Source of the DNA: Pelomyxa schiedti
Taxonomy: Eukaryota > Protista > Evosea
Assembly: GCA_020536535.1 (NCBI GenBank)
Contig: JAHLWZ010000602.1
Location: forward strand, 1 to 64,000
Direction: 5' to 3'
Length of the DNA stretch: 64,000 nt
In this document: one piece after another, positions 1-64,000 of the stretch
Layout: the number at the start of each line of letters is the position of its first letter
Numbering within the stretch: the stretch's first letter is position 1
Notes under the pieces: model-generated
Seen by the model: only the letters and a program-made list of their open reading frames with translations
What the model was told of the DNA's origin: nothing
Database searches by the model: none
Translations under genes and position numbers: made by a program

Positions 1-100
1 GCACAAAGGACCACCATCCGCTCGTACTCCAAACTTTCGTGGTTCAAGCCACAACCGCAATCAAATACTTTATTACTGAATGAAAGATCATGAGCCAACT

Positions 101-612
101 TCATTCATTATCTTGGGGGAGATGCATCTCCAGAGGGGGGTTGCACAAAGCATTGAGAGAGTCAAACACAACCCAAGCTGTTGGTTGGAGACTGGGACCA
201 GTTGCCACGCACTTGTTGATCAGACTCACCAACTGGGGTGGTGTTCCACGAGCGGTGCATAGAAAGCATCGTGTGAGTAATCGTCAACTGAGAGGTATTC
301 TGAAATCAGCCTTCAAAAGAGGCACAGGGTATTCCACATACAATAGGTCTGGCTTTGTTTCTTCATTCTCGAGAATGACACCTGATTGTTCCAGGTCAGG
401 TGATGCTTTGTGGTGAAAGGGATCACTCACCTTGGAGCAGAGACTCCTGACCAAGATGTAGGTTAAGCACACCACCCACTGTTTCTGGAGAGGCCTCACT
501 GCAAGTACAAAAACTTTGTGAGACTCTCCAAAACCTCACCTGTGATGATGCGGCCATCAACAACTTTTGCACTGTGAATGCACGTGTTTTCTGGTTCTGC
601 ATACTTCAACAC
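101..612 (-). pseudogene. Collapsed relic of the dynamin-like GTPase/pseudokinase family
   Basis: Contains family pieces in order: LKYAEPENTCIHSAKVVDGRIITGEVLESLTKF, VEYPVPLLKA, a trace of the SVDDY segment, and the C-terminus TARGTPPQLVSLINKCVATGPSLQPTAW...PLEMHLPQDNE*. About 2 kb of intervening sequence is missing, with stops and frameshifts. Confidence 0.85.
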
Positions 613-929
613 TGTTTCCTTCAGTGGGAAACTGCTCCAAAAAGAGAACAAAGAGGCACAAAGTATTTTATTCATCTTGGAATGGATGGATACATTTGGG
701 TGTGTTTGTGTTTGTGTTGAGGTTTTTGTATATTTATTTATAGAAATGAGGTGAACTCGGTGTGCATTTATAAAGGATTCCAAAGTCAAGGGAAAGGTAT
801 TGGGTATCTCGATGATCTTTCTGTGAACTTGATTTCCGAACTTGGTAAGTGATGACTCAGCCTCTGAGTCTCCAGTCTCGAGTCTTTCGAGTGTGCCTTC
901 TGCACAGTTTGCCTGTGTGTTCGCAGAAT

Positions 930-1110
930 CACACAACACACAGATTCTGGCAGTGCAACGGGAGAATGTGCTGCCAAAAGGAGAGTGATGCTGTGGTAAG
1001 GTGAGGCTGTGAGTGAGCAGACTCAAAATCTCCAGAGGATTGTGGAACTGAAATTTTTCTGGTTCCAAAAGGATTGTGGAACAAAAGAATGGGTTCTTTT
1101 CTCTTTGCAA
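930..1110 (-). pseudogene. Degenerate fragment of the family GTPase G1-G2 region
   Basis: KEPI..., WQHILP and CTARICVL occur in shifted frames and match exons 2-3 of the intact copies. Confidence 0.55.
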
Positions 1111-1175
1111 TTAACAATCAGCCTCAGTAGCCTATGGCCATAATGGCGTGATTCACACATGGAACCAAGAGACAA

Positions 1176-4100
1176 TCATTCAGTGACTCCAGCCAAGATG
1201 TGTTCTCTCGTGCACAAAATCCCCTGCTTGGTAACTTCTTCTTCTTTCAGGATTTCTTCATCAGAGCAAGTGGACAATGCCGTGAGATTCCTGAAGACAG
1301 CCCCAGAAGCGGTGCAGATTTGTGCCAGTGCCGTGCAACATCGCCTTTGCTGAGTAGCCACAATCCAATGCAGAAGCTTATCTATGAATATTCCATGTGT
1401 CATCTTGCTGAATGCACTGGAGTACAAGAAATCGTGGGCACTCACACAACAAAAACAAGTGCACATCTTGAAATCTCTTGGAATGGCAAACGAATTTGTT
1501 GCTGGAGATTCCAGCATTTGTTTGAGATGCTTGTCATAGATTCTTAAAACAGCAGCCTCTGTTATCAGATTGGGAACTGTTCCATTCAGTTCATCTGCAA
1601 TATTTTTGATGTCAACACATGTGTTGGCAAAGAAAACAGCAGGTGAGTAATCATCAACTGAGAGGCCTTCTGAAGCTTTGGTCATGACTTCTTTCAGACT
1701 TGTCAAGGCACGCTGTTCCCTTATTTCAAATGCTGCTGTTGCAAAGCAGAAAACGACACCATGTGGATGGTAAGCTCCAAGGAGCGCAGGCATGAACGGG
1801 AAGATGATTGCACCCAAGGGATCACTTATTGCATGGCCAGGAAGGTCCACAAGTTCGATTCCAGCCTTCAGAAGGGGCACAGGGTATTCCACAACGATTA
1901 TTGTGTTAAATACGGTTCGCTTCGTTCCATCATTCTCCACACCTTATTTTTTCTGATCAGAGTGATGCTTCTTGATGAAAGGAAAGGGACCTGACCACAC
2001 ACCTTGGAGCAGAGACTTCTGACCAAGATGTAGGCTGAGCTTGCCACCCACTGTCTCTGGAGGGGGCTCACTGTCTGCAATGGGTGCCCCAGGCTCGCTG
2101 CGAGTGCAAAACTTCGTGAGACTTTCCAAAACATCACCTGCAACGATGTGGCCATCAACAACTTTTGCACTGCGAATGCAGGCATCCTCTGGCTCCGCAT
2201 ACTTCAAAAGACAGATTGTGGCAGTGCCATGCCCACTCCGGACTGGGAGGATGTGCTGACCACAAAGGGAGTTGATGAGTGATGACTTTCCTAAAATTGG
2301 AAAGGAAAAAGGTGAAAGAGTGAGGAGGGTTAAACAAGTTCAAGAGAGGAGGCTCTGCACACACCAGCACCAGTGGGGCCAAAGAAAGCAATCCGAACAG
2401 GATTCTTGCTGCACACACTCCTCACAAATTCCTGTTCCTGTTTTGGCATGAGATCACTCACTTCAGGGGGCAGCTCTTTTTGCAACATTTCATACCTGTA
2501 CGAAAAATAGATTTTTGAATGGGGTCCCATTTGAGTAAATTTAGAAGAGTGGGAAGCCACACAAACCTTTGGAAACACTCAGAAATTGCGGGAATTACTT
2601 GGTCTCGTATGGCAACAAGTGCCTTTGTGAGCTTATCGTGGTATGTGTCACTTGGGTTGCAGTGTCTGTTCACAAACCTCGACGCCATGACGTACTCAAG
2701 TGGTGGGCCTTCAGCTCTCGGCACCTCACAGTCCTCCAGTGAACAACCATCAACGACATCCCTCAGGAAAATAGTGGATGCTTCTAATGGGTGAGTTCCT
2801 TCTGTTGACAATGGGGACTGTGGAGTTGTTCTGGGTGGTGACCCTTGTTCTTGCTGTGCTGTTGACATTGTAGGGTAAAAAGTGTGGAGTTTTTGCTGAA
2901 GCATACACATGCAATTAGCCATGTTGCTGGGGTTGGTGTTGGGACAAATATGTCTCATCCATAATATAGTCAAAACAAGTTCAGGAAGGGTTGTTCTGTG
3001 CTGGTTGATGTTGGCTCTTGCAAAGTCCACATCTGTGTGTGTAAACGATGCCTTCCCTGTGAGAACTGCACTTATTCCCCTTTTTGTCACACTGGTGAGG
3101 CTGACAGTATGAATATAATATAGAAGCAATAAAGCTGGTGAGAACAAAGGCTCAACATCCAGAGCTTGGTGGAGAGTGTCAATACAATGTTTTTTTTGAT
3201 CATTACTCAGAATCTGGCAAAGTGCCTTCATTGTCAGTGCTCCTAAATATGTTCTTAAACGATATTTCAAAATAAGGTTTTTCAGCGATATGTTTACAAA
3301 CCCAACCTGCATCATTATTGGCTGCAGGGCCAATGAAAGTGTAAACTGAGAGCAGTTCACAAGGATTTGGCTCACTGACAAGTGTGACCAATACCTTGGA
3401 TGCCTCAACAAGAGACATCCTCGTTGCAGGGTCACACTGGAGCAGTGAATGGACCAAGTTGCAGAACTCCTTTGGAAACGCTGGTGGTCTCATTGGGAAG
3501 TCATCATCCTCGGTCCCAAATGAAAATGCAATCTGGCCTGAGGGACCATATTCCATTGGGTAGCCTGGCAATGGCTCTTGGCCACGCATTGCCAGTTCGA
3601 ATAAAATACATCCAAGTTCAAATGATGGTTGCTGGTAAGACTGGTCAATACTCAAGGCATGTATTTTGTATTGTGCACAATTTTTAAGGGATAGGTGCAC
3701 ACCTTGTCACATTGTAAAATTGGATTGTGACCCGGATGTTGTGTGTGTCGTGCAATTCCATTGAGAATCTCAGGGGCAAGGTGACTTCGATTCCCAACTC
3801 TGTCAAGGATGTGTGCCGTTTCTGCCTTGAATGAGCCATCTGAAAATTTCATTGCACATCCAAGGTCAATCAAGACAACTTGTTCTTTGTTCTGCATTTA
3901 AATGAATATCCAGCAGTGAGAATAGAGAAGAAACACACCAAAGAGACAACGATGTTGTCCAACTTCATGTCAAAGTGAATGGTCTGGTTCACAAAGAGAT
4001 GGTTCAGGCCCGCACAAATATCTCTGGAGTACTTGTGAACAATGCCCCAGGGTGTGGTTGCAGGAACAGAGGGGAGGTTTTTCAAAAAGTGGCCGAGGGT

Positions 4101-4766
4101 CTCGGCGTGATACTCCAGAACAACCCACACACATGCATGAAACCTCTTCCTCACTGGATCAAATGCTTGCTCCTTTGGAATTTCAGGGAGGTTCTCATAG
4201 TAATCGTGTGGGGGCCTATCTGTGAAGTGGCAGAAGTACTGATTCACATTTGGGTGAGGTGTAAGACTGGATGACACCAGATATTCATTCTTCCATCAAT
4301 GGGTAAAATGAACCAAAAGGAAAACTGACTGTGTCAACACACCTCAAAGGCATTTGCTACGTTGCTCGATTGAATACCCCGGTAATTGAACAGCGCCTTG
4401 AGCACATAAGACTGATCCCTGAAGAACTCAGGGTGACCCTCCCCAATGCACTTCACCTCGAACACAATCCCTTTCCTTTCAGGTTAGAAGGACAAAAAAG
4501 AGGTGCTTCCACGACGAAACAATACCGTTGGATCCATGAGCAATCGGCCTCACCATCCTGAAGTTCTGTGCCACGACGGCGCTCGATGCCGTTCGCTTCC
4601 AGACAATTTTGCTTGCAGATTGTGCGAGGCGCGTGAAGAACGCTGCGCGCTGGGTCACCACTCGCTCATACTCCTCGTACTCCACAACTCGGCTCCTAGC
4701 TACAAACTGTGGTTGCGGTGTTTGGGACTGTGGTTGCTGTGCTATGCATCCCATGTAGTTTCCCAT
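1176..4766 (-). CDS. Chimeric gene: PINK1-like protein kinase + helical linker + dynamin-like GTPase (copy A), C-terminally truncated
   Basis: Starts MGNYMGC. Spliced kinase motifs are IAHGSNGIVFEV, VLKALFNYRGIQSSN, PHPNV, HFDMKLDN, DLGC and GNRSHLAPE. After the intron at 3243-3306, the open exon runs into GPPLEYVMASRFVNRHCN (family exon 1), then GPTGAG/KS, DLPG and FFANT. It stops at TGA 1176, before the hairpin and pseudokinase. Confidence 0.75.
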
Positions 4767-5356
4767 TGGTAACCACTGGCAAACAGAAACAACAAAAAAA
4801 ACTGGGAATACCTCTCCTGAGGAAAACCACCTCGCGTTAAAAAAGTCCCCATTTTCCAGCCAGTCCGGACCGATCATCAGTTCTCAGAAAAAAAAGTAGT
4901 GTAGGTTAGCGGCATGTAGTCCAAAGCACAGGCACCACACACAAAACCTCACTATGGCATTCAACCCTTGTGCTACACCATGCAACACAACAGCACCTCC
5001 TCCACAAGTTGGTGGTAGGTCTGGTCCCCTTGACTCTGCTGTGATTGTTCCTATTTCATCACAAGACCACATCACGCCTATTGTAGTGTCGGACTCCCCC
5101 TCCAAGTCCTATTGCTGATACAATCTTGCCTGTATGTTCATCCACACTAAATGACCATGGAGTACCAACCCCCACATCTATTACCTCAACTAAACTAAAC
5201 ACCCACAACATGCTCTTTTTCTTTGCTGCAACAGGATAAAAAGGGGAGTGTGTAAAATCTTCTATTATGAGAGATGGTGACTTAGTTTTTGGCGAAGAGT
5301 AGCTGAGGGAGGGAAAACAGAGGAAGAAACAATGGTTTTCTTCCAAGTTTGGATAA

Positions 5357-8300
5357 TTAATGATCAGAAGATTTAGATGTTACCGGTGTCTGCTCGTCGG
5401 GGAGCATTTCAACACAGGAATCGCACATATCACAAAGACTTTGAACTACCACCCAAGCTGCTGGTCTCCGCTTGAGCTTAGTAACCACGCACTGGTTGAT
5501 CAGATTCACCAACTGGGGTGGCGTTCTGGGAGCGATGGGCAACTGAAGAGCAGTGGTCGTGGCGAGGCACCGCAGCAGTGTCGGCTTGGGTGTGAGCTCT
5601 GACAGAATCACCCCAAACGCAAATATGTCAACTTTTGGGGAGTCGGAAAGCCAGTTTGTATTTACACATGTACCGCTGTTGCCATCATCTGAGATGTCTC
5701 TGCCTTTGCTGCCTGTATCGTCACGGAAGCCGACCAGTGCAGCGGTCACCTTGTCACCTTCTGTGGTCACGACAACGTTCTCCAGCTTAAGATTGCCATA
5801 TACAGTGCCGTGGTGGTGCAGGTCCATGATAGCGGTGATTATGTCCTTGGCAATTACCAGTGCTTCAGAGAGCTTCATGGTGGATATGTGCTCCTCCAGG
5901 TAGGCCTTGAGCGTGAATTTGAACTGTGGGTACACCATGCTCCATACATTGGGCTGCTCTCTGTATACCGTTTGCAGCTTCAGAACATGGGTAGAGCACT
6001 GTGCCATTTGGCTCCAGTAATACAGGTTCTCAAAGAACGCACTCCGATATTCTTTGTTTCGGTTTTTCAGGTCAATAACCTTCACTTGAGTAGTCGTTGT
6101 GGTTGATTGTGATTCTGAGGCAGAAGTTGTGGTTTCCGGTGCCAGCGCACTTGTCATTCTGGGTTCCACTGAAGTAGTGGGAGCGTTGGTTTTGGCGTCG
6201 GTGCCGGTGTCGGTGTCGTCGGCTAATGCGTCGGTCCTCCACGCTGAAAACAACAGGTAGTCGTCGGTCACAGTAGCCGTTACACTGCTCGAAGTCGTAG
6301 AAGTAGCTACACTGCTACTGCTCGAAGTCGTAGTGGTTGTAGTTGTAGTAGTAGTCGCAGGGATGTCGGAGTCCACAGGGGTAACCTGGCTGTTGTTGTT
6401 TGGACATGGTGGCCCCGCAATGCATACCAATGTAGATGTTGCTGCAGATGACAATGAACTGGCTGAACTTTGGACTGGCCGCTCCCACAATATCTCGCCC
6501 CGTTTCTCAAGTGCCTCGGCATTCAGTGTTCCAAAAAGGAGACGCAGATCCTGCACATCTGCGGTATTCCCAGCACCCCAAGTTTTTTTCATTTTCTCTC
6601 TCTGAATACAGAGTGCTGTGACCTTATTTAGATATATCTGGAAATACTGAGTTGTACGTTCACGGCATACATATTCCAGTTCCTTTCGTTGTTTTTCTAC
6701 CTTGTCGCTGTCACATAGAGAGTCAAGCATGTGTTGTGCCACATTTTTTTTAAAGTCATTGCCAGTGAGATGTTCACCCGTGGCAGACATCACTGAGGCT
6801 CCTGTCACTCCTAAAAGTGAACACATACTTAGTCCAAGTGCCACTGCCAATGCCGCACTGGCTCCTCCAGTGAGCGGTACTGCAACAGCTGTTGCCAAAA
6901 ACGCAACAAATCCAAGACCAGTCAGACCCACTACACCCGCCAGGGCGAGTCGGTGCATCTTATGACCATAGGTAGGAGCTGCACCCCGGAGCAGCTTTCT
7001 CACGTCATTGTCTTCGATGTCCATAATTTGTTGACATACTGCTTTGACATCATCTTGGATTTGCTTCCGCATTGTAGTAATCACGGGATGAACCACGTTC
7101 ACTGTTAGCCAATGACCAAGCTCTTTGGTAAGATAGGTCTGGAATTGTTCTGTTTCTGAGGCCATCGACCTGGGGTTATACTCCAAGGGCAGAGAAATAG
7201 CTTTCCTAAAGAAGTCCTCTTGTGATTCCTGTACTTTCTGTTTTAGAAGATCCGGAAGCTTCTTTGTGTGTTCAGTGATTCTACCCAAGATGCCTGCTTT
7301 CGCGGCCTCAATCTTCTCACTGGCAGCTTTTCTTTTTGTTTCTATATCTCCAGGAGAGCAGGACAATACCGCAAGATTATTGAAGAAGGTCCCTGATGCC
7401 GCCGATATTTGTTCAAGTGCCTGACAGCACTGCCTCTGCTGAGCAGCAATTATCCAGTGCAAGAATTTGTTCATGAATGGCGCATGTGTCTGGTGCACGT
7501 TGTCGTAGAAGAGGTCGTGTGCACTCACACAACAAAAAGATGTGCAGGTTGCAAAATCTTTAGGAATGTTGAACCACCTGGTTGCTGGTGACTGAAGCAT
7601 CTGCTTGAGGTGCTCACCGTAAACTCTTGTAATAGCAGCCTCAGTTGGCCTGTTCCCGTGGAGCTCATCTGCTATTTTACGACGGTCAACACCGGTATTG
7701 GCAAAGAAAACCTCTGGTATGGATTCCTCTACCGAGAGGCCTTTTGAAGCCTGAAAAAGTAATTTTTCCAGACTTGTCAAAGCGTGCTGTTCATTTAATT
7801 CAAATGCCGCTGTTGAATAGCAGAAAACGACACCATGTGGACGGTAAGCTCCAAGGAACACAGGCATGAATTGAGAGATAGGTTTTCGAAACTGGTCACT
7901 CTTTGCATGGCCAGGCAGATCCACAAGTTCAATACCAGCCTTCAAAAGGGGCACAGGGTACTCCACAACGATGATTGTGGTCAATATTTCTCGCTTCCTT
8001 TCTTCATTCTCATCTCCTTTTTTCTTGTCAGAGTAAACTTTAAAGTGGCAGGGAACACACCTCGGAACAGAGAAGAGCGATCCAGGAATGGAAAAAGCTT
8101 GCCGCCTGCTGTTTCTGGAGGGCCCTCATTGTCATCATTTGGTGGGGGCTCATCAGCGCAAAACTGTGGAGGGCTCCCCAAAGCCTCACCTGCTCTTTTT
8201 GGAGGGGCCTCATTGCCATCATTTGGCGGGGGCTCATCAGTGCAAAACTTCGTGAGACGCTCCAAAATCTCACCTGGTACGATGCGGCCATCAACAACTT

Positions 8301-9023
8301 TCGCCGAGCGAATACAGGCATCTTCTGGCTTGGCATACTTCAACACACACACCCTGGCAGTGCAATGTCCACTCCTCGCTGGGAGAATGTAACACTTGAA
8401 AAGGGAGTTGATGAGAGTAGACTTTCCTGAAGGTTTAAAGGAGAAGTTGAGAGGTGTGACAACCAGAGAGGGCAGAGAGGGGTCTGCACACACCAGCACC
8501 AGTGGGTCCAAAGAAAGCAATTCGAATAGGCTCCTTGCTGCACACACTCTCCACAAATTTCTGGTCCTCTGGTGGCATGAGCTCACTCGCCTCTTTTGAC
8601 CCTAGTTTTGTTGCCAGCATTTGCTCCAGGAACTTATACCTTCGTTTTGGTGTTTTAGTTAATTTTTTCCCCCAAAAAAACTTTGCTCAAGTCAGACCTT
8701 CTGAAGCACTCGGAAATGACAGTCGCTTGTTCTTGAATGGCCGTGATGGAAGTTTTGAGCTTTTCGTGGACATCCTGACTGTTGCCTGCGTGAGCTGTCA
8801 CGAACCTCGAAGCAGCTTCGTACACTAGCGGTGGGCCTTCGGCAATGGCAACCCTTTTTTTATGACTGCCACTATCGGAACAAGTGACTGAGTGAGGTGT
8901 GTTGGTATGAGTTTCAGTACTTCCTGAATTGCCAGCAGTGGCGCTAACGGGGCTGGCACTGGGGGAGGTGTTGTTACTAGGAGGTGTTATTGGTGCTTTT
9001 TCTTTGGAGTGGGTGTTCCCCAT
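5357..9023 (-). CDS. Dynamin-like GTPase - hydrophobic hairpin - pseudokinase protein (copy B, intact, 4 exons)
   Basis: MGNTHS start; G1 GPTGAG/KST; G2 GHCTAR; G3 DLPG; hairpin ...AVPLTGGAS...; kinase fold with YGNLKLEN (no HRD Asp) and VGF (no DFG Asp). Three GT-AG introns restore the frame. Confidence 0.85.
8105..8249. repeat. Imperfect in-frame tandem duplication (period 84 nt) in the copy B GTPase domain
   Basis: FCTDEPPPNDGNEAPPKRAG versus FCADEPPPNDDNEGPPETAG. Confidence 0.85.
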
Positions 9024-9381
9024 TCGTGCACGACCACCTTAGCAAAAATGTGGCGAAGAAATGTTCTTCTGGCGCAACTAGGGTGATTCCGAGTGCTTGC
9101 TTTCTTTTTACACTGTAGATTCCCAGAAATCCCTCAGTTGATTAGAACTACAGGGAACACACTTTTTATTTTTTTGGGTCTTGCCAGGTCATGCTCCTCA
9201 GAGGCTGAAAAGACCACAAAACGGAATGTGCCTGGTCCAGATATTTCTGAATTTTCCCTTCACAGGGCACAGAGAACCAGGAGTTTTAACATTAAAGCGG
9301 TAAATTATTGTAGTAGGCTCGATGGCCTGGTCTATTTCATACACAGTAGTGCACCAGCCCGAAAATGGAAACAGCTATGCC

Positions 9382-12295
9382 TCATTCAGTATTGAGGGGG
9401 AGCATCTCCAGAGGGGTGTTGCACAAAACAACAAGTGCACCATGCACCTGGTGGGCTGTTGGTCGGAGATCAGGGTCAGTTGCCACGCACTGGTCGATCA
9501 GATTCACCAACTGGGGTGGTGTCCCACGAGCGGTGGGCAACTGAGGAGCAACGCCAGCGGTCGTGGCGAGGCACCGCCGCAGTGTCGGCTTGGGTGTGAG
9601 CTCTGACAGAATCACCCCAAACGCAAATATGTCATCCTTGGGGGTGCAGAAAAGCCGGTTGGAAGAAACGCAACTGTTGGTGCTGCTGGTATCATGACCT
9701 TCATCACCACCAAAATCTCCTGTGATGGTGCTGAATCCGGCAACTGCACAACGAACCATCTTGTTGTTTTCTGTGGTCACCACGATGGTCTCCAGCCTGA
9801 GATTGCTGTGAACAATCTTATGGTGGTGGAGGTCCCTGAGAGCAGCGATGACGTTCCTGGCTATAACCAGTACATCGGCAAGTGTCATGGTTAAAATGTG
9901 CCTCTCCAGGTGCTCCCTTAAGGAGTATGTGAACCGTGGGTACACAACGCACCATACGTCAGCCTGCTGCTGGAATACCATGTGCAGAGGGAGAATGTTC
10001 GAAGAGCGTGGTGCCATGTAGCTCCAGTGATGCAGGTCCTCAAAGAACTCCCTCTGTTCACTTTCGTTGCACTTACAAAGATCAACAACCTTCACAAAAA
10101 CGGGATTGCCTTCCAGAATGCCTTCTCGTATGCATGACTCCTTTGGATACAATGCAGGTGAGTTGATAAGGTCAGGTTGGTCTTGCAGCATCCGGCTCTG
10201 TATGTCAAGTGTCCTGGCGTAGAGTTGGCCAAATTTAAGACGCATCGACTGTATCTTGTCTCTAGGGCAAGTCTCTACTATCCTTTTGACTGTACCGCGG
10301 GTTGTCACTTGATTCTGACCTCCCTTGATGAGCTCTTCTACCCATCTGCTGGCCACTGTTTCCAGTTTCGCTCTTTGGGCTTCTAATTCTTTTGGTGCCC
10401 AAAGAACTGAGTCAAGCATTTGCTGTGCAGCCAGTTTTTTGAAGTCGTCGTCAGCATGTTTGGTTGCAAGTAAAGAATCAAAAAGATTCAGTGCTAAACT
10501 TCCTCCAGTTGCTGCAGAGCCCACTCCCATTCCTGCAAAACATAATCCAAGACTGGCTCCTGCAGTGAATGGTGCTACAACCATTCCAACGACGGCCACT
10601 GCACCAATACAAAGGAGACCCAGCGACGCAGTCAATACATATCTGTGCATTTTTGCATCATAACCAGCTGTGAGCTGCAACACATCGACATCTTCAGTGT
10701 CACTACGTCGGAAGTTTTTGTAAACAATTTTCTGTATTTGCCCACACACTTCATCTATCACAGGATGAGTCACATTCACTTTCAGCCAAGGACGAAGTTT
10801 GTCTAGAAGATAATACTCAGCTTGTTCTCTTTCTGTGGCGTGCAAGTTTGGCTCATACTTGAAGGGCAGAGAAACAGCTTCCCTCAGGAAGTCACCTTGT
10901 ACTTGCTGCACTTTCTGTTTCAGAAGAAACGGAAGCTGCTGTGTGCATTCAGTGATTTCAGCCAAGATGCTTTCTTTTGTGGACAAAAGTGTCTGCTTGG
11001 TAGCTTCTTCTTTCTGGATTTCTTCACAAAAAGTGGGCAATGCTGTGAGATTCCTGAAGAAGGCTCCTGAAGCGGTGCAGATTTGCGCAAGTGCCATGCA
11101 ACATCGCCTCTGCTGGGTGGCGACAATCCAGTGCAGAAGTTTGTCCATGAATAACCCATGTGTAAATTTGCTGGATGGTTTGTTGCACATTAAGTCGTGT
11201 GCACTCACACAACAAAAAGACATGCACTTCTGGAAATCATCTGGAATGGTGAACGATCTCGTTGCTGGTGACCGAAGCATCTGTTTGAGATGCCTGTCAT
11301 ATATTCTTAAAACAGCATCATCTGTTATCAGATTGGGATCTCCATTGAGCTCGTCAGCAATATTATTGATGCCAACACCTATGTTGGCAAAGAAAATGTC
11401 GGGTGTGTAATCATCAACTGAGAGGCCTTTTGAAGCTTCAGCAATTACTTCTTTTAGACTTGCCAAGGCCACCTTGGAGCAGGGCAGAACGATCCAGGTG
11501 GGGAAAAGGCTTGACAACCACTGTTCCTGGAGGGGTCAAGTTTGTGAGACTCTCCAAAACCTCACCGGTGACGATGCGGCCATCAACAACTTTCGCCGAG
11601 CGAATGCACGCGTTTTCTGGGTCCGCATACTTCAACACACAGATTCTGGCAGTGTTCTCTCCATCCTGCATCGGGAGAATGCGCTGCCCACAAAGGGAGT
11701 TGATGAGTGATGTTTCTCCTAAAATATGAAAGGTAAAAAAGAGAGGGAGCAAAAAGTTCAAGAGAAGAGGCTGCTCACCACCACCGTCAGTGGCGCCAAA
11801 GAAAGCAATTCGAACAGGCTCCTCTTTGCTGCACACACTACTTGCAAATTTATGTTGTTCCGACATGAGATGATTCCTTTCAGGGACCCCTGTCTCGGGT
11901 AGATCTTTCTGCAAACTCTCATACCTTTACGAAAAATAGGTTCCGTTTGAGTGAATTAGAAGAGTGGGAAACCAAACAAACCCTAGGAAGCAGTCAGAAA
12001 TTGCGGGGACGAAATGTTGACGGAAGGCATCGAGTGACTTCACGAGCTTCTCGAGGTGTGTGTCTCCTCTGTTGCAGTGTCTGTTCACGAACTTCGACGC
12101 CACAACGTAATCGAGCGAGTCACTTTCGGCGGTTGGAACCTCCTTTTTTGGATTTGCAAAAGTGCTGGTGCTTGGCGAGTTCGTTATGTTATCGGTAACA
12201 ACAATGGAGTTGACACAGGCCCCTGTGCTCGACGATTTTGCGGGTTCTGCTGGTGGAACTCGATTTCGGTTGGAAGCACTCTTGGTATTACCCAT
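9382..12295 (-). pseudogene. Family copy C with inactivated GTPase (possible pseudogene or GTPase-dead variant)
   Basis: MGNTKS start. G1 reads GATDGG/ET (Lys to Glu). About 290 nt including G3 DLPG are deleted at ~11470, with a frameshift. The downstream ~695 codons (stalk, APFTAGAS hairpin, HSN/AGF pseudokinase) are open. Confidence 0.7.
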
Positions 12296-13479
12296 TTCAT
12301 ATCTTTCGGGTGGAAGTTGTTTTCCCTCCAGTTCCTGTAAAAGCGCCCCATCAGAGTACCTTCCCTTTCCACACTCCAACAGGCGTGGTCCTGCTCCTTT
12401 GCCATTGTCAAGCACATGGTGTGAGTAAATACCTTGGTTGTTGGTGGAAACATGCGGCCTAAGTCCCCGGGCTTCGAGGAAAAAGATAGTAAAAAAAAAG
12501 CCGTTGTTACGGTGGTGACGGGTACGAGGAGAAGGCGGAAATGTGGCGACGAGCCATGACGGACAACATCTGCACTAACGGGTGTGGCAACACGGACATG
12601 TACAACAATGCACCAGCGGGTACCCTTGCCTGTTGCCGCTGTTGTATGGGCGTTACTGGTGTGTCTTGCTAGTGCCGGTGTTTTTTGGCGTTGCAGGTTG
12701 TTGCCTTCAGCTTTAGGTTTTTTCCTCCCTTTTTCGGTTTCCCTTTTTGTTTCCTTTTTCCTTTTCTTGTCAAACTCCTAGTAGCTTGTTTGAAATATAA
12801 CCAGCATTGAGTTATATCTGTACACTCTTGCAACATCGGGGCTTTCCCACAGAGCACCACTGAAATGGTCAGCAATCAAGCTTACTCTGGTTTCTGGGGC
12901 TCCTTTCCTTTTTCATGGATCTCTTGGGTGCGTCCTCAGCTAACTCCTCCCTTTCCAACTAACCTGACAAGCATGTGTGGATTCCAGTGGCGATTTTGGT
13001 ATGTCCTTCTCCTTTTTTTTCCTTTTCTGTTTTCCTTTTTCTCCTTTTTTTTTCCTTTCTCCTTTTTGATTGCTCTTGTTTTATTTTTTTTTCCGGTTTG
13101 TTGTCTAGAATTTCAGCTGGTATGTGACTTCTTCTCTCTTCGTCATCCCAGTTTCACTTTGTGTAAAAGGTAGTGACTTGCAGCAGCATATGGTCTGGCA
13201 TGCCCAGGAGAGTGGCTCAACTACACATGACCCCAGATTGATGAACTGGGCACAGCACTTCACCTCTACAATAACAACACCCTTTTACACTTGAACTGAC
13301 ACCAACGAAGAAATTTTTTTTTGGCAACTTTTCTTGTTGCATTCTCTTGGTGTAGCTCCTCCTATGAGATGATGCTCGGCCCAAACCACACAAACACAAA
13401 CCTTCATCAAAGGAGTCTGCCACCGAACCTCAGCCATGAGAAGTTTGGAAATTAGATTTATTTGAGGTTAGTGACACCC

Positions 13480-16400
13480 TTAGTCTTTCTCACCTGGTAC
13501 CATCTCAATGGGGGATTGGCACATTGAGCTGAGAGCTTCAAACAAAAGGCGGGCTGTAGGGCGTACATCAGGGTCAGTTGCCACACACTGGTTGATCAGA
13601 TTCACCAACTGGGGTGGTGTTCCACGAGCGGTGGGCAACTGAGGAGCAACGCCAGCGGTCGTGGCGAGGCACCGCCGCAGTGTCGGCTTGGGTGTGAGCT
13701 CTGACAGAATCACCCCAAACGCAAATATGTCAACCTTGGGGGTGCAGAAAAGCCGGTTCGCCGCCTCACTGCAACTGCCATCTTCTGTGATTGTGCTGAA
13801 TCCGGCAACTGCAACGTCGGTCACCTTGTTGCCTTCCACGGTCACCACGATGGTCTCCAGCCTGAGGTTGCTGTGTACAATGCTACCCTGGTGGAGGTCC
13901 TTGATAGTGCCAATGATTTCCCGGGCTATCACAAGTGCATCCTCCAGCCTCATGGTGGATATGTGCCTCTCCATGTGTTCCTTCAATGAGTATGTGAACC
14001 GCGGGTACACAACGCACCACAAGTTGGGTTGTTGTCTGAATACCATTTTCAACGGCAGCACGTGCTGTGAGCACTGCGTCATCTGGTGCCAGTGATGCAG
14101 GTCCTCAAAGAACTCCCTCTGTCCACTTTCGTTGCGCATAGGAAGATCAACAACCTTCACATAAACGGTGGTGTCGTTCCAAATGCCTTCCCGTGTGCAG
14201 TTGCCTTCGAGAGCAGCACATGGTGAAGAAGTGAGAGACGAACAAGGTGGGAGAAGGACTGGATTGTCATGCAGCATCATGTCCTCTGAAGCACGTATCC
14301 GGGCAATCAGTTTCCCGAATTTCCTACGCATCGTTGACCACTTTCCCAGCGCGGTTATCTTGTCTTCAGGGCAAGCATTTATCATTGTGAGTCTCTGTTT
14401 ACAGAGGTCACTCACGCGCAGCATACGTTGCGCTATGAACTCCGTGGCTCTTCCCCTGGCCATAGTTTCCAGCTTCACTCGTTGTGCTTCTACCTTTTCT
14501 CGTTCGCAGAGTGAATCAAGCATGCGTAGTGCCAAGTCCTTTTTAAATTCATCATCAACAGTGTAATTTATTTCAGGGTAAAGTGATGCTCCCAGAGTTC
14601 CTAAAGATGCAGTCACACTTGTTCCCAATCCGAATATTAGTAAACTGCCTCCTCCAGTGACAGGGGCGAGGAGAAGAGTGGCCAAAGTCGCACATATCGA
14701 AAGGCAAGTCAGACCTACCATGGCTGCTAGAGCGTGGCGCCGCATCGTCGCAACATAGTTAGGACCTGCATTCCACAACAAATCTCTCACATCTTCAGTT
14801 GTATCAAGTTGTTGAAGGTTTTCTTCAATACATTTCTGTATTTGAATACGCACTTTAGTTATGACGGGATGAATGACATTCACTTTCAGCCAATGAATGA
14901 GATTTTGCGTGAGATATGTTTCAGCTTGTTGTGTTTTTGAGACTCGGGAACTGGGATCATACTCAAAGGGTAGAGAAAGAGCTGTCCTCAAGAAGTGATC
15001 CCTAACACTCTGGATTTCTTCTTTCAGAATAAATGGGAGCTGCTGTGTGCATTGTGTTATATCAGCCAAGAGCCTTTCTTCTGTGCAATGAATCCTCTCT
15101 TCGGCAGTTTTTCTCATTTTCTGTATATCTTCACAAGAACATGTGCACAATGCTGTGAGGTTCCTGAAGAAGGTCCCAGAAGCTCTGCCGATTTGCTCAA
15201 GGGCTGTACAGCACCGCTTCTGTTCAGCAGCAATGATCCAGTGCAAAAATTTGTCCATGAATAACCCATGTGTAAATTTGCTGGATGGTTTGTTGCACAT
15301 TAAGTCGTGTGCACTCACACAACAAAAAGACATGCACTTCTGGAAATCATCTGGAATGGTGAACGATCTCGTTGCTGGTGACTGAAGCATCTTTTTGAGA
15401 TGCCTGTCATATATTCTTAAAATAGCAGCCTCTGTTATCAGATTGGGATCCCCATTCAGCTCTTCAGCAATATCATCGAAGTCAAAATGTGTGTTGGCAA
15501 AGAAAATGTCGGGTGTGTAATCATCAACTGAGAGGCCTTTTGAAGCTTCAGCAATTACTTCTTTCAGAGTTGTCAAAGCCCCTTCGTCCTGTTTACCAAA
15601 CTTTGCCGTTGCAAAGCAGAAAACTACACCATGTGGACGGTAATGTCTCAGGACCAAAGCAATGAATGGGAAGATGATTGCACCAAGGGAGTCACTTATT
15701 GCGTGGCCAGGCAAGTCCACAAGTTCGATGCCAGCCTTCAGAAGGGGCACAGGGTATTCCACAACGATTATTGTGGTCAATATGTCTCTCATCGTTTCTT
15801 CATTCTCGACACCTGATTTTTTCTCGTCAGGGTCAACAAAGAAACCTTTTTGGTGAAAGGAATCAGACACCTTGGAGCATAGCAGAACGATCCAGGTGGG
15901 GAAAAAGCTTGCCAGACACTGTTTCTGGAGGGGTCAAGTTTGTGAGACTCTCCAAAACCTCACCTGTGACGATATGGCCATCAACAACTTTCGCCGAGCG
16001 AATGCACGCGTTTTCTGGGTCCGCATACTTCAGCACACACACTCTGGCAGTGCAATGTCCATTCTGTACTTGAAGAATGTGCTGCCCACAAAGGGAGTTG
16101 ATGAGTGATGTTTTTCCTGAAAGAAGGTGAGAGTGAGACTGGGAGCAACAACAAGGGAAGTGGTTCTGCACACACCAACACCAGTGGGGCCGTAGGTAGC
16201 AATTCGAACAGGCTCCTCTTTGCTGCACGCCCTCCTCACGGACTCCTGGTCCTCGGGTGGCATGAGTGCACTCTCTTCAGGTATCATCATCATATCAGAA
16301 AGCTGTTTCTGCAAACTCTCATACCTTTAATTTATTAAATATTCGAGGTCTAGTTAAGAAGTGGAAAGCCAAACCGTCCAAAGTAATTGACAGGAATAAG

Positions 16401-16619
16401 TTGTTCGCGTACGGCGACGAGCGACTTTGCAAGCTTTTCGTGGTATGTGTCGCATGCGTTGGTGTGTTCCTTCACGAACCTCGACGCCACTACGTAATCG
16501 AGCGGTTTTACTTCCTTTGGTTTTGCTGTAGCACCAGTTGTGGGGGTGGAAGGGACAGCAGTGGGAGTTGTGGCAGGTTCTATTGGCGAAACTTGAGGCT
16601 TACCGGCGCTGATGCCCAT
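13480..16619 (-). CDS. Dynamin-like GTPase - hydrophobic hairpin - pseudokinase protein (copy D, intact, 4 exons)
   Basis: MGISAG start; GPTGVG/KT; GHCTAR; DLPG; FFANTHFD; LAPVTGGGSL hairpin; HSNLRLET and VAGF pseudokinase motifs. Introns lie at the same positions as in copies A, B and E. Confidence 0.88.
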
Positions 16620-16684
16620 AAAATTTTTTAACTTGGTTTTTTGATTTCCACAATTGCAGTAAACTTATATATATGGTGGCTCTG

Positions 16685-16790
16685 TACACCAACACCATAG
16701 TGACCAAGAACGCAATTCTAACAGGCTCCTTACTGCACACCCTCCTCACGGACTTTGGGTGAAATGAGATCACTCACTCATGTCATTCAA
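16685..16790 (-). pseudogene. Isolated relic of family exon 2
   Basis: Translates to SVRRVCSKEPVRIAF, then a degenerate G1 and the homologous intron donor. Confidence 0.65.
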
Positions 16791-17205
16791 GGTCCTTGGG
16801 TGACATGGGATCACGCACTTCAGTAGCCACCATCATACAAGTAATATCTTGCTGTTGACTTGCAAAGAACGTTCGTTTTTATTTTATAATAATTCACAAT
16901 TCTTCAGTTCCCCCCTCTGGTCCTGGTTTCATCCAAGAGCAGATTCATAGAAGTACTGGTGGCTACAGGGGGGTAAGAGAAAGGTACCCTGGTCCGTGGA
17001 CTATTCGCTTGTCGATGGTTCTCGGCGCCATTGTTGGATTTCCCACGTGTCGTAACAGTTGGCAGGACCCAACGGCAAGTCTGTTTTCTGCCCCTGAAAA
17101 CACCTGAGGCGAAGGTAGCTGTGTGATGTCATGATGCTGTGAAGAGAAATTCCCAGGGGGTCCCTTGGAGGAGCGACCAGGCTCATCAATTAGCTTAACA
17201 AATAA

Positions 17206-18226
<1,021 letters not shown>

Positions 18227-18515
18227 TTCTGTAGTTGTGTGTTTTTGAGTGTGACCCTTCTACTCAGAAGTAACAAATCAAGAAAAAAAAAAACAAAAAC
18301 ATTCTCAACCACATCTTGCTGTAAGAGAGAAAATGGCTGAATAAAAAAAACACCAGACCGCCGATCCTGAGCGATGATAAGGAAAATGACAACGTTCCGG
18401 TCTGTTGATTATTTTATTCAGCCAAATAACCAAGATTCCAAAAAAAGGATGAGATCAAGAAATTTCAAGAGGAAACAACGGCGGTTGGAAACCCAAAAAG
18501 AAAAACACTGCAATC

Positions 18516-19656
18516 ATGCGAGCACCACCGGCGAACCACGAAGGCACCCCCGCTTGTGTCCTTTGGGGATTATGGGTGGGGATGGTGGGTCTGTGCGTGG
18601 CGTCGTGGTTGTTCGTCGGAGGCTCGACCACGAGGATTCTGGTGTCCATAACAGCCGTGGACGGAGTGTGTAGGCTCGTGTGCAAATGCGGATTATCGGG
18701 CGCTTGCTACAAACTCATTTCTCCCGGGCCGGGGTAAAGCAACTGCTCCTTGTTTTCCTTTTTTTTTTTTTTTTTTCTTTCTCCCCTCTTTTGGTGAAAG
18801 GAATTTCTTACTTTTTTGTTGTTGTTGTGCCTTGGGGTAGGAAGAAGAAGAAAACGTTAGTTATTGGATTGACTGGAGGGATTTGTGCAGGCAAGTCTAC
18901 TGTGAGTGAACATCTGAAGCTCCTTGGTGCTACAATTATTGACACTGACAAATTGGCCCACGAGCTATACTTGCCTGGCAAAGAGGCTTATGACGTTGTT
19001 GTGAAAGGTATTAAGCTCTCCTACTATATGGACTAAAATCCATATAGAGTGGGGCAGCAGGATCGTGTCCGACGACAAGACCATCAATCGCCGGGTACTG
19101 GGTAACTTTAATACTATTAAAATGAAGTTATAGTTGCAACCCTGCTTATGTGGCTCCTTTCCAAATAGGGGGAATTGTGTTCAAGGACCCAGCCGAGATG
19201 GCCAAGCTGAACGGAATAATGTGGCCTCGTGTGCAAGCACGCTGCCTGGAACTCATTGAAGAGCATCGGAGAGCTGGTGCCAAAGTAGTATTTGTGGAAA
19301 ACGCAATACTCTTCCAGTCTGGAATGGAAACGATAATGGACGCTATATGGGTGGTAATTCTCAGTACTACCTAGTATTCACACTTTTTACAAAAGGATTT
19401 ATAGGTGTATGTGTCTAAAGAAGTTGCCAAAGTAAGACTCATGGAACGAAATAAGCTGACTGAAGAGGAGGCGCTTGCTCGAATAGCCTCACAACCAGAC
19501 CCCGATTCTCTCAAAGAACGAGGCACTGTGGTGATAGGGACTGACAGGTGGTTTCCTTACTATTATGCTGTTTTGTTCTGATAGTAATTCCAAACCAGAC
19601 CAGTGGAGGAAACCAGGGAAGAAGTCGCACACATCTACAACCAGCTGCTGCAGTGA
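18516..19656 (+). CDS. Dephospho-CoA kinase (CoaE family) with hydrophobic N-terminal extension
   Basis: VIGLTGGICAGKSTV, IDTDKLAHELY, INRRVLG-GIVF, LNGIMWP, RLMERNKLTEEEALARIASQ. The start codon is uncertain. Confidence 0.88.
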
Positions 19657-20534
19657 AGATAAATCTTCTGGAATGTTTCCAATAATCAACCCGTCACACC
19701 ATTCTTACACAACCCACACCTGAAACCAGCACAAAGGCACTACTTGCCAACCAACACCCACCAATTACACATCATCTATTTGATGGGGGAAAAAAATGTG
19801 TTTTCTTTTTTTCATTGGTAAACACCAAACACAGGCCATCCCTGAGGCTTGCATGCTTGCTTTGCACTCAATAATGCCTTTACTGCTTGGCTATCACTGG
19901 ATTGACCTGAACTTGCTTATAACATGGGAAAGAACAGAGAAACATTCACTGACCACCAAAAACCACTATTTCAGTGACAGCAACTCCATGGAGTGTGGAG
20001 GGTCCATCTGGATCCATTTGAGTGAGTCTAAGTCCAGATTCCACATCAGGTACATTACACAATTTCCTCCGGAGATGTACATTTTACTTCCTATCTATTT
20101 GGGAGGGTTTTTCCATTGTGTGGTTGTTAAGCATATGAATAAAACATTACAGATAACGGCCGCGTGGTCTTAGCTGCACTGGAGCTGTGAAAAGGCCACC
20201 AAAGTCTTTTATTTATTTATTTAATTTGATTTAATCGAATTGTTTTTGTGTCACGATCTCTTTGCACATGCACTGCAGGGGAATGTGAGGAGTGATGGGA
20301 GACTGAACAGGTTTGAGAGTTCATGCCAACTACCCGGTAGTATTTATTTATAGTGCACCCACGCAAGAATGAAAATTCCCGGCCGAAACGTTGGGAAAAT
20401 AATTTCCCAAGAGCTTTTTGCTACTTAAAACATAACGCATACTTTTTCGGTTTTTTTTCTTTTTGGGGGCCAAAACGTGTATGCGCTATGCGATATTTTG
20501 GTGTGGTTTTTCCATTTAACACCCAAGTGCAGTG

Positions 20535-21908
20535 ATGTCAAAAGTTACCGTCACCATTGTGTTTGAAGGCAAAGCACGCCAAATCTCTGTCCCGCGTTCG
20601 GCAACAAAAGAAACGCTCACAAAACTGACACGGGTCGCATTTCGGCTGGACAGCGATGTATCTTTGGAGTTTACCACTGACACTACAAAAGCCAAGGCTA
20701 AAGCCAAGCCTGTCGCCAATGTAAGCGCAACACTACAAGAGCTACTATTTGGTTGTTCCCTTGCACGTCATTCTAAATCGTAATTCCTTTTAGTTGACCC
20801 ACGCAACGGGAAGTGGTTACCAATTACTGCCGAGGATATTGAACGGAGAGAGTTTGTGGAGAAGTGGATAGAGACACTACCAGAGCGACCTCCTCCAAGC
20901 CCTCCACCCCCTGACCATTCTCAGATGGAGTGCGGAGAGGGGGCAGATACAACTAATCCCTCTTGGAAGACAGTGGAACCAAGTTGTTCCACTGCCACTA
21001 CCAAAACAGGTGAAGTTGTGTTTGAGACAATTGGGTCCACTGTGTCATTCTATCCAGTGCGAACTAAGGGGACAAACTACGTGAATTTGTGCACTGGTTT
21101 GCTGGATTATGCACCAGACCTGCGTGATACAATTAGACAATACACATCTGGACCCCAATGGTTTTGCTCTAAAGTCAACATGGCTCTTGCATCAGATAGC
21201 TTGGAGGGATTGACACAACATAAGAAGTACATCTGTGACCTTAAGTATGTGATTGGAAAATATGGCAAAGGGTTTGAGGGTGTTGTGCAGAGAGGTGTGG
21301 ATTTGACCCCTAATGAGATTCAAGCTTATCAAAACATGGGATCCAAGGAGTTTTATATACCCAGTTTCACTTCCGCATCCACCACAACACCATTTACAAG
21401 AAATACCACCATTCATTTCCACATGCACACAGGTGTGGGTTTTGCTATTGTGATACAACCAGACTGGACCGCCTTTCCAACAGAGAATGAGGTACTGCTT
21501 TCATGCTACAATGTGTACAGGATTCGCACCTTGAGCCCACTTGGGGTTCACACAGAGATACACATGGATGTTCTTGACTATCACGACTTCCATGATGACT
21601 ACCACAACACCCACTCACTGGAGGACACACCGATTGTCTATTCTCCCCCAGTCACCAAATTTACTGCTCCCCTCGAGTTTCTGCGACCTCGGGAGACACT
21701 GCATGACTTAAGTTCCCGTCTACAAGCAGCCTTTGGCCTGAGCCCCAGTGAGCTCTCTGGAGGATGGTGCTTCAGAAGTCCTGAAACTACATCGATATTC
21801 ACATTCCGTGTACCTGAAGAACAGTTCTGCAACCTGACTGACCATGGAGTACTCACAGGTTCAATTCCTGTCATGCTTATATTGACTCTTAATTCTCATG
21901 TTAGCTGA
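20535..21908 (+). CDS. R-S-E clade mono-ADP-ribosyltransferase flanked by probable ubiquitin-like domains
   Basis: YTSG...SKVNMAL, VQRG, SFTSAS and FPTENEVLL motifs. One phase-1 intron at 20752-20793 joins the N-terminal exon in frame. Confidence 0.8.
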
Positions 21909-24546
21909 CCCCAGTAGACGTGGACACCTGTGCCCCATTAGACTGCATATAGCAACGAGGCATCGCGTTATTGAAATCAGTTTTGAAGAAAGGTCATGAC
22001 CGGCGTGTAAAAGGGTCTTCAACTGTCACAAATACAAGATTCACACTTTTTTCGGATCTTGGCAGTTATGTGAAAACTTTAAGATAGAAGCCAGTACATT
22101 TTGGAAGGAAGAACACGGAGGAGCTATTCCTTTCTACCAGTTTTATTTAGAAAAAATGGCTTTTTTTTCCCATTGGGAATAACAGGTTTGGTGAAGGTGT
22201 GAAATTTGGAAATGCCTGTGAATGGCTGTGTGGCATGCTCCTACCTCTAATCATGCGAGCCTTCGAACGGTATAATAAACACAATTGTGGAATAATTAAG
22301 ATGTATACAACAAGTAAAACAGTGTTGAGGAGTCGCTACACACACAAGTGCCAATGTTAGGCTAGTGAAGTGGAATATCGCCCTCACAATCACACTGCAA
22401 AAATAGCCAAAATGAGCTTCTGTGGAAGTAATCCAACAATATCCTGCTTCTAATTTCACATTAATTCATATGGGGAAATTAGTTAGAGTCGTTTAACAAC
22501 CCAGTTGATAACACATTTGCACCACTGGCTAGGTACTGGGTGATGAAATTGACTAGTCTTAGCCATTGATTTGTGCTTGAATTGAATCCCGTTTCCCAAT
22601 ATATTCCCCGCACCACACTCCAGTCACGCCAACACTGAACTTGCCATGGCACCCCAACTCCACTTGCGCTTGCGCTCTTTTGCATGCACTCATGTGCACC
22701 AACCGAAGCCTGCTGCCCGGCCAAATAACTCTTTGTTTCCACGCTCTCAGCCATCTCTGCCTGGTATTGAGGTAATCGGCGCAACCGCGCCGCTTATTAA
22801 TCATATCCCGGTTATGACATTGTACAATGGGTCTCGCAACAGCGGGAATATGTGCTGCAGGTGTACACCTAACGTTTTGTTGATACTTGATTTAATTAAG
22901 GATGTGACGCCCCTGGTATGAGACGGAACTAACGGGTAGTCACAGGCACGCTTTGTGCCTATGTCGCGTTCGAAGAGAGTTACCAGGCTGTCCAAATGTT
23001 GGAAAGGTTCCGGTTTCTGTGTACAGAAGGAGAGGAATGGTTGCTTCCACCCCGTTATCAGCAATACACCAGGAATCCTTGAGCTGGAAGGCCAAGAACA
23101 CGGAGATGCAGGATCAAGAATGAGCCCTCCGCAACAGCCGGCCACATAGCGTCCATCCCACGAAGGAAAAAGGGTGGCACTTGCAAGGTTTCACAATACC
23201 AAAGGCGGCCATACATAATAGGCTATACACAAAGAGATCTAGATCCACAGCAGCAATCGCGCGTCGCAAAAATCAAACCGCCGGTGTCGCGACATTGAGC
23301 TACGAACGACTTGTTGGCAGTCAGCGACGTTCGCGTCGATCAGATCTCGGTATATTGTTGTTTATTTGGTGTGTCTACTGTATTGTACGGTCGTAGACGC
23401 TGTACCTTCGATTGTACAATGACACGGCGCTTTATTTTTGGATTTTTTGCTAACTGACAAACGAAAAAGCCCAGAGGAAAAAGGCGAAGAAAAAAAACAA
23501 CCAAAAAATCCAAGTATTCGTGAAAAACCACCAACACAAAACAACCAATAAGCGGTCGTCAATTATGTCAACGCCAAACAGCAATGCCCGGTCGCCTCGT
23601 TGTATGTGTAATTCGATAATTACAAACAAACACAAAATAAACCCAACAAGCACACAATAACATATACTTGCCAACATCATGATGCGTAGATCTACCAATC
23701 AGTGTAAATAATGGCGTGTGGTTGGGGGTGGGCTGCGTAATAAACGATGACTGACATCACCTGCACTTCTTTTTTTCCCTAACTGACAATGCATTGCAGT
23801 TATCGTAGGCCCGGGTTCTAAGGCAATCGAAATACCTGCACATGCTAATATGGATAACCTTACTCTTTCAACCTCTGTAGGGGGTACCTTGTACGGAACA
23901 ACTCCTGGAGGTAACCTTCAACACTTGCTCAAAGAAAACCATTTTGCTTACTTGGCACAGGAACACGCTTGGTTTATGACCGCAACACAATGCTGATGTT
24001 GCGTGGCTCTCCCCACGCCAAGACACCGCCTGAGATGGCGTTTGTGTCTGGAATTACCAAACCAACTGCTTTGTCTAGCACCACTCAGCAGCACAGCCCA
24101 ACACACGGGCCCACAATCAGCATTGTTGTATGTAACTCTTAACCCTCTTTCACTGTTGTTTACAATCCCAAGGTGCACAAAAAAAAGCCTACCACCCCCA
24201 CTGTATCGCCAACTGTGACACATCAACGTTCCCCAGGTATGCCGTATTGTTATTCCCTACTATTTGTATTTATGTTGAAATAGAACTTAAGCCTGTTGAC
24301 ATTGGTAATGGAATGGTGTTTCCCATGGAGTAAATGAACCTCTGTACACAACCCAACTGCCATCAGTTATCACATGCTAGCAGTCTGCATGTAAAATACC
24401 ATCACGAAATATCTGACACCTTGTGAATGACCAAACAACAAACAAAAACCAAAAAAAGAGAAAAAATCAGAAAAAAAAGGAAAATAAAAATGTTGCATAG
24501 CACTCTGCGTTTTCTTTTGGTTTTTTTTACAAATTGCTGCACCCAC

Positions 24547-25694
24547 TTAAGGGTGGCCATTCAAGAGGCTCCTGTGGAAATTTACTGCTGTTGTGTATTG
24601 AGATACAAATAACCATTGATTTGCCACAATGAAACTGCAGTTCGGGGAGGTAAGGTAAAATAAATGCGAGGAGGGGCAATACAGCAATAGTTCATTAGTT
24701 GTACGAATGAGTATGTTTCTATCTAAGGGTGTGAGTGGCAAATCTTTCATGACATCCGGCATTACAACTATTTAATTGTTGGTTCCCAAAGTTCAAATAT
24801 ATGAAGGAAAGTACCAAGAAGCCTTGTGAGATGCTCAATGCCATAAACTGAAGATGGAAGAGGAGGTGCGGACTTTTCTGATTTTGTTGGCGGCTGGTCA
24901 CTGTTGGAAGCACTTGAACCCTGAATGGTGATATAGTAGTGATGGAACTGTCTCCGCTCCCACTTATAGAGCAAGAAAATCCCCAGCGCCACATCAAAGC
25001 ATTGCTCTATTGCTTCTACTGCTCTGAGTGTGTGTAGGGACTCTGCCTCGTCAGTGCAGGTTCCAAGAAATACTATAAGGAGATCATGAACAGTGGGAGT
25101 CCTGGGTAGTGGGACCAGCTGAATATTAGAGTTATTTTGGGGTCAGGCCAAGGATTGGGAAAACACACATGCTTTTCGACTTCAATCATCTCATATTCGT
25201 CATTTAAGCGCTTTTTGAGTTTCTGAGGTACAGAAAGCTGAGTGGTAGTGGTTTCACTGTGTGCAGGAACAGATGATGTTGTGGCTGTTGTGTGCGAGTT
25301 GGTGTCTGGATGTTCGTGCAAGAGGTTGCAAAACTGACAAAGGACACAGGGATGGCGTGATAATACGTGCTTCTCCCACATGTTGAATGTGTGGAAATGC
25401 CTTGGACACCCAAAGTGCCTGTAAATGAGGCTACTTAGGATTGAAGAAAAAAGAGGTTCAACTCAACTGACACCATCTCAGTGGCCTTTTCTGTTCGCAA
25501 GCAGAACACACCAGTACAGGGACCATCCCAGTAGGGCATGAAGCATCAAAATTCTCTGTCAGAAGAAGGGAAAAAACAGTGAGTGAAGATAGACACTTCA
25601 GAATACTGTAAGTGACACAAATGATCACACAACACAGGGAAAAATTAAGACAAGCCAAAAAGTGCACACCTAGAAATTCTCGATCCACGGCCAT
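24547..25694 (-). CDS. MRG-domain protein with Cys/His-rich N-terminus
   Basis: VPQKLKKRLNDEYEMI, LVPLPRTPTV, FDVALGIFLLYKWER and PSSVYGIEHLTRLL are typical MRG15/Eaf3 MRG motifs. Confidence 0.78.
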
Positions 25695-26072
25695 AATGAC
25701 TATGACTTGAAAAAGTGAAAAAGACTAGTGGGACTATCTTTTCCCCTCTTTACTTGATTCCAATCAAAATACAATGGTCGTATGTGGTACTACAAATGCA
25801 AAGTTAATCGTCGACTTTGAGGGAGAGGATGTGCTAAGTCATATTGCAAACAAAATTTGATGGGGTTTAAATTGCCAATAGACAAGCCTTACATGGCTCC
25901 AAGCACCTAAAAAAAATAAAATGAGACTCTGAGTGTTTCTGGGCTGAGGACGGAAAAAAAAAAATTTCTTTCCTTTTTGTTTCTATCTTTCTTTTTTGGC
26001 TTGATTAATAAGGTACATCAACAAAGGGACAAAGTGCTTGGCTCGTTTGTTGTTGGTGAATAGAGTAAAACA

Positions 26073-29000
26073 ATGTCAACCAAAGGGGGTACAAAGAAAG
26101 CCAACAAAAATCCGAATCCGACGCCGAAGGTTTTTTTTCCCCCAGTGCTTTTCCTTCTTTGTTGTGAGGATTTTGTTCTATGCGTTGTAGAAATACCACT
26201 TATATGTAAAAACCAAAGGAGGATGTGACTGCAGCAAGTAGTAAGGAAAGCGGGTCATTTCAGGACAAAATGAACTTGAAGGCAAATAAGAGTGAAAAGA
26301 GGGTGTGTAAGTTGGGCAAATTCTTGGTTCCTGGCCGCATGTACTGTGATTGCCAAGGTTATTGCTTGGTTGCAGTTAAAACTTGACAAATTGAATTACA
26401 CTACAGCTGCCAAACATGGGCTCCTCACTAATTGTCTGAATTGTGGCAAAATCATATGTGAACAAGTTTGTGCATTCCCTTTTCCAACTTGAACAAAGGG
26501 GATAGCATATCGAACCTCTCTTATACAACATCAGGAAGGTTACGGCCCATGCCCTTTTTGTGGGTCGATGGTTTCACCCCCTCCTTCAATGAAAAAGATG
26601 GCCAGTGGTGGGGGTTCAAGCTCCGCTGCGAGTGCTTCTGCTTCCGCTGCGGCTGCCGCATCCATTCCACAGATGACAAAAGCTATTGAGCACAAGGATA
26701 TGATGCTCAACTTCGATAAAACATGTGCCCAAAGAACAGTTGTTCTCGGTTCTCTGTTTCTTTTTTGTATGATAAAGTGATTGGAGCCTATAGATGATCA
26801 AGCTGATTACTATAGCACTTCGGAGTGGCTGTCTCCAGAAGAAAAAGCACAGAGACAAAAGGAACTAAAACGTAGAGAGCAAAAGAGACAGTATAGCTTT
26901 TTCCCCTTCTTACAGCCACTTATTTTTCACCTCAGGCGTGAGGAACAAGAAAGAAAGAAAATGCACATAAGCTTTGATTTTGCAGGGCGAAGAGTGTTCT
27001 TCACTGAGGGTGAATTAACCAGTTTCTTTAGTGTTTTTAAAAGTAGATAGATGCCAGCCAACCTAACCTGCAACCTCAATCTGCCATGCTAAAACCGTTG
27101 AAAAGCAATCCTTTTGAAGGTAAAATAACAAGCAAGAAAAATAATCAACCAAAACACAACTGTAGGTCCCAAACCAGTTTTTGAATCGCACGGCCCACCT
27201 CCAATTATGTTTACTCCTAAAAGGTACTATCCTGCAAGTGCTAATTTTCTACCATTTACCTTGATGTAGTGCTCCACATGAACATAGTACCTCCAGGAGA
27301 GTCCAGCATGACTATTTTAGTGTTGACCCAAATGCAGCCTTCGTACCTGTTGATGAGGATGATTTTACTGGTCACCCCATTTTCCAAGTATCTGAGTTCT
27401 CACTTGCTCTTTAGAACAGGCTGCGCAAGCAAGTAATACAGCTCCCTGTCACGCTCTTCCGATATGTGGTTCCTCTGAGGGAGTCTTTTTCAAAAGGTTT
27501 GGCTCTTTTCCTCATTTTTCTTACTAAGAAACACAATTAGATATCACGACACACGAGAAAGAACGTCACTGCTATCATTAATGCATGAAAGCAATATGAA
27601 TCATTACTTATTTGTTCCAGAAAGGCAATGAATCCTCTAACTTTTCTGGAACTTACTCGAGCTCAGCAACTGGAGATCTCTGTGTGCTTCTGTTGTACTC
27701 ACAGATATTGTAACACTGTGCCAACAACAAAAAATTGAATTGAACGTTGGGATAGCGCCTGATGATATCAATTTGAACTCCGAGGCTGATATAAACACAC
27801 TAACTTCGAAGTTCTTTGAGGCATGTTCTGCGCCACGAGCGCACCTTTACTTCTAAATAATGATTTTCCTCAAAAACAGATTCTTTCTTGTGGCGTAACA
27901 CACTTCTCCTTGTTTTTATGTCAGCAACCAAATCAAAAGGCTCTTGGAAACCGCCTGGCCAAAGCCCAGGTATTAATATCCTAAACAAGCTATTCCACCA
28001 CCTTACTGGCTATAAATTAGGCTCATGTGGCCAACAGTGTTATTGCTCGCCTCACTGAGGGGTTATCAAAAGTAGCTGCCGCCGCTCTTAGATTTTACTT
28101 CTGCACGTTTACGTCCCAAGTAGATTTTTCTACTATCATAGAGACAGAGGAGGAACCGAGCTGTTCTGCTCCTTCCCCATCTGTTCAAAATTTTTGGAAA
28201 GAGCTCGATCTTAGCCTTGATAAAAGGTGGTCTCCCGTTTTTCTTTGTTCTCTGACCTTTTTTCTACAGGTTTCTGATAATGATACAAACTTTACCAGTT
28301 TGCTGCAGTGCCAGTGTACCAGCACTGCTTCCACCACAGCTGTCCAAGCAATGGGCCCTGGGAGCCTCATCTGCTTTCCCTTCTCACAAATTATTGTTGC
28401 TGGACCACTATCCAGCAACTGATCATATTAAGGCGTCAGTTCCATTCCCATTGCCGTACTCTGTTAGTATTTTCCTATTTGCGTTTCTTTAACATTTTCG
28501 TAGGGTCGAGATGCGGGACTGTGGGAACATTTTGAGGGCTGTTTGGTTGCCTGTTCTCAGTGGCCTTATGTTGACACTTTAACCCTCAGGACTGCTTTTG
28601 AGTGCCTAGCGAATCCCTTAACTTATTCTCCGTTGGCCAGGTTAGACCACACTTTGCTCCAATAGTTAACCCACAACGAAAGTTTGAAACAGTCCTTACT
28701 GCGCCTCTTCTTTGATGTGCAGCTTGTTGAAGATATTCTCGCGTTAGTAGAGGTGGGTGCTTGGAGTGGAAGGCGGGCAAAAAAATAACAAACCAAAGGT
28801 TGCTCCCTGCTCCTCGAATGCTGAGAATGATGTTGCTATCAAAAAACAGCTATCGCTATCTATAAGAAAGGACGAACTTCCTGGTACCCCGATCAAATTA
28901 CAACTTTCACGCCGATTTTTATGCAACTGCAGAACTCAATAAACGAATTGTACGTGTGAGCAGGAGCTTAAATGGGAAAATTGCGTCTGAGCTCCAACCA

Positions 29001-29630
29001 TTTTTCTATCTCATTTCAAACTTTTTGCAAGAGCTCTCTGGAAACACACCATCCAAACCTCCAACTGTGTCTCCGCCACACAGTGGCCAATTGACCCCAT
29101 CACAAAAACCTCAGGCACAGCCGCAACCTACACCACAATCACAATCCCAACCACAACCACAATCCCAACCACAACCACAACCTCAGCATCAACCGACACC
29201 ATCCCAACCTCAACGACAGCTACAACCACAGTCGACAGCACAACCGGCCCCAACACCACAGCCGCAACAAAGTACGCAGCCGCAAATAACACTGGAACCT
29301 ACGCAACAAACTGCACCCCAAGTCCCCTCAAGTGCACAAACCACAATATCCCCATCTGCTCAACCCCCACAACCACAACCACAGCAACCCACCGTGACTC
29401 CACAAGTACAATCAAAACCCAAGGTTACAATCACCACCAAACCTCATGCACCTTCCCCACCCTCTTCACAGCCACCACCTCCACAACAACAACAACAACA
29501 GCAGCAACCAACACACACCCCCTCACCACCTTCACAGACCAACAACCCTCAACAAATGACAGTAACCAAAACAATCAACACAAGCACTTCAGGCAAGTCC
29601 GTCTCCATCGTAGTAACTAAAAAGTCTTGA
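26073..29630 (+). CDS. TRIP4/ASC-1-type C2HC5 zinc-finger protein fused to a pseudo-O-GlcNAcase (GH84-like) domain and a Gln/Pro-rich tail
   Basis: CDCQAAKHGLLTNCLNCGKIICEQEGYGPCPFC, AIEHKDMMLNFD, DDQADYY and FDFAGRRV. In-frame splicing continues into ICGSSEGVFFKR...NHYLFVP...GIAP...HFSLFLCQ...DHYPATD...PYSGRD. Confidence 0.75.
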
Positions 29631-29707
29631 TGTGATTGAGAACGTTGTTTTTTTTTTTGCCCACTTTGGGAGACAAGAGAGGCATTAGTGTGTTGTGTTT
29701 AATGACC

Positions 29708-32700
29708 TCACTCCCTTGGGAAGGGGTTGATGGGGAACATGTGGTATCCTGCGGATTCAGCTAGGTTCTTGCATGTCACCCAGAACTTGTCGTGGAGTTG
29801 TTGACTGAGGATGTGGCCACTGAAGTTGTGTAGGAACCCATTGGAGAGCAACTTGAGAAGCTCCTCAAGTGTGAGTTTGCAGTCCTCGATGAAGCTTTCC
29901 AATACATCGATCCTTGTAAGGGGAGATGACTGGTTCCTGTTTTGGAGAAATTAGTACGGAGTGAATAAGACTCGCAGACCAACCTGAAGGAACAAATTGT
30001 TATGGGTAACTCATTGTCAATAAACAATCTGACGGGACTTCCGGCAAATGTAGCATTTTTAGTGTGCTCCCTCAGTTTATGCGTCATACTTAGTTCAACG
30101 GCAATTCCTTGGGAAGCTGGAATACCAAATTAGAAAAATGGTAGAGAGCTTCCATTGTTTCATTACCCAAGAAATTCATCAATCGTGGGAAGGTGTGAAC
30201 ATGGAAGGCTCCACTTATACGGGAGGCACCCCCCTCTCGTATTGCCTGAAGAATTGTTCCTACACTACATGGATCAGTTGGTGGCAAGTAGAAGAAGTGG
30301 AGTACCCTTGCAAGCCAGCCACCATGGACACGTTCATATTCTCTGTCTTCAGGTATTCGAAAGTGCTCATGAAATATTTGAAGGATGATTCAGGAATTGC
30401 CTCTTAGTGAGAAATCAGAGAAAGACAATAAAGAGGCAGGCGGACCATCTCCATAGCACCCAAATCCAACAACGAGTGAGTCTTTGTACTTCCGTTGTCG
30501 AACGGCAAGTTCTGCCATGGCTTTGAAAACGATGGGGTCATCGTTGACAGTGTTGACGTGTATAACAATCCCAAGCTGCAGCGGAAATGAATGAAAAAGG
30601 AGGATAAACACAACACTAACATGGATAGGGTGCAGTGCCATCAAATATCTGCATCTTGTATTCACTATCGTCATTACTTGGTCTGGTGTCAAACCCTGCT
30701 CTGTGTGGCACATAGGGTGAATTACAAGTTCCATGTCTACGATTGGGTAAGTTATAATTAATTGCTTTAAATGATCGCAGTCATACATATGACTCCTTCA
30801 TTAACAGCTTGTATTACTATATCGTCGAGAGCTCGCTCGATTTGGTCCGCTTTTTGAAGAACACTCTTAAGTCACCGAGTTAGAACAAAGGATAAAAATG
30901 CCACACGTATCACCCGTGTTATAGCCTTGGCAATCGCAGTGCTGTTATGCAAAGCATTCGAGGCATCTGATGCCTCTGCGGTGGTTAGGATCGTTGCAAT
31001 TTCCTGTGGGGATTTTAATTGATATCGCCTTCAAATTAGTCTACCTCCTTGGTGGTAATGGTCCTCCCAGTGATAGATGCTAGATTGATACTGGCAGTTT
31101 GAAGCTCCTTCCATAGCAGGTCAACGGAAACAGAGCCATCTGTTGATTATTAGCGGTACAGTGGTGTTAGAACATACCCAGTCGACAATGGAGATCTGTC
31201 TTGGGAAGAAGACGAAGAAATTCACGGCTCATACGTCTCTGTGGTAAGCGCCACGAGATTGGGGGACTGTGGAAAGTTGGTTGTCATGTTGTGTATGAAC
31301 AGAGGAACTCACTCCATTGGTAAACCGGTAGTTCCAAAGAAAACACCTATGCTCTTGTAATAAGCCTCCCGAGCTAGAATGCCAGACAAGTCATATCCTT
31401 CCTAAAAAGTGTAAAAAAAATAAGTAACACTACCAAGAACCAACTTGGGATAGAATTCTCAGTGTGTCATGGAAACAATCAGTACGTAACCGTCGTTTCT
31501 CGGTACTGGTCAGGAAAGCAGAGCGGAAGCCGTAGTCAAGCAGTCTAACAATCTCTTCCACGTTGAAGTTGAATTTTTCGTGGAGAAGCATGTACTCCCC
31601 TAGTTTGCATGAGCTGTAGTGCAATACGAAATTTTGGGTACGAACCAGTTAACGTAACAGCACTTACGGTAGTGTTATCTGGAAGTCAAGTTGAGTAAAG
31701 TGTAACAACGACAAAAGTACCAGTGCAAGGCACTGTAAGGGCCCCTGCATCAAAGAACTTGCGGATGGGATGCTCTTCAATACGGGCTATGGCTTTGGTG
31801 TGTACATTGCTTGTAGGGCAACACTAAAGAAACCTTAATTCATTGCATTTCAGATAAACACACCTCAATGGCAATAGAGTGGTCAATAACGTATTCCATA
31901 AGAGCTGGATTTTCCAACAACCTAACACCATGTCCAATGCGATTTGCTCCACAGTACCTTATTGAATCACAAATTGATTCCCAACCAGCAGCTTCTCCGC
32001 TGTGAATTGTACAATGGATACACTTGTTTCGAATGATTTCGAAAGCAGACTTCACTTCTGTTAGTGAGTACCAAAATGCATACTGGTACCTTATGGATCT
32101 TGGAAGAGAATCCAAGTTCGGGGCCAGCAAGATCAAATGCAACTACTCCTTTGTGTCGGTACCTCCTAGTCTAGATAAGAACCTTCTTACAAAAACAATA
32201 ACTAACCAGGCAATCTCGGCGATTTTGAAGCTTTCTGTTGCAGGAAGCTGTCTCATGGCGCATACAATAATTTGCACTCTCAGTGGGAAGCGGTACTGCA
32301 AAGAAATTAACAAAAGTAAGGAATCAAAACAACCATCGCCATAGCCTGTCCTTCGCAAACGGCCTCCATGACACCGCCTTGACTCATGCCTTCCACTGTG
32401 TGTAGAATAGGGGAAAATCGGACTTCAAGATAGCGAACTCCATCGTTCCACGCATCCTCACATACCTGTTGGACTCTAAGTTAATACGGATCGCAGCGAG
32501 ATATAATGTGATCATCGTGTACCTCGTACATTGCTCTTGTGATAGCATCTTGTTATGGGTTTAGTTAGGGGACAAGACGAGTAGAATGAGATACGGAGTT
32601 CGTACAAGGTTTTTGTAAGACTTTGAGCGTGATATCAAACCCACGAAGATATTGCACTAAGGATGTGCAAGTCTCGTCAACTGAAACTAATTTCTTCAAT

Positions 32701-32974
32701 TCGGCTTCATCCATCGTAGGCAGTTCCACTCCCTACACACAGATGAATGAGAAAAAAAAGGAAGCAATAATGTCAACCTGTTCTTTGGCCAATTCAATGA
32801 TCGTAGAAGGACGAATACTGCCATCTTTTTTCAAAGTGAGATTAACTTAATTTAATCAAGTATTGTCAAACCAAGGTGTCGGTGCAGTTCGGCCTTCGGT
32901 AACCGCCTCAAGATCTCATGAGTAAGCTTTGTTTTGGTCGCAGTTGTCGTAGTTACGGTGGTTGTCGATGCCAT
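29708..32974 (-). CDS. Adenosine deaminase with two tandem barrels, the second degenerate
   Basis: Domain 1: PKAELHRHLDGS, YLEVRFSP, FDLAGPE, IHSGEA, RIGHG, PTSN, CTDN. Domain 2: PKTDLHCRLDGS, RISGA. Confidence 0.9.
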
Positions 32975-33405
32975 TTCACGCTCTCACTCTTGGTCGCTTA
33001 ATTAATTTCGGGTCAATTTCGCTGCAAACTAAGTAACTTCGAAAAGATTAATCAGACTCTTCCTCCAGATGTTCTGATTTGGACAAGAACTCCTCCAATC
33101 AGATACTTCTCGGCCCCACAATGAACTGTGAAACAAGAATCAAGCATGCCGTCCAGTCTCCAGTTCTGTGTTTTTGGATCAGGTTGGTGTTCAGATCTTT
33201 CGCAGTTGCGGAGTTTTCTCCGTCATTTTTTTTCGTTCTAACGTTCTAATTGGCTCCCGTTTGCAAAGGTAATAAGCAGTTGCGCAATAAGCCGACATAA
33301 AACAAAAAAAGTTTTTTTTTCTCCGTAAGTCCCGCCGCAGCACCACCTTTAGGCGACCCACTTCCCCCTCACACCGTCCTCCCATAAGAGAGACATAGAA
33401 AGACA

Positions 33406-34126
33406 ATGCCGCACTCATTCGGTTATCGCGCCCGCACCCGCCACTGCTTCGCCCGCGCTTTCCGCAAGCACGGAGGGACACAGGGACTCACCACGTACCT
33501 CCGCACCTACAAGCTGCGCGACTACGTCGACGTCATCGCGAACGGCGCCGTGCACAAGGGCATGCCCCACAGGACCTACCACGGCAAAACCGGCCGCGTG
33601 TGGAACGTGACCCAGAACGGCATCGGCGTCGAGCTCACAAAGCGCGTCGGGCACAGAGTCATGCTCAAGAGAATCCACGTCCGCGTCGAGCACGTAAGGC
33701 CCTCAAGGTGCCAAGAGGAATTCAAGAAACGCCTTGTTGCCAACGACGCTCAGAAGAAAAAGTGGCGCGAGGAGAGTATGTTCCCATCCCGGTTTTTTTT
33801 TTTCCTCACTCTCTTTTTTCTTTTTTTTGAATTATATAACGGCCCCAATCGGCATTAGAATTCAGAATAATTCTAATTAATGTAACATAAAAATGAGCAG
33901 TTTTGTTTGCTTACCTTCACTGCCCCACCTCACGCTTTCCCTTTGTTTTTTTTTTTATTTACTCAAATGACGCTTTTATGTTCTAATCACTATTGCAGAG
34001 ACACCAAAGAACAAGCGCTTCCCTCTTAAGAGATTCCCAGCTGGCCCCAAGGGATCACGCACCGTTAAAGGCCAAACACTCGCCATCGAGAAGGTCGCCC
34101 CACTCAAGTACACCGAAGTTTACTAA
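33406..34126 (+). CDS. RPL21: 60S ribosomal protein L21 (eL21)
   Basis: [47 protein letters not shown]; one intron at about 33777-33998. Confidence 0.97.
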
Positions 34127-34242
34127 ACAAAAAAAAACTTGCAAGTTTGTGCCTTTGTTCATTTACCACTTTCTCTTCCTGTTCTTCCGCTATCTATTCC
34201 TCACTGGAATGAATAAATGGGTGGTGTCCTATCACAAGATGC

Positions 34243-35459
34243 TCATGATTTCTTCTGTTGCATGAGCCTTGTTTTTCCAACAGTATCACGTAGTCTCAGG
34301 GTGATAGAGTGGAACAGGAACAAAGCCAGGCGCTCAGGCATAGCCCCAACAGCGATTCTCTCCAAGTCATGGAACCAGTACGGTGTGAGAGTAGACAGGC
34401 CCAGGGCGCCGAACTTATCTAGAGTGTTGGAAGCCAGGCGGGTGGCGGAGCACACGTGCAACGAGGGGGACTTGTTGAGCGTGGCGGGGGTGGACACCTC
34501 GCCCAGCATGATGGCCTGCACAGCGACGCCGTGGGAGCGGACTTCCTCGCATATTCCGGTGGTGAATGCGTTGATTTTGGCCTTTTCGGGGCCGTAGTTG
34601 GCCAGCAGGACGCTGTAGGAGTAGGAGAGTGAACTTATGTTGAGTATGCGCCCCCTGCGTGTGTTTGGTTGTTGTTGGTTAGGCTTTTGGATTATAAGGA
34701 GGAGAGGGGATAGTACTTCTTATTTCGAATCATCTGAGGAAGAAACATTCGTGTCAGAGTAATGGTTGGCGTGCTGTTTGTGAGCCGAATTACCTTTTTC
34801 CCCTCTAATTAGACTCAAAACTGCAAATGATATAGCAAGGGAGGAAACACAAAGGCCAAATCAACATCCACTAAACACACAATAAAAAAATAAAAAGGCC
34901 CATAAACCAACAAATAAACAAAACAAACAAACAAACAACAAAATACCTCTTCTCCATTAGGATGGGAGTCGACCCAGTAATCCAGAGGCAGCATGCCGGG
35001 CTCCCCGCCCCCCACGTTGTTGACCACCACCGAGACCCGCAGCCCCTCCGTCGCCCTCCTCACCGCCTCGTACGCCTCCGCCCCACCGTCCTTTACAAAG
35101 TCCCCGCTCACGATCCTGACCCTGCACTCGGGGGTCCCCGCCCCCGCCGCGGCCCCTGCCCCTGCCCCTGCGCTCGCGAGGAGGTCGCGGGAGATGGCCT
35201 CGAGGCGGTCGCGGGACCGCGCCACAAGCACGACGTTGAGGCCGCGGGCGAAGAGGGCGCGGGCAAAGGCCTCGCCGGTGCCGAAGGACGCGCCCGTGAC
35301 GACCGCCCACTCGCCGGCGAAGCGGCGCCAGTCCGTGGGCCGCCGCACCCCGTGGACGTAGGCAAACGCGGCCGCGTGGAGGAATAGCCACGCCAGCGTC
35401 GCTGCGCCGCAGAGCCACACCACCGAGCACAAGAAGCCCATTTCGTCACAGCACTGCAT
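34243..35459 (-). CDS. Short-chain dehydrogenase, very-long-chain 3-ketoacyl-CoA reductase/17beta-HSD12-like
   Basis: N-terminal TM segment, WAVVTGASFGTG, GLNVVLVARS, VVNNVG, catalytic YGPEK. Confidence 0.85.
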
Positions 35460-35846
35460 GTCGATATACAGAACGGAACATCTGGTGTCCTCCTCGAAGA
35501 GACTGCGTTAGATTCCGAAATTCGGGACGTCAGAAGTGGAGGAGACTGACTTTGACTCTGAGGTTCTGAATCCTACACTCTGATTGGTGGCCACAGTGCC
35601 CATGCATTCTGTGATGCAAATAGCACTTAGGGACTGCAGCAAAGTTCACCTCCATTGCAAACTACCATGACTCCTGAAGAAAATAGAATTTTTTTGTATG
35701 TTGTTTGTGTTATGCAGGTGGTTTTGCAACTTACTTGGGACCATAGAATTTCGCATCTGACCAAGAATGTTCACATCAAAAAAAACAAACAGCAGGGGGT
35801 AACAACCAGTCTGTAACAGTAAGTTGATAATCTAATTGTCACTAAA

Positions 35847-36420
35847 TCAAGGTGCAAAACTTGTTTCCATTTTAACTAATGTCACGTCAAGGGTCACTCT
35901 CCACTGATTTGTTCCAGGGTCACAGTATTGTCTGTGGTCACCAGAACGTACAAAGTGGCACCAACCAGAGGAATCAACACCTAAAATGAATAAATGGCAA
36001 ATTCGGTGGTTTGAGGGAGCACAACCTGGTCGAAAAACCCACTCAGCAGCTTCGTTGACAACGTCAGCACCAGTTGGGCTGTGAAGGGTTATCCTGTGGC
36101 GCACTGTCAAATTGATGTTGGGGGGCCCTGCAATTTCCAGTCAATTGTGAAATGTTGATGTCAGAGTAAAAGGTTTCTCACGGTTCCTAATGAGAAGGTA
36201 CATCCCAACCCACCCAACATTTTCAGGTTGGCTTTGGTGTGGATCCACCCTCAGGGAAAAAGTGGTCCCGCCAATAAAAGGAAACTGCAAAGAGTTTTTT
36301 TTCCTCACCCCCAGTTTCTAGAGAAAAAAGCACACTTGCGGAGACTCCCACCAAGCTTTATCAAAATCAGCTGGAGCAAGAGGGGTCAAAAGGATATCAG
36401 CTTTAGTTGTGAACAGAGCC
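35847..36420 (-). CDS. MATH (TRAF-C-like) domain protein, 5' end unresolved
   Basis: Spliced sequence FPFIGGTTFSLRVDP...GWVGMYLLIRN...VRHRITLH...WVFRPGVDSSGWCHFV...VTLDVTL follows the MATH strand pattern. Confidence 0.6.
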
Positions 36421-36863
36421 TAAAACCAACAATTTGAACAAATCAAGCATTGTTAGCAACGTACGTACCATCACCAACACCAATAAAATCTTCCCGTAAT
36501 AACAGTTATCTTAAGTGGAAATACAGTCGGGAGCAAAGACCCCAGAAGGATTCAATGGCAACTGGAGTGGAAACCTACTGCTTTCACGAGCGGAGTTCCA
36601 CGGAGATATTGTGCTCTCCGGAGCATGATGACGAGAATTAGGTCTCAAACTCTAGGGGCTCCAGTTGTCAGAACCTGCCGAAAAACTCAGCTAGGTTTCA
36701 CTGGGATAGCACGGTTGATCGGAGTGAAAAACGGTGATAAAACGGGAACCCTAGGGTTCAGGTATCACCCATTTGTTGTTTTTATTACAAGCGCACAATG
36801 AGTGGGTGTTTGTGAGTTTTGGTTGTAATGCAGTAACCCAAACAATGCCATGAAGACCACTGG

Positions 36864-38282
36864 TTATCGGGTGAAAGATAGGACAGCAACGACTAATGAG
36901 ATACACAGTCCCACAACCACACCTACCATTTGGGTGACCCATTGGAATGAATTGCAAGAGAGAACGTACCAAGTTTGGTGCTCTGTGGTAAAGACTTGTC
37001 TCTCAACTTGTGGGTTGGTTTAATTTGTTAATAAACAAGGGAGGGACATACCCAAAATAAAATAATGGTGCCAAGTGAGAAGCCTAAAATTACACCAAAT
37101 AATAGGTCTGTGTTGGACCCCTCCCCTGCCCTTACTCGCCCAACAATGTTATAGTGCATTATATGCGGATCATTAGCATTCCTTAGCCTGGGTTGTGGGG
37201 TGGCTTAGAACGGCAGTTAGATATTAAAATCTCGTGAGCATATGGTACCTTCACGCAAACCAAGCATTTCATCAACTACGGCATCTTCAGCAGACAGAAT
37301 GGCATTGGATGAAAAATCTGCAACCGAGTTCGCTCTACTTGCACTAAACACTTCACGCAGTTGGGCGATTTCTTCATGAGAAAGTCCCACGGTGGCCAAT
37401 CTGTCAAAGCCATGCCGTTCATCTTCCCCATAAAGGAGTGTAGTGTGCGTGGACTGGGTTTCAGAGGCAGTTCTTGGTTGATTCCAGTTTTGCATCCGAT
37501 TACGGGGCTCATGAACGATCGGAACGTCTGTATCCTAGGAGAAGTCCATTAGGTCTAAAGAAGACCTACTGCACACCATTTGCACTCTGACTTCATTGTC
37601 CGGATTAGAAACAATAATGTGCACCACACAATCTTTAGTCATTCCAACAGATTCTAATGTTGAAGCCGAGGCCAAGGCACGGCCCTTATAAATAATTTTA
37701 AGAACCTTATTTTGAAGCTCGGGGCATCTGACAATAGCCTGCGATATGTTGCATTAATTGTATTGCAATAGGAAGTTTAAGACAAGGCACCAAGTCGATC
37801 AGTTGTGACACAGTGTCCTCAGGCACCACGCGAACCACAAAGGAAGACTGGGCCAACACTTTGACAGTGACACCAAAACCTCTATGTACATCAGCACCGG
37901 TGCTGTCATGCCGCCCCGTTGCGTCATTACCAGTGTTTGTTTCGCGGTGAATGTTTTGCGTTGCAAGTCCAGAATCACAACCAGGAACGGTGCCATGACT
38001 GACACACACAGGAACATTGTGGGTGCAACCGGTAGTATCTCCCTCATGCCCAAAGTCAACATTTTTGGCAAGTTTATCAACGCCGCTGGCAGTGTTTATG
38101 TGTCTGTGTCTGCTGCAACTATGATGGGACGTCGTCACAGTCCCGTGGTCGTCGTTCTCACCGCCAACTTGTGCGCTCGTGCTTGTGCTTGTGCACCCGG
38201 AATTATGGGTCGGGAGAGGCTCTGTCTCAGTTCTCTCTTCGTCGTCATGAGCCAACGATGAGTCGTTGTCACTCGGGAGCAT
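36864..38282 (-). CDS. Dsc3-like membrane protein (ubiquitin-like domain + GFDRL domain + two TM segments)
   Basis: Ubiquitin-like LKIIYKGRAL...TLESVG; HGFDRLATVGLSHEEIAQLREVF; DLLFGVILGFSLG; C-terminal QMVGVVVGLCISLVVAVL. Confidence 0.75.
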
Positions 38283-39018
38283 CAAATTAAAGGCCAAATT
38301 GCACCAAAAAAGCAACCAAAGACTCTAGTAGTTATTCTTATGGTACTGGACACTTTGACACTTGTGTTATGAGGAGTGATTTTGGGTGGGAAAAGGAACA
38401 CGACCGATTGTTCTTCGTCAGAGGGCATACTTGACCCAAGGGAGACAAGACAAGATGTTCAAAGAGGATCTCGCAATCTCTATGACGATCTCGAAGCAGC
38501 AGGAACTGATTCGGAAATGTGGCACGTCTCTGTTCAGACCAGCGAATCATCAGTTGCACAACCGCTCGTCCACCAGCTACCTTAAAAGTAGACAAATCCA
38601 ACAACTTCTTCCGTTGACGGAAACCTTATGCTAATGCCACTTATGTTCAAACGAACAGGTTAATCAATTTTTACAATAAGCAGTTCATCACACTTTTTTT
38701 TGTCGAAGGCGAAAATACTTTGTGAAATTAACAAACTCACAAAGGGCCAGAGATCTCTGACCCTTGTTCCTTATTGTTTTTCGGCTCTCACACAAGATCT
38801 AGACGTTGGAGAGTCTATAAGAGAAGTGTGTGCTGCGGGTTTTGTTTGTTTTGGTGTTTTTTTGTTTTTCCTTCGTAATCCGCAGTTACGTCGTGTTTCA
38901 TCAATTAGTGTTTCTACAATGCAGGCCTGTATCGCGTCCACGTCATTTGTCCTTTTCCCCCTACTTCCTGCATTCTCACCTTTGCTCATTTCTTATACAC
39001 AGGATTTTCTCGTGAAAA

Positions 39019-40194
39019 ATGTCAGGAACTCTTTGTGGAACTACAGCGACGCTGTGTGACCTTCTTCCCCTTCCACGTAAGAGATTCGCCGACGATGATG
39101 CAGACACTGTCTCTGATGATGATGTTGATGAGGAAGACGACGATGCTCCCACGGGCGAAACTGAGGACGAGGAGTAATTCCCTTTCCGCCCGAAACAACA
39201 ATGCACAACTCAGAAAACCTTTATTTTCATGTGCTTTATCTTACATCCTCCAAGTGACCTCACCGATGCGGCGGTGCTACTCTTGAAGCTATCTCAAAGT
39301 CCAACTACCCCTGTGGCTTTACACAATCCCGCACATCAGCCTGCAACTATTACTGCAACTACTACTACGACACCTACTACTACACCTACTAGTTGTTTCA
39401 AGCCTAAACGCCAGCGCACTAGCCCTGAGCAGCTCGATCTCTTGGAACAGATATTTCAAACCAACACTATGCCAAACCAACAGACACGCATGCATCTTGC
39501 TGCGGAATTGGGCATGTCTACACGTAGGATACAGATTTGGTTCCAAAACAAGCGTGCTAAGGTGAGACGCACAGCCATGAGGCAAGATGGGACTACTTTC
39601 CAAAAGCCCTTACAACCTGTACCAGTTCATCCAAGCAGTCAACTGAGTGACAAGATTACCGTGCCAAAGCCACTGACGAAGACTGGTGTTAACGGGAGTA
39701 CCGGTTCATTGACCTCAACCATTTTCTCCAGCAGTCCGCTGTCATCTGTTTTTGGCACCTCACCAACCCTTTCCTCCCTTACTCCTCCAGCTGTTGCTCC
39801 ATCGGTGAGTGCCGTGCACAGCAAAACACTTGGTTTATCTTGTTCTCCCCCTATTAGTGGCAGTGAGGATTGCGCCTCTCCCTGTGGCTCCCCACCCTCT
39901 GTCCGCAATGCCGCCACTCCGCGCAATTTTTCGTCTTCCCTTGCTACTATGCTTTCATTGAGTGGCCTTTCTGCAACTACTCCCAGTACCCCACAAATAG
40001 CAGTTCCCATATCTCAACCCTCAGCATCAGCAGTTGCCGCGGTTGTTGCGGCGGCATTAGCCCCATCAAATCATCCAGTGCACAACACCCCCACCCAACC
40101 ACAACCAATACCAAACACTACAGCAACCCCTGGATTATTACCATCCCTGGAAGAGCAAGGACTCCTGGTGGTGGGAGGTCCCTTTCTGTTTTGA
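39019..40194 (+). CDS. Homeobox transcription factor
   Basis: KRQRTSPEQLDLLEQIF...LGMSTRRIQIWFQNKRAK; acidic first exon joined by one intron. Confidence 0.92.
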
Positions 40195-40314
40195 GGTATT
40201 ACTAGTAAAACCGTGACATAAACACAATCCCATTTTTGCAGTTATATCTTCTCTTCTATCCACTTCCTTCAAAGAAAGAATCCCAAGTCCCAAATAACTT
40301 ATTCTTGTTAAGCA

Positions 40315-41770
40315 TTACAGAAGGCCAGGATGTTCATCAGTGGATAGGAAGTATCCCAAGTCATCGTAATAGTAGTCATTGTAGGGAGTAGGTGGTTGGA
40401 ACCAAGTTTGTTGTGGGGGCACCGGGGTTAGGGCGAAAAGTGGGGGTGGGTTGTGGACTTCATTTTGAGGAACTAGAAGTTGCTGCCCCAAGGATGGTTG
40501 AAAAGGAGAGACTGGGTTAGTTTCGAGGGCTGGGTGTGTGTCGATTACAGCCTCTGGTATATCGTAGTCCAGTTGGGAACAGTGACCTTGTGCTGCATCA
40601 TCATACAGAGGCAATGGGGACGCAGTCTCAGAGGGTGAAGGAGGGAGAGAAGAGGGACCAAAGGTACAAGTACTGGAAGATACCGCGAAAGTTGAAGGTG
40701 CCATCTGTGTGTTCTGCGCGGTCTGTGGGATTGCTGTGGTCTGCGCGGCAGAGAGAGGTAAAAGTGATTGCTGGAGACCTTGCTGTTGAATAAACGGTAT
40801 GGCTACAATTTGTTGTGGGGGTGAGCAGTAGACTTCATTTTGAGACCCGGAAGTGTACGTAGGAATGGGTAGGGTACTGTAAATAAGGACTTGGTTATTT
40901 TGAGGTGCAAAGTAGAGGCTGTTCTGATATACTTGAGGCTGATATTGAGAAAAGTTGCCTTGTATTGAAGATTGCTCATTCCAAGGCCACGGGGACACAA
41001 AGACATTGGCCCCAGGAGGGTGCAGAGTGGGACTGTTGAAGCAAGTCTGCATCCAAGGTGTCTGTGTACTCGGTGGGGTAATGGTGGTCTGTGGGGTCTG
41101 TAGTGTCTGGGATACCGGTGGGGTTGCCATGGTGGGCACTTGTGGTATATGTTGGATCTGTGTTGTCGGTGCTGTCTGAGGCCTGGGGCCGGGGTCAGTT
41201 TCTAGTTTCATTTTAGAAAACCAAATGGAAACAGAGGGAAAAACCAATGACATATGATGTGTATAACCAAGTTTCCCCATTCTCACTCACTACAATTCTC
41301 AGTCTCAATTTCCCACTATATAATGGCCTCCCTCCACGGGTTTTGGAAATGTTTACAAAACGTAACTGCCTGTTTGGGTGTTCCATGTCCGAATCTAAGT
41401 TGTAGCTAAGTCGTCACTTTAAAAAGCCAAGGCAGAGGCTACCTCTCAGTTCCAAAAAAGACCCGTTACGGAGCCGGAGCTGGCGAATCCTGCTGTCTTG
41501 GGTAAAGCTACAACTGAGGGTATTCATTCGCAAATCCGTTGGGGCGAAGTAACTGACGCGAGTATCCTCCTCCGTCTCCTCGGAGATAGTAATGCCCAGG
41601 AGCGAAATAACTTGATATGTAAGCGTAATGATTCTCTTCCAACTGGCTCCGACTTCAACTGTCATGTGGCGAGCGCCCCGTTTACATCCCAGCCTGTCCA
41701 TTTGCATACCGACGGCATGCGGGTCTTTCCTGTACGTTACAAAAGTTACAAGGGAGAACATAGAAGACAT
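40315..41770 (-). CDS. Hypothetical protein (possible beta-grasp N-terminus, Gln/Pro/Thr-rich C-terminal region)
   Basis: Two collinear ORFs (41414-41800 and 40315-41286). The splice junction was not resolved. Confidence 0.4.
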
Positions 41771-42256
41771 GGAGGAGAAAAAAACAGGGTTTTTTTTCAA
41801 AGGGGGGGAACCGAAAACTAAAAGAAAAGAAAGAACCGTACCCGGTTGTTGTGTTCGAATACATTTTGTCCCGTTTCGAAACGGCTACGCGTCGCCTCGC
41901 CTGTGTGTTTTTGTTTTAGTTAACAGAGTTCGTTGTGTTCGTTTCCCTTTTTTCGTTCACCTTGAGGCTGGTTACGGGGACGCGGTTAAGAATCCAAAGA
42001 TAGGTTGCATTTTCCGGGTAGGGTTGTCCCTGGCCAACTCACGCGAGGGTATCGTGTTACTACGTAGATCCCACACCAGTAAACTGTCTGAATTAATTGT
42101 TGTTGTATGGGGAGTAGACGAAATCTCGCAGTAATAAAGCAAAAAAAGTCGCCGGCACGCATCCGGTAACTTGGTATTTATACCAACTCCGGCAGAAACG
42201 ACAAAAAGTGGGTTTTTACACCAGGCAAACCAATTAAATGACAAAGAAGACACCCA

Positions 42257-45200
42257 TCACTCACTGGACTGAGGGAACGTGATGACCTCGTTGGGGGCGA
42301 GCTGCAGAGGGGCTTCGGGTGTTGGTGGCAGCAGAGGTATCTTCTCCAGAATGCGGGGTTCCACGGGATCCGGCATTAGGGAATCGGGCCGGAACGTGTG
42401 CAGGAAGTGTGACAGCTGCACGGGATTGAGTGAGCTGAAGGCCGCTTGTGCGGCTGCTTCGTCGGTTAGGACTGACTTGTCCATAATTAGGAGGTTGGCG
42501 GCTTGCTTGACGTGCTCAAGGTATGTCCTGGAGGGGAGCAGGGTGGGTTTCAGAGTTAGTGGCTGGTGTTTTATGCAATGTGAATTGGGTTTACCTTGCA
42601 CGACTTAGGAACGTGCTTTGGAAAAGGAACTCTTCTATTGAGGAAAGACCCAGTTTAACCTGGAAGCCGTTTCCGCAAGTACCTGCATGGGGTTTTTCTA
42701 TTAGTATCGAGTTTACATAAATGTAACGGAAGATACAATACTCAGGTTGATTTACAAGTTGGTTAAAAAGTCTAGCATTAATCCAATAACATAATTGCGA
42801 GAAGAACTGTTGACAAATAGATCTGGAAATTCCATTATCCAGCAGCCTTTGTAGAGATTCGTGTAAAATTTGAATGATGTCAACAATGCTGGGTCCTTTT
42901 GATTTTTCATATATTCTTTTTTACCCGTTATTGGAGGTGAGCGACTTGATAGTGCGTTACCTTATCGGTGTATTGACTCGTCGTTGTTCTGGTGGATTAA
43001 ATATGGCTTGTATTAATATCCGATCAAGAAGCTGCCAAGCAATAAGGAAATGTGTGAACTTAAAAGACATACCTGCTCAGTTTTTTGAAGAAGCAAAAAA
43101 AAAATGTCATGTAGGACGTCTTGCAGCTGCATCACAAAACGAGGAAGCTCACCCTCAGGGATTGTGGTTGGTTTAACAATATACTCGGTTCGACTTCATT
43201 AATATTAGAGACATTGGGAAAGAGGGTAACTTGCCTGGGAAGAGCCAACTCCCCTTGTACGAAATTGACAAGGCTCCAGGTTACAGTAACAAGGTATGTG
43301 GACATATTCAAATTATCTCTGTATCCCTGATCGCAAGTTATTTACTCTGCTGGAGAGAATAGAGACAGACATTGGCAGCCATCTTGATTCTTTCTGCAAT
43401 TTTATCGAAGAAAAATACATCTGGCTTCTGGAAACAATTCCACTGTTGCAGTCGCTCTATAATATGCAATGCTGTGCATGGAATGCCTTGGGAGTCAAAC
43501 AAGGAAGAGTCGGCATTAAAGAGTACACTAATGAGGTATTCTTCGACTTTCAATTTGTGATCTCTCTGCTACATAAAGTGTAAGGATACTGCTAAAGACT
43601 TTAAAGAATGTTGGAACAACCTGGTTTTTGGCAAGGTTTTTATCCCCACTGTCCTAAAGCATTGTAAATAGATTTTCTTAAACAGACTGGGCCATGCCTT
43701 TACAAGTCCTTCAAGCTTCTTCTTTGCTTTCTGTGCTTCTTTTAATTTCTTGCGTAGTGAGTCCAGTTCAAGTTCGTCATCTTGTCCAACTTGAAGCTGA
43801 ACACGCAACTTTTCTTCTAACTCATCTCTGTCACTTTCCAGCTTCTTGATTTCTTCCTTTAATTTCTGCATTGTTTGAAGCATTTGTACTCGCATAACTT
43901 CAAACTGTGATATTTGTTCTCGAGACTCGGTTCGAATTTTTTCTGTATCTTGGTGATAGGCGGCTTGTGCCTCACTAAGAGCTGTTTGTAGGTCAGTAAT
44001 AGTTTTTCTGGCAGAGGCAAGCTGAGATTGTAGGTCTGCCTCGGAACAGGTTTGATCCTAATACCAGCATTAGCCAGAGATATTTTGATGCTAACTTGCC
44101 TGGAGTTTTCCTTTAAAGTGTGTCAGTTGCGATGACAGTTGAGTGCACTGGTCCTCACATTCTCTATATTTGTGTTGGAGTTCATCATTTTCTCCAAGGG
44201 TCGTTTGCAGTGATCGTGACAGCTCAGCTTTTTCTAGTTTAAGTTGCTCCAGTTGCTGCGTGACTCTGGCAAGTGAGCTGGATTCTGCTTCTAGCTTGTC
44301 CAATAACTCATGGTTGCTATCTTTCAGGGTTGCCACAACATGAACCAATTCACTATTTTCGGTTGATGCTCCTGATGCTGTTTGCTCAAATCTTTGCGTT
44401 AACTCTTCTCTCTCCTCTTTTAGCCTATCTATCTGAGAATTTTTGTGTTTAAGCTGTTGCTGAAGTTTTTCCGCTTCTTCTGCCTGCAGTTTAAGCTTCG
44501 ATTTCAGTTCTTCAATGTCTGATTGAAGGTCAGCATTATTTTTTTTGTAGGTCTGTAGTTCTGCTTTTGTTTGTTCAACCAAGGCACTGCTACGTGTAAG
44601 TTTTAGGGATAGTTCGCGTGTACTGTCACGAGCACTTTCAAGCTCCGCATGTACTGATGTTTCTTTGGTTATTGCCGCTTGTAGTTGCTGTTGTAATTCA
44701 GCATGCCTGGTGCTTGATGATTGTGTAAGTAGTTGCTTCTCCCGCTCCCAGTTTGCAGTCTTGGTCGCCAACAAATCTTCAGCAAGTTTGAGCTGTTGCA
44801 TCAAGTTGTTGATTTGGGATTCGGCAGTAGCAGAGGCAGCACGGCCTTCTATACTAGCTTTTTCGAGTTTTGTTGTCAGGTGTGCGGAGTCTGCCTTCAA
44901 TGAAGTGACTATCTGGTGAGTTTCTCAAATTAGAAAGGAAGCAATCAAGGGGAAAAAAAAGGAACAACGAGTGCACTTTAAATTGCTCCTGCAGCTCAGT
45001 TTCCAGTGTAACAACTCGTTTGTTAGATTTCTCCAGATCATCTCTCAGTTGTGCGCACCTACTTTCCAATACTTCCTCCCGCTTTCTAGCCAGCTCCTCC
45101 TTGTTTTTGAGTAGTCCCCGCTCAGTTTCTGAATGGGACCCAAGGTCATCAAGCTTTACTCTGAGTTCTGCAATGAGACTTTCACTTTCAGAATTCAGGG

Positions 45201-46933
45201 ATTTGAGGGTGGCAATTTCTTTGGATTGACACACTACTTCTTCTTCATAGTGCTTTGCCTCTACTTTAGCTTGTTCTAGCTCAAGAGTAAGTTTTTCTAA
45301 CTGGGCAGTCACTTCCTCTCGCACGGCTTTCTTTTGTTTGACAGCAGATTCTTCTGACTGTTTAAGTTCAGCTTGGCACCTTTCCAATTCATTTTTGAGA
45401 TCACGGATTTTCTTTTCATTGTGCGTCTTCTCAGATGCCATTTTCTTTTCCAATACCGTCAAATGGGAGTGCAATTCAGTGAGTTGCTGAAGTTCTGTAT
45501 CAGCAGACGGCTTGCTGCCAGTACTTTTCACCTCCAGAGATTTAATTCGAGACATCAACTCCTCTTCCTTTGCTGCTCGAGAGGCTTCATTTTCTTGCAT
45601 TTTCTGTTGCTTGGAAAGCACATCCTCTGTGCTGCGTGAAAAATGTGTGTGCATTGGCGTAGAGGGAGGAAAATGTTAGTAGAGGAAAAACCTTTGAGTT
45701 TTGTGTTTTCTGCAGTCATTTCCTCCAGCTTGGCTTTTAAAGCATCAACATCTTTTGCTGTTTCATGCTTCAAACGTTTGGTAGATTTATCTCTCTTCTC
45801 CACTTCTGCCTTAAGTGTCTCTTCAGACTTGGTTAATCTGGAAACTTGTTCCCTCAATAGAGTGATTTCATCCCCACTGGATGATGGGGGGGCTGTTTGG
45901 GATGACAAGGGAGCCTTTGTAACAGCAGGTGTATCAACTTCAGTTGCACTCGGTGCAGGGATTTCTTCTTTACTGGAGTGGCCTCGGGAATGATCTTTGG
46001 TGTGTGATCCACTCTCTCTGTGTTCCCTTTTACTATGCGACTCTTTATGAGGCACAGGAGCAACTGAAGTATCCGTAGTTGTTGTAGTGGTTGTAGCACT
46101 GGTAGTAACACTGGCAGTGGATGTTGGTGTTGATGCTGATGCTGACGATGACGATGACGATGACGATGTCGAAGTTGAGGTGGAGGTGGAAGTTGAGGTT
46201 GTGCTTGACTTGGAAGCACTGTCCCCTTTTTCGGGCTTATCTTCAGCCTCAAAGTCAACTTTTTCTTCATCTTCATCTTCCTTGCAGAGATTTCAGTGTC
46301 AGATATAAAAGAGAAGAAGATTACTTCAGCTTCTGACAATAAAATATCCGTTTCGTCCTCTCTAAGTTGGGTAAGTAAATTTGCGAAATTGAAGCTGGAA
46401 TGTACGCTGCTCCTGCACCCATGTTTTCTGAAGAAAACTTAATCTGGAAGGAATGAGAAAGGAAGGGTGAAACGTCCAACACACGAGTAAAGAAATCGGG
46501 GGGCCCTTGGCACCCTTTTTCTTGAGGATAAACGTGGCAGGCTTTACAGCACCACCAAGGTCAGCATAGTCACTCATGTTGACTGTGACTTTGCCCAAGG
46601 CTTTTTTCTTCTTTCCTTTATCTTCTTTAACAGAAAATACGATATTTTTGGCGTCCTTGGGTGTTGATTGGTTTTGTTTGTATAGGAAAAAGGGATGTGG
46701 AAATGATGTACATAAGAAGAGCCCTCCTTAAACAGTGTGCAATTGACTGTGACAGTCTCGTTCCATTCACAAGTTCCCGCCTTTACAGGCTTGCTGGGTG
46801 TTGTGCCTTGATTTTCTTTCTTCGTGCCTCGCTTCCAAGACACGGAAGCCGAAGTACACGCATCGGGAATCCCATTCGCCATTACATACGTCACCTTGTA
46901 CTTTTGCTTTATAGCCGTCTTCTTCTTGAACAT
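42257..46933 (-). CDS. NT-C2 domain - long coiled coil - Dilute (DIL) domain protein
   Basis: VSWKRGTKKENQGTT...CEWNETVTVNCTLF (NT-C2); heptad-rich exons; QFFSQLCYWINARLFNQL, QAANLLIMDK and LNPVQLSHFL (DIL). Confidence 0.85.
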
Positions 46934-47259
46934 CTTCGGTGAGTGGCAGCCAACGTCACGAGGTGGTGTTGTCTCCTATATTTGTTAGTTAAATAAGAAT
47001 GACCTCATTCTTTTAGTTGGTGTTGTTCGCAGGGGATTAGTGCCTTGCCTTGTCTCCACTTAATTTTGTTTTTTTTGGCTTCAAATTGTCTTGAGCTCTC
47101 ACCAGCGTTTCTGTGAAGGACAAAAAAAAAAACCCACGAAACAAACAACAAAAAAAAAAATCGGTGCCACCAAGGGACGCCGACAGATCGCAACCCCCCG
47201 CCAACGTAAAAAAAAAAACTTTGCGCCGAACACCACAATAAAAAAAGCCAAGTGAAGGA

Positions 47260-49251
47260 ATGTCGTCGTCACCGAGCCCCCGCGACGTGTCTCCGTCGGT
47301 CCCGAATTCGCCGCAGCAGCAGGCGCGCGAGGACGTGTTCACGCACTTCGAGACCGCGGAGCCGCTGGGGCCCAACGAGCGGGAGCTCGTGTGCCCCATC
47401 TGCCTGGACCTGCTGAGCCACCCGGTCGTGCACCCCGAGTGCCGGAGCACCTTCTGCCTGGGCTGCGTCGCCCGCCTCGAGTCGTGCCCGCACTGCCGGG
47501 CAAAGATATCGCCCGGCGCCAAGGGGCTGCCCGAGGCCCCCAACGTGGTCCGCAACCTGGTCAACAGGGTCAGGATGAGGTGCCTCGACTGCGGCGCCGT
47601 GTGCCTCAGGGAGCAGTGCCACCAACATTATCGAGAGGTGTGCCCAATTGTTTGCCCAAATGCCTGCTCTCAAAAGGTACTTTTTCTTCTTTCCCCCCCC
47701 CCCCCTTTACCCCACCCTTCCCGTTTTACAATAATAATGTTACTTCTGAGAATGGGTTTATATTTTGTATAGAAAATACACAACTTTTTTTTTGTTTTTA
47801 ACTGCTTGGGTTGGTAGATAACAAGAGCTACTTCCGCCAACCATGTGCATGTGGCTTGCACAAAGGCTGTGTCCCGCTGTGCTGCTTGGGATGTTGGGTG
47901 CTCCTTCACATCGGCAAGTCTCAGTTTTTTTGTTTGTTTGTTTGTTTGTTTGTTTGTTTGTTTGTTTGTTTGTTTGTTTGTTTGTTTGTTTGTTTGTTTG
48001 TTTGTTTGTTTGTTTGTTTGTTTGTTTGTTTGTTTGTTTGTTTGTNNNNNNNNNNNNNNNNNNNNNNNNNNNNNNNNNNNNNNNNNNNNNNNNNNNNNNN
48101 NNNNNNNNNNNNNNNNNNNNNNNNNNNNNNNNNNNNNNNNNNNNNTTGTTTGTTTGTTTGTTTGTTTGTTTGTTTGTTTGTTTGTTTGTTTGTTTGTTTG
48201 TTTGTTTGTTTGTTTGTTTGTTTGTTTGTTTGTTTGTTTGTTTGTTTGTTTGTTTGTTTGTTTCCGAATAGGTCTAACAAAGTCTTGATCAGTTGCGTGA
48301 GGCCCTCCCTGAACACGAAGCGGACTGCCAACTGCTTAAACTTCGACCAGCGCTAAAGGTACTAGTACCAAGTGGCACAGTCTTTCCCTATGCAGGGGAT
48401 ACCAATAGTTTCGTTCCCCCTGTAAGTTCACCCTTTTCCCTTTACCCCCCGCCCCCAACCAACTTTTCTTACCTGAACACAAAACCCACTTGAACACAGG
48501 GCTTCCTGCCATGTGACGGCCGCCACTTGTCCCGTGATGAGTATTCATCACTCTTCCAGGCCCTTGGGTACCGCTACGGCCGGGTCTCCATTCCCAGGTC
48601 CTCGTTGGCCACAAACACCACAGTGATCACAAACCCCTCTTCATCACTCCCGCAATCATCCTCGTCATCCTCATCCCCGTCGTCCTCATCATCTTCTTCT
48701 TCATCTCCATCGTCACTCCCGACTCCCTCAGTTTCCCCCCCTCCCATAATGATATCCGCGTCCGCGCCCTCGTCCGCACCCTCTTCGTCGTCGTCCTCGT
48801 CGTCGTCCTCATCCCATCATGATGATTTCTGCCTGCCCGATTACCGCGGCCGCTTCATGCGCGGCGTGAGCGGCAGCTCGTGCCTGGACCCCGACGCCGA
48901 CGCGCGGACGGCGATGCACTCGGGCGGCAACACAGGAAACTCGGTCGGGAGCATACAGAGGGATTCCGTGAAGAGCCACGCGCACATTCTGCCGTGCGCG
49001 GCTCTGGCGACTCTGCAAGACGCACATATGGGATTCCAGGTCTCCTCAAATGGAGCCAAAGTTGGTGTGTAGTTTGGGTTTTTTTTTTCCCCCCTTCCCC
49101 CCTGTTCTGTTCCATTCGTTTTACCTTAGTTTGCAGTAACACCTATTTACCATTTTTCTATCCTACAGGGTTGGTTGTGGGAACTTCAGAGTATGGGGCT
49201 GCCGAGACGAGACCCCAGAATGTCTATGTGAACTACATAATTAGGATCTAA
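47260..49251 (+). CDS. RING + TRAF-type zinc fingers + phage tail-collar domain protein
   Basis: CPICLDLL...ECRSTFCLGC...CPHCR; CPNACSQK...HVACTK...GCSF...EHEADC; PSGTVFPYAG, GFLPCDGRHLSRDEYSSLFQALGYRYG, FCLPDYRGRFMRG, ETRPQNVYVNYIIRI*. Confidence 0.85.
47930..48263. repeat. (TTTG)n microsatellite within an intron, spanning an assembly gap
   Basis: Pure TTTG array on both sides of the N run. Confidence 0.98.
48046..48145. other. Assembly gap (100 N)
   Basis: Run of N. Confidence 0.99.
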
Positions 49252-49561
49252 CGAAACAGATTTTGGCAATAAAAGAGAAAATTTTGTTGTTGTGCCCATC
49301 TTTGTTTGCTGTGACACACCCCGGGTGTGGCCTATCTCAGGATGCAATTGCACCCCCACAGTATCTAATAGATCTAAACAAATTTTTTATTGCGAAATCA
49401 CAAACAACGTTCTTTTTTCTTTTCAAGTTTTTTTTGGTAGTTAATCAACGGTTACACTCGTTGCCGGTTGACCTGTAACACCGACCTACAATACATACAA
49501 ACAACAATCAAAAAACCAAAACAAACCCAAACAGTTCACAGCTACGACAACCTACGCGGAA

Positions 49562-50318
49562 ATGAACGACGGAGCAGAGATGACGATAATTGTGGACGAG
49601 CCAAAGGTGGTTACTTTTGACCCCAGCGTAAACCCCGATCCCCCGCCTACGTACCCCGCCAGTGCCATGGGCTACCCTCCGCCGGCTCCCACAATAGTCG
49701 GCGGGCCGTATCCTCCCCCTGGCGCGATAATGTACCCATCTGGATACCCACCGCCGGCCCCTGGCACAGTGTACCCCGCTCCGGGTGTGTATCCGCCTGG
49801 TGCCGTGGCGTACCCGCCTGGTGCTGCGCCCCCCACTGTTGTCTACGTAACGGCGCCTCCTGTGGCAGTGGAGATCAAAAAGTGCGTACATAATATATGG
49901 GAAAAATGAAGCTGAAATGAGTGCCGAAAGTCATTTTCTAATGGACGCAGGGATGATGACCATGATCACCGTGATTGCTCCCATATACCTGACTACATGG
50001 GCCTTTCGGTTTGTTCACTGACTCTCTGACCTGGAGTTAATTATTACAGATTTTCAACATGCTGTGCTGCTTCTTTATCATCGGCATCATTGCCTTGATC
50101 AAGTCATCTGAAGTTCAGACACACAGGAGACACAATGGTACATAACCAGCAAACCTAAAACCCAACTTAACATAACTCAAGAGTATGATGCTGCCCAAGC
50201 TTCATCCAGAACAGCCCGTACACTCAACATATTTGGAATTATTTTCGGGTCAGTGTGCTGGGTCCTGGTAATAATTCTGATCATAGTGCGCGTTATCAGC
50301 ACCATCGCGTACTATTAA
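49562..50318 (+). CDS. CD225/dispanin (IFITM-like) membrane protein with Pro/Tyr-rich N-terminus
   Basis: Spliced sequence IPDYMGLSIFNMLCCFFIIGIIALIKSSEV...YDAAQASSRTARTLNIFGIIFG...; YPP repeats; 4 exons. Confidence 0.87.
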
Positions 50319-50418
50319 GTACAGACGCCCTGATACCACCATTTTGTGTATACCGGAAAATAGAAAAACCAAATTTTTTTGCCTCCAACAACCCGAAAGA
50401 CATTTCAATCAAACAAAA

Positions 50419-51706
50419 CTGGATTCCAAGGATTGTAGTAATGCAGGAGGAGAAGTTGTTGGCGTCTCGTTACTGTGTCTTCCTGATGCAGTGCTGGTGC
50501 ACATTTTGACGTTCTTGACAGTGCCTGAGCTGGTTCACAGAGTGTCCCTTGTTTGCACGAAACTGAGGAGCGTGGCTGACGATGAGTCGTTGTGGGAAAG
50601 GCACTTGATAGCATTGTCCAGCCCAAATGTAGCTGCTGCTCTGTTTTTTTTTTTTTGTTTGTTTTCCCTTTTCTGGTGTAACACTGGTGGCTGGTGAAAT
50701 TATTTTTGTTGTTGTGGTAATTTAACCACGTACAACAATAAAACAAGGAAATAGATGGATTGGACCCAGGGATACTTGCTAAGAGAAAGAAGGATATTTA
50801 TCTGTATTTGTGGGAGTTTCGGCAGCCCCCAAAAGACTGGGCATTACATTCAAAGCTACCATCAAGCGGAGGCAGATATTCTGCACTGTACTACTTCACA
50901 GGTATTTTAAGGAGTCAATTACTGTGTCGTTTCTCTGAAACACCCAGTGTAGTTGTGGGCCCCACAAATGCTGGAAAATCTTCATTGTTGCAGTGCATTA
51001 TGGGACATCCGTTTGTAGAGACTTACACCCCCACCATTGGTGTAGGTATTTATTTGCCATTACATCGCCTTGTTTTGAAACTATTCAGACTTTTCCATTG
51101 CCTATGTTTCCACTCTAGACTCTGTGATAAAACTGCTGTACTTTCTCTCCTGCTTAGTAGGACTGAAGTTTATGCAGGTGTTGGGACCTTTCAGGAAATC
51201 CTCTCTACTTACCCACAACAAGGAGCTATTTGCGGTTCGCTTCCATTGTTCCGTGTTGTCTCACTTATTGTACACAGTGGTCCAAATATCATTGTCCTGT
51301 GCTACAGTGTGACTGACCGTGACTCTTTCAACTCGTTAAGTAAGGCTTTGTCACCTTTGTTCTAACCTCTCCCCAGGATACACAATTGCTGGGAAAAAAG
51401 AGTGGAAGACAGCACTTCGAATCCTATGCACATCCTTGGCCTTAAATCTGATTCCAAAGACAGAGTAGTTTCTGCAAAGGAAGCCAGGTTCTTGATTGCA
51501 TTAAAACCAAAAATCAATCCCGCATAACATTCTGACACAGACAACAATTTGGGGAAAGATGGTGGGGGGAAGTGAGCAGCAAAACAGGTGATGGTGTTAC
51601 CGCTTTTGTACTCAAAGTTGTGCATCACTGGCACACCAAAAACACCCAACACACAACACCAGCACAGACACCCACTAAAGGTGGCCCCTCTTGTTCCCTC
51701 TGTTAA
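50419..51706 (+). CDS. F-box + Rab-like small GTPase fusion
   Basis: LLCLPDAVLVHILTFL...VSLVCTKLRSVADDESLW; GPTNAGKSS, YTPTIG, WDLSGN, CYSVTDRDSF, GLKSD, EVSSKTG; ends in CSLC*. The start codon is unresolved. Confidence 0.75.
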
Positions 51707-51908
51707 CCACTAAAGTTGCCCCTGGTTCTTATTTCATCCCCCCAAATTGAAAGATTGTATTGGAAAGCACAACACTGTTGGGTCTTGTCCCACTTGATAC
51801 AAGCGAGTCGGGTCAGAGAATGACTCCGGAACATTGCCAGTAATTTTCTTGATCGACTCCACCAACTTCCTCCAATTTGACAGAACGCTCTAAACCAAAA
51901 CAAAAAGG

Positions 51909-54900
51909 ATGGGGAACACCTTCCAATCCAAGAGAGTACTACTTGAGGACGATGTGTCCGGCGATTCCCCATCCCACAAGCCGTGCGCGGCACCCGAGAC
52001 GGTTGTTGATTCCAGCCCTCGCCCCACAACTAGTGGCGACGACGGTAGCGTCAAAACTACTGTTACAAGTAACACGCCCTCACACACAGCGACTATTTCC
52101 CCAACAAGCCCGACGACAGCAACGCCTGCCACTGCCACTGCAACTTCGAATTCAACAACAGCTGCTACTGTTAATAATACGAACACACAAGCTCCATTGC
52201 CGTCCCCCCAGGCCATCGTAGTAGAAAGGCTTCTGCGAAGATACACTCACCCGGGTGACGATCACAACCAAAAGCTTGAGAAGACACTTGGGGGAATACG
52301 AACAGACGTGATGCCCAGGATTTCTGACTGCTTGAAAAGGTGTGGGTCTTTACTTTACCCGTAGTTTATTCTGATTTGAAATGTATGGTGTTATGTCTTG
52401 GCTTCAAAGATATAGAACCCTCCAAAACCGCTTGTCTCTCATTACAATGCCTGAGGAGGGTGGGTTGATGTCACTAGAAGCACAGAATTATGTACAGAGT
52501 GTATGTAATAAGGAAGATATCCGACTTGCTCTCTATGGTGCTACTGGTGCTGGTATGCAATAAACATCTCTAGTAGTTAGCTAGCTCCCTCAATGGGTTT
52601 TTTTTTCACCAGGAAAGTCTTCCCTCGTAAATTTCCTCTGTGGCTGGAAAATTCTTCCTATTAAGAGTGGTCACTGCACCGCCAGAGTGTGTTTGTTGAA
52701 GTATGCAGAACCTAAAGATGCTTGTATTCGAAGTGCCAGAGTTGTTGATGGAAAACTTGTCCCAGCTGATTTGTTTGTGAGCTTGGCCCCATATTGTGAC
52801 GAAGAACCAAACGAGACACAAAGAGCTGCTGTTAGGGACCTGCTCAAACTGTACCTTGATCGTCGTAATCTCCTCCCAGGCATGTTGAGCCCTTTTTAAG
52901 CATTTCGCAATACTAATGTTGCAAGTAGAGAACATTCAAGACTTATTAACCACTGTACTCATCGTGGAATACCCTATTGCATTCCTCAAGGCCGGCATAC
53001 AACTGGCTGACCTGCCAGGTGCGAGTAAAGGCGACCCTCTTGAACATATCTTATCTCCATTTCTGCCTTTGTTCTTGGCAGCCTTCCGTCCACATGGGCT
53101 TGGTTTTTGTTATGGGATAGCGGCTTTTGACAAGGCCGAGAATTTCGCCTGGAAGAAGCTAATGAAAGTGATGGTAGATTCAGATTCCTGGACACCCGTT
53201 TTCTTTGTCAACACCAGAACTGACCTGAAGGACCTTGCTGGAGAACTGGATATACCTTCAAAAGTGGTAACAGAGGCCCACCTCACCCGATTATGTGACC
53301 AGCGACTTGAACAATTACTCCAGGCACCCTCAATTACTCTTGATATTTTGTCCACTCAACTGGACTTTGAACCAGACACCTCTTTCTGCATAGTGGGTGC
53401 TCGGAATATGCTACCCAAGCGGGCCAAGTACATGTCGTATTACACTCTGTTCATGGACAGGTTTGTGCGCTGGATCGTTTCTATACAAATGAAGGCATGC
53501 TGTCGGGCACTAGAGCAACTGTCAGCAGCTTCAGGGAATTTCTTTCAGATTCTCATGGGTTTGTCAACCAGCTCGTGTGAAGATATCCAGAGAATGGAAG
53601 CTGATGCTAAAGAGAGAATTTTGCTCGTCAAAGCGAGGATCTTGACAGGAATTGACCAATGCACACAGGCTTTTCCCTCTCTTTTAGTACGCAAGGTCCA
53701 GGAACAACGGGATGCTTTCTTGAAGGAAGCTGTTTCTCTGTCTCCTGGCTCGGAAAGAGAACGAGCTGAAAAATATCTTGCTGAAAATCTACGAGAATGG
53801 CTGGAAGACAACGTGATCTCTTACGTGATTAAGGAAGTACACAGCCAAATACAGAAGTCCATTGAAGAAAATACTCGACAACTTCTGAACGTTAAAGATG
53901 AGAAGGTGAAAGATTTACTACGGAGTGCATTACCATACTTCAATGAGAAGGTCTACAGGCGCTCATTGGTAGCAGCAGTGGGCTTGTTTGGTGTCGCTGG
54001 CTGTAATGGCCGGCACCATGTGGGTTAAATACAAATGCGTCGATGATGATTTCAAAAGGAGTGTTGCACAAAGCATGCTTGACTCCCTCTGTGACCCAAA
54101 AAGGGTGGAGGCGCAGAGGTTAGAACTCCAAGCAGGAGCTAAGCACAAGGTGGAGGACTTCATTAGCAAACGCCTGAATGATGTTCGAATACTGTCTGCA
54201 CAGCGACAAAGAATGAAAAATTATCGTTCCCAGGAAAGTACTGAGTGGGACACTACATATTGGACAGGAATGCGTAGCGATTTTGGAAAGCTATTTGCTG
54301 AGACACTTCACATTCAGGACCTGCTGTTGGAAGACCCACCAGTCTTTCCAAGCCCCTCTGCTTCTTCCTCGCCAACTTCAACATTCTCGCCATGTTATTC
54401 TCCTCTGGAAAGATACAGGAAGGACTCATACCCACTGGAAGCCATTTGGAACAACCAAACTGTTTCTGTGAAGGTTGTTGATGTTTCAGAGGGCAGCAAA
54501 GACAATCCGGGGAAGTTCTTCGAGGATCTATATCACTGGCATAGAATGGCGCAGTGCTCGCCACATGTGCTGCCGCTGCATATGGTATTCAAGCAGACGG
54601 TATTCCGATGCAACACCCCTCTCTCGGAGAGTAGAGATATGAGGGGAGGAGGGAAGGAGCATACGAGCCAACAATCCGAGGTCTGGTGTGTGGTGTACCC
54701 ACAGTTCACATGCACACTCAATGACTTCTTGGAGAGGCACATATCCTCCATGCAGCTGATCGACGCACTGGAGATAGCCAAGACAATCATCACCGCGATC
54801 AGAGACATCCACGAATTCGGGACTGTACACGGAAACCTCAGGCTGGAAGCCGTGGTGGTAAATGCACAAGGCAGCAAAGTGACCGGCGTTGCAGTCGCCG

Positions 54901-55391
54901 GGTTCAGGACAAAAGCAGGAAGCAGCAATAACTCCACTGATAACCCCAATGACAATGGCGGTCGCAGCAGCAGCAGCAGCACCCGCGATGACGAGAACAA
55001 CACCTCATTCAGTTCCGCGAACCTGCTTTCTCGCGCAATGGACGACAGTTCCGCCGACCGGCTTTTCCACTCCCCGAAAGAACACGTCGACATACTCTCG
55101 TTTGGTAAGATTCTATCCGAGCTTACTCCCAAACCAAAGCTTCTGCGCTGTCACATGATCGGCGGCGATGAGACCACCGCCTGCACAGCGAGAGGTGGTT
55201 CTTCTGTTGTCACTGATGCTACTCTGCATTTGGTCACGGCGCGTGGCACTCCCCCTCAGGTGGTAAAGTTGATTAGCAGGTGTGTGAGCACAGAAGCCAG
55301 TCTTCGCCCTACGGCCCAGAAAGTAGTTAAGCGCCTTACCAACATTTGTGCATCCCCCATTGAGATGCTGGCACTGTTGGAAGAAGATTGA
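51909..55391 (+). CDS. Dynamin-like GTPase - pseudokinase family copy E, frameshifted in the hairpin (possible pseudogene)
   Basis: MGNTFQS; GATGAG/KS; GHCTAR; DLPG; FFVNTRTD; frameshift near 53990; HGNLRLEA and VAGF pseudokinase motifs. Confidence 0.78.
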
Positions 55392-55490
55392 TTGTCGGTT
55401 ACTGTGGGGTGAGGGTTTTCAAAAAAAACTTTCTTGTTCTTGTTTTCCTTCAAATTCCCAGAAGAACGAACTTTGGGTTAGAATCATCCG

Positions 55491-57824
55491 ATGGACCCGT
55501 CAACGTCCCAGAATTCCCACGCGTTGCCAGTGTCATCGTGCGATCAGCAGTGCGCTCGCAGTGAGCACGTGCTGTCGGTGTCGCGGCTCGTCTGGGACTG
55601 CGTCGTGGTGCCCGGCTGGCTCGGCTCCGCCCCCAGCACCAAATACGAGGAACACGTGGACAGCCTCTACGGCGACGCGTCCTGGAAGAGGCACCTGCTG
55701 CGGCTGCTGCGCCTCGGCGAGGCCCTGTTCCCGCTAGCGGGGCTGTGCTGCCGCCGCGCCGCCGAGGACTGCCGCCGCGTCTGCGTTTCTCGTTACGCCC
55801 TCGTTGCCTTGGCAGCCGTGGCCCCGGCTCCTTCCTGCCTCGCCTGGGTCGTTAGGCACAACAGGAGCGGCGGAAGCGGAGGGAGCGACCGCGCGGGGGA
55901 GCATTATGGGAGGGAGTGGCGCTGGCAAGTGACGGTGAAGGAGGTGGCGTGGGTGATGTGGGGCCTCTGCTCTTCTGGGAACGAGAAGGCCCTGAGTCGC
56001 ATGTTTGGTAACGAACACGGCGGCACAGAAGGAACTTTCCCGGCATTATGGGACGGGCGCCGCATCCCGGAATGGGACGATGACATTTCTACTTCTAGCT
56101 CTGCAAGAAGCAAGGCTGTGCTATTGGACCAGGTTTGTGATTACGTGAAGCCTGTATTGGATCAGGCCTGCATGTCTGGGGATTTAAACACTGTGAAGTG
56201 GATCCTGGCTTCTTCGACGTTTGGAATTTCAAGGGACGAAGCACCTTGGAGGCTTCTTGGGCCTGTAAAGTTGGCTTTGACAAGAGGCCACACGGCTTTG
56301 GTGAAGTGGCTCTTTGATGAATATGAGCTTCTTGAAACCTATGAAACTCATTCAGAAGTACTACATGAACTGGCGACGTTATGTGCAGCCGGAGAGAACC
56401 CAGACTGTGTCAAGTGGGCAATCTTGGACTGGGTACTTCTAGACCCCTCGATTGATATCCTTTCAACAGTGTTGGTGAACGAGCATGCTTCCTTGGAACT
56501 GTGCCAATGGGTGCAAGAGAAATGGGCAGTAGGTCAGATCGTCAGTTCCTACACAATAGAATGCATCTCGAACCCTGAAATTGCAAAGTGGGCTCTGATA
56601 ACGCTGACTTGTGAATTTACCCACGTGGACTTGAGTGTGATGTGCGCAAGTGTTGGTTTGTCGTCATTTGCAGAATGGCTAATAGCTGAGAGGCAATTCG
56701 TACCAACCCCATCAACGTTTTTTATGGCGGGCTCTTGCAGAAGTGTAAAAGTTGAATTTCTACAGTGGCTTTCAACCAATGTTGCTCTGTCCCTCAAAGA
56801 CCTTATCCACACCCTAATTAACGCTTTGCTTTTGGGGAACACCATAGTTGCAGCTTGGTTGGATCAGAGGTTCCAGGTAATGGGTTCTTGTATCACCTCG
56901 TCACTAGACCCTTCTAAGAGTGTTGCATGTACCTGTCTAGATGAATTATGTTCTACAACCAACACGGAGGGACTGCAGTGGTTCCTCACCAATCTTACAC
57001 CAAAGGCACGATCAACGATCAGTTCGGATTGTGTATGCAAGGCAATTAACACCTCAATTAGTACATGGAATTACCCTGTTACAGAGATGCTACTGAAAGC
57101 CTTCCCACACTTTGTTCCTCAGACTTCAGTTCTAGAAAAGATTTTCATCGCTTTCATGAAATATGGTTTTTCCAAGCTGAAGTGGCTTGTTTCGTTCATT
57201 GATTACTCATCACTGTTGGCAATACAAGGCTTTGTGGCAAACTGCCTGTGCACCAAGAAATTCTTTCCATATTCAACCAAGGTTGTCAAGTGGATCATCA
57301 CACAGTTCCACGTTGGGCGTTCTAGTATCATGGTTTCTCACGGTCGCCTCCTTTTCCGCATGCTTCATCTACACAAAATGGCTGGTGCCAAGTGGCTCAT
57401 AGACACCTTCAAAATCTCATTTGCAGAGGTGGCCTAACTGTTATTCACTATTACTAAAAAATACCAGGTTATGAATATGTTTGACCACATGCTTCCATCT
57501 GCAGACTACTTCGATATCAACGTGGCAACCTGGAGGATGCTGCTGAACAAGTTCCCAGAAATCGACCTTCATACCATCAACAACCACATGATGCCCATTG
57601 TGGCCAGGTCACCATTCATAGCAACATTCACAATCAAAAGGTTTTGTAGGGACAGCACTGAGATTACTACTCTGCTTGATGCAGTTCGCCAGTACCATAC
57701 CGACAAACCAGAACCATCACCGACGTGTGAAGTGTTTCTATGGTTGGGAATGCAATTGCGGATCGACATTTCTTCAAACACAACCACGGTACTGTTTTTT
57801 GGCTCAAAACGTGGAACCACATAA
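55491..57824 (+). CDS. Hypothetical helical-repeat (degenerate ankyrin-like) protein
   Basis: 648-codon ORF with repeated A-C-x-x-G-x-L-x-x-V-K-W-type units, joined by a likely 39-nt intron (57429-57467) to the next in-frame ORF. Confidence 0.65.
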
Positions 57825-57849
57825 AGTGGAGCCTTTGAGGTTGTTGAAG

Positions 57850-59295
57850 CTCTTTGCCTTCCAAATTAGCCTCTGCAAGTGAAACGGGAACCCTTGTGTT
57901 CGATTGGCGGAATGAAATAATCAACAGACCGGAACGCTGTCAATTTCTTCAAAAACTGGCAATCATTCTCGGTTACCAGAACAACAACAGTTTGAAGAGA
58001 TTACTTTTGATGGCTGACAATAGTGTGTTTCCACCTTGTTGCCAACCCAAAGAATTATATTTATTTATTATTAATTCAAGGCGGGCTGCACCCACGAAGC
58101 CAGTTACTGCTCCAGGCTCTTTTCATGTTGGAGGAGGGAAGTCTTGACAGTGCAATTCGCCTTGTTTCGGATGCTTTCAAGCATTTTGAGAGCTGTCGCC
58201 TAACCAGTACCTTTGGCCGTAAAACACAGTGTTTTCAATTTACGATTAAAAAAAGGTCCTGATGACGATGTGGATGAAGATGATATGCTGGAATTGTGTT
58301 ACCTTCCTGGCTTACTATTTCTTTTTGGTCTGGGTTGTGTCATCAAAGATCACACCGCCCTACATCAACGCCTTCCTTCAACCCTTAAAGTTGCATTTTC
58401 TCGTGCTGTTTCCTGCTCTGGTTCGCTAATGGGAGACCTGTGCAAGGCTGTGATGTTGTCAGCCAAAAGCTTGGTGGAATCTCCCAGAAATGATGAAAAA
58501 GTGCCACCAGTGACTTCCCTCTCTGAAGAGTGGGATGCCCTTTTTGAAGAAGTATCACGTTCCATTCAGGAAGGTGATCACAATATACAACAAAGTTCAT
58601 GGGCACGTATGTATTATGTCGCGCTGTGGACAACTTTCTGCTTAGAGAGCAGTGAATGCGAGCGCCACTGGACTACGTTGTCAAGAATGGATGTTCTACG
58701 GAATTCAACGACCGCCCTTCAGCAGACTGAATGCAGCGAAAACAACTGTGATCAGAGTACAGTGAAAACACCGGAGGAACCAGTAACCCTCTTGCCTTCT
58801 TCCTCTCTGTCATTCCTCGGTTTATGCTACAGATATGGTCTTGGAGGCTTGGACAAGGACCCAAATAAGGCGGTGTCACTATTCCACAGTGCTGCCGAAG
58901 ATTCTGGCAATCCCCACGCAACAAATCACCTTGGAATGTGTTACAAAACCGGCGATGGTGTTGACAAGGATGTAAACAAGGCCGTAACACTTTTCATGCA
59001 GGCTGCTGATTCCGGCAATGTCCCAGCAATGAATAACCTCGGGGTGTGCTACTTCCACACTGGAGAGGGTGTTGAGCAGGACAAGAAAAAGGGCTGGTCA
59101 CTTTTCTACAGGGCTGCTGATGCTGGGGATTCCGGGGCAATGCTGAACCTGGCCTTGTTGTATCAGAAGGTGCACAGTGACCCCAGAGAGTCACTTTTGT
59201 TCTTCAGATGGGCCTCTGACAATGGGTCAAGGCTTGCCCGTTTCCAGCTAGAAAGGCTTCTGGATGACCCTCTTTATTGGAAATCCTTGGCTTGA
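57850..59295 (+). CDS. Sel1-like repeat protein, 5' end unresolved
   Basis: LGLCYRYGLGGLDKDPNKAVSLF, LGMCYKTGDGVDKDVNKAVTLF, LGVCYFHTGEGVEQDKKKG. Confidence 0.8.
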
Positions 59296-59347
59296 GGTAA
59301 ACAATAAGAAAAGCAAGAAAACGAAGCTAGTCTCAAAATTTAAAACC

Positions 59348-60357
59348 ATGGCGTCCAAACCCGCGCACGACTCGACTCGTCGCACTTCTGCTGCAACGCC
59401 CCGCAGTTTGCCCGAGGCACACCAGGCAGATTGTGGGTTCTTCTGTCGAGTGTGCAATTTGGTGGTCGGCGGATGTGGCGGTGCTTGTTGCTCCACAAAT
59501 GTCCCTGCGGAGTCGACAAGCAATGCACGTGGCCCACACACCCATAATGGCGACCACCGCTCAACTACAGCCACCACGTCGTCTTCGTCAACAACAACAA
59601 CCGCATGTGATTGTGATAGAGACACTGCCAATGATGTAAATAATTGTACAGAGGACGAGCACGAGCGGTCGGCGGTGCATATGTTTTGCAAGATCTACAA
59701 GGAAAAACACACGCCGCATCACTTTTATGCTATCACTGAGGCTAACAAGGGTATTAATTACGCTCTCACCGGCGGAGACATATGTTAAAAAGAAATAATG
59801 CTACTAGTATGTTACACCAAGTAGAAACACATAACAACATTTCCTGCAAAGAAAAAAACTACATACTCAAGTACTACTTACTCACAAACAAATAAACAAA
59901 CCAATAACAAAGAAATCCCAGACATTGTGGTGACACTTTAATGTTTCCCCAGGTTACCAAATGATGGTAAATAGCCTTGGGTGGGATGAGGTGTGCACCC
60001 TTATCTTCTCTTTTTATAATATACCCACTTACAATTTCACAGGAACGTGGGCTGGGAGCGAACTGCCAAGGGCCCCTGGACCCAGTTGCCACCCAATTCC
60101 GGCATGACAGGGCCGGGCTGGGGTCAGGTCGTCAGCCCCCTGCCCGAGTCACACACAAGGATGTAAATGATACTGTAGACAAGTTGCGTGCACAACAACG
60201 GCAGAAACGAAGACAAAAGAAGCAGCCCAGGTTGTCCAAGACCCAAAAGCGGGAACAAGTGGTGAGTTAGGGTTTCAAGCCTTCTTTTTTACTCACTGTG
60301 CCCAAGATACTTGAAAGACAAAGTGAACTAGAATTGAGACGATACCTCTATGACTAG
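59348..60357 (+). CDS. G-patch domain protein with a split zinc finger
   Basis: FCRVC...HERSAVH; spliced sequence NKGYQMMVNSLGWDEERGLGANCQGPLDPV...DRAGLG. Confidence 0.82.
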
Positions 60358-60455
60358 ATGTTTCACTTTAATGTAGGTAAGTGTTGGGAATGGGGAAAAT
60401 TTCTTTTCACACAGATTTTTTTCAAAAAGATTTGGAAAGAAGGGTGGATACTCGG

Positions 60456-62316
60456 CTACGTCGTTTTTGCTAGGTCACGCCAAGCTCTGTCCAACACAAT
60501 GAAGAAGTCCTCAAACCAATCAATCCTACAAATAATGTTAGAAAATATGCTTTCCCTGGCTGCTTTTTTTTTAGAAGTAGAATCGTACAAATAGTTCTTG
60601 AAATTGAAGAGCTGGTGCACACAACCATCAAGTGTGAAGAGTAGCAAGGTATTTCCACCAGTTGCAGTGACCTGGAACGTGGTTGGTGCAGTGGGTGATG
60701 CCCTTGCTGTTGTTGCTCTCCTAAGGGAAACAATACTTCTGAGAGGTATCACAACACGTAATGGAACAATAGTGGGAGTTGGCGCAGCTTTTTGTTGAAT
60801 TAAATTAGATATTAGGTACCAAAAATAAAATAGGTAGGGATCATACGTTTTGGCTTAAGAGTCCATGCAAGTATTGAAGAACTGGAACCAGATTCTTGGG
60901 TGCTGACAGGCGGGGGCTTTCCTGTCCCACTGAAGATAAGGAAATTGGTGGTGATTGTCACATATCCCTCAAAGGCATAGGGACCATTCAAAAGAAAGGA
61001 GTGGAAGTCCATGTGAAGAATTTCCTTTGTTGGAAGGCCAAGTTCTCTAAATCTATCATTGCTGCTCTCTTCCACCTAAGAGAAGTTACACCAACAGAAG
61101 TTCTTATAATTAACTACTTTGCTTTGGTATTCCGCAGAAAGTGCTTCAGAACAGCGATCAACAACATTTTTGGCATGGAAAAGGGTATCGTACATTGTAG
61201 CCTGAAGCATGGTTAGTTTGCAACTGAGCCGAATAAGAGGACGGCACCTGTAAACTTCCAAAAAACGAGCCTTGCTTTCTTCTTTGCTCTTGCTGATCTT
61301 GGAAAGCTTTACCACGCTCGGCATTCATCTGTACCCTATACTGCTTGAGTTTTTCACGGTACTCTTTTGGTGTCTCTTCAGGGATTGGAGCAAGAGGAAG
61401 AGGTGCATTCGAGCTGTACTTGCCTAAAATAGCCAAAAAAAAGTTAGGTCCATCCATTCAATCACTCAAACCCCCTAACCCAGAGCACCACCATCAAAAA
61501 ATTTTGATCAAGCATAACAAAGGAGGGGGAGGCAGAAAAAAAAGACTCACCAGGAACGTACGGCCCAAGGAAAAGTGATTGCACCACCTTTGTTTCGTAC
61601 TGCTGCTGCTCCAGCGTGTCCAAATGAGCGAAAGACAAGTAATTTGGCTGCGTGACTATCACGGGCTTCTTGGCAGGGCCCCCCGGCGCCGTCCCGTCCA
61701 CCGCCGACGCCGTAATCGGCGAGATTCCCGACTCTGAAGCAGCCGCGGCCGAAGCAGAAACGGGCACAACGCCCCCATCGGAGTTGGCACTGGAGCTGCT
61801 ACTTGTAGTAGTCGTCGTCGTGGTGGTCGTTGTAGTAGTAGTAGTCGTGGTCGACGAAGAAGCCGCCGAGGCAGAGGTTATTGGAGTGGTTGCCGCCGCC
61901 GCCGCCGTAGTCATTATGGGTGCCGCAGTGGAAACAGCCGCGGCCTCGTCTTGCGCGTCGTCGGCCGCGGCGTCGGCGGCCGATGCGGCACACCGCGACG
62001 AAGACGACGCCGACGAATCGATGTACTCGTCTGCTGCGGCACCGGTACTGAGACCAGACACAATGGTAGTAGAAGTCGTTGTTGTTGTGGGAGTGGATGG
62101 GGTGTCGGGGTCGACGGGCGGCATGTAGCTGCTGTTGTTGATGGGGCACAGTGGCATGGTCAGGGACGTGACTTGGGCCTCAGGCTCAGCAGCTGCTTCT
62201 GCTGATGTCGCGGTAGTCGTCGGTTGGTTGCCGTCGGCAGCGGCTGTGTTGTGTTCGACGAGGGGCGTCGTGGCTGGGGCGTCCACGGGCTGTTCCGGCT
62301 CTGAAGCGTCCATCAT
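60456..62316 (-). CDS. GRAM-domain protein with low-complexity N-terminus
   Basis: RFRELGLPTKEILHMDFHSFLLNGPYAFEGYVTITTNFLIFSG, IPLRSIVSL, FTLDGCVHQLFNF. Confidence 0.72.
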
Positions 62317-62468
62317 TTTTGTTCTCTCTTTTTTTTTTCGCGTTGTTCTTTTGGGTTTTCGAATGAACCGTTGTTGCCCGGTGATTGCCTAGGTTTGATT
62401 GCGAAAAAGAGTGCGGTGTAGATCCATGATGGGAGACTCACCCATCATTCCAAAACTTTCTGTTTCTT

Positions 62469-63742
62469 TCAGGAAGAGGAGGCGAAAAACGTGGTGGCGT
62501 TGATGTGCCCTCGGTGTAGACAAAACCTCACAAAATTTCTGATGAGTAAAGGGGTTGAAACCTGGAAAGGGGAGGAGAAGGATCTCGTAAGTCCAAGAAA
62601 GAGAAGCCAGTGGGGTTGCCCAACCTTGGACTTGTTCACTGGGCTTGTGCCTTGTTTCATAATGGAAACAATTGTATCTGCAAGCCAAATTCCGGTGCGG
62701 TCTGGCGTGTCACATATCACATTCAGAAAGAGTGATGTCAGCCATCTGCTGAGCTTTTTTTTGATGCCGGTACTTGCACTGCTGGAAAAATTGGGACCAA
62801 AATGTTCGCGTATGGAGGAGGCCACATTGGGTGTGAGTACCATTCCGGGATTTATGGTACATATTCCCGGCACAGTTTGCAAAGGCCTCTTGCACCTCAA
62901 ATCATTAAGATGAAGCACCAAAGAATCCGTGAAGAATCGTAGTCCTCGCTTGCAGCTGCCATATAGCAATCCATGTCCCAGGCGGGGTGGCTCGGTAGTG
63001 CCATAGCCCTATAAAAGATTACATTCACTGATCTATAGAAGTACGCATTCCCAGTGACTCACTTCCATAACAAAAACCCAAGGAGATACATCAGCCTTGC
63101 AATCAGTGGAAATGAAATGATGCAGTGCTGTGAGTGAACATAGCATGGGGCCGGTGATCGTACTGCCTGTAATCACTGGTACTTCCTTAATTCTATCCCA
63201 GGGCGGAACACGTTGGTTATCGGCCACAGCGGCATTACAAAACCTACGAAACATTTAATAAGCCGCTAAAGAGCCACTTACAACATACATGACATCAACA
63301 CCACCCATTTTCTTTGCTGCATAATCCCACAGATTATCCACAGATTCCTTAATGGAAACATCGCAAGCTGTTCCAAATAACCCGACTCCCCTTTCTGTTG
63401 CCGCCTTCAGAGCTTTTTCCACCCCACTCTCAGTTCTAAAAATCCAAGAGTTTGTGCCATGTATTAGAAGAAGGAATCCACAAGTAAAACACAGCACACA
63501 ACCAAACAAAGCACAAAACCAAACCTCCCACATATAGTAACCAAGCAGCGATGTTTCCAAGCCAAAACTACAGCCAGCTCAAATCCGATTCCCCTCGTGC
63601 CACCAGTCACCAACACCCTCAGAGGTCTCGTCCCACAATGTGGTTTCACACGCCACCGAGTCCTCCGTGCCTCTCTGAACAGTGCACCAATCAACTTGCA
63701 CGCGAGAAAGCCCAAGAACAAGAACCACACCCAACACGGCAT
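62469..63742 (-). CDS. Membrane-anchored short-chain dehydrogenase (NOL/NYC1-like subfamily possible)
   Basis: VLVTGGTRGIG, ACDVS, FCNAA, YGSCK, INPGMV. Confidence 0.82.
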
Positions 63743-64000
63743 GCCTCTTGATTTTCGACTCGCAGCGAAAATTTATTTGGGTGATAAATAATCAACAGTT
63801 CGATGGGGAGAAAGGAATTAAGGAAGGTAACCTTCTTCATATTACACTACAAATCACTGAGTGTTTTGTTGGGAAGAAATGTAATCAGTGATTACTCTCT
63901 GTATCAGAGGTGATAAACGAGAAGGAGTTTTGTCTCGTGATGGAGGATCCTTGGCAATCCCAGAAGTCCCTCACAAAGCTGCGGCACCCATCATATATCC

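Follow-up and report, generated by a model that had tools for sequence, protein, structure and literature searches.

Dynamin-like GTPase-pseudokinase genes in a gene cluster of the amoeba Pelomyxa schiedti and their relation to DSTYK-like proteins

A stretch of 64,000 nucleotides of Pelomyxa schiedti contig C602 (JAHLWZ010000602.1), here called the window, carries a cluster of genes whose intact members combine a dynamin-like GTPase, a helical stalk with a hydrophobic hairpin, and a kinase fold that has lost its catalytic residues. P. schiedti is a free-living anaerobic amoeba with endosymbionts (PMC8887013). An initial annotation of the sequence regarded these genes as a candidate new defence or membrane-remodelling system, and the question raised by the locus is whether they constitute such a system or belong to a wider family. 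The reading favoured here, with modest confidence, is that the window genes form a pseudokinase branch, specific to this lineage and with rapid turnover, of a eukaryotic GTPase-stalk-kinase family of the BDLP/mitofusin class.

Copies, introns and turnover

As first annotated, the window holds five copies and three relics. Four large copies lie on the minus strand between 1176 and 16619, the fifth lies on the plus strand at 51909-55391, and two of the five (B and D) are intact. Copy D (13480-16619, minus strand; NCBI Pelo_7647) consists of four exons (16619-16375, 16324-16176, 16116-15871 and 15812-13480) whose sum equals the NCBI model of 990 aa. Copy B (5357-9023, minus strand; exons 9023-8698, 8639-8494, 8426-8061 and 8016-5357) is open through its four exons, encodes 1165 aa by exon arithmetic and has a Ser/Thr-rich insert preceding the pseudokinase; there is no database protein model for this copy, and homology searches used its last exon only. 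Directly upstream of the cluster is a short frame resembling the C-terminus of a proteasome alpha subunit (17798-18226, plus strand), and immediately beyond copy E is a 648-codon ankyrin-repeat frame (55491-57437, plus strand).

The remaining copies are damaged in different ways. Copy C (9382-12295, minus strand; Pelo_7646, 916 aa under NCBI-predicted splicing) is open through stalk, hairpin and pseudokinase, but its P-loop Lys is replaced by Glu and a deletion has taken intron 3 and about 75 codons including G3. Copy E (51909-55391, plus strand; Pelo_7664; introns 52340-52409, 52553-52612 and about 52880-52925) has a frameshifting deletion within the hairpin near 53990, and its pseudokinase carries inserts. 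Copy A (1176-2760, minus strand) keeps G1 to G3 and the beginning of the stalk and ends, at a stop at 1176, before the hairpin and kinase. It has no Met-Gly start of its own; its exon 1 is in frame with the tail of an upstream Met-Gly kinase gene with intact catalytic motifs (2567-4766, minus strand). NCBI joins that gene and copy A in a single protein model, Pelo_7644, which is possibly a chimera, as predicted, placing an active kinase ahead of the GTPase. The relics, all on the minus strand, comprise an internally deleted copy (101-612) with G-domain scraps and a kinase C-terminus 94% identical to the end of a gene on contig C882 (C882a), a scrap resembling exon 3 around G2 (935-985, approximate limits; a sequence reading with a 25-nt exact match), and a scrap of exon 2 upstream of copy D (16676-16754; 78% identity, E 6e-12).

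The claim that intron positions are shared holds for three positions. Introns 1 and 2, of phase 2 and phase 1 respectively, interrupt the same codons in all five copies, and the P-loop is divided by intron 2 between its G and its K. Intron 3 (phase 1, after LQG, FRG or LPG) has GT-AG borders in A, B and D and probably GC-AG borders in E; in copy C it is altered by the deletion, the shared donor being joined to a cryptic acceptor in what NCBI predicts as an in-frame splice. Of the 31-letter words of copy D, a share of 0.90-0.92 is held by three sequencing runs of unstated type and 0.22 by a single-cell RNA run, where a spliced copy D transcript is expected to hold 0.918. The genome paper for P. 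schiedti describes five small MiSeq transcriptome libraries. The word share in the runs of unstated type fits transcription and splicing of copy D.

At least 13 family loci occur in the P. schiedti genome: five on C602, two on C882 and one each on C1748, C733, C824, C492, C406 and C495. Broken copies are also found on C495, C733 and C882 (C882b), and together with the damaged copies and relics of the window they bear out the proposed birth-and-death turnover. Copies D and C are 52% identical at the hairpin and 95-99% identical in parts of the G domain and kinase, swings that suggest gene conversion. The two genes on C882 correspond to the C-B pair, and a dS of about 0.28 rejects C and C882a as allelic haplotypes. 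Remnants of a retrotransposon reverse transcriptase and RNase H lie just upstream of the C882 gene pair (379-1740 of the retrieved piece), and exon 1 of the second C882 copy contains a frame break (700-1750) that is either genuine or an assembly error.

The GTPase part and its membrane attachment

The predicted model of copy D (pLDDT 84, pTM 0.84) contains a GTPase, a stalk, a hydrophobic hairpin and a kinase fold. Its G-domain core (15484-16191, minus strand) matches Pfam Dynamin_N (PF00350) at E 9e-12, and its top PDB profile match is BDLP 2j68 (E 2.7e-8); the assignment of the N-terminal part to the dynamin superfamily is thus backed by Pfam, profile and model alike. The G1, G2 and G3 motifs had been correctly identified in B and D; in D, G1 is split by intron 2, G2 reads CTAR, G3 DLPG and G4 NTHFD. 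The comparison with known GTPases stands as regards the superfamily and fails as regards Mx and GBP, for profile and structure matches place the window copies in the BDLP/IniA/mitofusin class. Mx and GBP proteins are absent from the top 50 structural matches, no GED or GBP Pfam domains are found, and what they share with the window genes is the superfamily and lineage-specific expansion. In the G4 consensus of the family, NTKxD, the Lys is replaced by His, Gly, Cys or Arg in every window copy, so that GTP specificity or turnover may be altered; the Asp is retained in A, B, D and E, and G4 is canonical in the C492 gene. By analogy with its class, the window GTPase would hydrolyse GTP and assemble on membranes.

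A helical neck and trunk with a hairpin at the tip, as in the BDLP/mitofusin class, is seen in the model, the structural matches and the hydropathy profile. The hairpin of copy D (14581-14742, minus strand) comprises 54 uncharged residues with a central Pro-x-Thr-Gly-Gly turn. The two-helix form originally described agrees with hydropathy (54-58 uncharged residues across copies), whereas in the copy D model just the first helix is seen, at low pLDDT. In copy C the hairpin region matches Pfam ApoL above the cut-off, in that copy only and over profile positions 92-187 of 298; a full ApoL domain is absent from the window copies. The Met-Gly starts (MGISAG, MGNTHS, MGNTKS and MGNTFQ) are correct as first read. 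Gly2 with Ser or Thr at residue 6, the N-myristoylation pattern, occurs in B, C, C882a, C824 and C492, and Gly2 without that residue in D, E and C882b; by this pattern, Gly2 is a candidate site of N-myristoylation. The notion of a single-chain membrane GTPase with a hairpin is supported in its three elements: the single chain, the dynamin-superfamily G domain and the membrane hairpin.

Bacterial DLPs (Nostoc BDLP 2j68/2j69, Mycobacterium IniA, SynDLP) and mitofusins resemble the window copies in G-domain class, helical stalk and tip paddle or hairpin. They differ in that the window copies have a C-terminal kinase fold, a Met-Gly start, a replaced G4 Lys and multi-copy turnover. Roco proteins and LRRK2 likewise carry a GTPase and a kinase on one chain, but their Roc-COR is a Ras-like GTPase, and structural matches place the window GTPase in the dynamin class. 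The mitofusin-class fold and hairpin could also suggest housekeeping organelle fusion, with the window proteins taking the place of mitofusin on mitochondrion-related organelles or on peroxisomes. This is very improbable: copy-number turnover, mosaic identity between copies and a fused kinase are unlike a conserved fusogen, and the Pfam search of the window copies found no Fzo_mitofusin domain.

The kinase domain and its loss of catalysis

The replacement of HRD by HSN, YGN or HGN and of DFG by AGF or VGF was correctly noted at the outset, and the window copies carry a kinase fold without catalytic residues, which defines a pseudokinase. That of copy D (13519-14202, minus strand) has the β3 Lys and αC Glu and lacks the Gly loop, the HRD and DFG aspartates and APE. 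Dead Pelomyxa copies in general keep the β3 Lys and αC Glu (C406 lacks the Lys) and have lost both aspartates, the Gly loop and the activation segment. Other family members are catalytically complete or nearly so: the C824 gene has the Gly loop, VAIK, HRD, DFG and APE, and the C492 gene has every catalytic motif except the DFG glycine. A kinase tree pairs them with a sister clade made up of nine dead copies; the family has support 93 and the dead clades 87 and 99. The tree and the complete C824 paralogue rule out an ancestral pseudokinase; to judge from these sequences the dead state is derived, within a family having catalytically complete kinases. In the same tree the dead kinases of Pelomyxa, Acytostelium, rotifers and hemichordates group separately, those of rotifers lying within a set of active ones, a topology by which kinase death is independent in at least four lineages.

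Two of these loci deserve separate description. The C824 member (2881-6013 of the retrieved piece), with its fully canonical kinase and a Met-Gly start, is a candidate active partner of the pseudokinase copies. The C406 member (1132-7005 of the retrieved piece; Pelo 'caspase 8', 2008 aa model) has a dead kinase and no hydrophobic hairpin, and the NCBI model joins its long tail to caspase-like domains.

Nei-Gojobori estimates on the last exon give a pseudokinase dN/dS of 0.53-0.58 (95% intervals 0.39-0.82), significantly below 1, a G-domain value of 0.61, and 0.88-1.05 for the hairpin and following helix, the least constrained part, with intervals that include 1. The active kinase pair has a value of 0.23, about half that of the window family. 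A pseudokinase dN/dS below 1 indicates that the dead kinase is being kept, under looser constraint than in the active paralogues. No region tested is significantly above 1; relaxed constraint fits the values equally well, and positive selection is not demonstrated. The window genes therefore have a real pseudokinase under purifying selection (dN/dS about 0.55), as had been proposed, but its role as sensor is not supported by the per-domain comparison: constraint is weakest at the hairpin and stalk tip and relatively strong in the pseudokinase, which accordingly looks like a docked regulatory module and not a variable sensor.

This constraint bears on two alternatives. In the first, which follows the initial annotation, the proteins would be autonomous MLKL-like executioners, whose pseudokinase detects a signal of an invader and sets free a membrane-damaging GTPase-hairpin. 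MLKL likewise has a pseudokinase on the same chain as a membrane-active part, and the retained β3 Lys and αC Glu, the Ser/Thr-rich loops replacing the activation segment, the ApoL match of copy C, repeated kinase death in tandem arrays, and relatives with added caspase-like, RING or patatin domains all accord with such a role. Nevertheless it appears unlikely, as the pseudokinase is constrained and not diversifying, and the ApoL match, in one copy only, may reflect a Gly/Ala-rich hairpin. The N-terminal four-helix bundle killer domain of MLKL-like executioners is absent from the window copies, whose membrane part is a dynamin-like GTPase, and the window pseudokinase is no closer to MLKL than the general kinase fold implies (MLKL at rank 33). 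BDLP/mitofusin-class proteins, moreover, typically tether, fuse or repair membranes. For mitofusins such a role is documented (PMC8565484).

The second alternative is mostly neutral drift, by which surplus duplicates of an ordinary signalling GTPase-kinase of the C824/C492 type would be decaying without specific new function. Damage to three of five copies, the relics and further broken copies, a dN/dS about twice that of the active pair and the loss of the G4 Lys agree with decay. Against it, the nine dead-kinase copies keep long open frames, the intact copies keep G1 to G3, the pseudokinase dN/dS is significantly below 1 and the word share in three runs fits a spliced copy D transcript; drift is accordingly considered improbable.

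Relation to DSTYK-like proteins and possible function

A profile of the non-kinase part recovers 55 proteins at E below 1e-10, among them proteins of Acytostelium subglobosum, the chytrid Gonapodya, bdelloid rotifers, hemichordates and amphioxus, the last two annotated as DSTYK-like. Most full-length matches have a C-terminal kinase, several also a RING domain, and one Pelomyxa copy a caspase-like domain. An Acytostelium protein aligns to residues 103-979 of copy D (E 3e-56), across G domain, stalk and kinase, and full-length homology thus extends to eukaryotic Dynamin_N-stalk-kinase fusions that are unnamed or annotated 'DSTYK-like'. A. subglobosum has eight such genes, with neighbouring locus tags, in a tandem array near the end of scaffold DF837604; one has a near-canonical kinase and several are dead, a parallel to the C602 cluster. 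Because many protists and the invertebrate DSTYK-like proteins have this architecture too, the window genes are not a new system type confined to this locus, as first supposed, and novelty restricted to Pelomyxa is rejected by its occurrence in Acytostelium, the chytrid, rotifers, amphioxus and hemichordates.

DSTYK-like proteins of about 900-1000 aa have the same order of Dynamin_N, stalk and kinase, are whole-chain structural neighbours of the window copies, and are connected to them by a transitive stalk profile match: with profiles of the stalk alone, Pelomyxa is linked to the protist set (99.7%) and to rotifers (93%), the protist set is in turn linked to amphioxus (96%), and Pelomyxa matches amphioxus directly only weakly (10%). 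Strong hydrophobic hairpins are not detected in the hemichordate proteins. In an unrooted FastTree G-domain tree, built without mitofusin rows, all kinase-bearing rows lie on one side of a branch with support 97. One group of these rows unites the window family with Acytostelium, Gonapodya and rotifers; the other, apart from it, holds the deuterostome DSTYK-like proteins with a Pelomyxa patatin fusion. On these sequences a single origin of the two groups is conceivable, though not shown. The patatin fusions (C927, 2607-6911 of the retrieved piece; also C1256 and C682) are separate dynamin-like GTPase-kinase-patatin genes whose G domain groups with the animal DSTYK-like proteins. P. schiedti has 34 Dynamin_N matches in total, including further dynamin-like genes on C291, C1376, C265, C1409, C187 and C1216. 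Three metagenome contig proteins (P0016, P0019 and P0021; about 930-1100 aa) are close G-domain relatives with no detectable kinase, and their C-terminal part may be a swapped domain.

Among atlas structural neighbours of the copy D model is a molluscan Dynamin_N and kinase cluster (TM 0.70, residues 48-982). DSTYK-like proteins and chordate DSTYK reach TM 0.47 (DSTYK over 595 residues), above bacterial DLPs by query TM. An atlas feature search with the non-kinase part, dynamin families skipped, returned bacterial clusters only and no DSTYK, and a search from the amphioxus kinase returned amphioxus and hemichordate proteins, with no vertebrate DSTYK among the matches. Chordate DSTYK has an active kinase and no Dynamin_N match, whereas the window copies have Dynamin_N and a dead kinase; the active dual-specificity kinase of DSTYK has no counterpart in these catalytically incomplete copies. 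As chordate DSTYK is a structural neighbour at TM 0.47, membership of vertebrate DSTYK in the GTPase-kinase family is suggested by the model, not established. The N-terminal part of DSTYK has been described only as non-catalytic (PMC8636471). No paper on a DSTYK-dynamin link or on dynamin-kinase fusions in amoebae was found in the literature searched. The architecture is real, well-formed and apparently undescribed in that literature, yet it is built from known parts, and databases already show Dynamin_N together with a kinase for many 'DSTYK-like' proteins. What the present analysis adds is the active paralogue, the independent recurrence of kinase death and the selection profile.

Under the favoured reading, a pseudokinase branch of this family, the protein would sit on an inner membrane by its stalk-tip hairpin, with a probable N-myristoyl group, and GTP would drive G-domain pairing and opening of a closed BDLP-like form, as in BDLP and mitofusin. 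In ancestral members this opening would switch the attached kinase, which would thus be the output. In the window copies the kinase, incapable of catalysis, would be kept as a docked module that gates opening and polymerisation. Active paralogues, for instance the C824 gene, may form pairs with it or phosphorylate it; its docking is predicted from pTM and the atlas superposition. Output would then be membrane binding and remodelling, with target preference at the variable hairpin and stalk tip. Specificity in MxA is set in the L4 loop, and a similar role of the stalk tip is proposed by analogy. The context would most likely be control of endomembrane compartments holding prey, symbionts or invaders. 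Turnover is what hints at a defence role for the window genes. For the family, repeated expansions, added RING, caspase-like and patatin domains, and the part of DSTYK in STING signalling (PMC11933320) make a role in conflict plausible.

A broader proposal is advanced more tentatively. An old eukaryotic family of membrane-anchored dynamin-like GTPase-kinases might act in cell-autonomous defence and survive in vertebrates as DSTYK with degenerate mitofusin-like N-terminal two thirds. It might repeatedly give rise to pseudokinase partners in tandem arrays, as in Pelomyxa, Acytostelium, rotifers and hemichordates, kinase and pseudokinase then working in pairs on membranes. If so, amoebae, a chytrid and animals would share a mechanochemical membrane GTPase coupled directly to a kinase, and the repeated loss of kinase activity with retention of the domain would serve as a natural experiment on the use of a pseudokinase to a dynamin. 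It would also suggest a testable hypothesis on the N-terminal part of human DSTYK, an endosomal kinase that acts in STING signalling and phosphorylates STING at late endosomes (PMC11933320).

Follow-up and report, generated by a model that had tools for sequence, protein, structure and literature searches.

A transcribed chimeric gene joining a PINK1-like kinase to a mitofusin-like GTPase in the amoeba Pelomyxa schiedti

Analysis of a 64,000-nucleotide stretch of contig JAHLWZ010000602.1 from the anaerobic amoeba Pelomyxa schiedti (hereafter the window) revealed a real, transcribed gene in which a PINK1-like kinase is joined in frame to a dynamin-like GTPase. Such a chimera had been proposed in the original prediction, made from the letters of the DNA, and was borne out by the spliced gene model, the deposited protein, cDNA, and DNA contigs. 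Removal of nine GT..AG introns gave a 3048-nt open frame running from the ATG at 4766 to the terminal TGA (Table 1), and its translation was identical to GenBank KAH3760483.1 (“hypothetical protein Pelo_7644”; Pelomyxa schiedti), a record that carries “hypothetical” as its sole description. The unspliced DNA already contained a 343-codon open frame at 3489-2461, far above chance. No exact match to KAH3760483.1 is on record for other contigs, and a literature search found no papers describing Pelo_7644 or linking its kinase and GTPase families. The best explanation overall, held with somewhat better than even confidence, combines an origin by two rearrangements, a transcribed chimera, and a role for the product as a kinase-GTPase.

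Table 1. Features of the Pelo_7644 locus, in window coordinates.
Feature	Position	Strand	Residues	Remarks
Whole chimeric coding region	4766-1176	minus	1-1015	10 exons, 1015 codons plus stop; KAH3760483.1, Pelo_7644
Kinase-family part of Pelo_7644			1-568
Kinase exons 1-5	4766-4526, 4470-4343, 4289-3939, 3891-3703, 3631-3307	minus		PINK1-like kinase domain; four introns spliced in cDNA
YVLK	4408-4391	minus		contains Lys105
HFDMKLDN	3977-3954	minus
DLG	3867-3859	minus
APE	3783-3769	minus
64-nt intron	3306-3243	minus		GT..AG; length not divisible by 3
Helical extension and variable linker	3242-2728	minus	412-567	ends ...FLRDVVDGCSLEDC; homologous in ~60 paralogues; in cDNA from 3197 on
48-nt in-frame intron	2906-2859	minus		GTATGC..AG; spliced out in the X2 cDNA contig; contains the MSTAQQ ATG (2868)
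Fusion junction	2727-2725	minus	Glu568	one GAG common to both families; DNA and protein comparison
GTPase half (GTPase-family part)	2724-1179	minus	569-1015	Dynamin_N match; three introns spliced in cDNA
G1 GPTGAGKS	2380-2283	minus		split by an intron
Switch-I Thr
G3 DLPGH	1847-1833	minus
G4 NTCVD	1625-1611	minus
TGA stop	1178-1176	minus		made at the 3' rearrangement breakpoint
Unmatched stretch	1175-959	minus		no other match in the genome; holds a ~40-nt 3' untranslated end (cDNA)
Remnant of a decayed GTPase-pseudokinase copy	958-1	minus		runs to the contig end

The kinase half opened with MGNYMGC and continued into a PINK1-like domain in which the Gly loop, Lys105, HFDMKLDN, DLG, and APE were located, in agreement with the predicted retention of the beta3 Lys, the catalytic Asp, and DLG. 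This N-terminal kinase gave the single Pkinase Pfam match in KAH3760483.1 (65 bits). PINK1, the animal mitochondrial Ser/Thr kinase, was the top solved-structure match whether the query was the single protein (E 2.6e-13) or the family profile (E 9e-13), ahead by a modest margin of GAK (6e-9, family profile) and NEK7 (4e-7, single protein), and the matched region included the HPN..F..FTD region with an N-lobe insertion and the GN..APE segment. However, the chimera differs from PINK1 in its Met-Gly start and in lacking an N-terminal targeting or membrane segment, with no hydrophobic stretch seen by inspection of residues 1-77 (MGNYMGCIAQQPQ...). It is also one of at least 60 paralogues and not a single-copy gene, as a PINK1 orthologue would be. 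The PINK1 profile alignment stopped with the kinase domain and the helical extension lies beyond it; the extension is therefore not detectably the C-terminal extension of PINK1.

The kinase half comes from a family with at least 60 paralogous loci across the genome, whose proteins normally end in Sel1 repeats. Members of this family (e.g., KAH3761778.1) share the Met-Gly start and a six-exon layout with the chimera, reach 61% identity over 575 residues, and are alike through the extension and linker as far as ..EDCE, after which they bear 5-12 Sel1 repeats where the chimera has the GTPase. Sel1 repeats gave no Pfam match in KAH3760483.1 and left no tblastn trace in window positions 1-5400. Other family members carry tails of GNAT, ADP-ribosylglycohydrolase, or F-box plus ankyrin type and C-terminal swapping is therefore usual in this family.

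The GTPase half matched Dynamin_N with 51.7 bits (cut-off 27), and MFN1 and BDLP were its top solved-structure matches; a word search returned nothing beyond the siblings in P. schiedti and some weak matches to bacterial dynamins. It consists of N-terminal helices, the G domain, and ~85 residues of helices behind it, and has neither the hairpin nor the pseudokinase. Compared with the mitofusin/BDLP branch of the dynamin superfamily, the G domain is of dynamin type but the stalk is incomplete and the hairpin missing. The closest full-length copy, here termed C882, was 83% identical in amino acids, and the alignment with the siblings showed G1-G4 (GPTGAGKS, switch-I Thr, DLPG, and NTCVD) to be conserved. 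The exon 1 body, exon layout, and these motifs are common to the chimera and to Pelo_7646, Pelo_7647, and the C882 copy, all of GTPase-hairpin-pseudokinase architecture, whereas the Met-Gly head of these genes, the larger part of their stalk, their membrane hairpin, and their C-terminal pseudokinase have no counterpart in the GTPase half of the chimera. The sibling pseudokinases read HSNLRLET and GFS where HRD..N and DFG are expected and are accordingly considered dead. Both halves of Pelo_7644 thus carry intact predicted catalytic motifs. AlphaFold2 models of the kinase with its extension (9-row alignment, mean pLDDT 41.9) and of the GTPase half (6-row alignment, mean pLDDT 39.8) were too low in confidence for fold comparison.

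At the shared GAG codon, the linker of the kinase paralogues reads ..EDCE followed by KRMW.. and exon 1 of the GTPase siblings reads ..KKE followed by VP or VV..; in the chimera, kinase-family homology ended with LEDCE and GTPase-family homology began with EVPRAEGPPLEY. The stretch MSTAQQ...DGCSLEDCE had been counted with the GTPase and proved to belong to the kinase-family linker. At the other end, DNA homology to the C882 copy ended at 1177, confirming that the gene stops where its siblings continue: C882 reads on ITECTQQL... in place of the TGA and the siblings extend ~500 residues, hairpin included, beyond the ..ILAGVTE that closes the chimera. With the GTPase homology ending exactly at the TGA, the gene contains neither hairpin nor dead kinase. 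The gene was therefore shaped by two separate breakpoints and not by the suggested replacement of a dead kinase with an active one, the Sel1 tail being the part replaced. With both parent families, the junction, and the 3' breakpoint identified and fused RNA present, its description as a domain-shuffling product was upheld. A junction-spanning piece was also compared with 1.84 billion representative proteins, a search blind to analogous fusions of unrelated sequence; KAH3760483.1 alone covered both sides and all other matches were from P. schiedti.

Downstream of the stop, the final part of the unmatched stretch looks like the intron end of a decayed next copy. Pieces of the remnant behind it matched C882 at 3889-3913, 3908-4246, 4433-4481, and 6405-6658, and the remnant is broken up by a ~325-bp dispersed repeat at 613-939. 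Its interpretation as the missing tail of the chimera was rejected, the overlap being 71% identical to the chimera versus 81-96% to other copies. On the opposite strand of the window, a Sel1-only gene (58078-59295, plus) starts at the family exon just past the kinase part lost from the chimera. An origin by reciprocal inversion was unsupported, with no GTPase 5' sequence upstream of this Sel1-only gene, a weak test because 5' regions are barely conserved among siblings.

Expression was documented by cDNA contigs from run X2, which behaves as cDNA and in which eight of the nine introns were spliced out. One contig (3197 to 1136) ran from the kinase extension across the junction and the stop to 40 nt beyond it with four introns spliced, a second (~4662 to 3331) had four more removed, and sample X4 contained spliced RNA from the GTPase part. 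The first contig lacked the 48-nt intron, which is likewise missing from KAH3760483.1 (query 1-224 aligns with protein 413-620), and the “one uninterrupted exon” envisaged behind the 64-nt intron is in fact interrupted. This was the one splice found between 2900 and 2750, where splicing or termination might have separated the two halves, and it is in frame. An independent GTPase start at MSTAQQ (~2868) was rejected, its ATG lying inside the spliced intron and the stretch being kinase linker. The 64-nt intron itself falls in the gap between the cDNA contigs (3198-3330), which end at 3331 and resume at 3197, and for this reason was not sighted directly; its existence is supported by the recurrence of its position in more than 30 paralogues, by its presence in the deposited model, and by conservation in ~60 paralogues of the extension behind it. 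If kept, the frame ends at a TAA (3205-3203), and removal is needed for the conserved extension. The same gap underlies an improbable alternative in which there are two expression units, a kinase mRNA that retains the intron and ends at this TAA, and a separate transcript from ~3197 that could encode no more than a GTPase-only protein begun at an internal Met (e.g., WMRHIC, residue 505). The contigs do break at 3331 and 3197, the latter beginning 6 nt past the retained-intron stop. However, the extension is conserved as protein in its ~60 paralogues, always straight after the kinase, a start at 3197 would fall within a conserved coding exon, and the first ATG past it lies in another frame, which stays open for just ~22 codons. 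The contig ends also lie off splice sites, unlike those of two isoforms, and resemble a coverage gap, the depths of the two contigs were alike (7.6 and 10.7), and transcript data went into refining the deposited model (PMC8887013). An assembly or whole-genome-amplification artefact at the junction is more improbable by far: the genome derives from amplified single-cell DNA scaffolded using RNA reads and the gene is close to the contig end, but independently built DNA contigs from two runs (2269-3970 and 2269-3563) and the cDNA contig, from another library type, share the junction with zero differing letters. The 3' breakpoint was likewise crossed by one DNA contig (1000-1232) and by the cDNA contig reaching 1136, and the possibility of misassembly raised at the outset was thereby answered.

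A serious rival, although an unlikely one, accepts the chimeric transcript as real and denies it a selected function, regarding it as a by-product, either neutral or slightly harmful, of array rearrangement and decay that would be intact because the fusion and truncation are far younger than the duplication behind the selection estimate. The surroundings are consistent with such decay: the chimera, ~1.2 kb from the contig end, adjoins a decaying copy that is heavily deleted and repeat-interrupted, array sibling B has a degenerate P-loop and has lost its G3 region, and the C733 GTPase copy is broken. In addition, the stalk is truncated, the architecture was unique to Pelo_7644 in the protein search, and amino-acid changes were in modest excess on the chimera branch (38 versus 22, p = 0.05). 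Against it stand an open 3048-nt frame whose nine splice sites are all canonical and which is spliced correctly in cDNA, the preservation of every catalytic motif in both halves, and a kinase branch length normal for the family (root-to-tip length typical among 18 paralogues). Compared with the C882 copy, the GTPase half had a dS of 0.38 and a pairwise dN/dS of 0.27, and of the changes on its branch 52 were nonsynonymous and 44 synonymous (branch omega ~0.35; below neutrality, p = 4e-7), with omega ~0.35 in every part of the GTPase including the last 79 codons and the terminal helices. The GTPase half has been under purifying selection, in an estimate that spans all time since the C882 split and not the period after the fusion alone. 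With this distance from the nearest copy and amino-acid changes below neutrality, the recent non-functional rearrangement offered as one option in the original prediction is not favored.

Under the preferred reading of a functional kinase-GTPase, the chimera would have arisen by two rearrangements within a tandem array. In one of these, a Sel1-family PINK1-like kinase would have been broken within its linker, losing its Sel1 repeats as a result, and joined seamlessly at the shared Glu codon to the first exon of a mitofusin-like GTPase gene; the GTPase would thereby have forfeited its Met-Gly start along with a head rich in Ser, Thr, and Pro. A single deletion between adjacent same-strand genes would be the simplest way to make this join. 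At the other breakpoint, past the post-G-domain helices, everything from the remaining stalk through the membrane hairpin to the dead kinase would have been lost, and the cut stalk could be crippling for a dynamin-type GTPase.

Nucleotide-dependent pairing of G domains is usual in the dynamin superfamily. A tentative proposal, put at well under an even chance, is that Pelo_7644 acts as a lipid-anchored active kinase in which the G domain has replaced Sel1 targeting. The Met-Gly start would provide a lipid anchor holding the kinase on a membrane, and the G domain would assume the targeting role of the lost repeats by nucleotide-dependent pairing with full-length, membrane-inserted paralogues that bear dead kinases. 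The MGNYMG start and the conservation of Met-Gly in the family are at most suggestive of such an anchor at a putative N-myristoylation site. It is conceivable that the chimera regulates the neighboring copies, as was originally imagined. A broader and considerably less likely “Rosetta stone” interpretation would place the kinase family and the GTPase-pseudokinase family in one membrane pathway, with the kinases acting on the GTPases, in an echo of animal PINK1 and mitofusin, and Pelo_7644 as a hard-wired version that brings an active kinase to assemblies with dead ones. At a second locus, C733, a GTPase-pseudokinase gene is followed immediately downstream, in the same orientation, by a kinase-Sel1 gene, with ~0.1 such neighbors expected by chance.

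A GTPase and an active kinase also occur in one polypeptide in the ROCO proteins (e.g., LRRK2), a combination common in Amoebozoa. The chimera differs from ROCO proteins in having a dynamin-like GTPase and not a Ras-like Roc, in lacking COR, and in its reversed domain order, and no Pfam match to a Roc or COR domain was found in KAH3760483.1. In animals, PINK1 is reported to phosphorylate Mfn2, and the same two enzyme classes thus cooperate there, but as separate proteins. In further contrast to the animal pathway, both amoeba families are lineage-specific expansions, the host mitochondria are reduced, and any link to the organelle is putative; the PINK1-mitofusin parallel may be a coincidence.

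The locus provides a clean example of the birth of a new multidomain enzyme in which both parents, both breakpoints, and the spliced RNA can be read, and it joins a PINK1-like kinase to a mitofusin-like GTPase, two enzyme classes that work together in animals but as distinct proteins. If functional, Pelo_7644 would be an instance from nature in which the G domain of a dynamin-type GTPase has been put to new use in targeting or switching a kinase, and would offer a testable hint about two large families of undescribed genes in this anaerobic amoeba.

The putative chimera resolved, after joining of its exons (see table), into a spliced open frame of 3048 nt (1015 codons plus TGA). When the unspliced junction frame (minus strand of window 2569-3240) was used as query, exhaustive HMMER searching returned a 1015-aa database protein with 100% identity, deposited as KAH3760483.1, "hypothetical protein Pelo_7644 [Pelomyxa schiedti]" (P0001), and a local script found it to be the same as the spliced model at every residue. 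Unjoined exons served as queries before this identification and P0001 was used in later protein searches. Pfam assigned residues 99-380 to Pkinase and residues 656-797 to Dynamin_N, and no junction-spanning protein other than P0001 was found among 1.84 billion representative proteins.

Coordinates of the chimera gene model and the downstream remnant in the window
Feature	Position	Strand	Remarks
Chimera coding region	4766-1176	minus	10 exons, 9 GT..AG introns
Intron 1	4525-4471	minus	GT..AG
Intron 2	4342-4290	minus	GT..AG
Intron 3	3938-3892	minus	GT..AG
Intron 4	3702-3632	minus	GT..AG
Intron 5 (64 nt)	3306-3243	minus	GT..AG
Intron 6 (48 nt)	2906-2859	minus	GT..AG
Intron 7	2566-2496	minus	GT..AG
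Intron 8	2364-2291	minus	GT..AG
Intron 9	2002-1943	minus	GT..AG
Remnant of yet another GTPase-pseudokinase copy	beyond 959 toward contig end		scattered pieces, collinear, large deletions

The P. schiedti genome was obtained from amplified single-cell DNA and the transcriptomes by Smart-seq2, with gene models refined using transcript data (PMC8887013). Four public runs from the study were compared with window 1000-4900. Unspliced contigs from DNA runs X1 and X3 crossed the junction (2269-3970 and 2269-3563, respectively), a further X1 contig (1000-1232) spanned the 3' breakpoint, and these contigs contained no letter differing from the window. Run X2 behaved like cDNA, including an 1809-nt contig (3197 to 1136) that lacked the 48-nt intron plus three GTPase introns and therefore carried the kinase extension, the junction, the entire GTPase half, and the stop on one RNA contig. 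A second X2 contig of 1106 nt (about 4662 to 3331) had four kinase introns spliced out, and spliced RNA of the GTPase part was also present in the separate sample X4. The junction of the original prediction was thus borne out in DNA and cDNA contigs; the single exon proposed to run from the 64-nt intron into the GTPase is split by the 48-nt intron. Being in frame, this intron takes out 16 codons, the MSTAQQ ATG among them, which eliminates the suggested independent GTPase start, and MSTAQQ...DGCSL is part of the variable linker of the kinase family and not of the GTPase. The 48 nt aligned with coding linker of the paralogues (..NCIKLLQGKAST..) and may represent coding sequence converted to an intron or an optional intron, retention of which would give a 1031-aa isoform.

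The cDNA contigs left a hole at 3198-3330 that takes in the 64-nt intron, and this looks like a coverage gap and not two competing isoforms because the contig ends lie off the splice sites. Were there a separate transcript from about 3197, its start would fall within a conserved coding exon and its first ATG would be out of frame. The implausibility of this alternative supports the 64-nt intron, as do its position after ..NDAG conserved in kinase paralogues, a conserved extension reachable solely if the 64 nt are removed, and its inclusion in the deposited gene model. The two halves are very probably encoded on a single transcript.

Kinase exon 3 of the chimera gave 75 matches in the P. schiedti genome and the stretch behind the 64-nt intron gave 61, each just downstream of a kinase, while annotated paralogues of the kinase half were exclusively from P. 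schiedti. These paralogues share a Met-Gly start, kinase, helical extension, and linker followed by 5-12 Sel1 repeats, with a few members carrying other tails. On other contigs, PINK1-like kinases P0006, P0014, and P0003 ended in a GNAT acetyltransferase, an ADP-ribosylglycohydrolase (GenBank name), or F-box plus ankyrin, respectively, so that exchange of C-terminal modules is common in the family. PINK1 was the top solved-structure match of P0001 (E 2.6e-13; NEK7 second, 4e-7) and of the family profile (E 9e-13; GAK second, 6e-9). The profile alignment ended where the kinase domain ends, such that "PINK1-like" covers the kinase domain alone, and the kinase half is not a PINK1 orthologue because the family numbers at least 60 copies and a targeting segment is lacking. 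All kinase motifs were present (Gly loop, Lys105, alpha-C Glu, HFDMKLDN, DLG, and APE), and a tree of 19 paralogues placed the kinase half as an old lineage of normal root-to-tip length (0.41 vs. 0.39-0.47 in the nearest clade).

The GTPase half is a member of the neighboring arrayed family (window 5357-16619), and its top solved-structure matches were mitofusin-1 (1.2e-5) and BDLP (1.2e-4). Its closest relative (83% aa identity) was a full-length copy on contig C882 with its own MGNTNT... start, hairpin, and pseudokinase. The GTPase motifs of the chimera were intact (GPTGAGKS, switch-I Thr, DLPG, and NTCVD), and the C-terminal kinases of the siblings are dead, with HSNLRLET replacing HRD..N and GFS replacing DFG. 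Sibling B (Pelo_7646, P0019; window 9382-12148) had a spoiled P-loop (GATDGGGETS) and lacked the entire G3 region; both its GTPase and kinase appear dead. A distant family member (~41% identity) was identified at window 52916-55391 (+), on the strand opposite to the chimera, followed by an ankyrin-like ORF (55491-57437). ORFs resembling retroelement reverse transcriptase and RNase H, by visual inspection of the translation, lay ~1.7 kb upstream of the C882 copy (379-1493 of stretch L039).

Kinase-family protein homology extended through ...FLRDVVDGCSLEDCE in the chimera, beyond which the kinase paralogues read KRMWSDQLTICT, then an intron, and then ...LMLQALFEFEE... with the Sel1 repeats. GTPase homology started at EVPRAEGPPLEY, where sibling B reads ..KKEVPTAES.. 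and the C882 copy ..KKEVVIAEGPPLEY... The switch point is one GAG codon (2727-2725) common to both parents at the DNA level, and the join is therefore seamless and mid-exon in both. The simplest origin would be one deletion joining a kinase-Sel1 gene to a same-strand GTPase copy lying downstream of it. On contig C733 (70000-79000, L040; minus strand), a disrupted GTPase-pseudokinase gene (L040 about 7112-5414) lay ~200 nt upstream of the same-strand kinase-Sel1 gene P0008 (KAH3758834.1), the same gene order as sibling A and the kinase half; given ~75 kinase loci across 52 Mb, about 0.1 such neighbors are expected by chance. A kinase-less Sel1-repeat gene at window 58078-59295 (+) displayed kinase-Sel1 homology from exon GLHPRSQLLLQALFMLEEG..., which follows the part lost from the chimera, and a reciprocal-rearrangement origin involving this gene was tested and unsupported.

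At the 3' end, DNA homology to C882 and the siblings stopped exactly at window 1177, and in the codon that follows a difference at the third position converts TGC to the TGA stop. The following 217 nt (1175-959) had no other match in the P. schiedti genome. The remnant beyond was rejected as the missing tail of the chimera, being 71% identical to it vs. 81-96% to other copies. Within this decayed copy, a ~325 bp dispersed repeat (at least 45 genome copies, 81-95% identity) occupied window 613-939, and its flanks overlapped by 6 nt of C882-equivalent sequence, a possible target-site duplication. At the contig end, which lies at position 1, the terminal 257 nt (window 1-257) matched L039 6405-6658, at the 3' end of the C882 gene, with 96.5% identity, far closer than the remainder of the remnant; either a recent gene conversion or a contig that stops at a repeat could account for this.

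Selection and rate figures for both halves span the time since the duplications and not since the fusion. For the GTPase half, comparison with the C882 copy gave dS 0.38, dN 0.10, and omega 0.27 (440 codons); changes polarized using three siblings numbered 52 nonsynonymous and 44 synonymous on the chimera branch (omega approx. 0.35) and 29 and 36 on the C882 branch (approx. 0.24), a difference that was not significant (p = 0.26); and amino-acid changes were modestly faster on the chimera branch (38 vs. 22, p = 0.05). The chimera branch was far under the neutral ratio (p = 4e-7), with the low-omega pattern present in the N-terminal helices, G core, and last 79 codons. The main rival explanation, by which the chimera is expressed without function as a by-product of the decaying array, is less likely though serious, and the gene is on balance probably functional.

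The spliced RNA encodes an N-terminal kinase with intact active-site motifs, then the extension and linker typical of the family, and then an entire G domain followed by ~85 residues of helices. The Met-Gly start, conserved across the kinase family, would provide a lipid anchor, and partner binding would fall to the G domain in place of the Sel1 repeats. G domains of the dynamin superfamily pair with one another, and that of the chimera could pair with those of full-length paralogues, bringing an active kinase to proteins with dead ones. This specific docking mechanism is tentative and rather doubtful, and intramolecular gating of the kinase by GTP, by analogy with LRRK2, may be given similar standing.

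Pelo_7644, the kinase-Sel1 family, and the GTPase family were not mentioned in the literature searched, and Pelo_7644 is already in GenBank as "hypothetical". As a gene fusion, the chimera is lineage-specific and draws on two modular families; it is of interest mainly for a clearly readable origin and the pairing of PINK1-like and mitofusin-like domains.

Follow-up and report, generated by a model that had tools for sequence, protein, structure and literature searches.

In Roco proteins and LRRK2, a single polypeptide carries a GTPase and, after it, a TKL-like kinase, which is also the order in Pelo_7647 (P0001, NCBI, Pelomyxa schiedti), the gene under study here. They differ from it in having a Roc-COR small GTPase and not a dynamin; Pelo_7647 showed no Roc or COR Pfam match and had a BDLP-like fold, and Roco identity was rejected. 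BDLP (Nostoc), IniA and mitofusins 1 and 2 share with Pelo_7647 the type of G domain, the G-H-x-T motif in switch I, a neck/trunk stalk and a membrane hairpin, but they have no kinase, their stalk sequences gave no match, and the basic residue of G4 is His in Pelo_7647. The switch I Thr is catalytic in MFN1/2, and MFN2 Arg259, which matches the G4 basic residue, makes the central salt bridge of the G interface (PMC6820788).

Kidney malformations, spastic paraplegia type 23, notochord vacuole fusion and late-endosome STING signalling have all been connected with DSTYK, also called Dusty, RIPK5 or SgK496 (PMC8490499, PMC7012607, PMC11933320). This animal kinase governs the fusion of vacuoles in zebrafish (PMC7012607) and is located on late endosomes (PMC11933320). 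Canonical DSTYK resembles Pelo_7647 in the order and size of its parts and in a motif that follows the hairpin, and the live Pelomyxa paralog on contig C824 resembles it in HRDIKLxN and in a similar alphaF entry. Unlike Pelo_7647, canonical DSTYK has no G1-G4 and no hydrophobic hairpin, its kinase is live with DLG, and it is single-copy and strongly conserved; the two proteins are about 14% identical and belong to different branches. Pfam already shows Dynamin_N together with a kinase on invertebrate DSTYK-like proteins, and the architecture itself is therefore known.

We give a probability of about 0.65 to the following explanation as a whole: Pelo_7647 would be a membrane-bound BDLP/mitofusin-type GTPase with a recently dead kinase, would belong to a fusion group made of two branches (A and B, below), and would act through a membrane-oligomer mechanism. 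The main value of the analysis lies in the reading of DSTYK as a pseudo-dynamin and in a wide uncharacterised family, to which Pelo_7647, one of many dead-kinase copies, is mainly the entry point.

Gene structure and dynamin-like region of Pelo_7647

In the window, the whole 64-kb stretch of DNA that was analysed, Pelo_7647 runs on the minus strand from an ATG at 16619 to a stop at 13480 and encodes 990 aa in four exons (Table 1). The exons amount to 991 codons and are the same as in the NCBI model, and the introns (50, 59 and 58 nt) are all GT-AG. RNA cover was thin and partial, with contigs that say nothing on expression level, and no RNA contig spanned intron 1 or intron 2. Bacterial contamination was rejected because the gene has spliceosomal introns and is an NCBI Pelomyxa gene; pseudogene status was also rejected. 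An initial annotation had described 13480-16619 as a live GTPase joined to a dead kinase. Its coordinates were exact and the motifs that it quoted were present; G1-G3 were intact, G4 was a variant, and the Asp residues of HRD and DFG were gone.

Table 1. Features of Pelo_7647 and of its paralogs in the window (aa numbers refer to Pelo_7647).
Feature	Position (nt)	Strand	Basis or remark
Exon 1, aa 1-81	16375..16619	-	Met-Gly start (candidate N-myristoylation), Pro/Thr-rich linker, first helices
Exon 2, aa 82-131, ending inside the P-loop	16176..16324	-	RNA contig over 16175-16324
Intron 2, splits G1	16117..16175	-	Position shared with paralogs on C824, C492, C406, C882
Exon 3, aa 132-213, remainder of G1, plus G2	15871..16116	-	Pfam Dynamin_N
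Intron 3	15813..15870	-	Absent from RNA contig; joint skips 58 nt with GT-AG ends
Exon 4, aa 214-990, G3-G5, stalk, hairpin, pseudokinase	13480..15812	-	Gene model
BDLP/mitofusin-type G domain, aa ~118-405	15238..16218	-	Profile, Pfam, fold match
G1 GPTGVGKTS	16191-16106	-	Complete only once intron 2 is removed
G2 NGHCTAR	16063-16043	-	Intact
G3 DLPG	15717-15706	-	Intact
G4 NTHFD	15495-15481	-	Variant: Asp kept, Lys/Arg replaced by His
G5 VSA	15318-15304	-	Motif reading
Helical stalk, aa ~406-737, final helix returning to G domain	14242..15237	-	AF2 model, BDLP and MFN1 fold match
Hydrophobic hairpin, aa 578-622, candidate membrane anchor	14587..14721	-	Hydropathy; no counterpart in DSTYK or DSTYK-like proteins
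Post-hairpin motif V-D-x-E-F-K-K-x-x-A-x-x-M-L-D-S-L	14509..14559	-	Common to DSTYK: I-D-x-E-W-K-R-K-V-A
Last stalk helix and linker into kinase ('linker' of the initial annotation)	14260..14331	-	Alignment, AF2 model
Pseudokinase, aa ~755-978	13519..14190	-	Pfam, motif reading, paralog comparison
beta3 Lys, retained	14166-14155	-	Motif reading
FFEDLHHW	14112-14089	-	Motif present
HSNLRLET in place of HRD catalytic loop, catalytic Asp/Asn gone	13875-13852	-	Motif reading
VAGF (DFG position, Asp gone)	13809-13798	-	Motif reading
Tandem paralog Pelo_7646, dead kinase, G1 broken, G3 segment missing	9382..12415	-	
Tandem paralog, dead kinase, Thr/Ser-rich insert before kinase	5357..9023	-	
Paralog Pelo_7644, another kinase N-terminal, GTPase truncated early in stalk	1176..4766	-	
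Paralog Pelo_7664 (copy E of the initial annotation), dead kinase	52140..55391	+	Start approximate

Pelo_7647 meets the dynamin-superfamily patterns of G1 (GxxxxGK[ST]), G2 (Thr) and G3 (DxxG), and its Pfam match to Dynamin_N scored 45.8 bits. Compared with the G4 pattern [NT]-[KR]-x-D, its THFD retains the Asp and has His at the basic position, which is Cys, Arg, Ser or His among the dead-kinase copies. Because MFN2 has its salt-bridge Arg at this position, the GTPase activity and the dimerisation of Pelo_7647 may be altered. The family G-domain profile gave BDLP (E 2e-17), Campylobacter DLPs and MFN1 (6e-13) as its top matches, and the family switch I aligned with the mitofusin motif.

An AF2 model of residues 100-735, built on a family profile that contained three DSTYK-like rows, had a pLDDT of 80.7. 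BDLP 2j69 was its best Foldseek match and MFN1 matched with a Z of 20.9; the alignments extended over BDLP 51-693 and MFN1 51-736, including the final helix, which runs back to the G domain. A profile match (E 2.6e-26) and an Atlas shape match (TM 0.71) involved the same DSTYK-like rows, were non-independent and were not relied on, and a single-sequence AlphaFold model (pLDDT 41) was set aside. The 19-residue hydropathy of the hairpin was 2.13 (aa 578-596), compared with at most 1.2 in DSTYK and DSTYK-like proteins, and model confidence was low at the hairpin. The Met-Gly start was present in every full Pelomyxa copy. These results suggest that Pelo_7647 is a membrane-anchored GTPase of the BDLP/mitofusin type that looks intact.

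Pseudokinase and paralogs in Pelomyxa

The kinase domain of Pelo_7647, which is fused directly after the final helix of the dynamin fold, matched Pfam Pkinase/PK_Tyr_Ser-Thr above the cut-off. It had no Gly-rich loop, HRD Asp, DFG Asp, activation segment or APE, and, compared with the live paralog, it seems to have lost DFG through a deletion of two residues. Judged by motif, this domain is a pseudokinase. Its dN/dS against paralogs was 0.24-0.54 at dS 0.35-0.97, indicating that it is still under constraint.

The window contained four further family copies and one remnant, and about ten other copies were found elsewhere in Pelomyxa. The paralog on C824 has intact G motifs (GLTGVGKS, TTAR, DLAG, TCVD), a canonical kinase (GKGGCSAVY, VAIK, FFEE, HRDIKLEN, DFG, APE) and the same three introns as Pelo_7647; its G1 and G2 exons were read separately, and it was left out of the G-domain tree. 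The C492 copy is nearly canonical and the C406 copy half-way, and a relative on C406 is fused to a caspase domain. In the kinase tree the dead Pelomyxa copies grouped with the live ones (99/98), indicating that kinase activity was lost while the family was expanding within Pelomyxa. Kinase loss in Pelo_7647 is thus a recent event within the tandem expansion, with the both-intact C824 paralog persisting. Used as queries in word searches, exon 4 and the live paralog returned only Pelomyxa paralogs and unrelated kinases.

If Pelo_7647 were a decaying duplicate, roleless and with an eroding kinase, it would be in keeping with its neighbouring copies, which show truncation, deletions or a broken G1, with a dN/dS of up to 0.9 in some pairs, and with the low RNA cover. 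We consider this improbable, because the frame is open over all 991 codons, the RNA is spliced, the same dead-kinase motifs are common to copies that are just 46-65% identical, and the kinase dN/dS is in the range given above.

Fusion relatives and the origin of DSTYK

A profile search found ~40 full-length relatives that aligned as a single collinear stretch from G domain to kinase (E 1e-103 to 1e-23). Among them was the Acytostelium subglobosum tandem cluster SAMD00019534_114510-114680, with a best E-value of 6e-103. Other named collinear relatives were HDU93_003123 of the chytrid Gonapodya, proteins of bdelloid rotifers and a Saccoglossus 'DSTYK-like' protein (E 2e-28), and the remaining ones were metagenome proteins; matches in Branchiostoma and Ptychodera were partial. 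When genomes were scanned with the hemichordate alignment, 24 bacterial loci were found, none of which was a kinase fusion (0/24).

The Acytostelium, Gonapodya and rotifer proteins, all hypothetical, were the closest relatives of Pelo_7647 and fell into the same clade in both trees (99/98). Most of those checked have the hairpin, and the Acytostelium cluster mixes live and dead kinases, as in Pelomyxa; they differ from Pelo_7647 in their sequence (17-25% identity), in independent kinase losses and, in several cases, in a RING domain fused C-terminally. The DSTYK-like proteins of Saccoglossus, Ptychodera, Glandiceps and Lingula, with Branchiostoma in a further clade, share with Pelo_7647 the intact G motifs, the C-terminal kinase and the occurrence of tandem copies, but their kinase is live, hairpin and Met-Gly start are missing, and they formed a separate clade in both trees. 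Taken together, these data indicate that dynamin-like GTPase-kinase fusions form a widespread group, most of it unannotated. Branch A comprises Pelomyxa, Acytostelium, the chytrid, bdelloid rotifers and metagenome eukaryotes, and branch B the animal DSTYK-like proteins, with both sites intact, and canonical DSTYK, with a dead GTPase.

By motif, 15/47 kinase cores of clade A were live and 32/47 dead, and the kinase state switched at least seven times on the G-domain tree. Because live kinases are present in both branches, these changes are most simply explained by repeated losses. The initial annotation had proposed that the amoeba and animal lineages lost opposite activities. Pelo_7647 and canonical DSTYK are complementary in their intact sites, as one deep split would predict if the amoebozoan line then lost the kinase and the animal line the GTPase. 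Such a history is, however, very improbable: both sites are intact in members from Pelomyxa (C824), Acytostelium, Gonapodya, rotifers, hemichordates and Lingula, dead kinases turn up again in Acytostelium, in rotifers and among the metagenome proteins, and the G-domain tree shows the repeated changes of kinase state given above. The C824 paralog by itself refutes a single deep split unless its contig is foreign, and a foreign origin is disfavoured by the three shared intron positions and by the 99/98 grouping with Pelo_7647. The image of a mirror therefore fits Pelo_7647 and the DSTYK proteins, not their history.

The canonical DSTYK set (n = 16, cnidarian to mammal, non-human species only) was found from the Saccoglossus kinase. 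G1 was kept in 0/16 of these proteins, where the G2 Thr, the G3 DxxG and G4 were also gone, and the kinase was live in 16/16; both sites were intact in 10/10 hemichordate/brachiopod DSTYK-like proteins. The ~650-residue N-terminal part of canonical DSTYK matched neither Dynamin_N in Pfam nor any PDB entry. The kinase-free regions of canonical DSTYK and DSTYK-like proteins aligned over 519 columns (E 4.7e-45), and the two groups formed one clade in the kinase tree (100/98) and in the G tree (88/85). These results indicate that the N-terminal, kinase-free two-thirds of DSTYK is a dead form of the same mitofusin-type GTPase and stalk. The degenerate P-loop region of DSTYK named in the initial annotation is real: over its whole length, the N-terminal region is homologous to dynamin-like domains that are intact. 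Our search of the literature, which was incomplete, found no account of this pseudo-dynamin reading, and database annotations may hint at it.

When the kinase-free Pelomyxa profile was compared with that of canonical DSTYK, the probability was 97% (E 7.7e-11, 526 columns). Because any two dynamin-like domains could align, the stalk alone is the better homology test. The stalk of the non-animal family matched DSTYK with E 2.8e-7 and DSTYK-like proteins with 8.3e-8, compared with 0.13-0.17 for reversed controls and 0.014-0.8 for bacterial DLP stalks. The stalk HMM scored a median of 11.7 bits and a maximum of 25.3 on DSTYK, whereas the control maxima were 5.0 (bacterial DLPs), 4.3 (other Pelomyxa DLPs) and 7.9 bits (reversed); the BDLP stalk scored 3 bits with the family profile. 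Two parts, the post-hairpin motif and the final helices, carried most of the stalk signal, which was weak in the reverse direction, and single clade-A sequences barely scored on DSTYK stalk profiles (1.5 bits for Pelo_7647).

The kinase gave a different result. Among 260 generic kinase domains, chosen for likeness to the Pelomyxa profile, Pelo_7647 ranked 258 with the DSTYK kinase profile and the live paralog 119, and HRD[IL]KLxN was present in 16/260; the kinase motifs that had been taken to point to DSTYK were thus rejected as DSTYK-specific. The initial annotation had expected both kinase and linker to match DSTYK better than generic TKL kinases. The kinase half of this expectation failed; the stalk matched DSTYK above the controls, and the proposed kinship with DSTYK was upheld by likeness outside the kinase. 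In the Pelo_7647 family and in DSTYK, the G domain, the stalk and the kinase are collinear, and homology extends beyond the two catalytic domains; the best ESM Atlas matches were clusters of animal Dynamin_N+kinase (0.95) and of DSTYK (0.90). The relationship between Pelo_7647 and DSTYK is real but distant. Pelo_7647 lies outside the canonical DSTYK family, having no live kinase with HRDIKLKN/DLG, a position outside the DSTYK clade, G motifs that are not degenerate, and a hairpin.

A quick ML kinase tree separated A and B together from the generic kinases (96 SH-aLRT), and so did an ML tree with the most DSTYK-like generic kinases (84/96); support fell to 28/19 after a Branchiostoma-type clade C, in which two rows were partial, was added. 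The G tree gave 56/65 at the depth of A and B, and the AU test rejected neither single nor separate fusion (p 0.37 both ways). These trees contained few DLP controls and neither a full mitofusin nor a cyanobacterial BDLP sequence. The ancestral GTPase-kinase fusion proposed in the initial annotation is therefore favoured by the first two kinase trees and left undecided by the tree with the third animal clade, by the G tree and by the AU test. It is rather unlikely that a BDLP/mitofusin-type GTPase joined a TKL-like kinase separately in A and in the DSTYK branch, with shared dynamin ancestry behind the N-terminal likeness. Separate fusions would agree with the kinase scores, with the AU test when DSTYK was put into the generic block (p 0.365), with the G tree at 56/65, with the presence of the hairpin in A and its absence from B, and with a 'linker' that belongs to the dynamin fold. 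They are opposed by a stalk profile that preferred DSTYK over all other DLPs tested, other Pelomyxa DLPs and BDLP included, by an identical fusion point in A and B, and by three ML kinase trees that all had the fusion kinases on one side. Sequence comparison thus makes a single ancestral fusion with both sites intact the most likely source of A and B.

Possible roles at membranes

The mechanism that we propose starts from a myristoylated Gly2 and the hairpin, which would hold Pelo_7647 on a membrane. GTP binding would drive head-to-head pairing of the G domains and movement of the stalk, as in BDLP/mitofusin, and this pairing would cluster the pseudokinases beside the heads. The pseudokinase would act without catalysis, as a scaffold, a ligand sensor or a partner of live paralogs. 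GTP hydrolysis by Pelo_7647 is likewise predicted from its sequence.

A defence role at phagosome/endosome membranes of this bacterium-eating amoeba is favoured by the tandem expansion, fast change and variable hairpin of the family and by the caspase (C406) and RING fusions of relatives. Its main rival, which takes a minor share of the probability, is housekeeping membrane fusion at the vacuole, the endosome or a mitochondrion-related organelle, in line with the part that Dstyk plays when vacuoles fuse. Such a function is compatible with our overall explanation, since the single live paralog could do that job, but it is unusual for a housekeeping fusogen to show tandem expansion, fast divergence, a patchy distribution and fusions of the effector type.

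More tentatively, DSTYK may be the only conserved member left of an ancient and undescribed eukaryotic superfamily of mitofusin-type GTPase-kinases that came from the Amoebozoa-opisthokont ancestor and in which either catalytic half could be switched off. DSTYK would have kept the kinase and would use its dead dynamin domain as a scaffold on endosomes or vacuoles, whereas the fast-evolving copies of amoebae and rotifers would have kept the GTPase, with the kinase converted to a sensor or decoy that cooperates with live paralogs for defence at membranes. A dead mitofusin-like GTPase and stalk in DSTYK would offer a testable structural reading, namely membrane tethering or oligomerisation. Several human DSTYK variants fall outside the kinase (PMC7012607).

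Altered paralogs within the window

Several Pelomyxa copies of the GTPase-kinase family in the window depart from the usual arrangement, and their coordinates are collected in the table below. Exon 3 of the collapsed remnant carries an unrelated insert, and the GTPase of Pelo_7644, which is of the family type, ends early in the stalk. Judged by its motifs, Pelo_7646 has lost both its predicted GTPase and kinase activities; its stalk hairpin gave a Pfam ApoL match above the cut-off. The reading frame of Pelo_7664 shifts across the hairpin (53988-54028, plus strand), where the NCBI model places an intron and thereby removes the hairpin, and this change of frame may reflect either a frameshift or an intron.

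Family copies with altered architecture in the window
Feature	Position	Strand	Description
Collapsed family remnant	100-1110	-	G-domain pieces fused to kinase C-lobe through large deletions
Pelo_7644	1176-4766	-	Different kinase (HFD, DLG) N-terminal to family GTPase
Copy at 5357-9023, long Thr/Ser-rich insert	about 6000-6400		Between stalk and kinase
Copy at 5357-9023, 84-nt tandem duplication	8105-8272		In exon 3
Pelo_7646	9382-12415	-	Dead kinase; G1 is GATDGGGET; G3 segment absent

Members on other contigs and in other organisms

On another Pelomyxa contig, C406, the family member (locus L018, protein P0034) is 2008 aa long and has two caspase-clan domains C-terminal to its dead kinase. Contig C927 (L055:607-4911) encodes a second Pelomyxa type of dynamin-like protein joined to a kinase, in which the kinase is live and the C-terminal part extends further; its G1, GQTNSGKS, resembles that of hemichordate proteins, and the protein forms a long branch in trees without firm placement. 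In Acytostelium, one end of a scaffold (L053, DF837604 end) bears a tandem cluster with few introns that holds live- and dead-kinase copies together, paralleling the Pelomyxa array. Two further family members, P0036 and P0045 (loci L052 and L048), end in a C3HC4 RING finger C-terminal to the kinase. A third animal clade combining Dynamin_N with a kinase was found in Branchiostoma and Ptychodera (P0150, P0152 and P0162); its G4, NKWD, is the same in mitofusins, and its stalk barely matches either the branch containing Pelomyxa or that containing DSTYK.

Variation and surroundings of the query gene

Sequencing runs from the same sample differed from the reference at 16336, 16407 and 16584 in the query gene, Pelo_7647. 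The differences comprise a 9-nt insertion in intron 1 and single-base changes, and could represent either alleles or near-identical copies. The adjoining gene (17230-18230, plus strand) appears, from inspection by eye, to encode a proteasome alpha subunit. A 44-nt inverted repeat, 91% complementary, pairs 18382-18425 with 57904-57947, 39 kb apart.

Follow-up and report, generated by a model that had tools for sequence, protein, structure and literature searches.

At positions 26073-29630 of the forward strand of the 64,000-nt stretch of the Pelomyxa schiedti assembly analysed here (the window), the sequence is predicted to hold one intact gene of 19 exons, encompassing 2667 nt, that is, 888 codons plus a stop codon at 29628-29630 (Table 1). 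The splicing model is based on the sequence and on the comparison with the orthologues described below, and was rebuilt exon by exon with a check of phase and stops; its reading frame contains no internal stop, and the phases agree throughout. All introns are 41-89 nt long and end in an AG acceptor, with 16 GT donors and two GC donors. GC-AG introns make up 1.59% of the introns of P. schiedti (PMC8887013). The exons that had been spliced by hand in a preliminary description of this DNA are present in this model, and all the motif blocks quoted there fall within E10-E16. Searches in the window were all run by individual exon, and work on a whole protein was done on the orthologue P0006 only.

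Table 1. Features of the P. schiedti gene, in positions of the window.
Feature	Position	Strand	Remarks
Exons E1-E5	26073-26129, 26219-26357, 26407-26465, 26535-26748, 26794-26890	+	
Exons E6-E10	26936-27009, 27051-27119, 27166-27223, 27270-27370, 27415-27496	+	
Exons E11-E15	27541-27624, 27667-27820, 27880-27969, 28021-28226, 28270-28462	+	
Exons E16-E19	28504-28640, 28683-28752, 28799-28883, 28933-29630	+	
C2HC5 zinc finger of TRIP4/ASC-1	26330-26576	+	split across E2-E4; PF06221
TRIP4 third domain	26794-27009	+	E5-E6; PF23134, 39 bits (cut-off 27.7)
RVQHDYF... segment, last TRIP4-type element	27298-27370	+	57% in L132 over 35 aa; P0006 residues 330-341
Junction intron between TRIP4 and GH84-like parts	27371-27414	+	44 nt, phase 1
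Predicted GH84-derived (beta/alpha)8 pseudo-glycosidase domain	27415-28752	+	E10-E17; collinear profile matches
GC-AG intron 11	27625-27666	+	42 nt; L132 intron at identical place and phase, with GT donor
GC-AG intron 12	27821-27879	+	59 nt; L132 intron at identical place and phase, with GT donor
Cys-Gln replacing the catalytic Asp-Asp of GH84	27919-27924	+	aligned to 'allfDDipe' of the GH84 profile ('fDDi' motif)
Pro/Gln/Thr/Ser-rich low-complexity tail	29040-29627	+	last exon; Q 49, P 48, T 27, S 25 of 196 residues

Two orthologues were found, P0006 on a transcript-like contig and L132 on a genomic contig. P0006 is an uninterrupted ORF of 720 aa that fills its 2276-nt contig, where Pfam recognizes TRI4_N (37.3 bits), zf-C2HC5 (43.3 bits), TRIP4_3rd (61.4 bits), and NAGidase (32.1 bits, cut-off 25). 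Its alignment to the local GH84 profile described below spans profile positions 5-330. It matches the exons of the window in order, in both halves of the gene, and a word search with P0006 returned only itself. L132 covers E2-E18, each exon with 46-73% amino-acid identity, and the introns themselves are not conserved; intron positions and phases are common to both genes, and this extends to the junction intron and to both GC-AG introns. The end of the exon preceding intron 11, VPE, is kept in L132, and P0006 aligns through to 27625 (FFLEKE versus FVPERQ); a GT donor at 27614 combined with an acceptor at 27661 was rejected, as it would lose this VPE. Intron 12 lacks any GT donor that would keep the frame.

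The first half of the gene, E2-E9, encodes a zf-C2HC5 domain, followed by the third domain of TRIP4 and by the 'lasso' motif, RIQ..YF. The zinc finger reaches 22 bits against PF06221 as a single exon and 28.4 bits when joined in frame to its neighbouring exons, above the Pfam cut-off of 25.8; the stretch 26391-26462 is matched by P0006 residues 148-171 (17.2 bits), and the Cys/His pattern is kept in both orthologues. Pfam thus confirms the TRIP4 zinc finger that had been proposed from the sequence, together with a third domain whose only copy in the genome lies at this locus. The RVQHDYF... segment that closes this half would correspond, judging from PMC10076317 and the human sequence, to the TRIP4 peptide immediately preceding ASCH, the end of the 'lasso'. 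No candidate for TRI4_N (PF23135) was found in a genome scan that likewise left the control genomes without a match, nor did a search for its exons upstream of the gene find any; the domain is present in P0006.

The ASCC3/Slh1 helicase, which separates collided ribosomes and has further roles in transcription and repair, is activated by its cofactor TRIP4. In animals, plants, and most other eukaryotes with a TRIP4, the ASCH domain is part of the same polypeptide. Published work has placed the TRIP4 family as a subunit of the ASCC3/Slh1 helicase complex, where the zinc finger of human TRIP4 docks on ASCC3, the next peptide, the lasso, brings the C-terminal domain to the cassette at the C-terminal end of the helicase, and the ASCH domain is required for the stimulation of the helicase (PMC10076317). 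By analogy with human TRIP4, the zinc finger found here would be the module docking on ASCC3.

What follows the TRIP4 half in P. schiedti is not an ASCH domain, which Pfam detected in none of the gene's exon pieces, but a set of exons resembling glycoside hydrolase family 84 (GH84). That the two halves are fused, as the preliminary description had it, is borne out by the junction. Only 44 nt separate them, no in-frame start precedes the GH84-like exons (their frame contains no ATG from a stop at 27393-27395 up to the G..EG block), the junction intron of L132 is identical in position, phase, and split Glu codon, and P0006 carries both halves within one uninterrupted ORF. An alternative donor for this intron, at 27388, was rejected, as it would leave introns of only 27-32 nt. 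It could be argued that two adjacent genes, one a TRIP4 cut short and the other GH84-like, have been merged on paper only: the TRIP4 exon, if read through in frame 0, would end at a TAG at 27412-27414, the TRIP4-like gene of L133, a metagenome relative rich in GC, ends soon after the same motif, and the splicing of the junction is predicted from sequence and comparison. Against the conserved junction and the continuous ORF of P0006, we regard two separate genes as very unlikely.

To evaluate the GH84 likeness, 105 GH84 domains of bacteria and archaea, from genes gathered through a degenerate DNA pattern of the G(V/I)VEGF(Y/F)G.PW motif, were built into a local profile, and all 3016 stop-free six-frame pieces of the window were searched with it. 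The three top-ranking of the 1435 matches fall within 27551-28653 (+ strand) and follow the order of the profile. Overall, five matches are collinear with the profile: 27551-27619 (profile positions 25-47), 27698-27820 (69-110), 27874-27933 (109-128), 28361-28426 (213-233), and 28504-28653 (246-295). This chain sums to 33.5 bits, ten times the best value obtained elsewhere (a maximum of 3.4 bits across 488 other 1.5-kb windows). With a profile that contains P0006, the scores become 14.4 (E11), 17.9 (E12), 2.5 (E13), 3.2 (E15), and 7.0 bits (E16), with a sum of 45. Even so, matches of single exons are weak (18 bits at most), and neither exon 10, with the G..EG block, nor exon 14 obtains a GH84 score individually. 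NAGidase is the only Pfam family matching exon 12, with an E-value of 0.26 that is below threshold and insufficient alone, and a six-frame scan of the whole genome with PF07555 did not detect the locus; the GH84 signal is visible solely as a collinear chain.

These observations support E10-E17 encoding a very divergent GH84 barrel, predicted from a likeness beyond chance, and the match to this family that had been proposed for 27460-28750 is found both in the profile chain and in P0006. Is the likeness fortuitous, or was the domain derived from another TIM-barrel family? Such an origin would fit the modest Pfam values of single exons (E 0.26 at best), the blank genome-wide scan, and the lack of pairwise likeness to the genome's own GH84, located on contig C116, a tblastn of which against the gene gave noise only. 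Word searches with the C116 piece and with 28021-28419 gave no match, and no relatives of the C116 GH84 were found in a collection of genome contigs. A chance likeness or another family of origin is nevertheless extremely improbable, given five matches that follow both genome and profile order, the same GH84 chain in L132, a P0006 that exceeds the NAGidase cut-off while matching no other glycosidase family, and a best sequence match of P0006 in the PDB that is again a GH84, that of Thermobaculum terrenum (5diy, E 0.001).

A TIM barrel was also sought in structure predictions. When residues 345-700 of P0006 were modelled by AlphaFold together with a GH84 alignment, eight beta-alpha units were obtained with a pLDDT of 82.4, and GH84 proteins made up all of the top 50 Foldseek matches of this model, a result that is partly circular because the alignment was part of the input. 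With the single sequence, the same residues gave no usable fold (pLDDT 42). The expected barrel was recovered for P0006 with the GH84 alignment, but not from its sequence alone.

The GH84-like exons share 52% amino-acid identity with those of L132, with a pS of 0.83, which is saturated, and a pN of 0.31 (uncorrected pN/pS of 0.38). The maintenance of this identity despite saturated synonymous sites indicates that the GH84-like part is under selection. A decaying pseudogene, or the remnant of a dead fusion, might be suspected from the loss of the catalytic residues, from the GC donors of two of the 18 introns, and from the long low-complexity tail, which matched no Pfam family and has a GC skew of -0.63. 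However, the frame is open across 19 exons, the GC donors occupy conserved intron positions, and the architecture formed by TRIP4 and GH84-like modules is kept in three organisms, all of which, along with the identity to L132, makes decay highly improbable.

The GH84 catalytic pair of aspartates acts as general acid/base and as polariser of the acetamido group of the substrate. At these two positions, the P. schiedti gene has Cys and Gln, L132 has Leu and His, and P0006 has Thr and Glu. The Cys-Gln pair and the loss of catalysis had both been pointed out earlier, and the replacement of the aspartates in all three orthologues supports the prediction of a catalytically dead barrel. In OGA structures, GlcNAc is contacted by the Lys of PKDD, the Tyr of PTEY, the Trp, Asn, and Asp of WDN..ND, and the Asn of NPM. 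The corresponding segments here read VPES, CTFTS, LDHYPATD, and VACS, where the last Asp of LDHYPATD is the only one of the WDN..ND residues retained; the Lys, Tyr, Trp/Asn, and Asn positions are replaced, and differently so among the three orthologues, with the PKDD segment being deleted in P0006. Conservation among the three proteins is instead seen in the core strands and helices.

This pattern bears on the proposal that the domain would serve as a reader or a scaffold. A barrel that binds GlcNAc or O-GlcNAc proteins, or one that hydrolyses them through other residues, would be in line with the conserved core, the Asp retained from WDN..ND, the presence of a true GH84 in the genome, and the crystallization of catalytic-Asp mutants of bacterial GH84 enzymes with bound O-GlcNAc peptides, according to PDB titles. 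However, most of the sugar-contacting positions are lost and unconserved in the three orthologues, and no candidate for OGT (PF13844) was found in the genome scan, although such an absence is not proof. Reading from the sequences, we consider sugar binding or residual hydrolysis unlikely, so the reader half of the proposal is disfavoured, while the scaffold half stands as the role that we infer. The name 'O-GlcNAcase' that had been given to this domain also holds in part: the GH84 derivation stands, but orthology to OGA is putative and a true GH84 with an FDD motif is encoded elsewhere in the genome (on C116), so 'GH84-derived domain' is the better fitting term.

The statement that TRIP4 normally ends in ASCH led back to the genome itself, where the only match to ASCH (PF04266) corresponds to a stand-alone gene on another contig (C450:4676-4786, - strand). 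It is of the TRIP4 type, as its pieces match the ASCH of human TRIP4 (8alz, residues 437-489 and 517-580; E-values of 6e-15 and 7e-10) and the isolated ASCH domain 2e5o (5e-16 and 1e-10). The GH84-derived barrel is acidic, with a net charge of -11, and hence is not an obvious nucleic-acid-binding replacement for ASCH. Two loci with tandem Sec63 units make a partner helicase plausible, C793 and C306 being the candidates for the ASCC3/Slh1 orthologue.

Compared with human TRIP4/ASC-1, which works with ASCC3 and ASCC2 in the ASC-1 complex and the ribosome-quality-control trigger complex, the P. schiedti protein keeps the order of C2HC5 finger, third domain, and pre-ASCH peptide. It differs in the dead GH84 barrel that takes the place of ASCH, in an ASCH encoded by a separate gene, in the additional Pro/Gln-rich tail, and in the TRI4_N domain, undetected in the scan that also left the control genomes blank. 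Yeast Rqt4, of the RQT complex, likewise belongs to the TRIP4 family and forms part of the Slh1/ASCC3 helicase complex (PMC10076317).

With regard to the GH84 O-GlcNAcases, such as human OGA, NagJ from Clostridium perfringens, BtGH84 from Bacteroides, and the OGA from T. terrenum (5diy), the domain described here would share a homologous (beta/alpha)8 scaffold and collinear blocks, running from G..EG at the N-terminus to the helix with ..NP..Y.P. It departs from them in the loss of the Asp-Asp pair and of most sugar contacts, and in its placement behind TRIP4 modules. Animal OGA has an acetyltransferase-like domain, whereas no Pfam family, and hence no such domain, was detected after the barrel here. 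Rqt4, which unlike the P. schiedti gene is not known to carry a glycosidase-like domain, retains the zinc finger without an ASCH domain, and this would mean that the TRIP4 family can function without ASCH in cis. The GH18 chitinase-like lectins are also glycosidase-derived pseudoenzymes, and usually retain the sugar-binding groove. They have in common with the P. schiedti domain a glycoside-hydrolase barrel that is under selection after the loss of the catalytic acids; in contrast, the groove residues of the latter are unconserved, and the domain belongs to a helicase cofactor. In the library searched, no paper combining GH84 and TRIP4 was found, and this would be, to our knowledge, the first GH84-derived pseudoenzyme.

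Taken as a whole, the most probable explanation, and one in which we have good confidence, is that the gene is the single TRIP4 (ASC-1/yeast Rqt4) orthologue of P. schiedti with its C-terminal end changed: from exactly where ASCH starts in other eukaryotes, the predicted protein continues as a highly diverged GH84 barrel and then as a Pro/Gln-rich tail. The zinc finger would still dock the protein on an ASCC3/Slh1-type dual-cassette helicase, and the pre-ASCH peptide would set the dead barrel beside the C-terminal cassette of the helicase, the usual site of ASCH. There, the barrel would serve protein interaction or scaffolding without catalysis, neither as hydrolase nor as sugar reader, and the free ASCH protein may work in trans or independently. 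Both the ASCC3 binding and the role as a scaffold are what we infer for this protein. A more speculative and quite improbable version would turn the dead barrel into a recognition module that identifies stalled ribosomes, nascent chains, or RNA by a sugar or some other mark they carry, and steers ASCC3/Slh1 accordingly, with the split-off ASCH protein acting separately; if true, this would represent a lineage-specific rewiring of the rescue of collided ribosomes, linked to glycosylation.

The lineage of the anaerobic amoeba P. schiedti has moved ASCH out of the TRIP4 polypeptide and carries a glycosidase barrel, predicted to be inactive, in its place, and selection has maintained this arrangement in three organisms or more. 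Even though this represents an evolutionary curiosity rather than the answer to an open problem, it offers a natural experiment to learn which tasks the C-terminal module of TRIP4 has to perform.

The region of this gene is typical for the Pelomyxa schiedti genome, with numerous short exons and very short introns. The three forward frames were read and splice sites checked exon by exon, which resulted in a predicted gene of 19 exons, from an ATG at 26073 (exon 1, 26073-26129) to a TGA at 29628-29630. Its exons sum up to 2667 nt (888 codons plus the stop) with no internal stops, and its introns span 41-89 nt, mostly 41-51 nt, with AG acceptors throughout and GT donors in all but introns 11 and 12 (16 GT, two GC). 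Genome-wide, 1.59% of introns are GC-AG, at 7.43 introns per gene (52.4 Mb, 5337 scaffolds; PMC8887013), against two in this single gene. The GC content is about 40-46% across the spliced part and 51% in the Pro/Gln-rich last exon. The exons spliced by hand in the preliminary description coincide with those of the model, and the peptide blocks quoted there all lie within exons 10-16. Window searches were done exon by exon on stop-free pieces; the scanned assembly comprises 52,367,397 bases in 5337 contigs, with the window on contig C602.

The TRIP4 zinc finger first recognized by eye is upheld by Pfam, which places zf-C2HC5 in 26280-26489 (22 bits in that exon; 28.4 with its neighbours, above the cut-off), together with TRIP4_3rd in 26781-27047 (39 bits). 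When the whole genome was scanned in six frames, no second TRIP4_3rd locus was found, and this gene is therefore the only TRIP4 homologue. Exon 9 encodes the segment RVQHDYF, which we take to be the counterpart of the human TRIP4 lasso-end peptide. The human lasso lies in a groove of the C-terminal cassette of the helicase ASCC3 and supports the ASCH domain (PMC10076317).

The second half is highly diverged. Pfam searches of single pieces gave one weak match, to NAGidase (E 0.26, 11 bits, profile positions 58-98), in the piece with exon 12, and a genome-wide PF07555 scan picked up the true GH84 gene on contig C116 but not the window. A GH84 HMM of 347 positions was built from 105 catalytic domains, cut from 120 bacterial and archaeal loci retrieved by their match to the N-terminal GH84 motif written as a degenerate DNA pattern, and was run unfiltered on all 3016 stop-free pieces (at least 10 aa) that the six reading frames of the 64-kb window contain. 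The three best of its 1435 matches all fall within the gene, on the plus strand and in profile order. The best collinear chain, at 27551-28653, reaches 33.5 bits, against a maximum of 3.4 bits when 488 other windows of 1.5 kb were scored on both strands. With the orthologous protein P0006 added to the profile, the exact exons score 14.4, 17.9, 2.5, 3.2, and 7.0 bits, and the order is kept. Exon 10, with the G..EG block, and exon 14 do not score alone, being too short or too diverged.

Coordinates of the features discussed (window positions unless a contig is named; G000, P. schiedti assembly)
Feature	Position	Strand	Remarks
GH84 HMM match	27551-27619	+	profile 25-47, 10.4 bits, rank 2
GH84 HMM match	27698-27820	+	profile 69-110, 14.9 bits, rank 1
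GH84 HMM match	27874-27933	+	profile 109-128, 1.5 bits, rank 12
GH84 HMM match	28361-28426	+	profile 213-233, -0.3 bits, rank 42
GH84 HMM match	28504-28653	+	profile 246-295, 6.7 bits, rank 3
GC-AG intron 11	27625-27666	+	GT donor in L132 intron, same position and phase
GC-AG intron 12	27821-27879	+	GT donor in L132 intron, same position and phase
True GH84 gene	G000:C116:53379-54330 = L001/L002	-	introns, FDD motif intact; PF07555, 106.5 bits
Stand-alone TRIP4-type ASCH gene	G000:C450:4161-4903 = L008:986-1728	-	two coding pieces
Tandem Sec63 units	G000:C793:126543-130470	+	helicase locus
Tandem Sec63 units	G000:C306:1189-4922	+	helicase locus

The TRIP4_3rd piece served as query for a large protein search, which gave eight matches, two of them taken further as orthologues. 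The highest-scoring one, P0001 (1164 aa), matched the query in 16 short stretches and probably represents a low-complexity, charged repeat, not a TRIP4 relative. P0006 has 720 aa, encoded by an ORF (53-2215) filling a 2276-nt Logan contig (run SRR17973842, GC 31%). It carries TRI4_N (37.3 bits), zf-C2HC5 (43.3), TRIP4_3rd (61.4), and NAGidase (32.1 bits, cut-off 25; residues 401-625, profile positions 57-286); its residues 353-653 align to GH84 HMM positions 5-330, and among PDB sequences it matches the Thermobaculum terrenum GH84 best (5diy, E 0.001). Compared with the window pieces, it matches in order across both halves, the best five matches all lying in this gene. The same gene, with introns, is found in L132, a 3089-nt genomic contig (run ERR12015700, GC 41%) that shows the same GH84 chain; exons 2-18 each share 46-73% amino-acid identity with it, and the introns are not conserved.

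These orthologues make it very unlikely that the TRIP4 part and the GH84-like part are two separate genes. The intron at their junction (27371-27414) recurs in L132 at the same place and phase, splitting the same Glu codon, and both GC-donor introns have counterparts there. Furthermore, the residues VPE that close the exon ahead of intron 11 are kept in L132 and aligned through in P0006, the GH84-like frame has no ATG upstream of the G..EG block, and both halves of P0006 share one uninterrupted ORF. The fusion originally proposed is thus supported at the sequence level. Gapless codon alignments of the window gene with L132 show saturation of synonymous differences (pS 0.81-0.83), whereas non-synonymous differences amount to 0.165 for the TRIP4 part and 0.313 for the GH84-like part. 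Purifying selection therefore acts on the barrel, though less strongly than on the TRIP4 modules; a pseudogene is rejected on the same values for the GH84-like part.

From a single sequence, AlphaFold modelled P0006 345-700 poorly (pLDDT 42), but with a 42-domain GH84 alignment it returned eight beta-alpha units (pLDDT 82.4, pTM 0.82), and each of the 50 best Foldseek matches of that model in the PDB is a GH84 enzyme (query-normalised TM-scores 0.61-0.70). Since the input alignment consisted of GH84 sequences, the model indicates compatibility with this fold, not independent proof. The GH84 profile alignment places Cys-Gln (27919-27924) on both Asp of 'allfDDipe', confirming the replacement described earlier; the orthologues have T,E (P0006) and L,H (L132). 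Other residues that contact GlcNAc in OGA structures are the Lys of PKDD, the Tyr of PTEY, those of WDN..ND, and the Asn of NPM. In the window gene these positions are replaced as well and read VPES, CTFTS, LDHYPATD (the last Asp alone retained), and VACS, respectively. In P0006 the PKDD segment is deleted, and the former sugar pocket varies among orthologues. The true GH84 of C116 shows no detectably closer likeness to the barrel than bacterial GH84s do.

The sole ASCH match in the genome lies on contig C450, minus strand (Pfam 31.7 bits, cut-off 21.2). Its pieces specifically match the ASCH of human TRIP4 (8alz residues 437-489 and 517-580; E 5e-16 and 1e-10 to the isolated domain, 2e5o), with generic ASCH proteins much lower. 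The first piece carries a separate ATG with an in-frame stop ahead of it, and no TRIP4-like modules were found upstream. TRIP4 of P. schiedti is therefore split into two genes, the N-terminal modules with the dead GH84 on C602 and the lone ASCH on C450. An ENA metagenome scaffold (L133:1707-3190, plus strand, GC 61%) holds a TRIP4-like gene whose zinc finger and third domain closely resemble those of the window; it ends shortly past the pre-ASCH motif, with no ASCH and no GH84 signal. This gene may be an intermediate form, and it hints that the ASCH split is older than the GH84 gain.

Human TRIP4 docks stably on ASCC3 through its zinc finger alone; its lasso peptide and ASCH are then placed on the C-terminal cassette, and helicase stimulation requires ASCH (PMC10076317). 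The window gene retains both the zinc finger and the peptide that precedes ASCH, and the barrel begins about 25 residues past the latter. In the simplest reading, the dead GH84 barrel would fill the position of ASCH on an ASCC3/Slh1-type helicase; the two loci with tandem Sec63 units (C793 and C306) fit the expectation of one Brr2 and one ASCC3/Slh1 dual-cassette helicase, in either assignment. The net charge of the barrel is -11 in the window gene and P0006 alike. Since it is acidic, its sugar pocket is not conserved, and the six-frame genome scan gave no candidate O-GlcNAc transferase (PF13844; absence unproven in a fragmented, intron-rich assembly), a protein-interaction or scaffold role is favoured over sugar reading or nucleic-acid binding. 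In the literature library searched, no paper combines GH84 and TRIP4. The component families were already known; what is new is their combination, the inactive GH84 domain, and the separation of ASCH.

Follow-up and report, generated by a model that had tools for sequence, protein, structure and literature searches.

The anaerobic amoeba Pelomyxa schiedti possesses a real, expressed nuclear gene, Pelo_7662, which encodes a fusion: in front stand the RING and zinc fingers of a TRAF-type ubiquitin ligase, and behind them the receptor-binding tip of a phage short tail fibre. The N-terminal half combines a variant RING with three TRAF-type zinc fingers and, in a structure model, most resembles TRAF6. 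Judged by homology, the C-terminal half is a complete tip of the bacteriophage T4 gp12 type with a collar, an HxH metal site and an ETRPxNxxVNYII strand. The gene resides in a window of 64,000 nucleotides (assembly GCA_020536535.1, contig JAHLWZ010000602.1, positions 1 to 64,000 of the forward strand) to which all coordinates refer. In the literature searched there was no paper on a Pelomyxa collar domain or a TRAF-collar fusion, nor any eukaryote with a phage receptor-binding protein on a ubiquitin-ligase scaffold.

Positions 47260-49251 (+) constitute a single gene of five exons. The product, KAH3760501.1 (429 aa, here P0287), is publicly titled "hypothetical protein Pelo_7662 [Pelomyxa schiedti]", and it contains each exon translation as a consecutive substring. 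The gene model derives from this public protein, the splice-site letters and, from the end of exon 2 onwards, RNA contigs. All features are on the + strand. Exon 1 (47260-47676, aa 1-139) is an open reading frame from the ATG at 47260, and its translation equals P0287 1-139. It encodes a Ser/Pro-rich N-terminus, the variant RING (aa 45-79, 47392-47496), the first TRAF-type finger (aa 108-128, 47581-47643) and part of the second. Intron 1 (47677-47817, GTACTT...TGGTAG, phase 0) is given by its splice-site letters and implied by P0287. Exon 2 (47818-47913, translation equal to P0287 140-171) completes finger 2 (to C153, 47859) and opens finger 3 with C160 and C167. Intron 2 (47914-48292), placed by the RNA contigs of runs X1 and X2, is of the GC-AG type with a GCAAGT donor at 47914 and a GATCAG acceptor (CAG 48290-48292); it harbors a (GTTT)n microsatellite (about 47929-48264) and an N gap (48046-48145). 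Exon 3 (48293-48421, P0287 172-214; RNA pieces 48292-48421 in X1 and X2) completes finger 3 with H179 and C183 and goes on to a linker of 12 residues and the opening strand of the collar, PSGTVFPYAGD. Introns 3 (48422-48499, GTAAGT...ACACAG, phase 0) and 4 (49065-49168, GTGTGT...CTACAG, phase 1) lie within the collar- and tip-coding regions, respectively; their GT..AG joints, 48421>48500 and 49064>49169, are present in all three single-cell RNA runs. Exon 4 (48500-49064, aa 215-403), covered by RNA contig without a joint, encodes the collar core (GFLPCDG...LFQALGYRYG), a Ser/Pro-rich loop (about aa 245-322, 48590-48823), the FCLPDYRGRF strand, the DPD motif and the HxH metal site H374/H376 (48977-48985). 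Exon 5 (49169-49251, aa 403-429 and a TAA stop, translation equal to P0287 404-429; RNA pieces 49168-49253) encodes the C-terminal strand GAAETRPQNVYVNYIIRI. The RNA contig coordinates continue across a masked stretch of exon 4 (48753-48817), and the Ser-rich stretch is coding and retained in the mRNA. To the sequence-only reading, in which the phage-type module was broken by spliceosomal introns and a Ser-rich loop, the coding nature of this stretch adds a correction.

The N gap could in principle reflect an assembly artefact that fuses two unrelated loci, one with a RING/TRAF gene and the other with a collar gene. No examined DNA contig crosses the gap; the DNA contig of X4, which has 12 additional repeat letters at 48249, begins within the (GTTT)n repeat. 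The RNA contigs settle the matter. Those of runs X1 and X2 have a loose end immediately 5' of 48292/48293 of which 30 letters are identical to 47883-47912, i.e., to the last 30 letters but one of exon 2, a sequence with a single occurrence in the window. Thus, splicing joins exons 2 and 3 over the gap, and in contigs of 1180 and 1016 nt exon 2 sequence is joined directly to exon 3 in frame. Therefore, the gap is not a join of unrelated loci. Furthermore, the exact third-finger spacing C-x6-C-x11-H-x3-C is restored only when both sides of the gap are joined, and the public gene model, which is independent, agrees exactly. With spliced RNA connecting both sides we reject the artefact, the probability of which is negligible. 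The initial expectation that the gap would turn out harmless was borne out by the spliced RNA, cDNA across the gap having been suggested as a check; the finger split across it, however, is the third and not the second. A GT donor at 47918 was also considered; combined with any AG acceptor it creates a frame problem, and the RNA loose end shows the GC donor at 47914.

In the N-terminal half the zinc fingers are readily recognized. The Pfam model zf-TRAF (PF02176) matches P0287 with E 7.1e-7 and 30.3 bits, above its cut-off of 27, and exon 2 alone with E 0.0053. The pattern C-x(2-6)-C-x11-H-x(3-4)-C occurs in three units, C108/C111/H123/C128, C132/C136/H148/C153 and C160/C167/H179/C183, all CCHC fingers with x11 spacing. 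The sequence-only reading thus rightly proposed a RING with TRAF-type fingers and undercounted the latter by one. The RING itself is present, yet departs from the canon: the best E value of the Pfam RING models is 1.4e-4 (about 22 bits) on P0287, where they stay below their cut-offs, and 2.5e-5 on exon 1 alone, and in an alignment of exon 1 to RING1B Ser63 occupies the position of the His ligand. The other seven Cys ligands are intact. In four paralogous RINGs the same His is absent (S/N/N/A), yet all keep a His 3-5 residues ahead of Cys-3. This conserved upstream His looks like a shifted zinc ligand, and from its conservation among the paralogs His58 is proposed as the substitute. The residues I47, P77 and R80 (after the last Cys), which we take to be at the usual E2-contact positions of RINGs, are present. 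The AlphaFold model of the N-terminal half has a pLDDT of 86.6; its best solved match is TRAF6 RING-ZnF1-3 (3hcs_A, E 1.1e-7), and it also matches the TRAF6-Ubc13~Ub complex and the RINGs of TRAF6 and RNF125. Because of the non-canonical RING with Ser63 for the His ligand, the putative ligase activity is not assured.

The identity of the C-terminal half is evident from several comparisons. Collar (PF07484) matches P0287 with E 5.9e-12 and 45.8 bits (cut-off 24), starting at aa 199, and exon 4 alone with E 3.3e-9. The Collar motif G..P.G[WFY]L.CDG ... LF..LG..YG ... F.LPD.RG is contained in the protein with its conserved columns, and the most conserved positions of the family (G, C, F-LPD-RG, HxH, ETRP-N) are kept. 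A family profile aligns with residues 339-525 of T4 gp12 (E 2e-13), whereby the HxH falls on the HKH of gp12; the columns of H374-A-H376 are at least 90% conserved in alignment A2 (H185/H187 there). The C-terminus GAAETRPQNVYVNYIIRI resembles the end of T4 gp12, ETRPWNISLNYIIKV, and exon 5 has a weak S_tail_recep_bd match. Direct phmmer matches include the solved short tail fibres 9cuy and 1ocy; all significant fold matches of the C-terminal half are phage tail fibres. An atlas feature search yielded exclusively Collar families, with scores of at most 0.87 which are leads at best. The module had been called a complete collar/tail-fibre module at the outset, and these comparisons, the Pfam search proposed as a check among them, confirmed this far above chance, with every element in place. 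P0288, the nearest relative, shares 36-45% identity across the whole domain; its short GAGDLVST loop occupies exactly the position at which the disordered Ser-rich loop of about 80 residues is inserted in the Pelo_7662 collar. In the monomer model the collar parts beside the insertion have a pLDDT of 85-94, and the tip proper a pLDDT of about 50, a value as would be expected for an intertwined trimer. With so low a confidence in the monomer model it is sequence homology that supports the fold assigned to the tip proper.

What connects the two halves is short. About 12 residues, QLLKLRPALKVL, separate Cys183 from the start of the collar; they were modelled with a short helix only, and no TRAF-N coiled coil is present in them. 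A Pfam scan of the whole P0287 (E up to 1) produced no MATH match, and residues 199-429 are the Collar/gp12-type tip. The statement that a MATH domain was replaced by a collar therefore holds as a description of the domain layout, not as an evolutionary event; a search for MATH (PF00917) in the species' own genome returned no candidate, with the controls silent as well, and this blank carries no information. Like TRAF6 and other RING-bearing TRAFs, the protein starts with a RING and TRAF-type CCHC fingers, and a trimeric C-terminal head is expected. Unlike these, it has neither coiled coil nor MATH/TRAF-C, its RING has Ser for His, and its head is of phage or bacterial type. RING-TRAF-finger proteins with other C-termini are known; TRAF7 has WD40 instead of MATH. 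Pelo_7662 is comparable in that a RING/TRAF-finger half is joined to another C-terminal recognition domain, which here, however, is a prokaryotic/viral receptor-binding domain instead of eukaryotic repeats. The tip is homologous over the whole region to the T4 gp12 receptor-binding domain (PDB 1ocy, 1pdi, 5iv5), sharing the collar, the HxH on HKH and the C-terminal ETRPxNxxxNYII strand. It differs by the 80-residue Ser-rich loop, by its location in a spliced eukaryotic gene and by the lack of a fibre shaft and baseplate. Identity to gp12 is low, and closer relatives are found among bacterial and viral collar proteins that are uncharacterised.

Where did this tip come from? Outside Pelomyxa schiedti its relatives are all bacterial or viral, at 38-48% identity, and for this reason a prokaryotic or phage origin is supported, as suggested originally by the label of a horizontally acquired phage-type module. 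The best relatives are in MAGs of Myxococcota, Verrucomicrobiota, Bacteroidota and Spirochaetota and on phage-size IMG/VR contigs; being scattered across phyla at this level of identity, they point to no donor lineage which could be named. Around Pelo_7662 neither phage genes nor a fibre shaft were found; the adjoining genes look eukaryotic, and the tip-coding region now holds two spliceosomal introns. In a collar-domain tree the tip groups with P0288 and tips linked to MACPF proteins, and the tip of the paralog Pelo_16082 is placed elsewhere. In AU tests a common origin was rejected neither for the two TRAF-linked tips (p 0.14) nor for all five tips (p 0.24). The phylogeny which had been called for is thus compatible with one as well as with several acquisitions.

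The tip is not confined to this gene. Pelo_16082 (P0001), a paralog on another contig, likewise has TRAF-type fingers and then a gp12-type tip; the last two fingers are 26% identical to those of Pelo_7662, and the finger-tip junction is in the same place. In contrast, a coiled coil of about 35 residues precedes its tip, the fingers number four to five, and the intronless tip is only 27% identical to that of Pelo_7662 and is placed in the tree among other bacterial sequences. Its N-terminus, including any RING, is missing at the contig end. Two stonustoxin-type MACPF proteins of Pelomyxa schiedti also end in collar tips; in L004, a sister MACPF-collar copy, the tip motifs are seemingly lost. 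Since it terminates Pelo_16082 and two MACPF proteins as well, the gp12-type tip behaves as a reusable C-terminal head in this species. The genome also has many RING/TRAF-finger proteins with differing C-terminal modules; in one paralog (C1061) a C-terminal SH3_3 match is not significant (E 0.089). No TRAF-collar fusion was found outside Pelomyxa schiedti. The best 150 phmmer matches of P0001 are taken up by bacterial multi-collar proteins with scores down to 87 bits; above that score no other such fusion occurred, and the four matches on its finger region carry pentapeptide repeats, SPRY or kinase domains and no Collar. A word search with P0001 missed the Pelo_7662 protein, which was recovered by an alignment in which each exon had its own row.

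What might such a protein do? We give somewhat less than an even chance to the reading that Pelo_7662 is a cytosolic E3 with a trimeric phage-type tip aimed at prokaryotic surfaces. Neither a signal peptide nor a membrane segment is visible in the 429-aa sequence. The tip would form a metal-clamped homotrimer like gp12 and take over the jobs of both the TRAF coiled coil and MATH, i.e., gather three RING-finger arms and select the target. Phage tips target a glycan of the prokaryotic cell envelope, and the target of the Pelo_7662 tip may be read alike, although its ligand need not be a prokaryotic glycan. Recruitment would be to the surfaces of escaped prey or of the amoeba's own cytosolic symbionts, and ubiquitin would be built on or around these prokaryotes for disposal or control. 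The domain was probably acquired from bacteria or phages long ago, with introns gained since. Ubiquitin targeting to prey or cytosolic symbionts is plausible. The sequence-only reading pointed the same way, with ubiquitination of, for example, intracellular bacteria; its domain layout is confirmed, its functional part stays a proposal. The mammalian E3 RNF213 ubiquitylates bacterial LPS; the comparison is a functional analogy only, of a cytosolic E3 at a bacterial surface (hypothetical here), with no kinship of sequence or domains. A precedent for amoebal TRAF-like E3s in cell-autonomous defence is TrafE of Dictyostelium, which acts against Mycobacterium marinum (PMC10181826). In Pelomyxa schiedti a deltaproteobacterium and a methanogen live free in the cytosol (PMC10579272), which raises the question of how the host distinguishes and controls them.

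Microbe recognition is not the only way to account for this architecture. The tip could be a compact trimerisation scaffold, or bind an endogenous eukaryotic ligand, in a TRAF-like signalling or quality-control ligase. As is established for T4 gp12, tips of this type are obligately trimeric, and with only 12 residues and no coiled coil between fingers and tip the latter is the sole candidate oligomeriser; TRAF-finger scaffolds in this species also carry unrelated modules such as pentapeptide repeats with or without SPRY, which fits generic module shuffling better than a design dedicated to microbes. Yet a coiled coil is a cheaper trimeriser, and P0001 has a coiled coil in addition to its tip. 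The entire receptor-binding region is also kept, beyond the collar and with the distal part, and on the pore-forming MACPF proteins a targeting role of the same head is more natural. We consider the scaffold or endogenous-ligand explanation somewhat unlikely. If, on the other hand, the RING is catalytically dead, the protein could be a non-enzymatic adaptor or sensor comparable to TRAF1 which recruits ligases or signalling partners via its fingers. Ser63 and the Pfam RING scores, all below the gathering cut-offs, speak for such a loss. The upstream His retained in the four paralogous RINGs indicates a compensated ligand shift rather than decay, and the seven intact Cys ligands, the residues I47, P77 and R80, and the match of a high-confidence model to TRAF6 in the Ubc13~Ub complex make a dead RING distinctly improbable.

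A more deflationary view holds that Pelo_7662 is a young, neutral or decaying chimera without a selected function. Selection on the fusion is not measurable because no orthologue was found in another species, a finding which itself agrees with such a view, as do the microsatellite-like Ser/Pro expansion within the collar, which could impair it, and the L004 copy with its seemingly lost tip motifs. Against this, the frame is intact across five exons with clean splice sites, the transcript is correctly spliced in three single-cell libraries, the most conserved family positions persist, and the model is confident for the collar on both sides of the insertion. A gene without function is thus very improbable.

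Returning to the E3 with a phage-type tip: few natural binders of prokaryotic surfaces are as specific as phage receptor-binding proteins, and if the reading is true, cell-autonomous immunity or a means of symbiont control could arise simply by combining a phage aiming device with a host effector. It would likewise be a natural experiment on TRAF design in which a gp12-type trimer, as predicted, stands in for coiled coil and MATH, together with a RING whose zinc ligand is apparently shifted. The TRAF-tip fusion pertains to one species. An extended version, which we regard as unlikely, is that Pelomyxa schiedti domesticated phage tips as swappable recognition heads on two TRAF-type RING ligases and two stonustoxin-type MACPF proteins, which would form a modular cytosolic system for prey recognition or for policing obligate bacterial and archaeal symbionts in the cytosol.

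The gene at 47260-49251 of the window (+ strand) is real, spliced and transcribed. By its sequence the product is a predicted RING ligase of the TRAF-like kind, whose head is new and phage-derived. GenBank holds it only as 'hypothetical protein Pelo_7662 [Pelomyxa schiedti]' (KAH3760501.1, here P0287; 429 aa), encoded on a 117,997-base contig, and no description was found in the literature searched. P0287 was retrieved by searching with an alignment which carried the window exons as separate rows. The five exons were modelled from a reading of 46800-49800 and from the ORF listing: exon 1 (47260-47676), exon 2 (47818-47913, 3' end fixed by RNA contigs), exon 3 (48293-48421, starting in phase 0), exon 4 (48500-49064, RNA joints at both ends) and exon 5 (49169-49251, ending with a TAA stop), all on the + strand. 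Their translations are consecutive substrings of P0287, i.e., residues 1-139, 140-171, 172-214, 215-402 and 404-429, with Gly403 on a split codon.

Between exons 2 and 3 the assembly has an N run (48046-48145) inside a (GTTT)n microsatellite. The length of this repeat varies: a DNA contig (run X4) has 12 extra repeat letters at 48249 compared with the assembly. The 3' part of the gene is covered by reads of one DNA run and of three single-cell RNA runs, the latter from a single sample and study; the read contigs were compared over 48250-49400, beside the repeat. All three RNA contigs contain the joints 48421>48500 and 49064>49169, both GT..AG. Upstream of 48292/48293 the contigs from two RNA runs, X1 (1180 nt) and X2 (1016 nt), carry a further 255 and 224 nt, respectively, as loose ends. 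The final 30 letters of these loose ends are exactly window positions 47883-47912, a stretch occurring a single time in the window. This fixes the end of exon 2 at 47913, with GCAAGT as donor and, on the other side of the gap, CAG at 48290-48292 as acceptor. The intron 47914-48292 (length as assembled, gap included) is thus of the GC-AG type and contains the microsatellite and the N gap. By eye, no GT donor pairs in frame with any AG acceptor. In the one DNA run no contig was seen to cross the gap. The sequence-only reading had considered that the gap might join two unrelated loci and called for a transcript across it; the spliced contigs X1 and X2 link exons 2 and 3, and an artificial junction is excluded at the RNA level. 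Once exons 2 and 3 are joined the third TRAF finger (C160-x6-C167-x11-H179-x3-C183) regains the spacing of the other two.

Exon by exon, Pfam recovers the elements initially listed, RING, TRAF fingers and collar. Exon 1 alone matches RING models (best E 2.5e-5, under gathering cut-offs), exon 2 zf-TRAF (E 0.0053), exon 4 Collar PF07484 (E 3.3e-9, 37 bits, cut-off 24), and exon 5 gives a weak short-tail-fibre receptor-binding match. In the whole protein Collar (45.8 bits) and zf-TRAF (30.3 bits) each exceed the cut-off, and RING models score about 22 bits. The earlier observation is confirmed with four corrections: the fingers number three, not two, the gap intron is GC-AG, the RING is a variant, and the Ser-rich loop is coding.

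Modeling shows that the N-terminal half is a TRAF6-like RING with fingers. The AlphaFold model of residues 38-190 (mean pLDDT 86.6) has as best solved match the TRAF6 N-terminal domain (3hcs_A, E 1.1e-7, 155 columns), followed by TRAF6-Ubc13~Ub (5vo0) and TRAF5/TRAF6 (7l3l). The term TRAF-like is thus supported for this half. Residues 40-95 align best with the solved structure of RING1B (E 1.7e-6). A RING-like domain is present as claimed, yet Ser63 occupies the canonical His ligand position (CRSTFC vs CLHRFC). The seven Cys ligands are intact (C45, C48, C61, C66, C69, C76, C79), and I47, P77 and R80 occupy the usual E2-contact positions of a RING. Paralogous RING/TRAF-finger genes came up when the own genome was searched with residues 38-190. 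In the alignment the canonical His is replaced in four P. schiedti proteins: by Ser in the window RING (47392-47496), by Asn at L168:1396-1710 (-; contig C1061) and at L171:856-1014 (+; contig C1542), and by Ala in P0201 (KAH3763932.1). Each of the four has a His placed 3-5 residues ahead of Cys-3 (P-[VM]-x-H-x2-C). Judged from this pattern, the upstream His, His58 in the window protein, may be a shifted zinc ligand.

The C-terminal half is a complete gp12-type tip. A profile of 58 collar proteins aligns with T4 gp12 over residues 339-525 (E 2e-13) and with the crystallised receptor-binding domain 1ocy (E 6.5e-14). The conserved HxH of the profile, H374 and H376 in the window protein, aligns with the HKH of gp12, the zinc site of the gp12 structure. 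The C-terminus GAAETRPQNVYVNYIIRI is similar to that of gp12, ETRPWNISLNYIIKV. The window protein alone matches the solved short tail fibres 9cuy (E 2.5e-4) and 1ocy (E 0.07). A monomer model of residues 190-429 is reliable only for the collar (pLDDT 85-94) and poor for the Ser loop (44-59) and the distal tip (about 50); nevertheless all Foldseek matches are phage fibres (cyanophage A-1(L), T4 gp37, T4 gp12). The Ser/Pro-rich loop (40 Ser in 76 residues) stands in place of the short GAGDLVST loop of P0288, the nearest relative of the tip, and the following strand (FCLPDYRGRF, pLDDT 87) rejoins the collar. This loop, previously regarded as an interruption of the module, is indeed situated in the collar, but it is read through unspliced in all three RNA contigs, and record coordinates are unbroken over the masked 48753-48817. 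The linker from finger 3 to the collar has about 12 residues and no coiled coil.

Outside P. schiedti all relatives of the tip are bacterial or viral, which supports the proposed horizontal acquisition of a phage-type module. They include 'microcystin-dependent protein', tail-fibre and phage tail proteins, and Atlas clusters of Uroviricota and Bacteria. A donor lineage cannot be named: the closest relatives, at 38-48% identity, are scattered over MAGs of Myxococcota, Verrucomicrobiota, Bacteroidota and Spirochaetota, and phage-size IMG/VR contigs. The transfer is not recent. The tip-coding region holds two introns, the spliceosomal interruption noted at the outset, seen in RNA as the two GT..AG joints. 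A quick tree puts the window tip together with P0288 (SH-aLRT 91) and with MACPF-linked tips (94), and the tip of the paralog Pelo_16082 elsewhere; a single origin remains compatible with the AU tests (p 0.14 and 0.24). Among hundreds of matches with precomputed Pfam domains, zf-TRAF and Collar occur together in two P. schiedti proteins only. With the paralog as query, exhaustive phmmer gave no other TRAF-collar fusion above about 87 bits.

The earlier interpretation is partly supported: architecture and foreign origin are borne out, and the function, for example ubiquitination of intracellular bacteria, is conjectural. We propose that the tip would trimerise, providing oligomerisation and target choice in place of coiled coil and MATH domain, that the RING would recruit an E2 with His58 as substitute zinc ligand, and that the target would be a prokaryotic envelope structure. 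P. schiedti harbours a deltaproteobacterium and a methanogen that lie free in its cytosol, besides a clostridial symbiont enclosed in vesicles (PMC10579272). Cell-autonomous defence in Dictyostelium involves the TRAF-like ligase TrafE (PMC10181826). Given these two observations, a role of the window protein at microbial surfaces is plausible.

Three other explanations must be weighed. The tip might merely trimerise or bind a host ligand. The short linker with no coiled coil speaks for this, the retention of the whole gp12-like receptor-binding region against it; we hold it to be rather unlikely, though it is the most serious competitor. The RING might be dead, with Ser63 on one side and the intact Cys ligands and His58 on the other, which appears improbable. 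Least credible is a neutral young chimera: searches gave no orthologue in another species, but the gene is spliced and transcribed.

Collar domains are found at five loci of the genome, including the window gene. In Pelo_16082 (P0001; locus L002, contig C1079, - strand) a 35-residue coiled coil separates four to five TRAF fingers from the tip; the 5' end of the gene enters a (TG)n microsatellite where the contig stops, and the N-terminus is cut off. In contrast, the window protein is N-terminally complete including the RING, whereas only Pelo_16082 has a coiled coil between fingers and tip. L003 (94-1935, contig C414) and L004 (37-1776, contig C590) are long ORFs that combine, in this order, a MACPF domain of the SNTX type, the helical domain of stonustoxin and a collar tip; in fish stonustoxin the position of the tip is taken by PRYSPRY. 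The L004 tip seems to lack the HxH and ETRP motifs. L001 (1348-1989, contig C160) is intronless and encodes a collar/tip protein of 213 aa with a low-complexity N-terminus and no further domain; its neighbours are intron-bearing, eukaryotic-looking ORFs. The TRAF-finger relatives P0201 and P0273 (KAH3743744.1) carry pentapeptide repeats as C-terminal module, one together with SPRY. Such heads on the nearest relatives suggest that modules were widely swapped on the TRAF-finger scaffold in P. schiedti. The paralog at L168 (ORFs 1393-1710 and 691-1242, both -) comprises RING, TRAF-type fingers and coiled coil, followed C-terminally by about 90 residues for which the sole hint is an insignificant match to bacterial SH3_3 (E 0.089). 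Downstream of the window gene the next gene (49562-49909, +) begins Pro/Gly/Tyr-rich, with repeated YPPP and GxYPP motifs.
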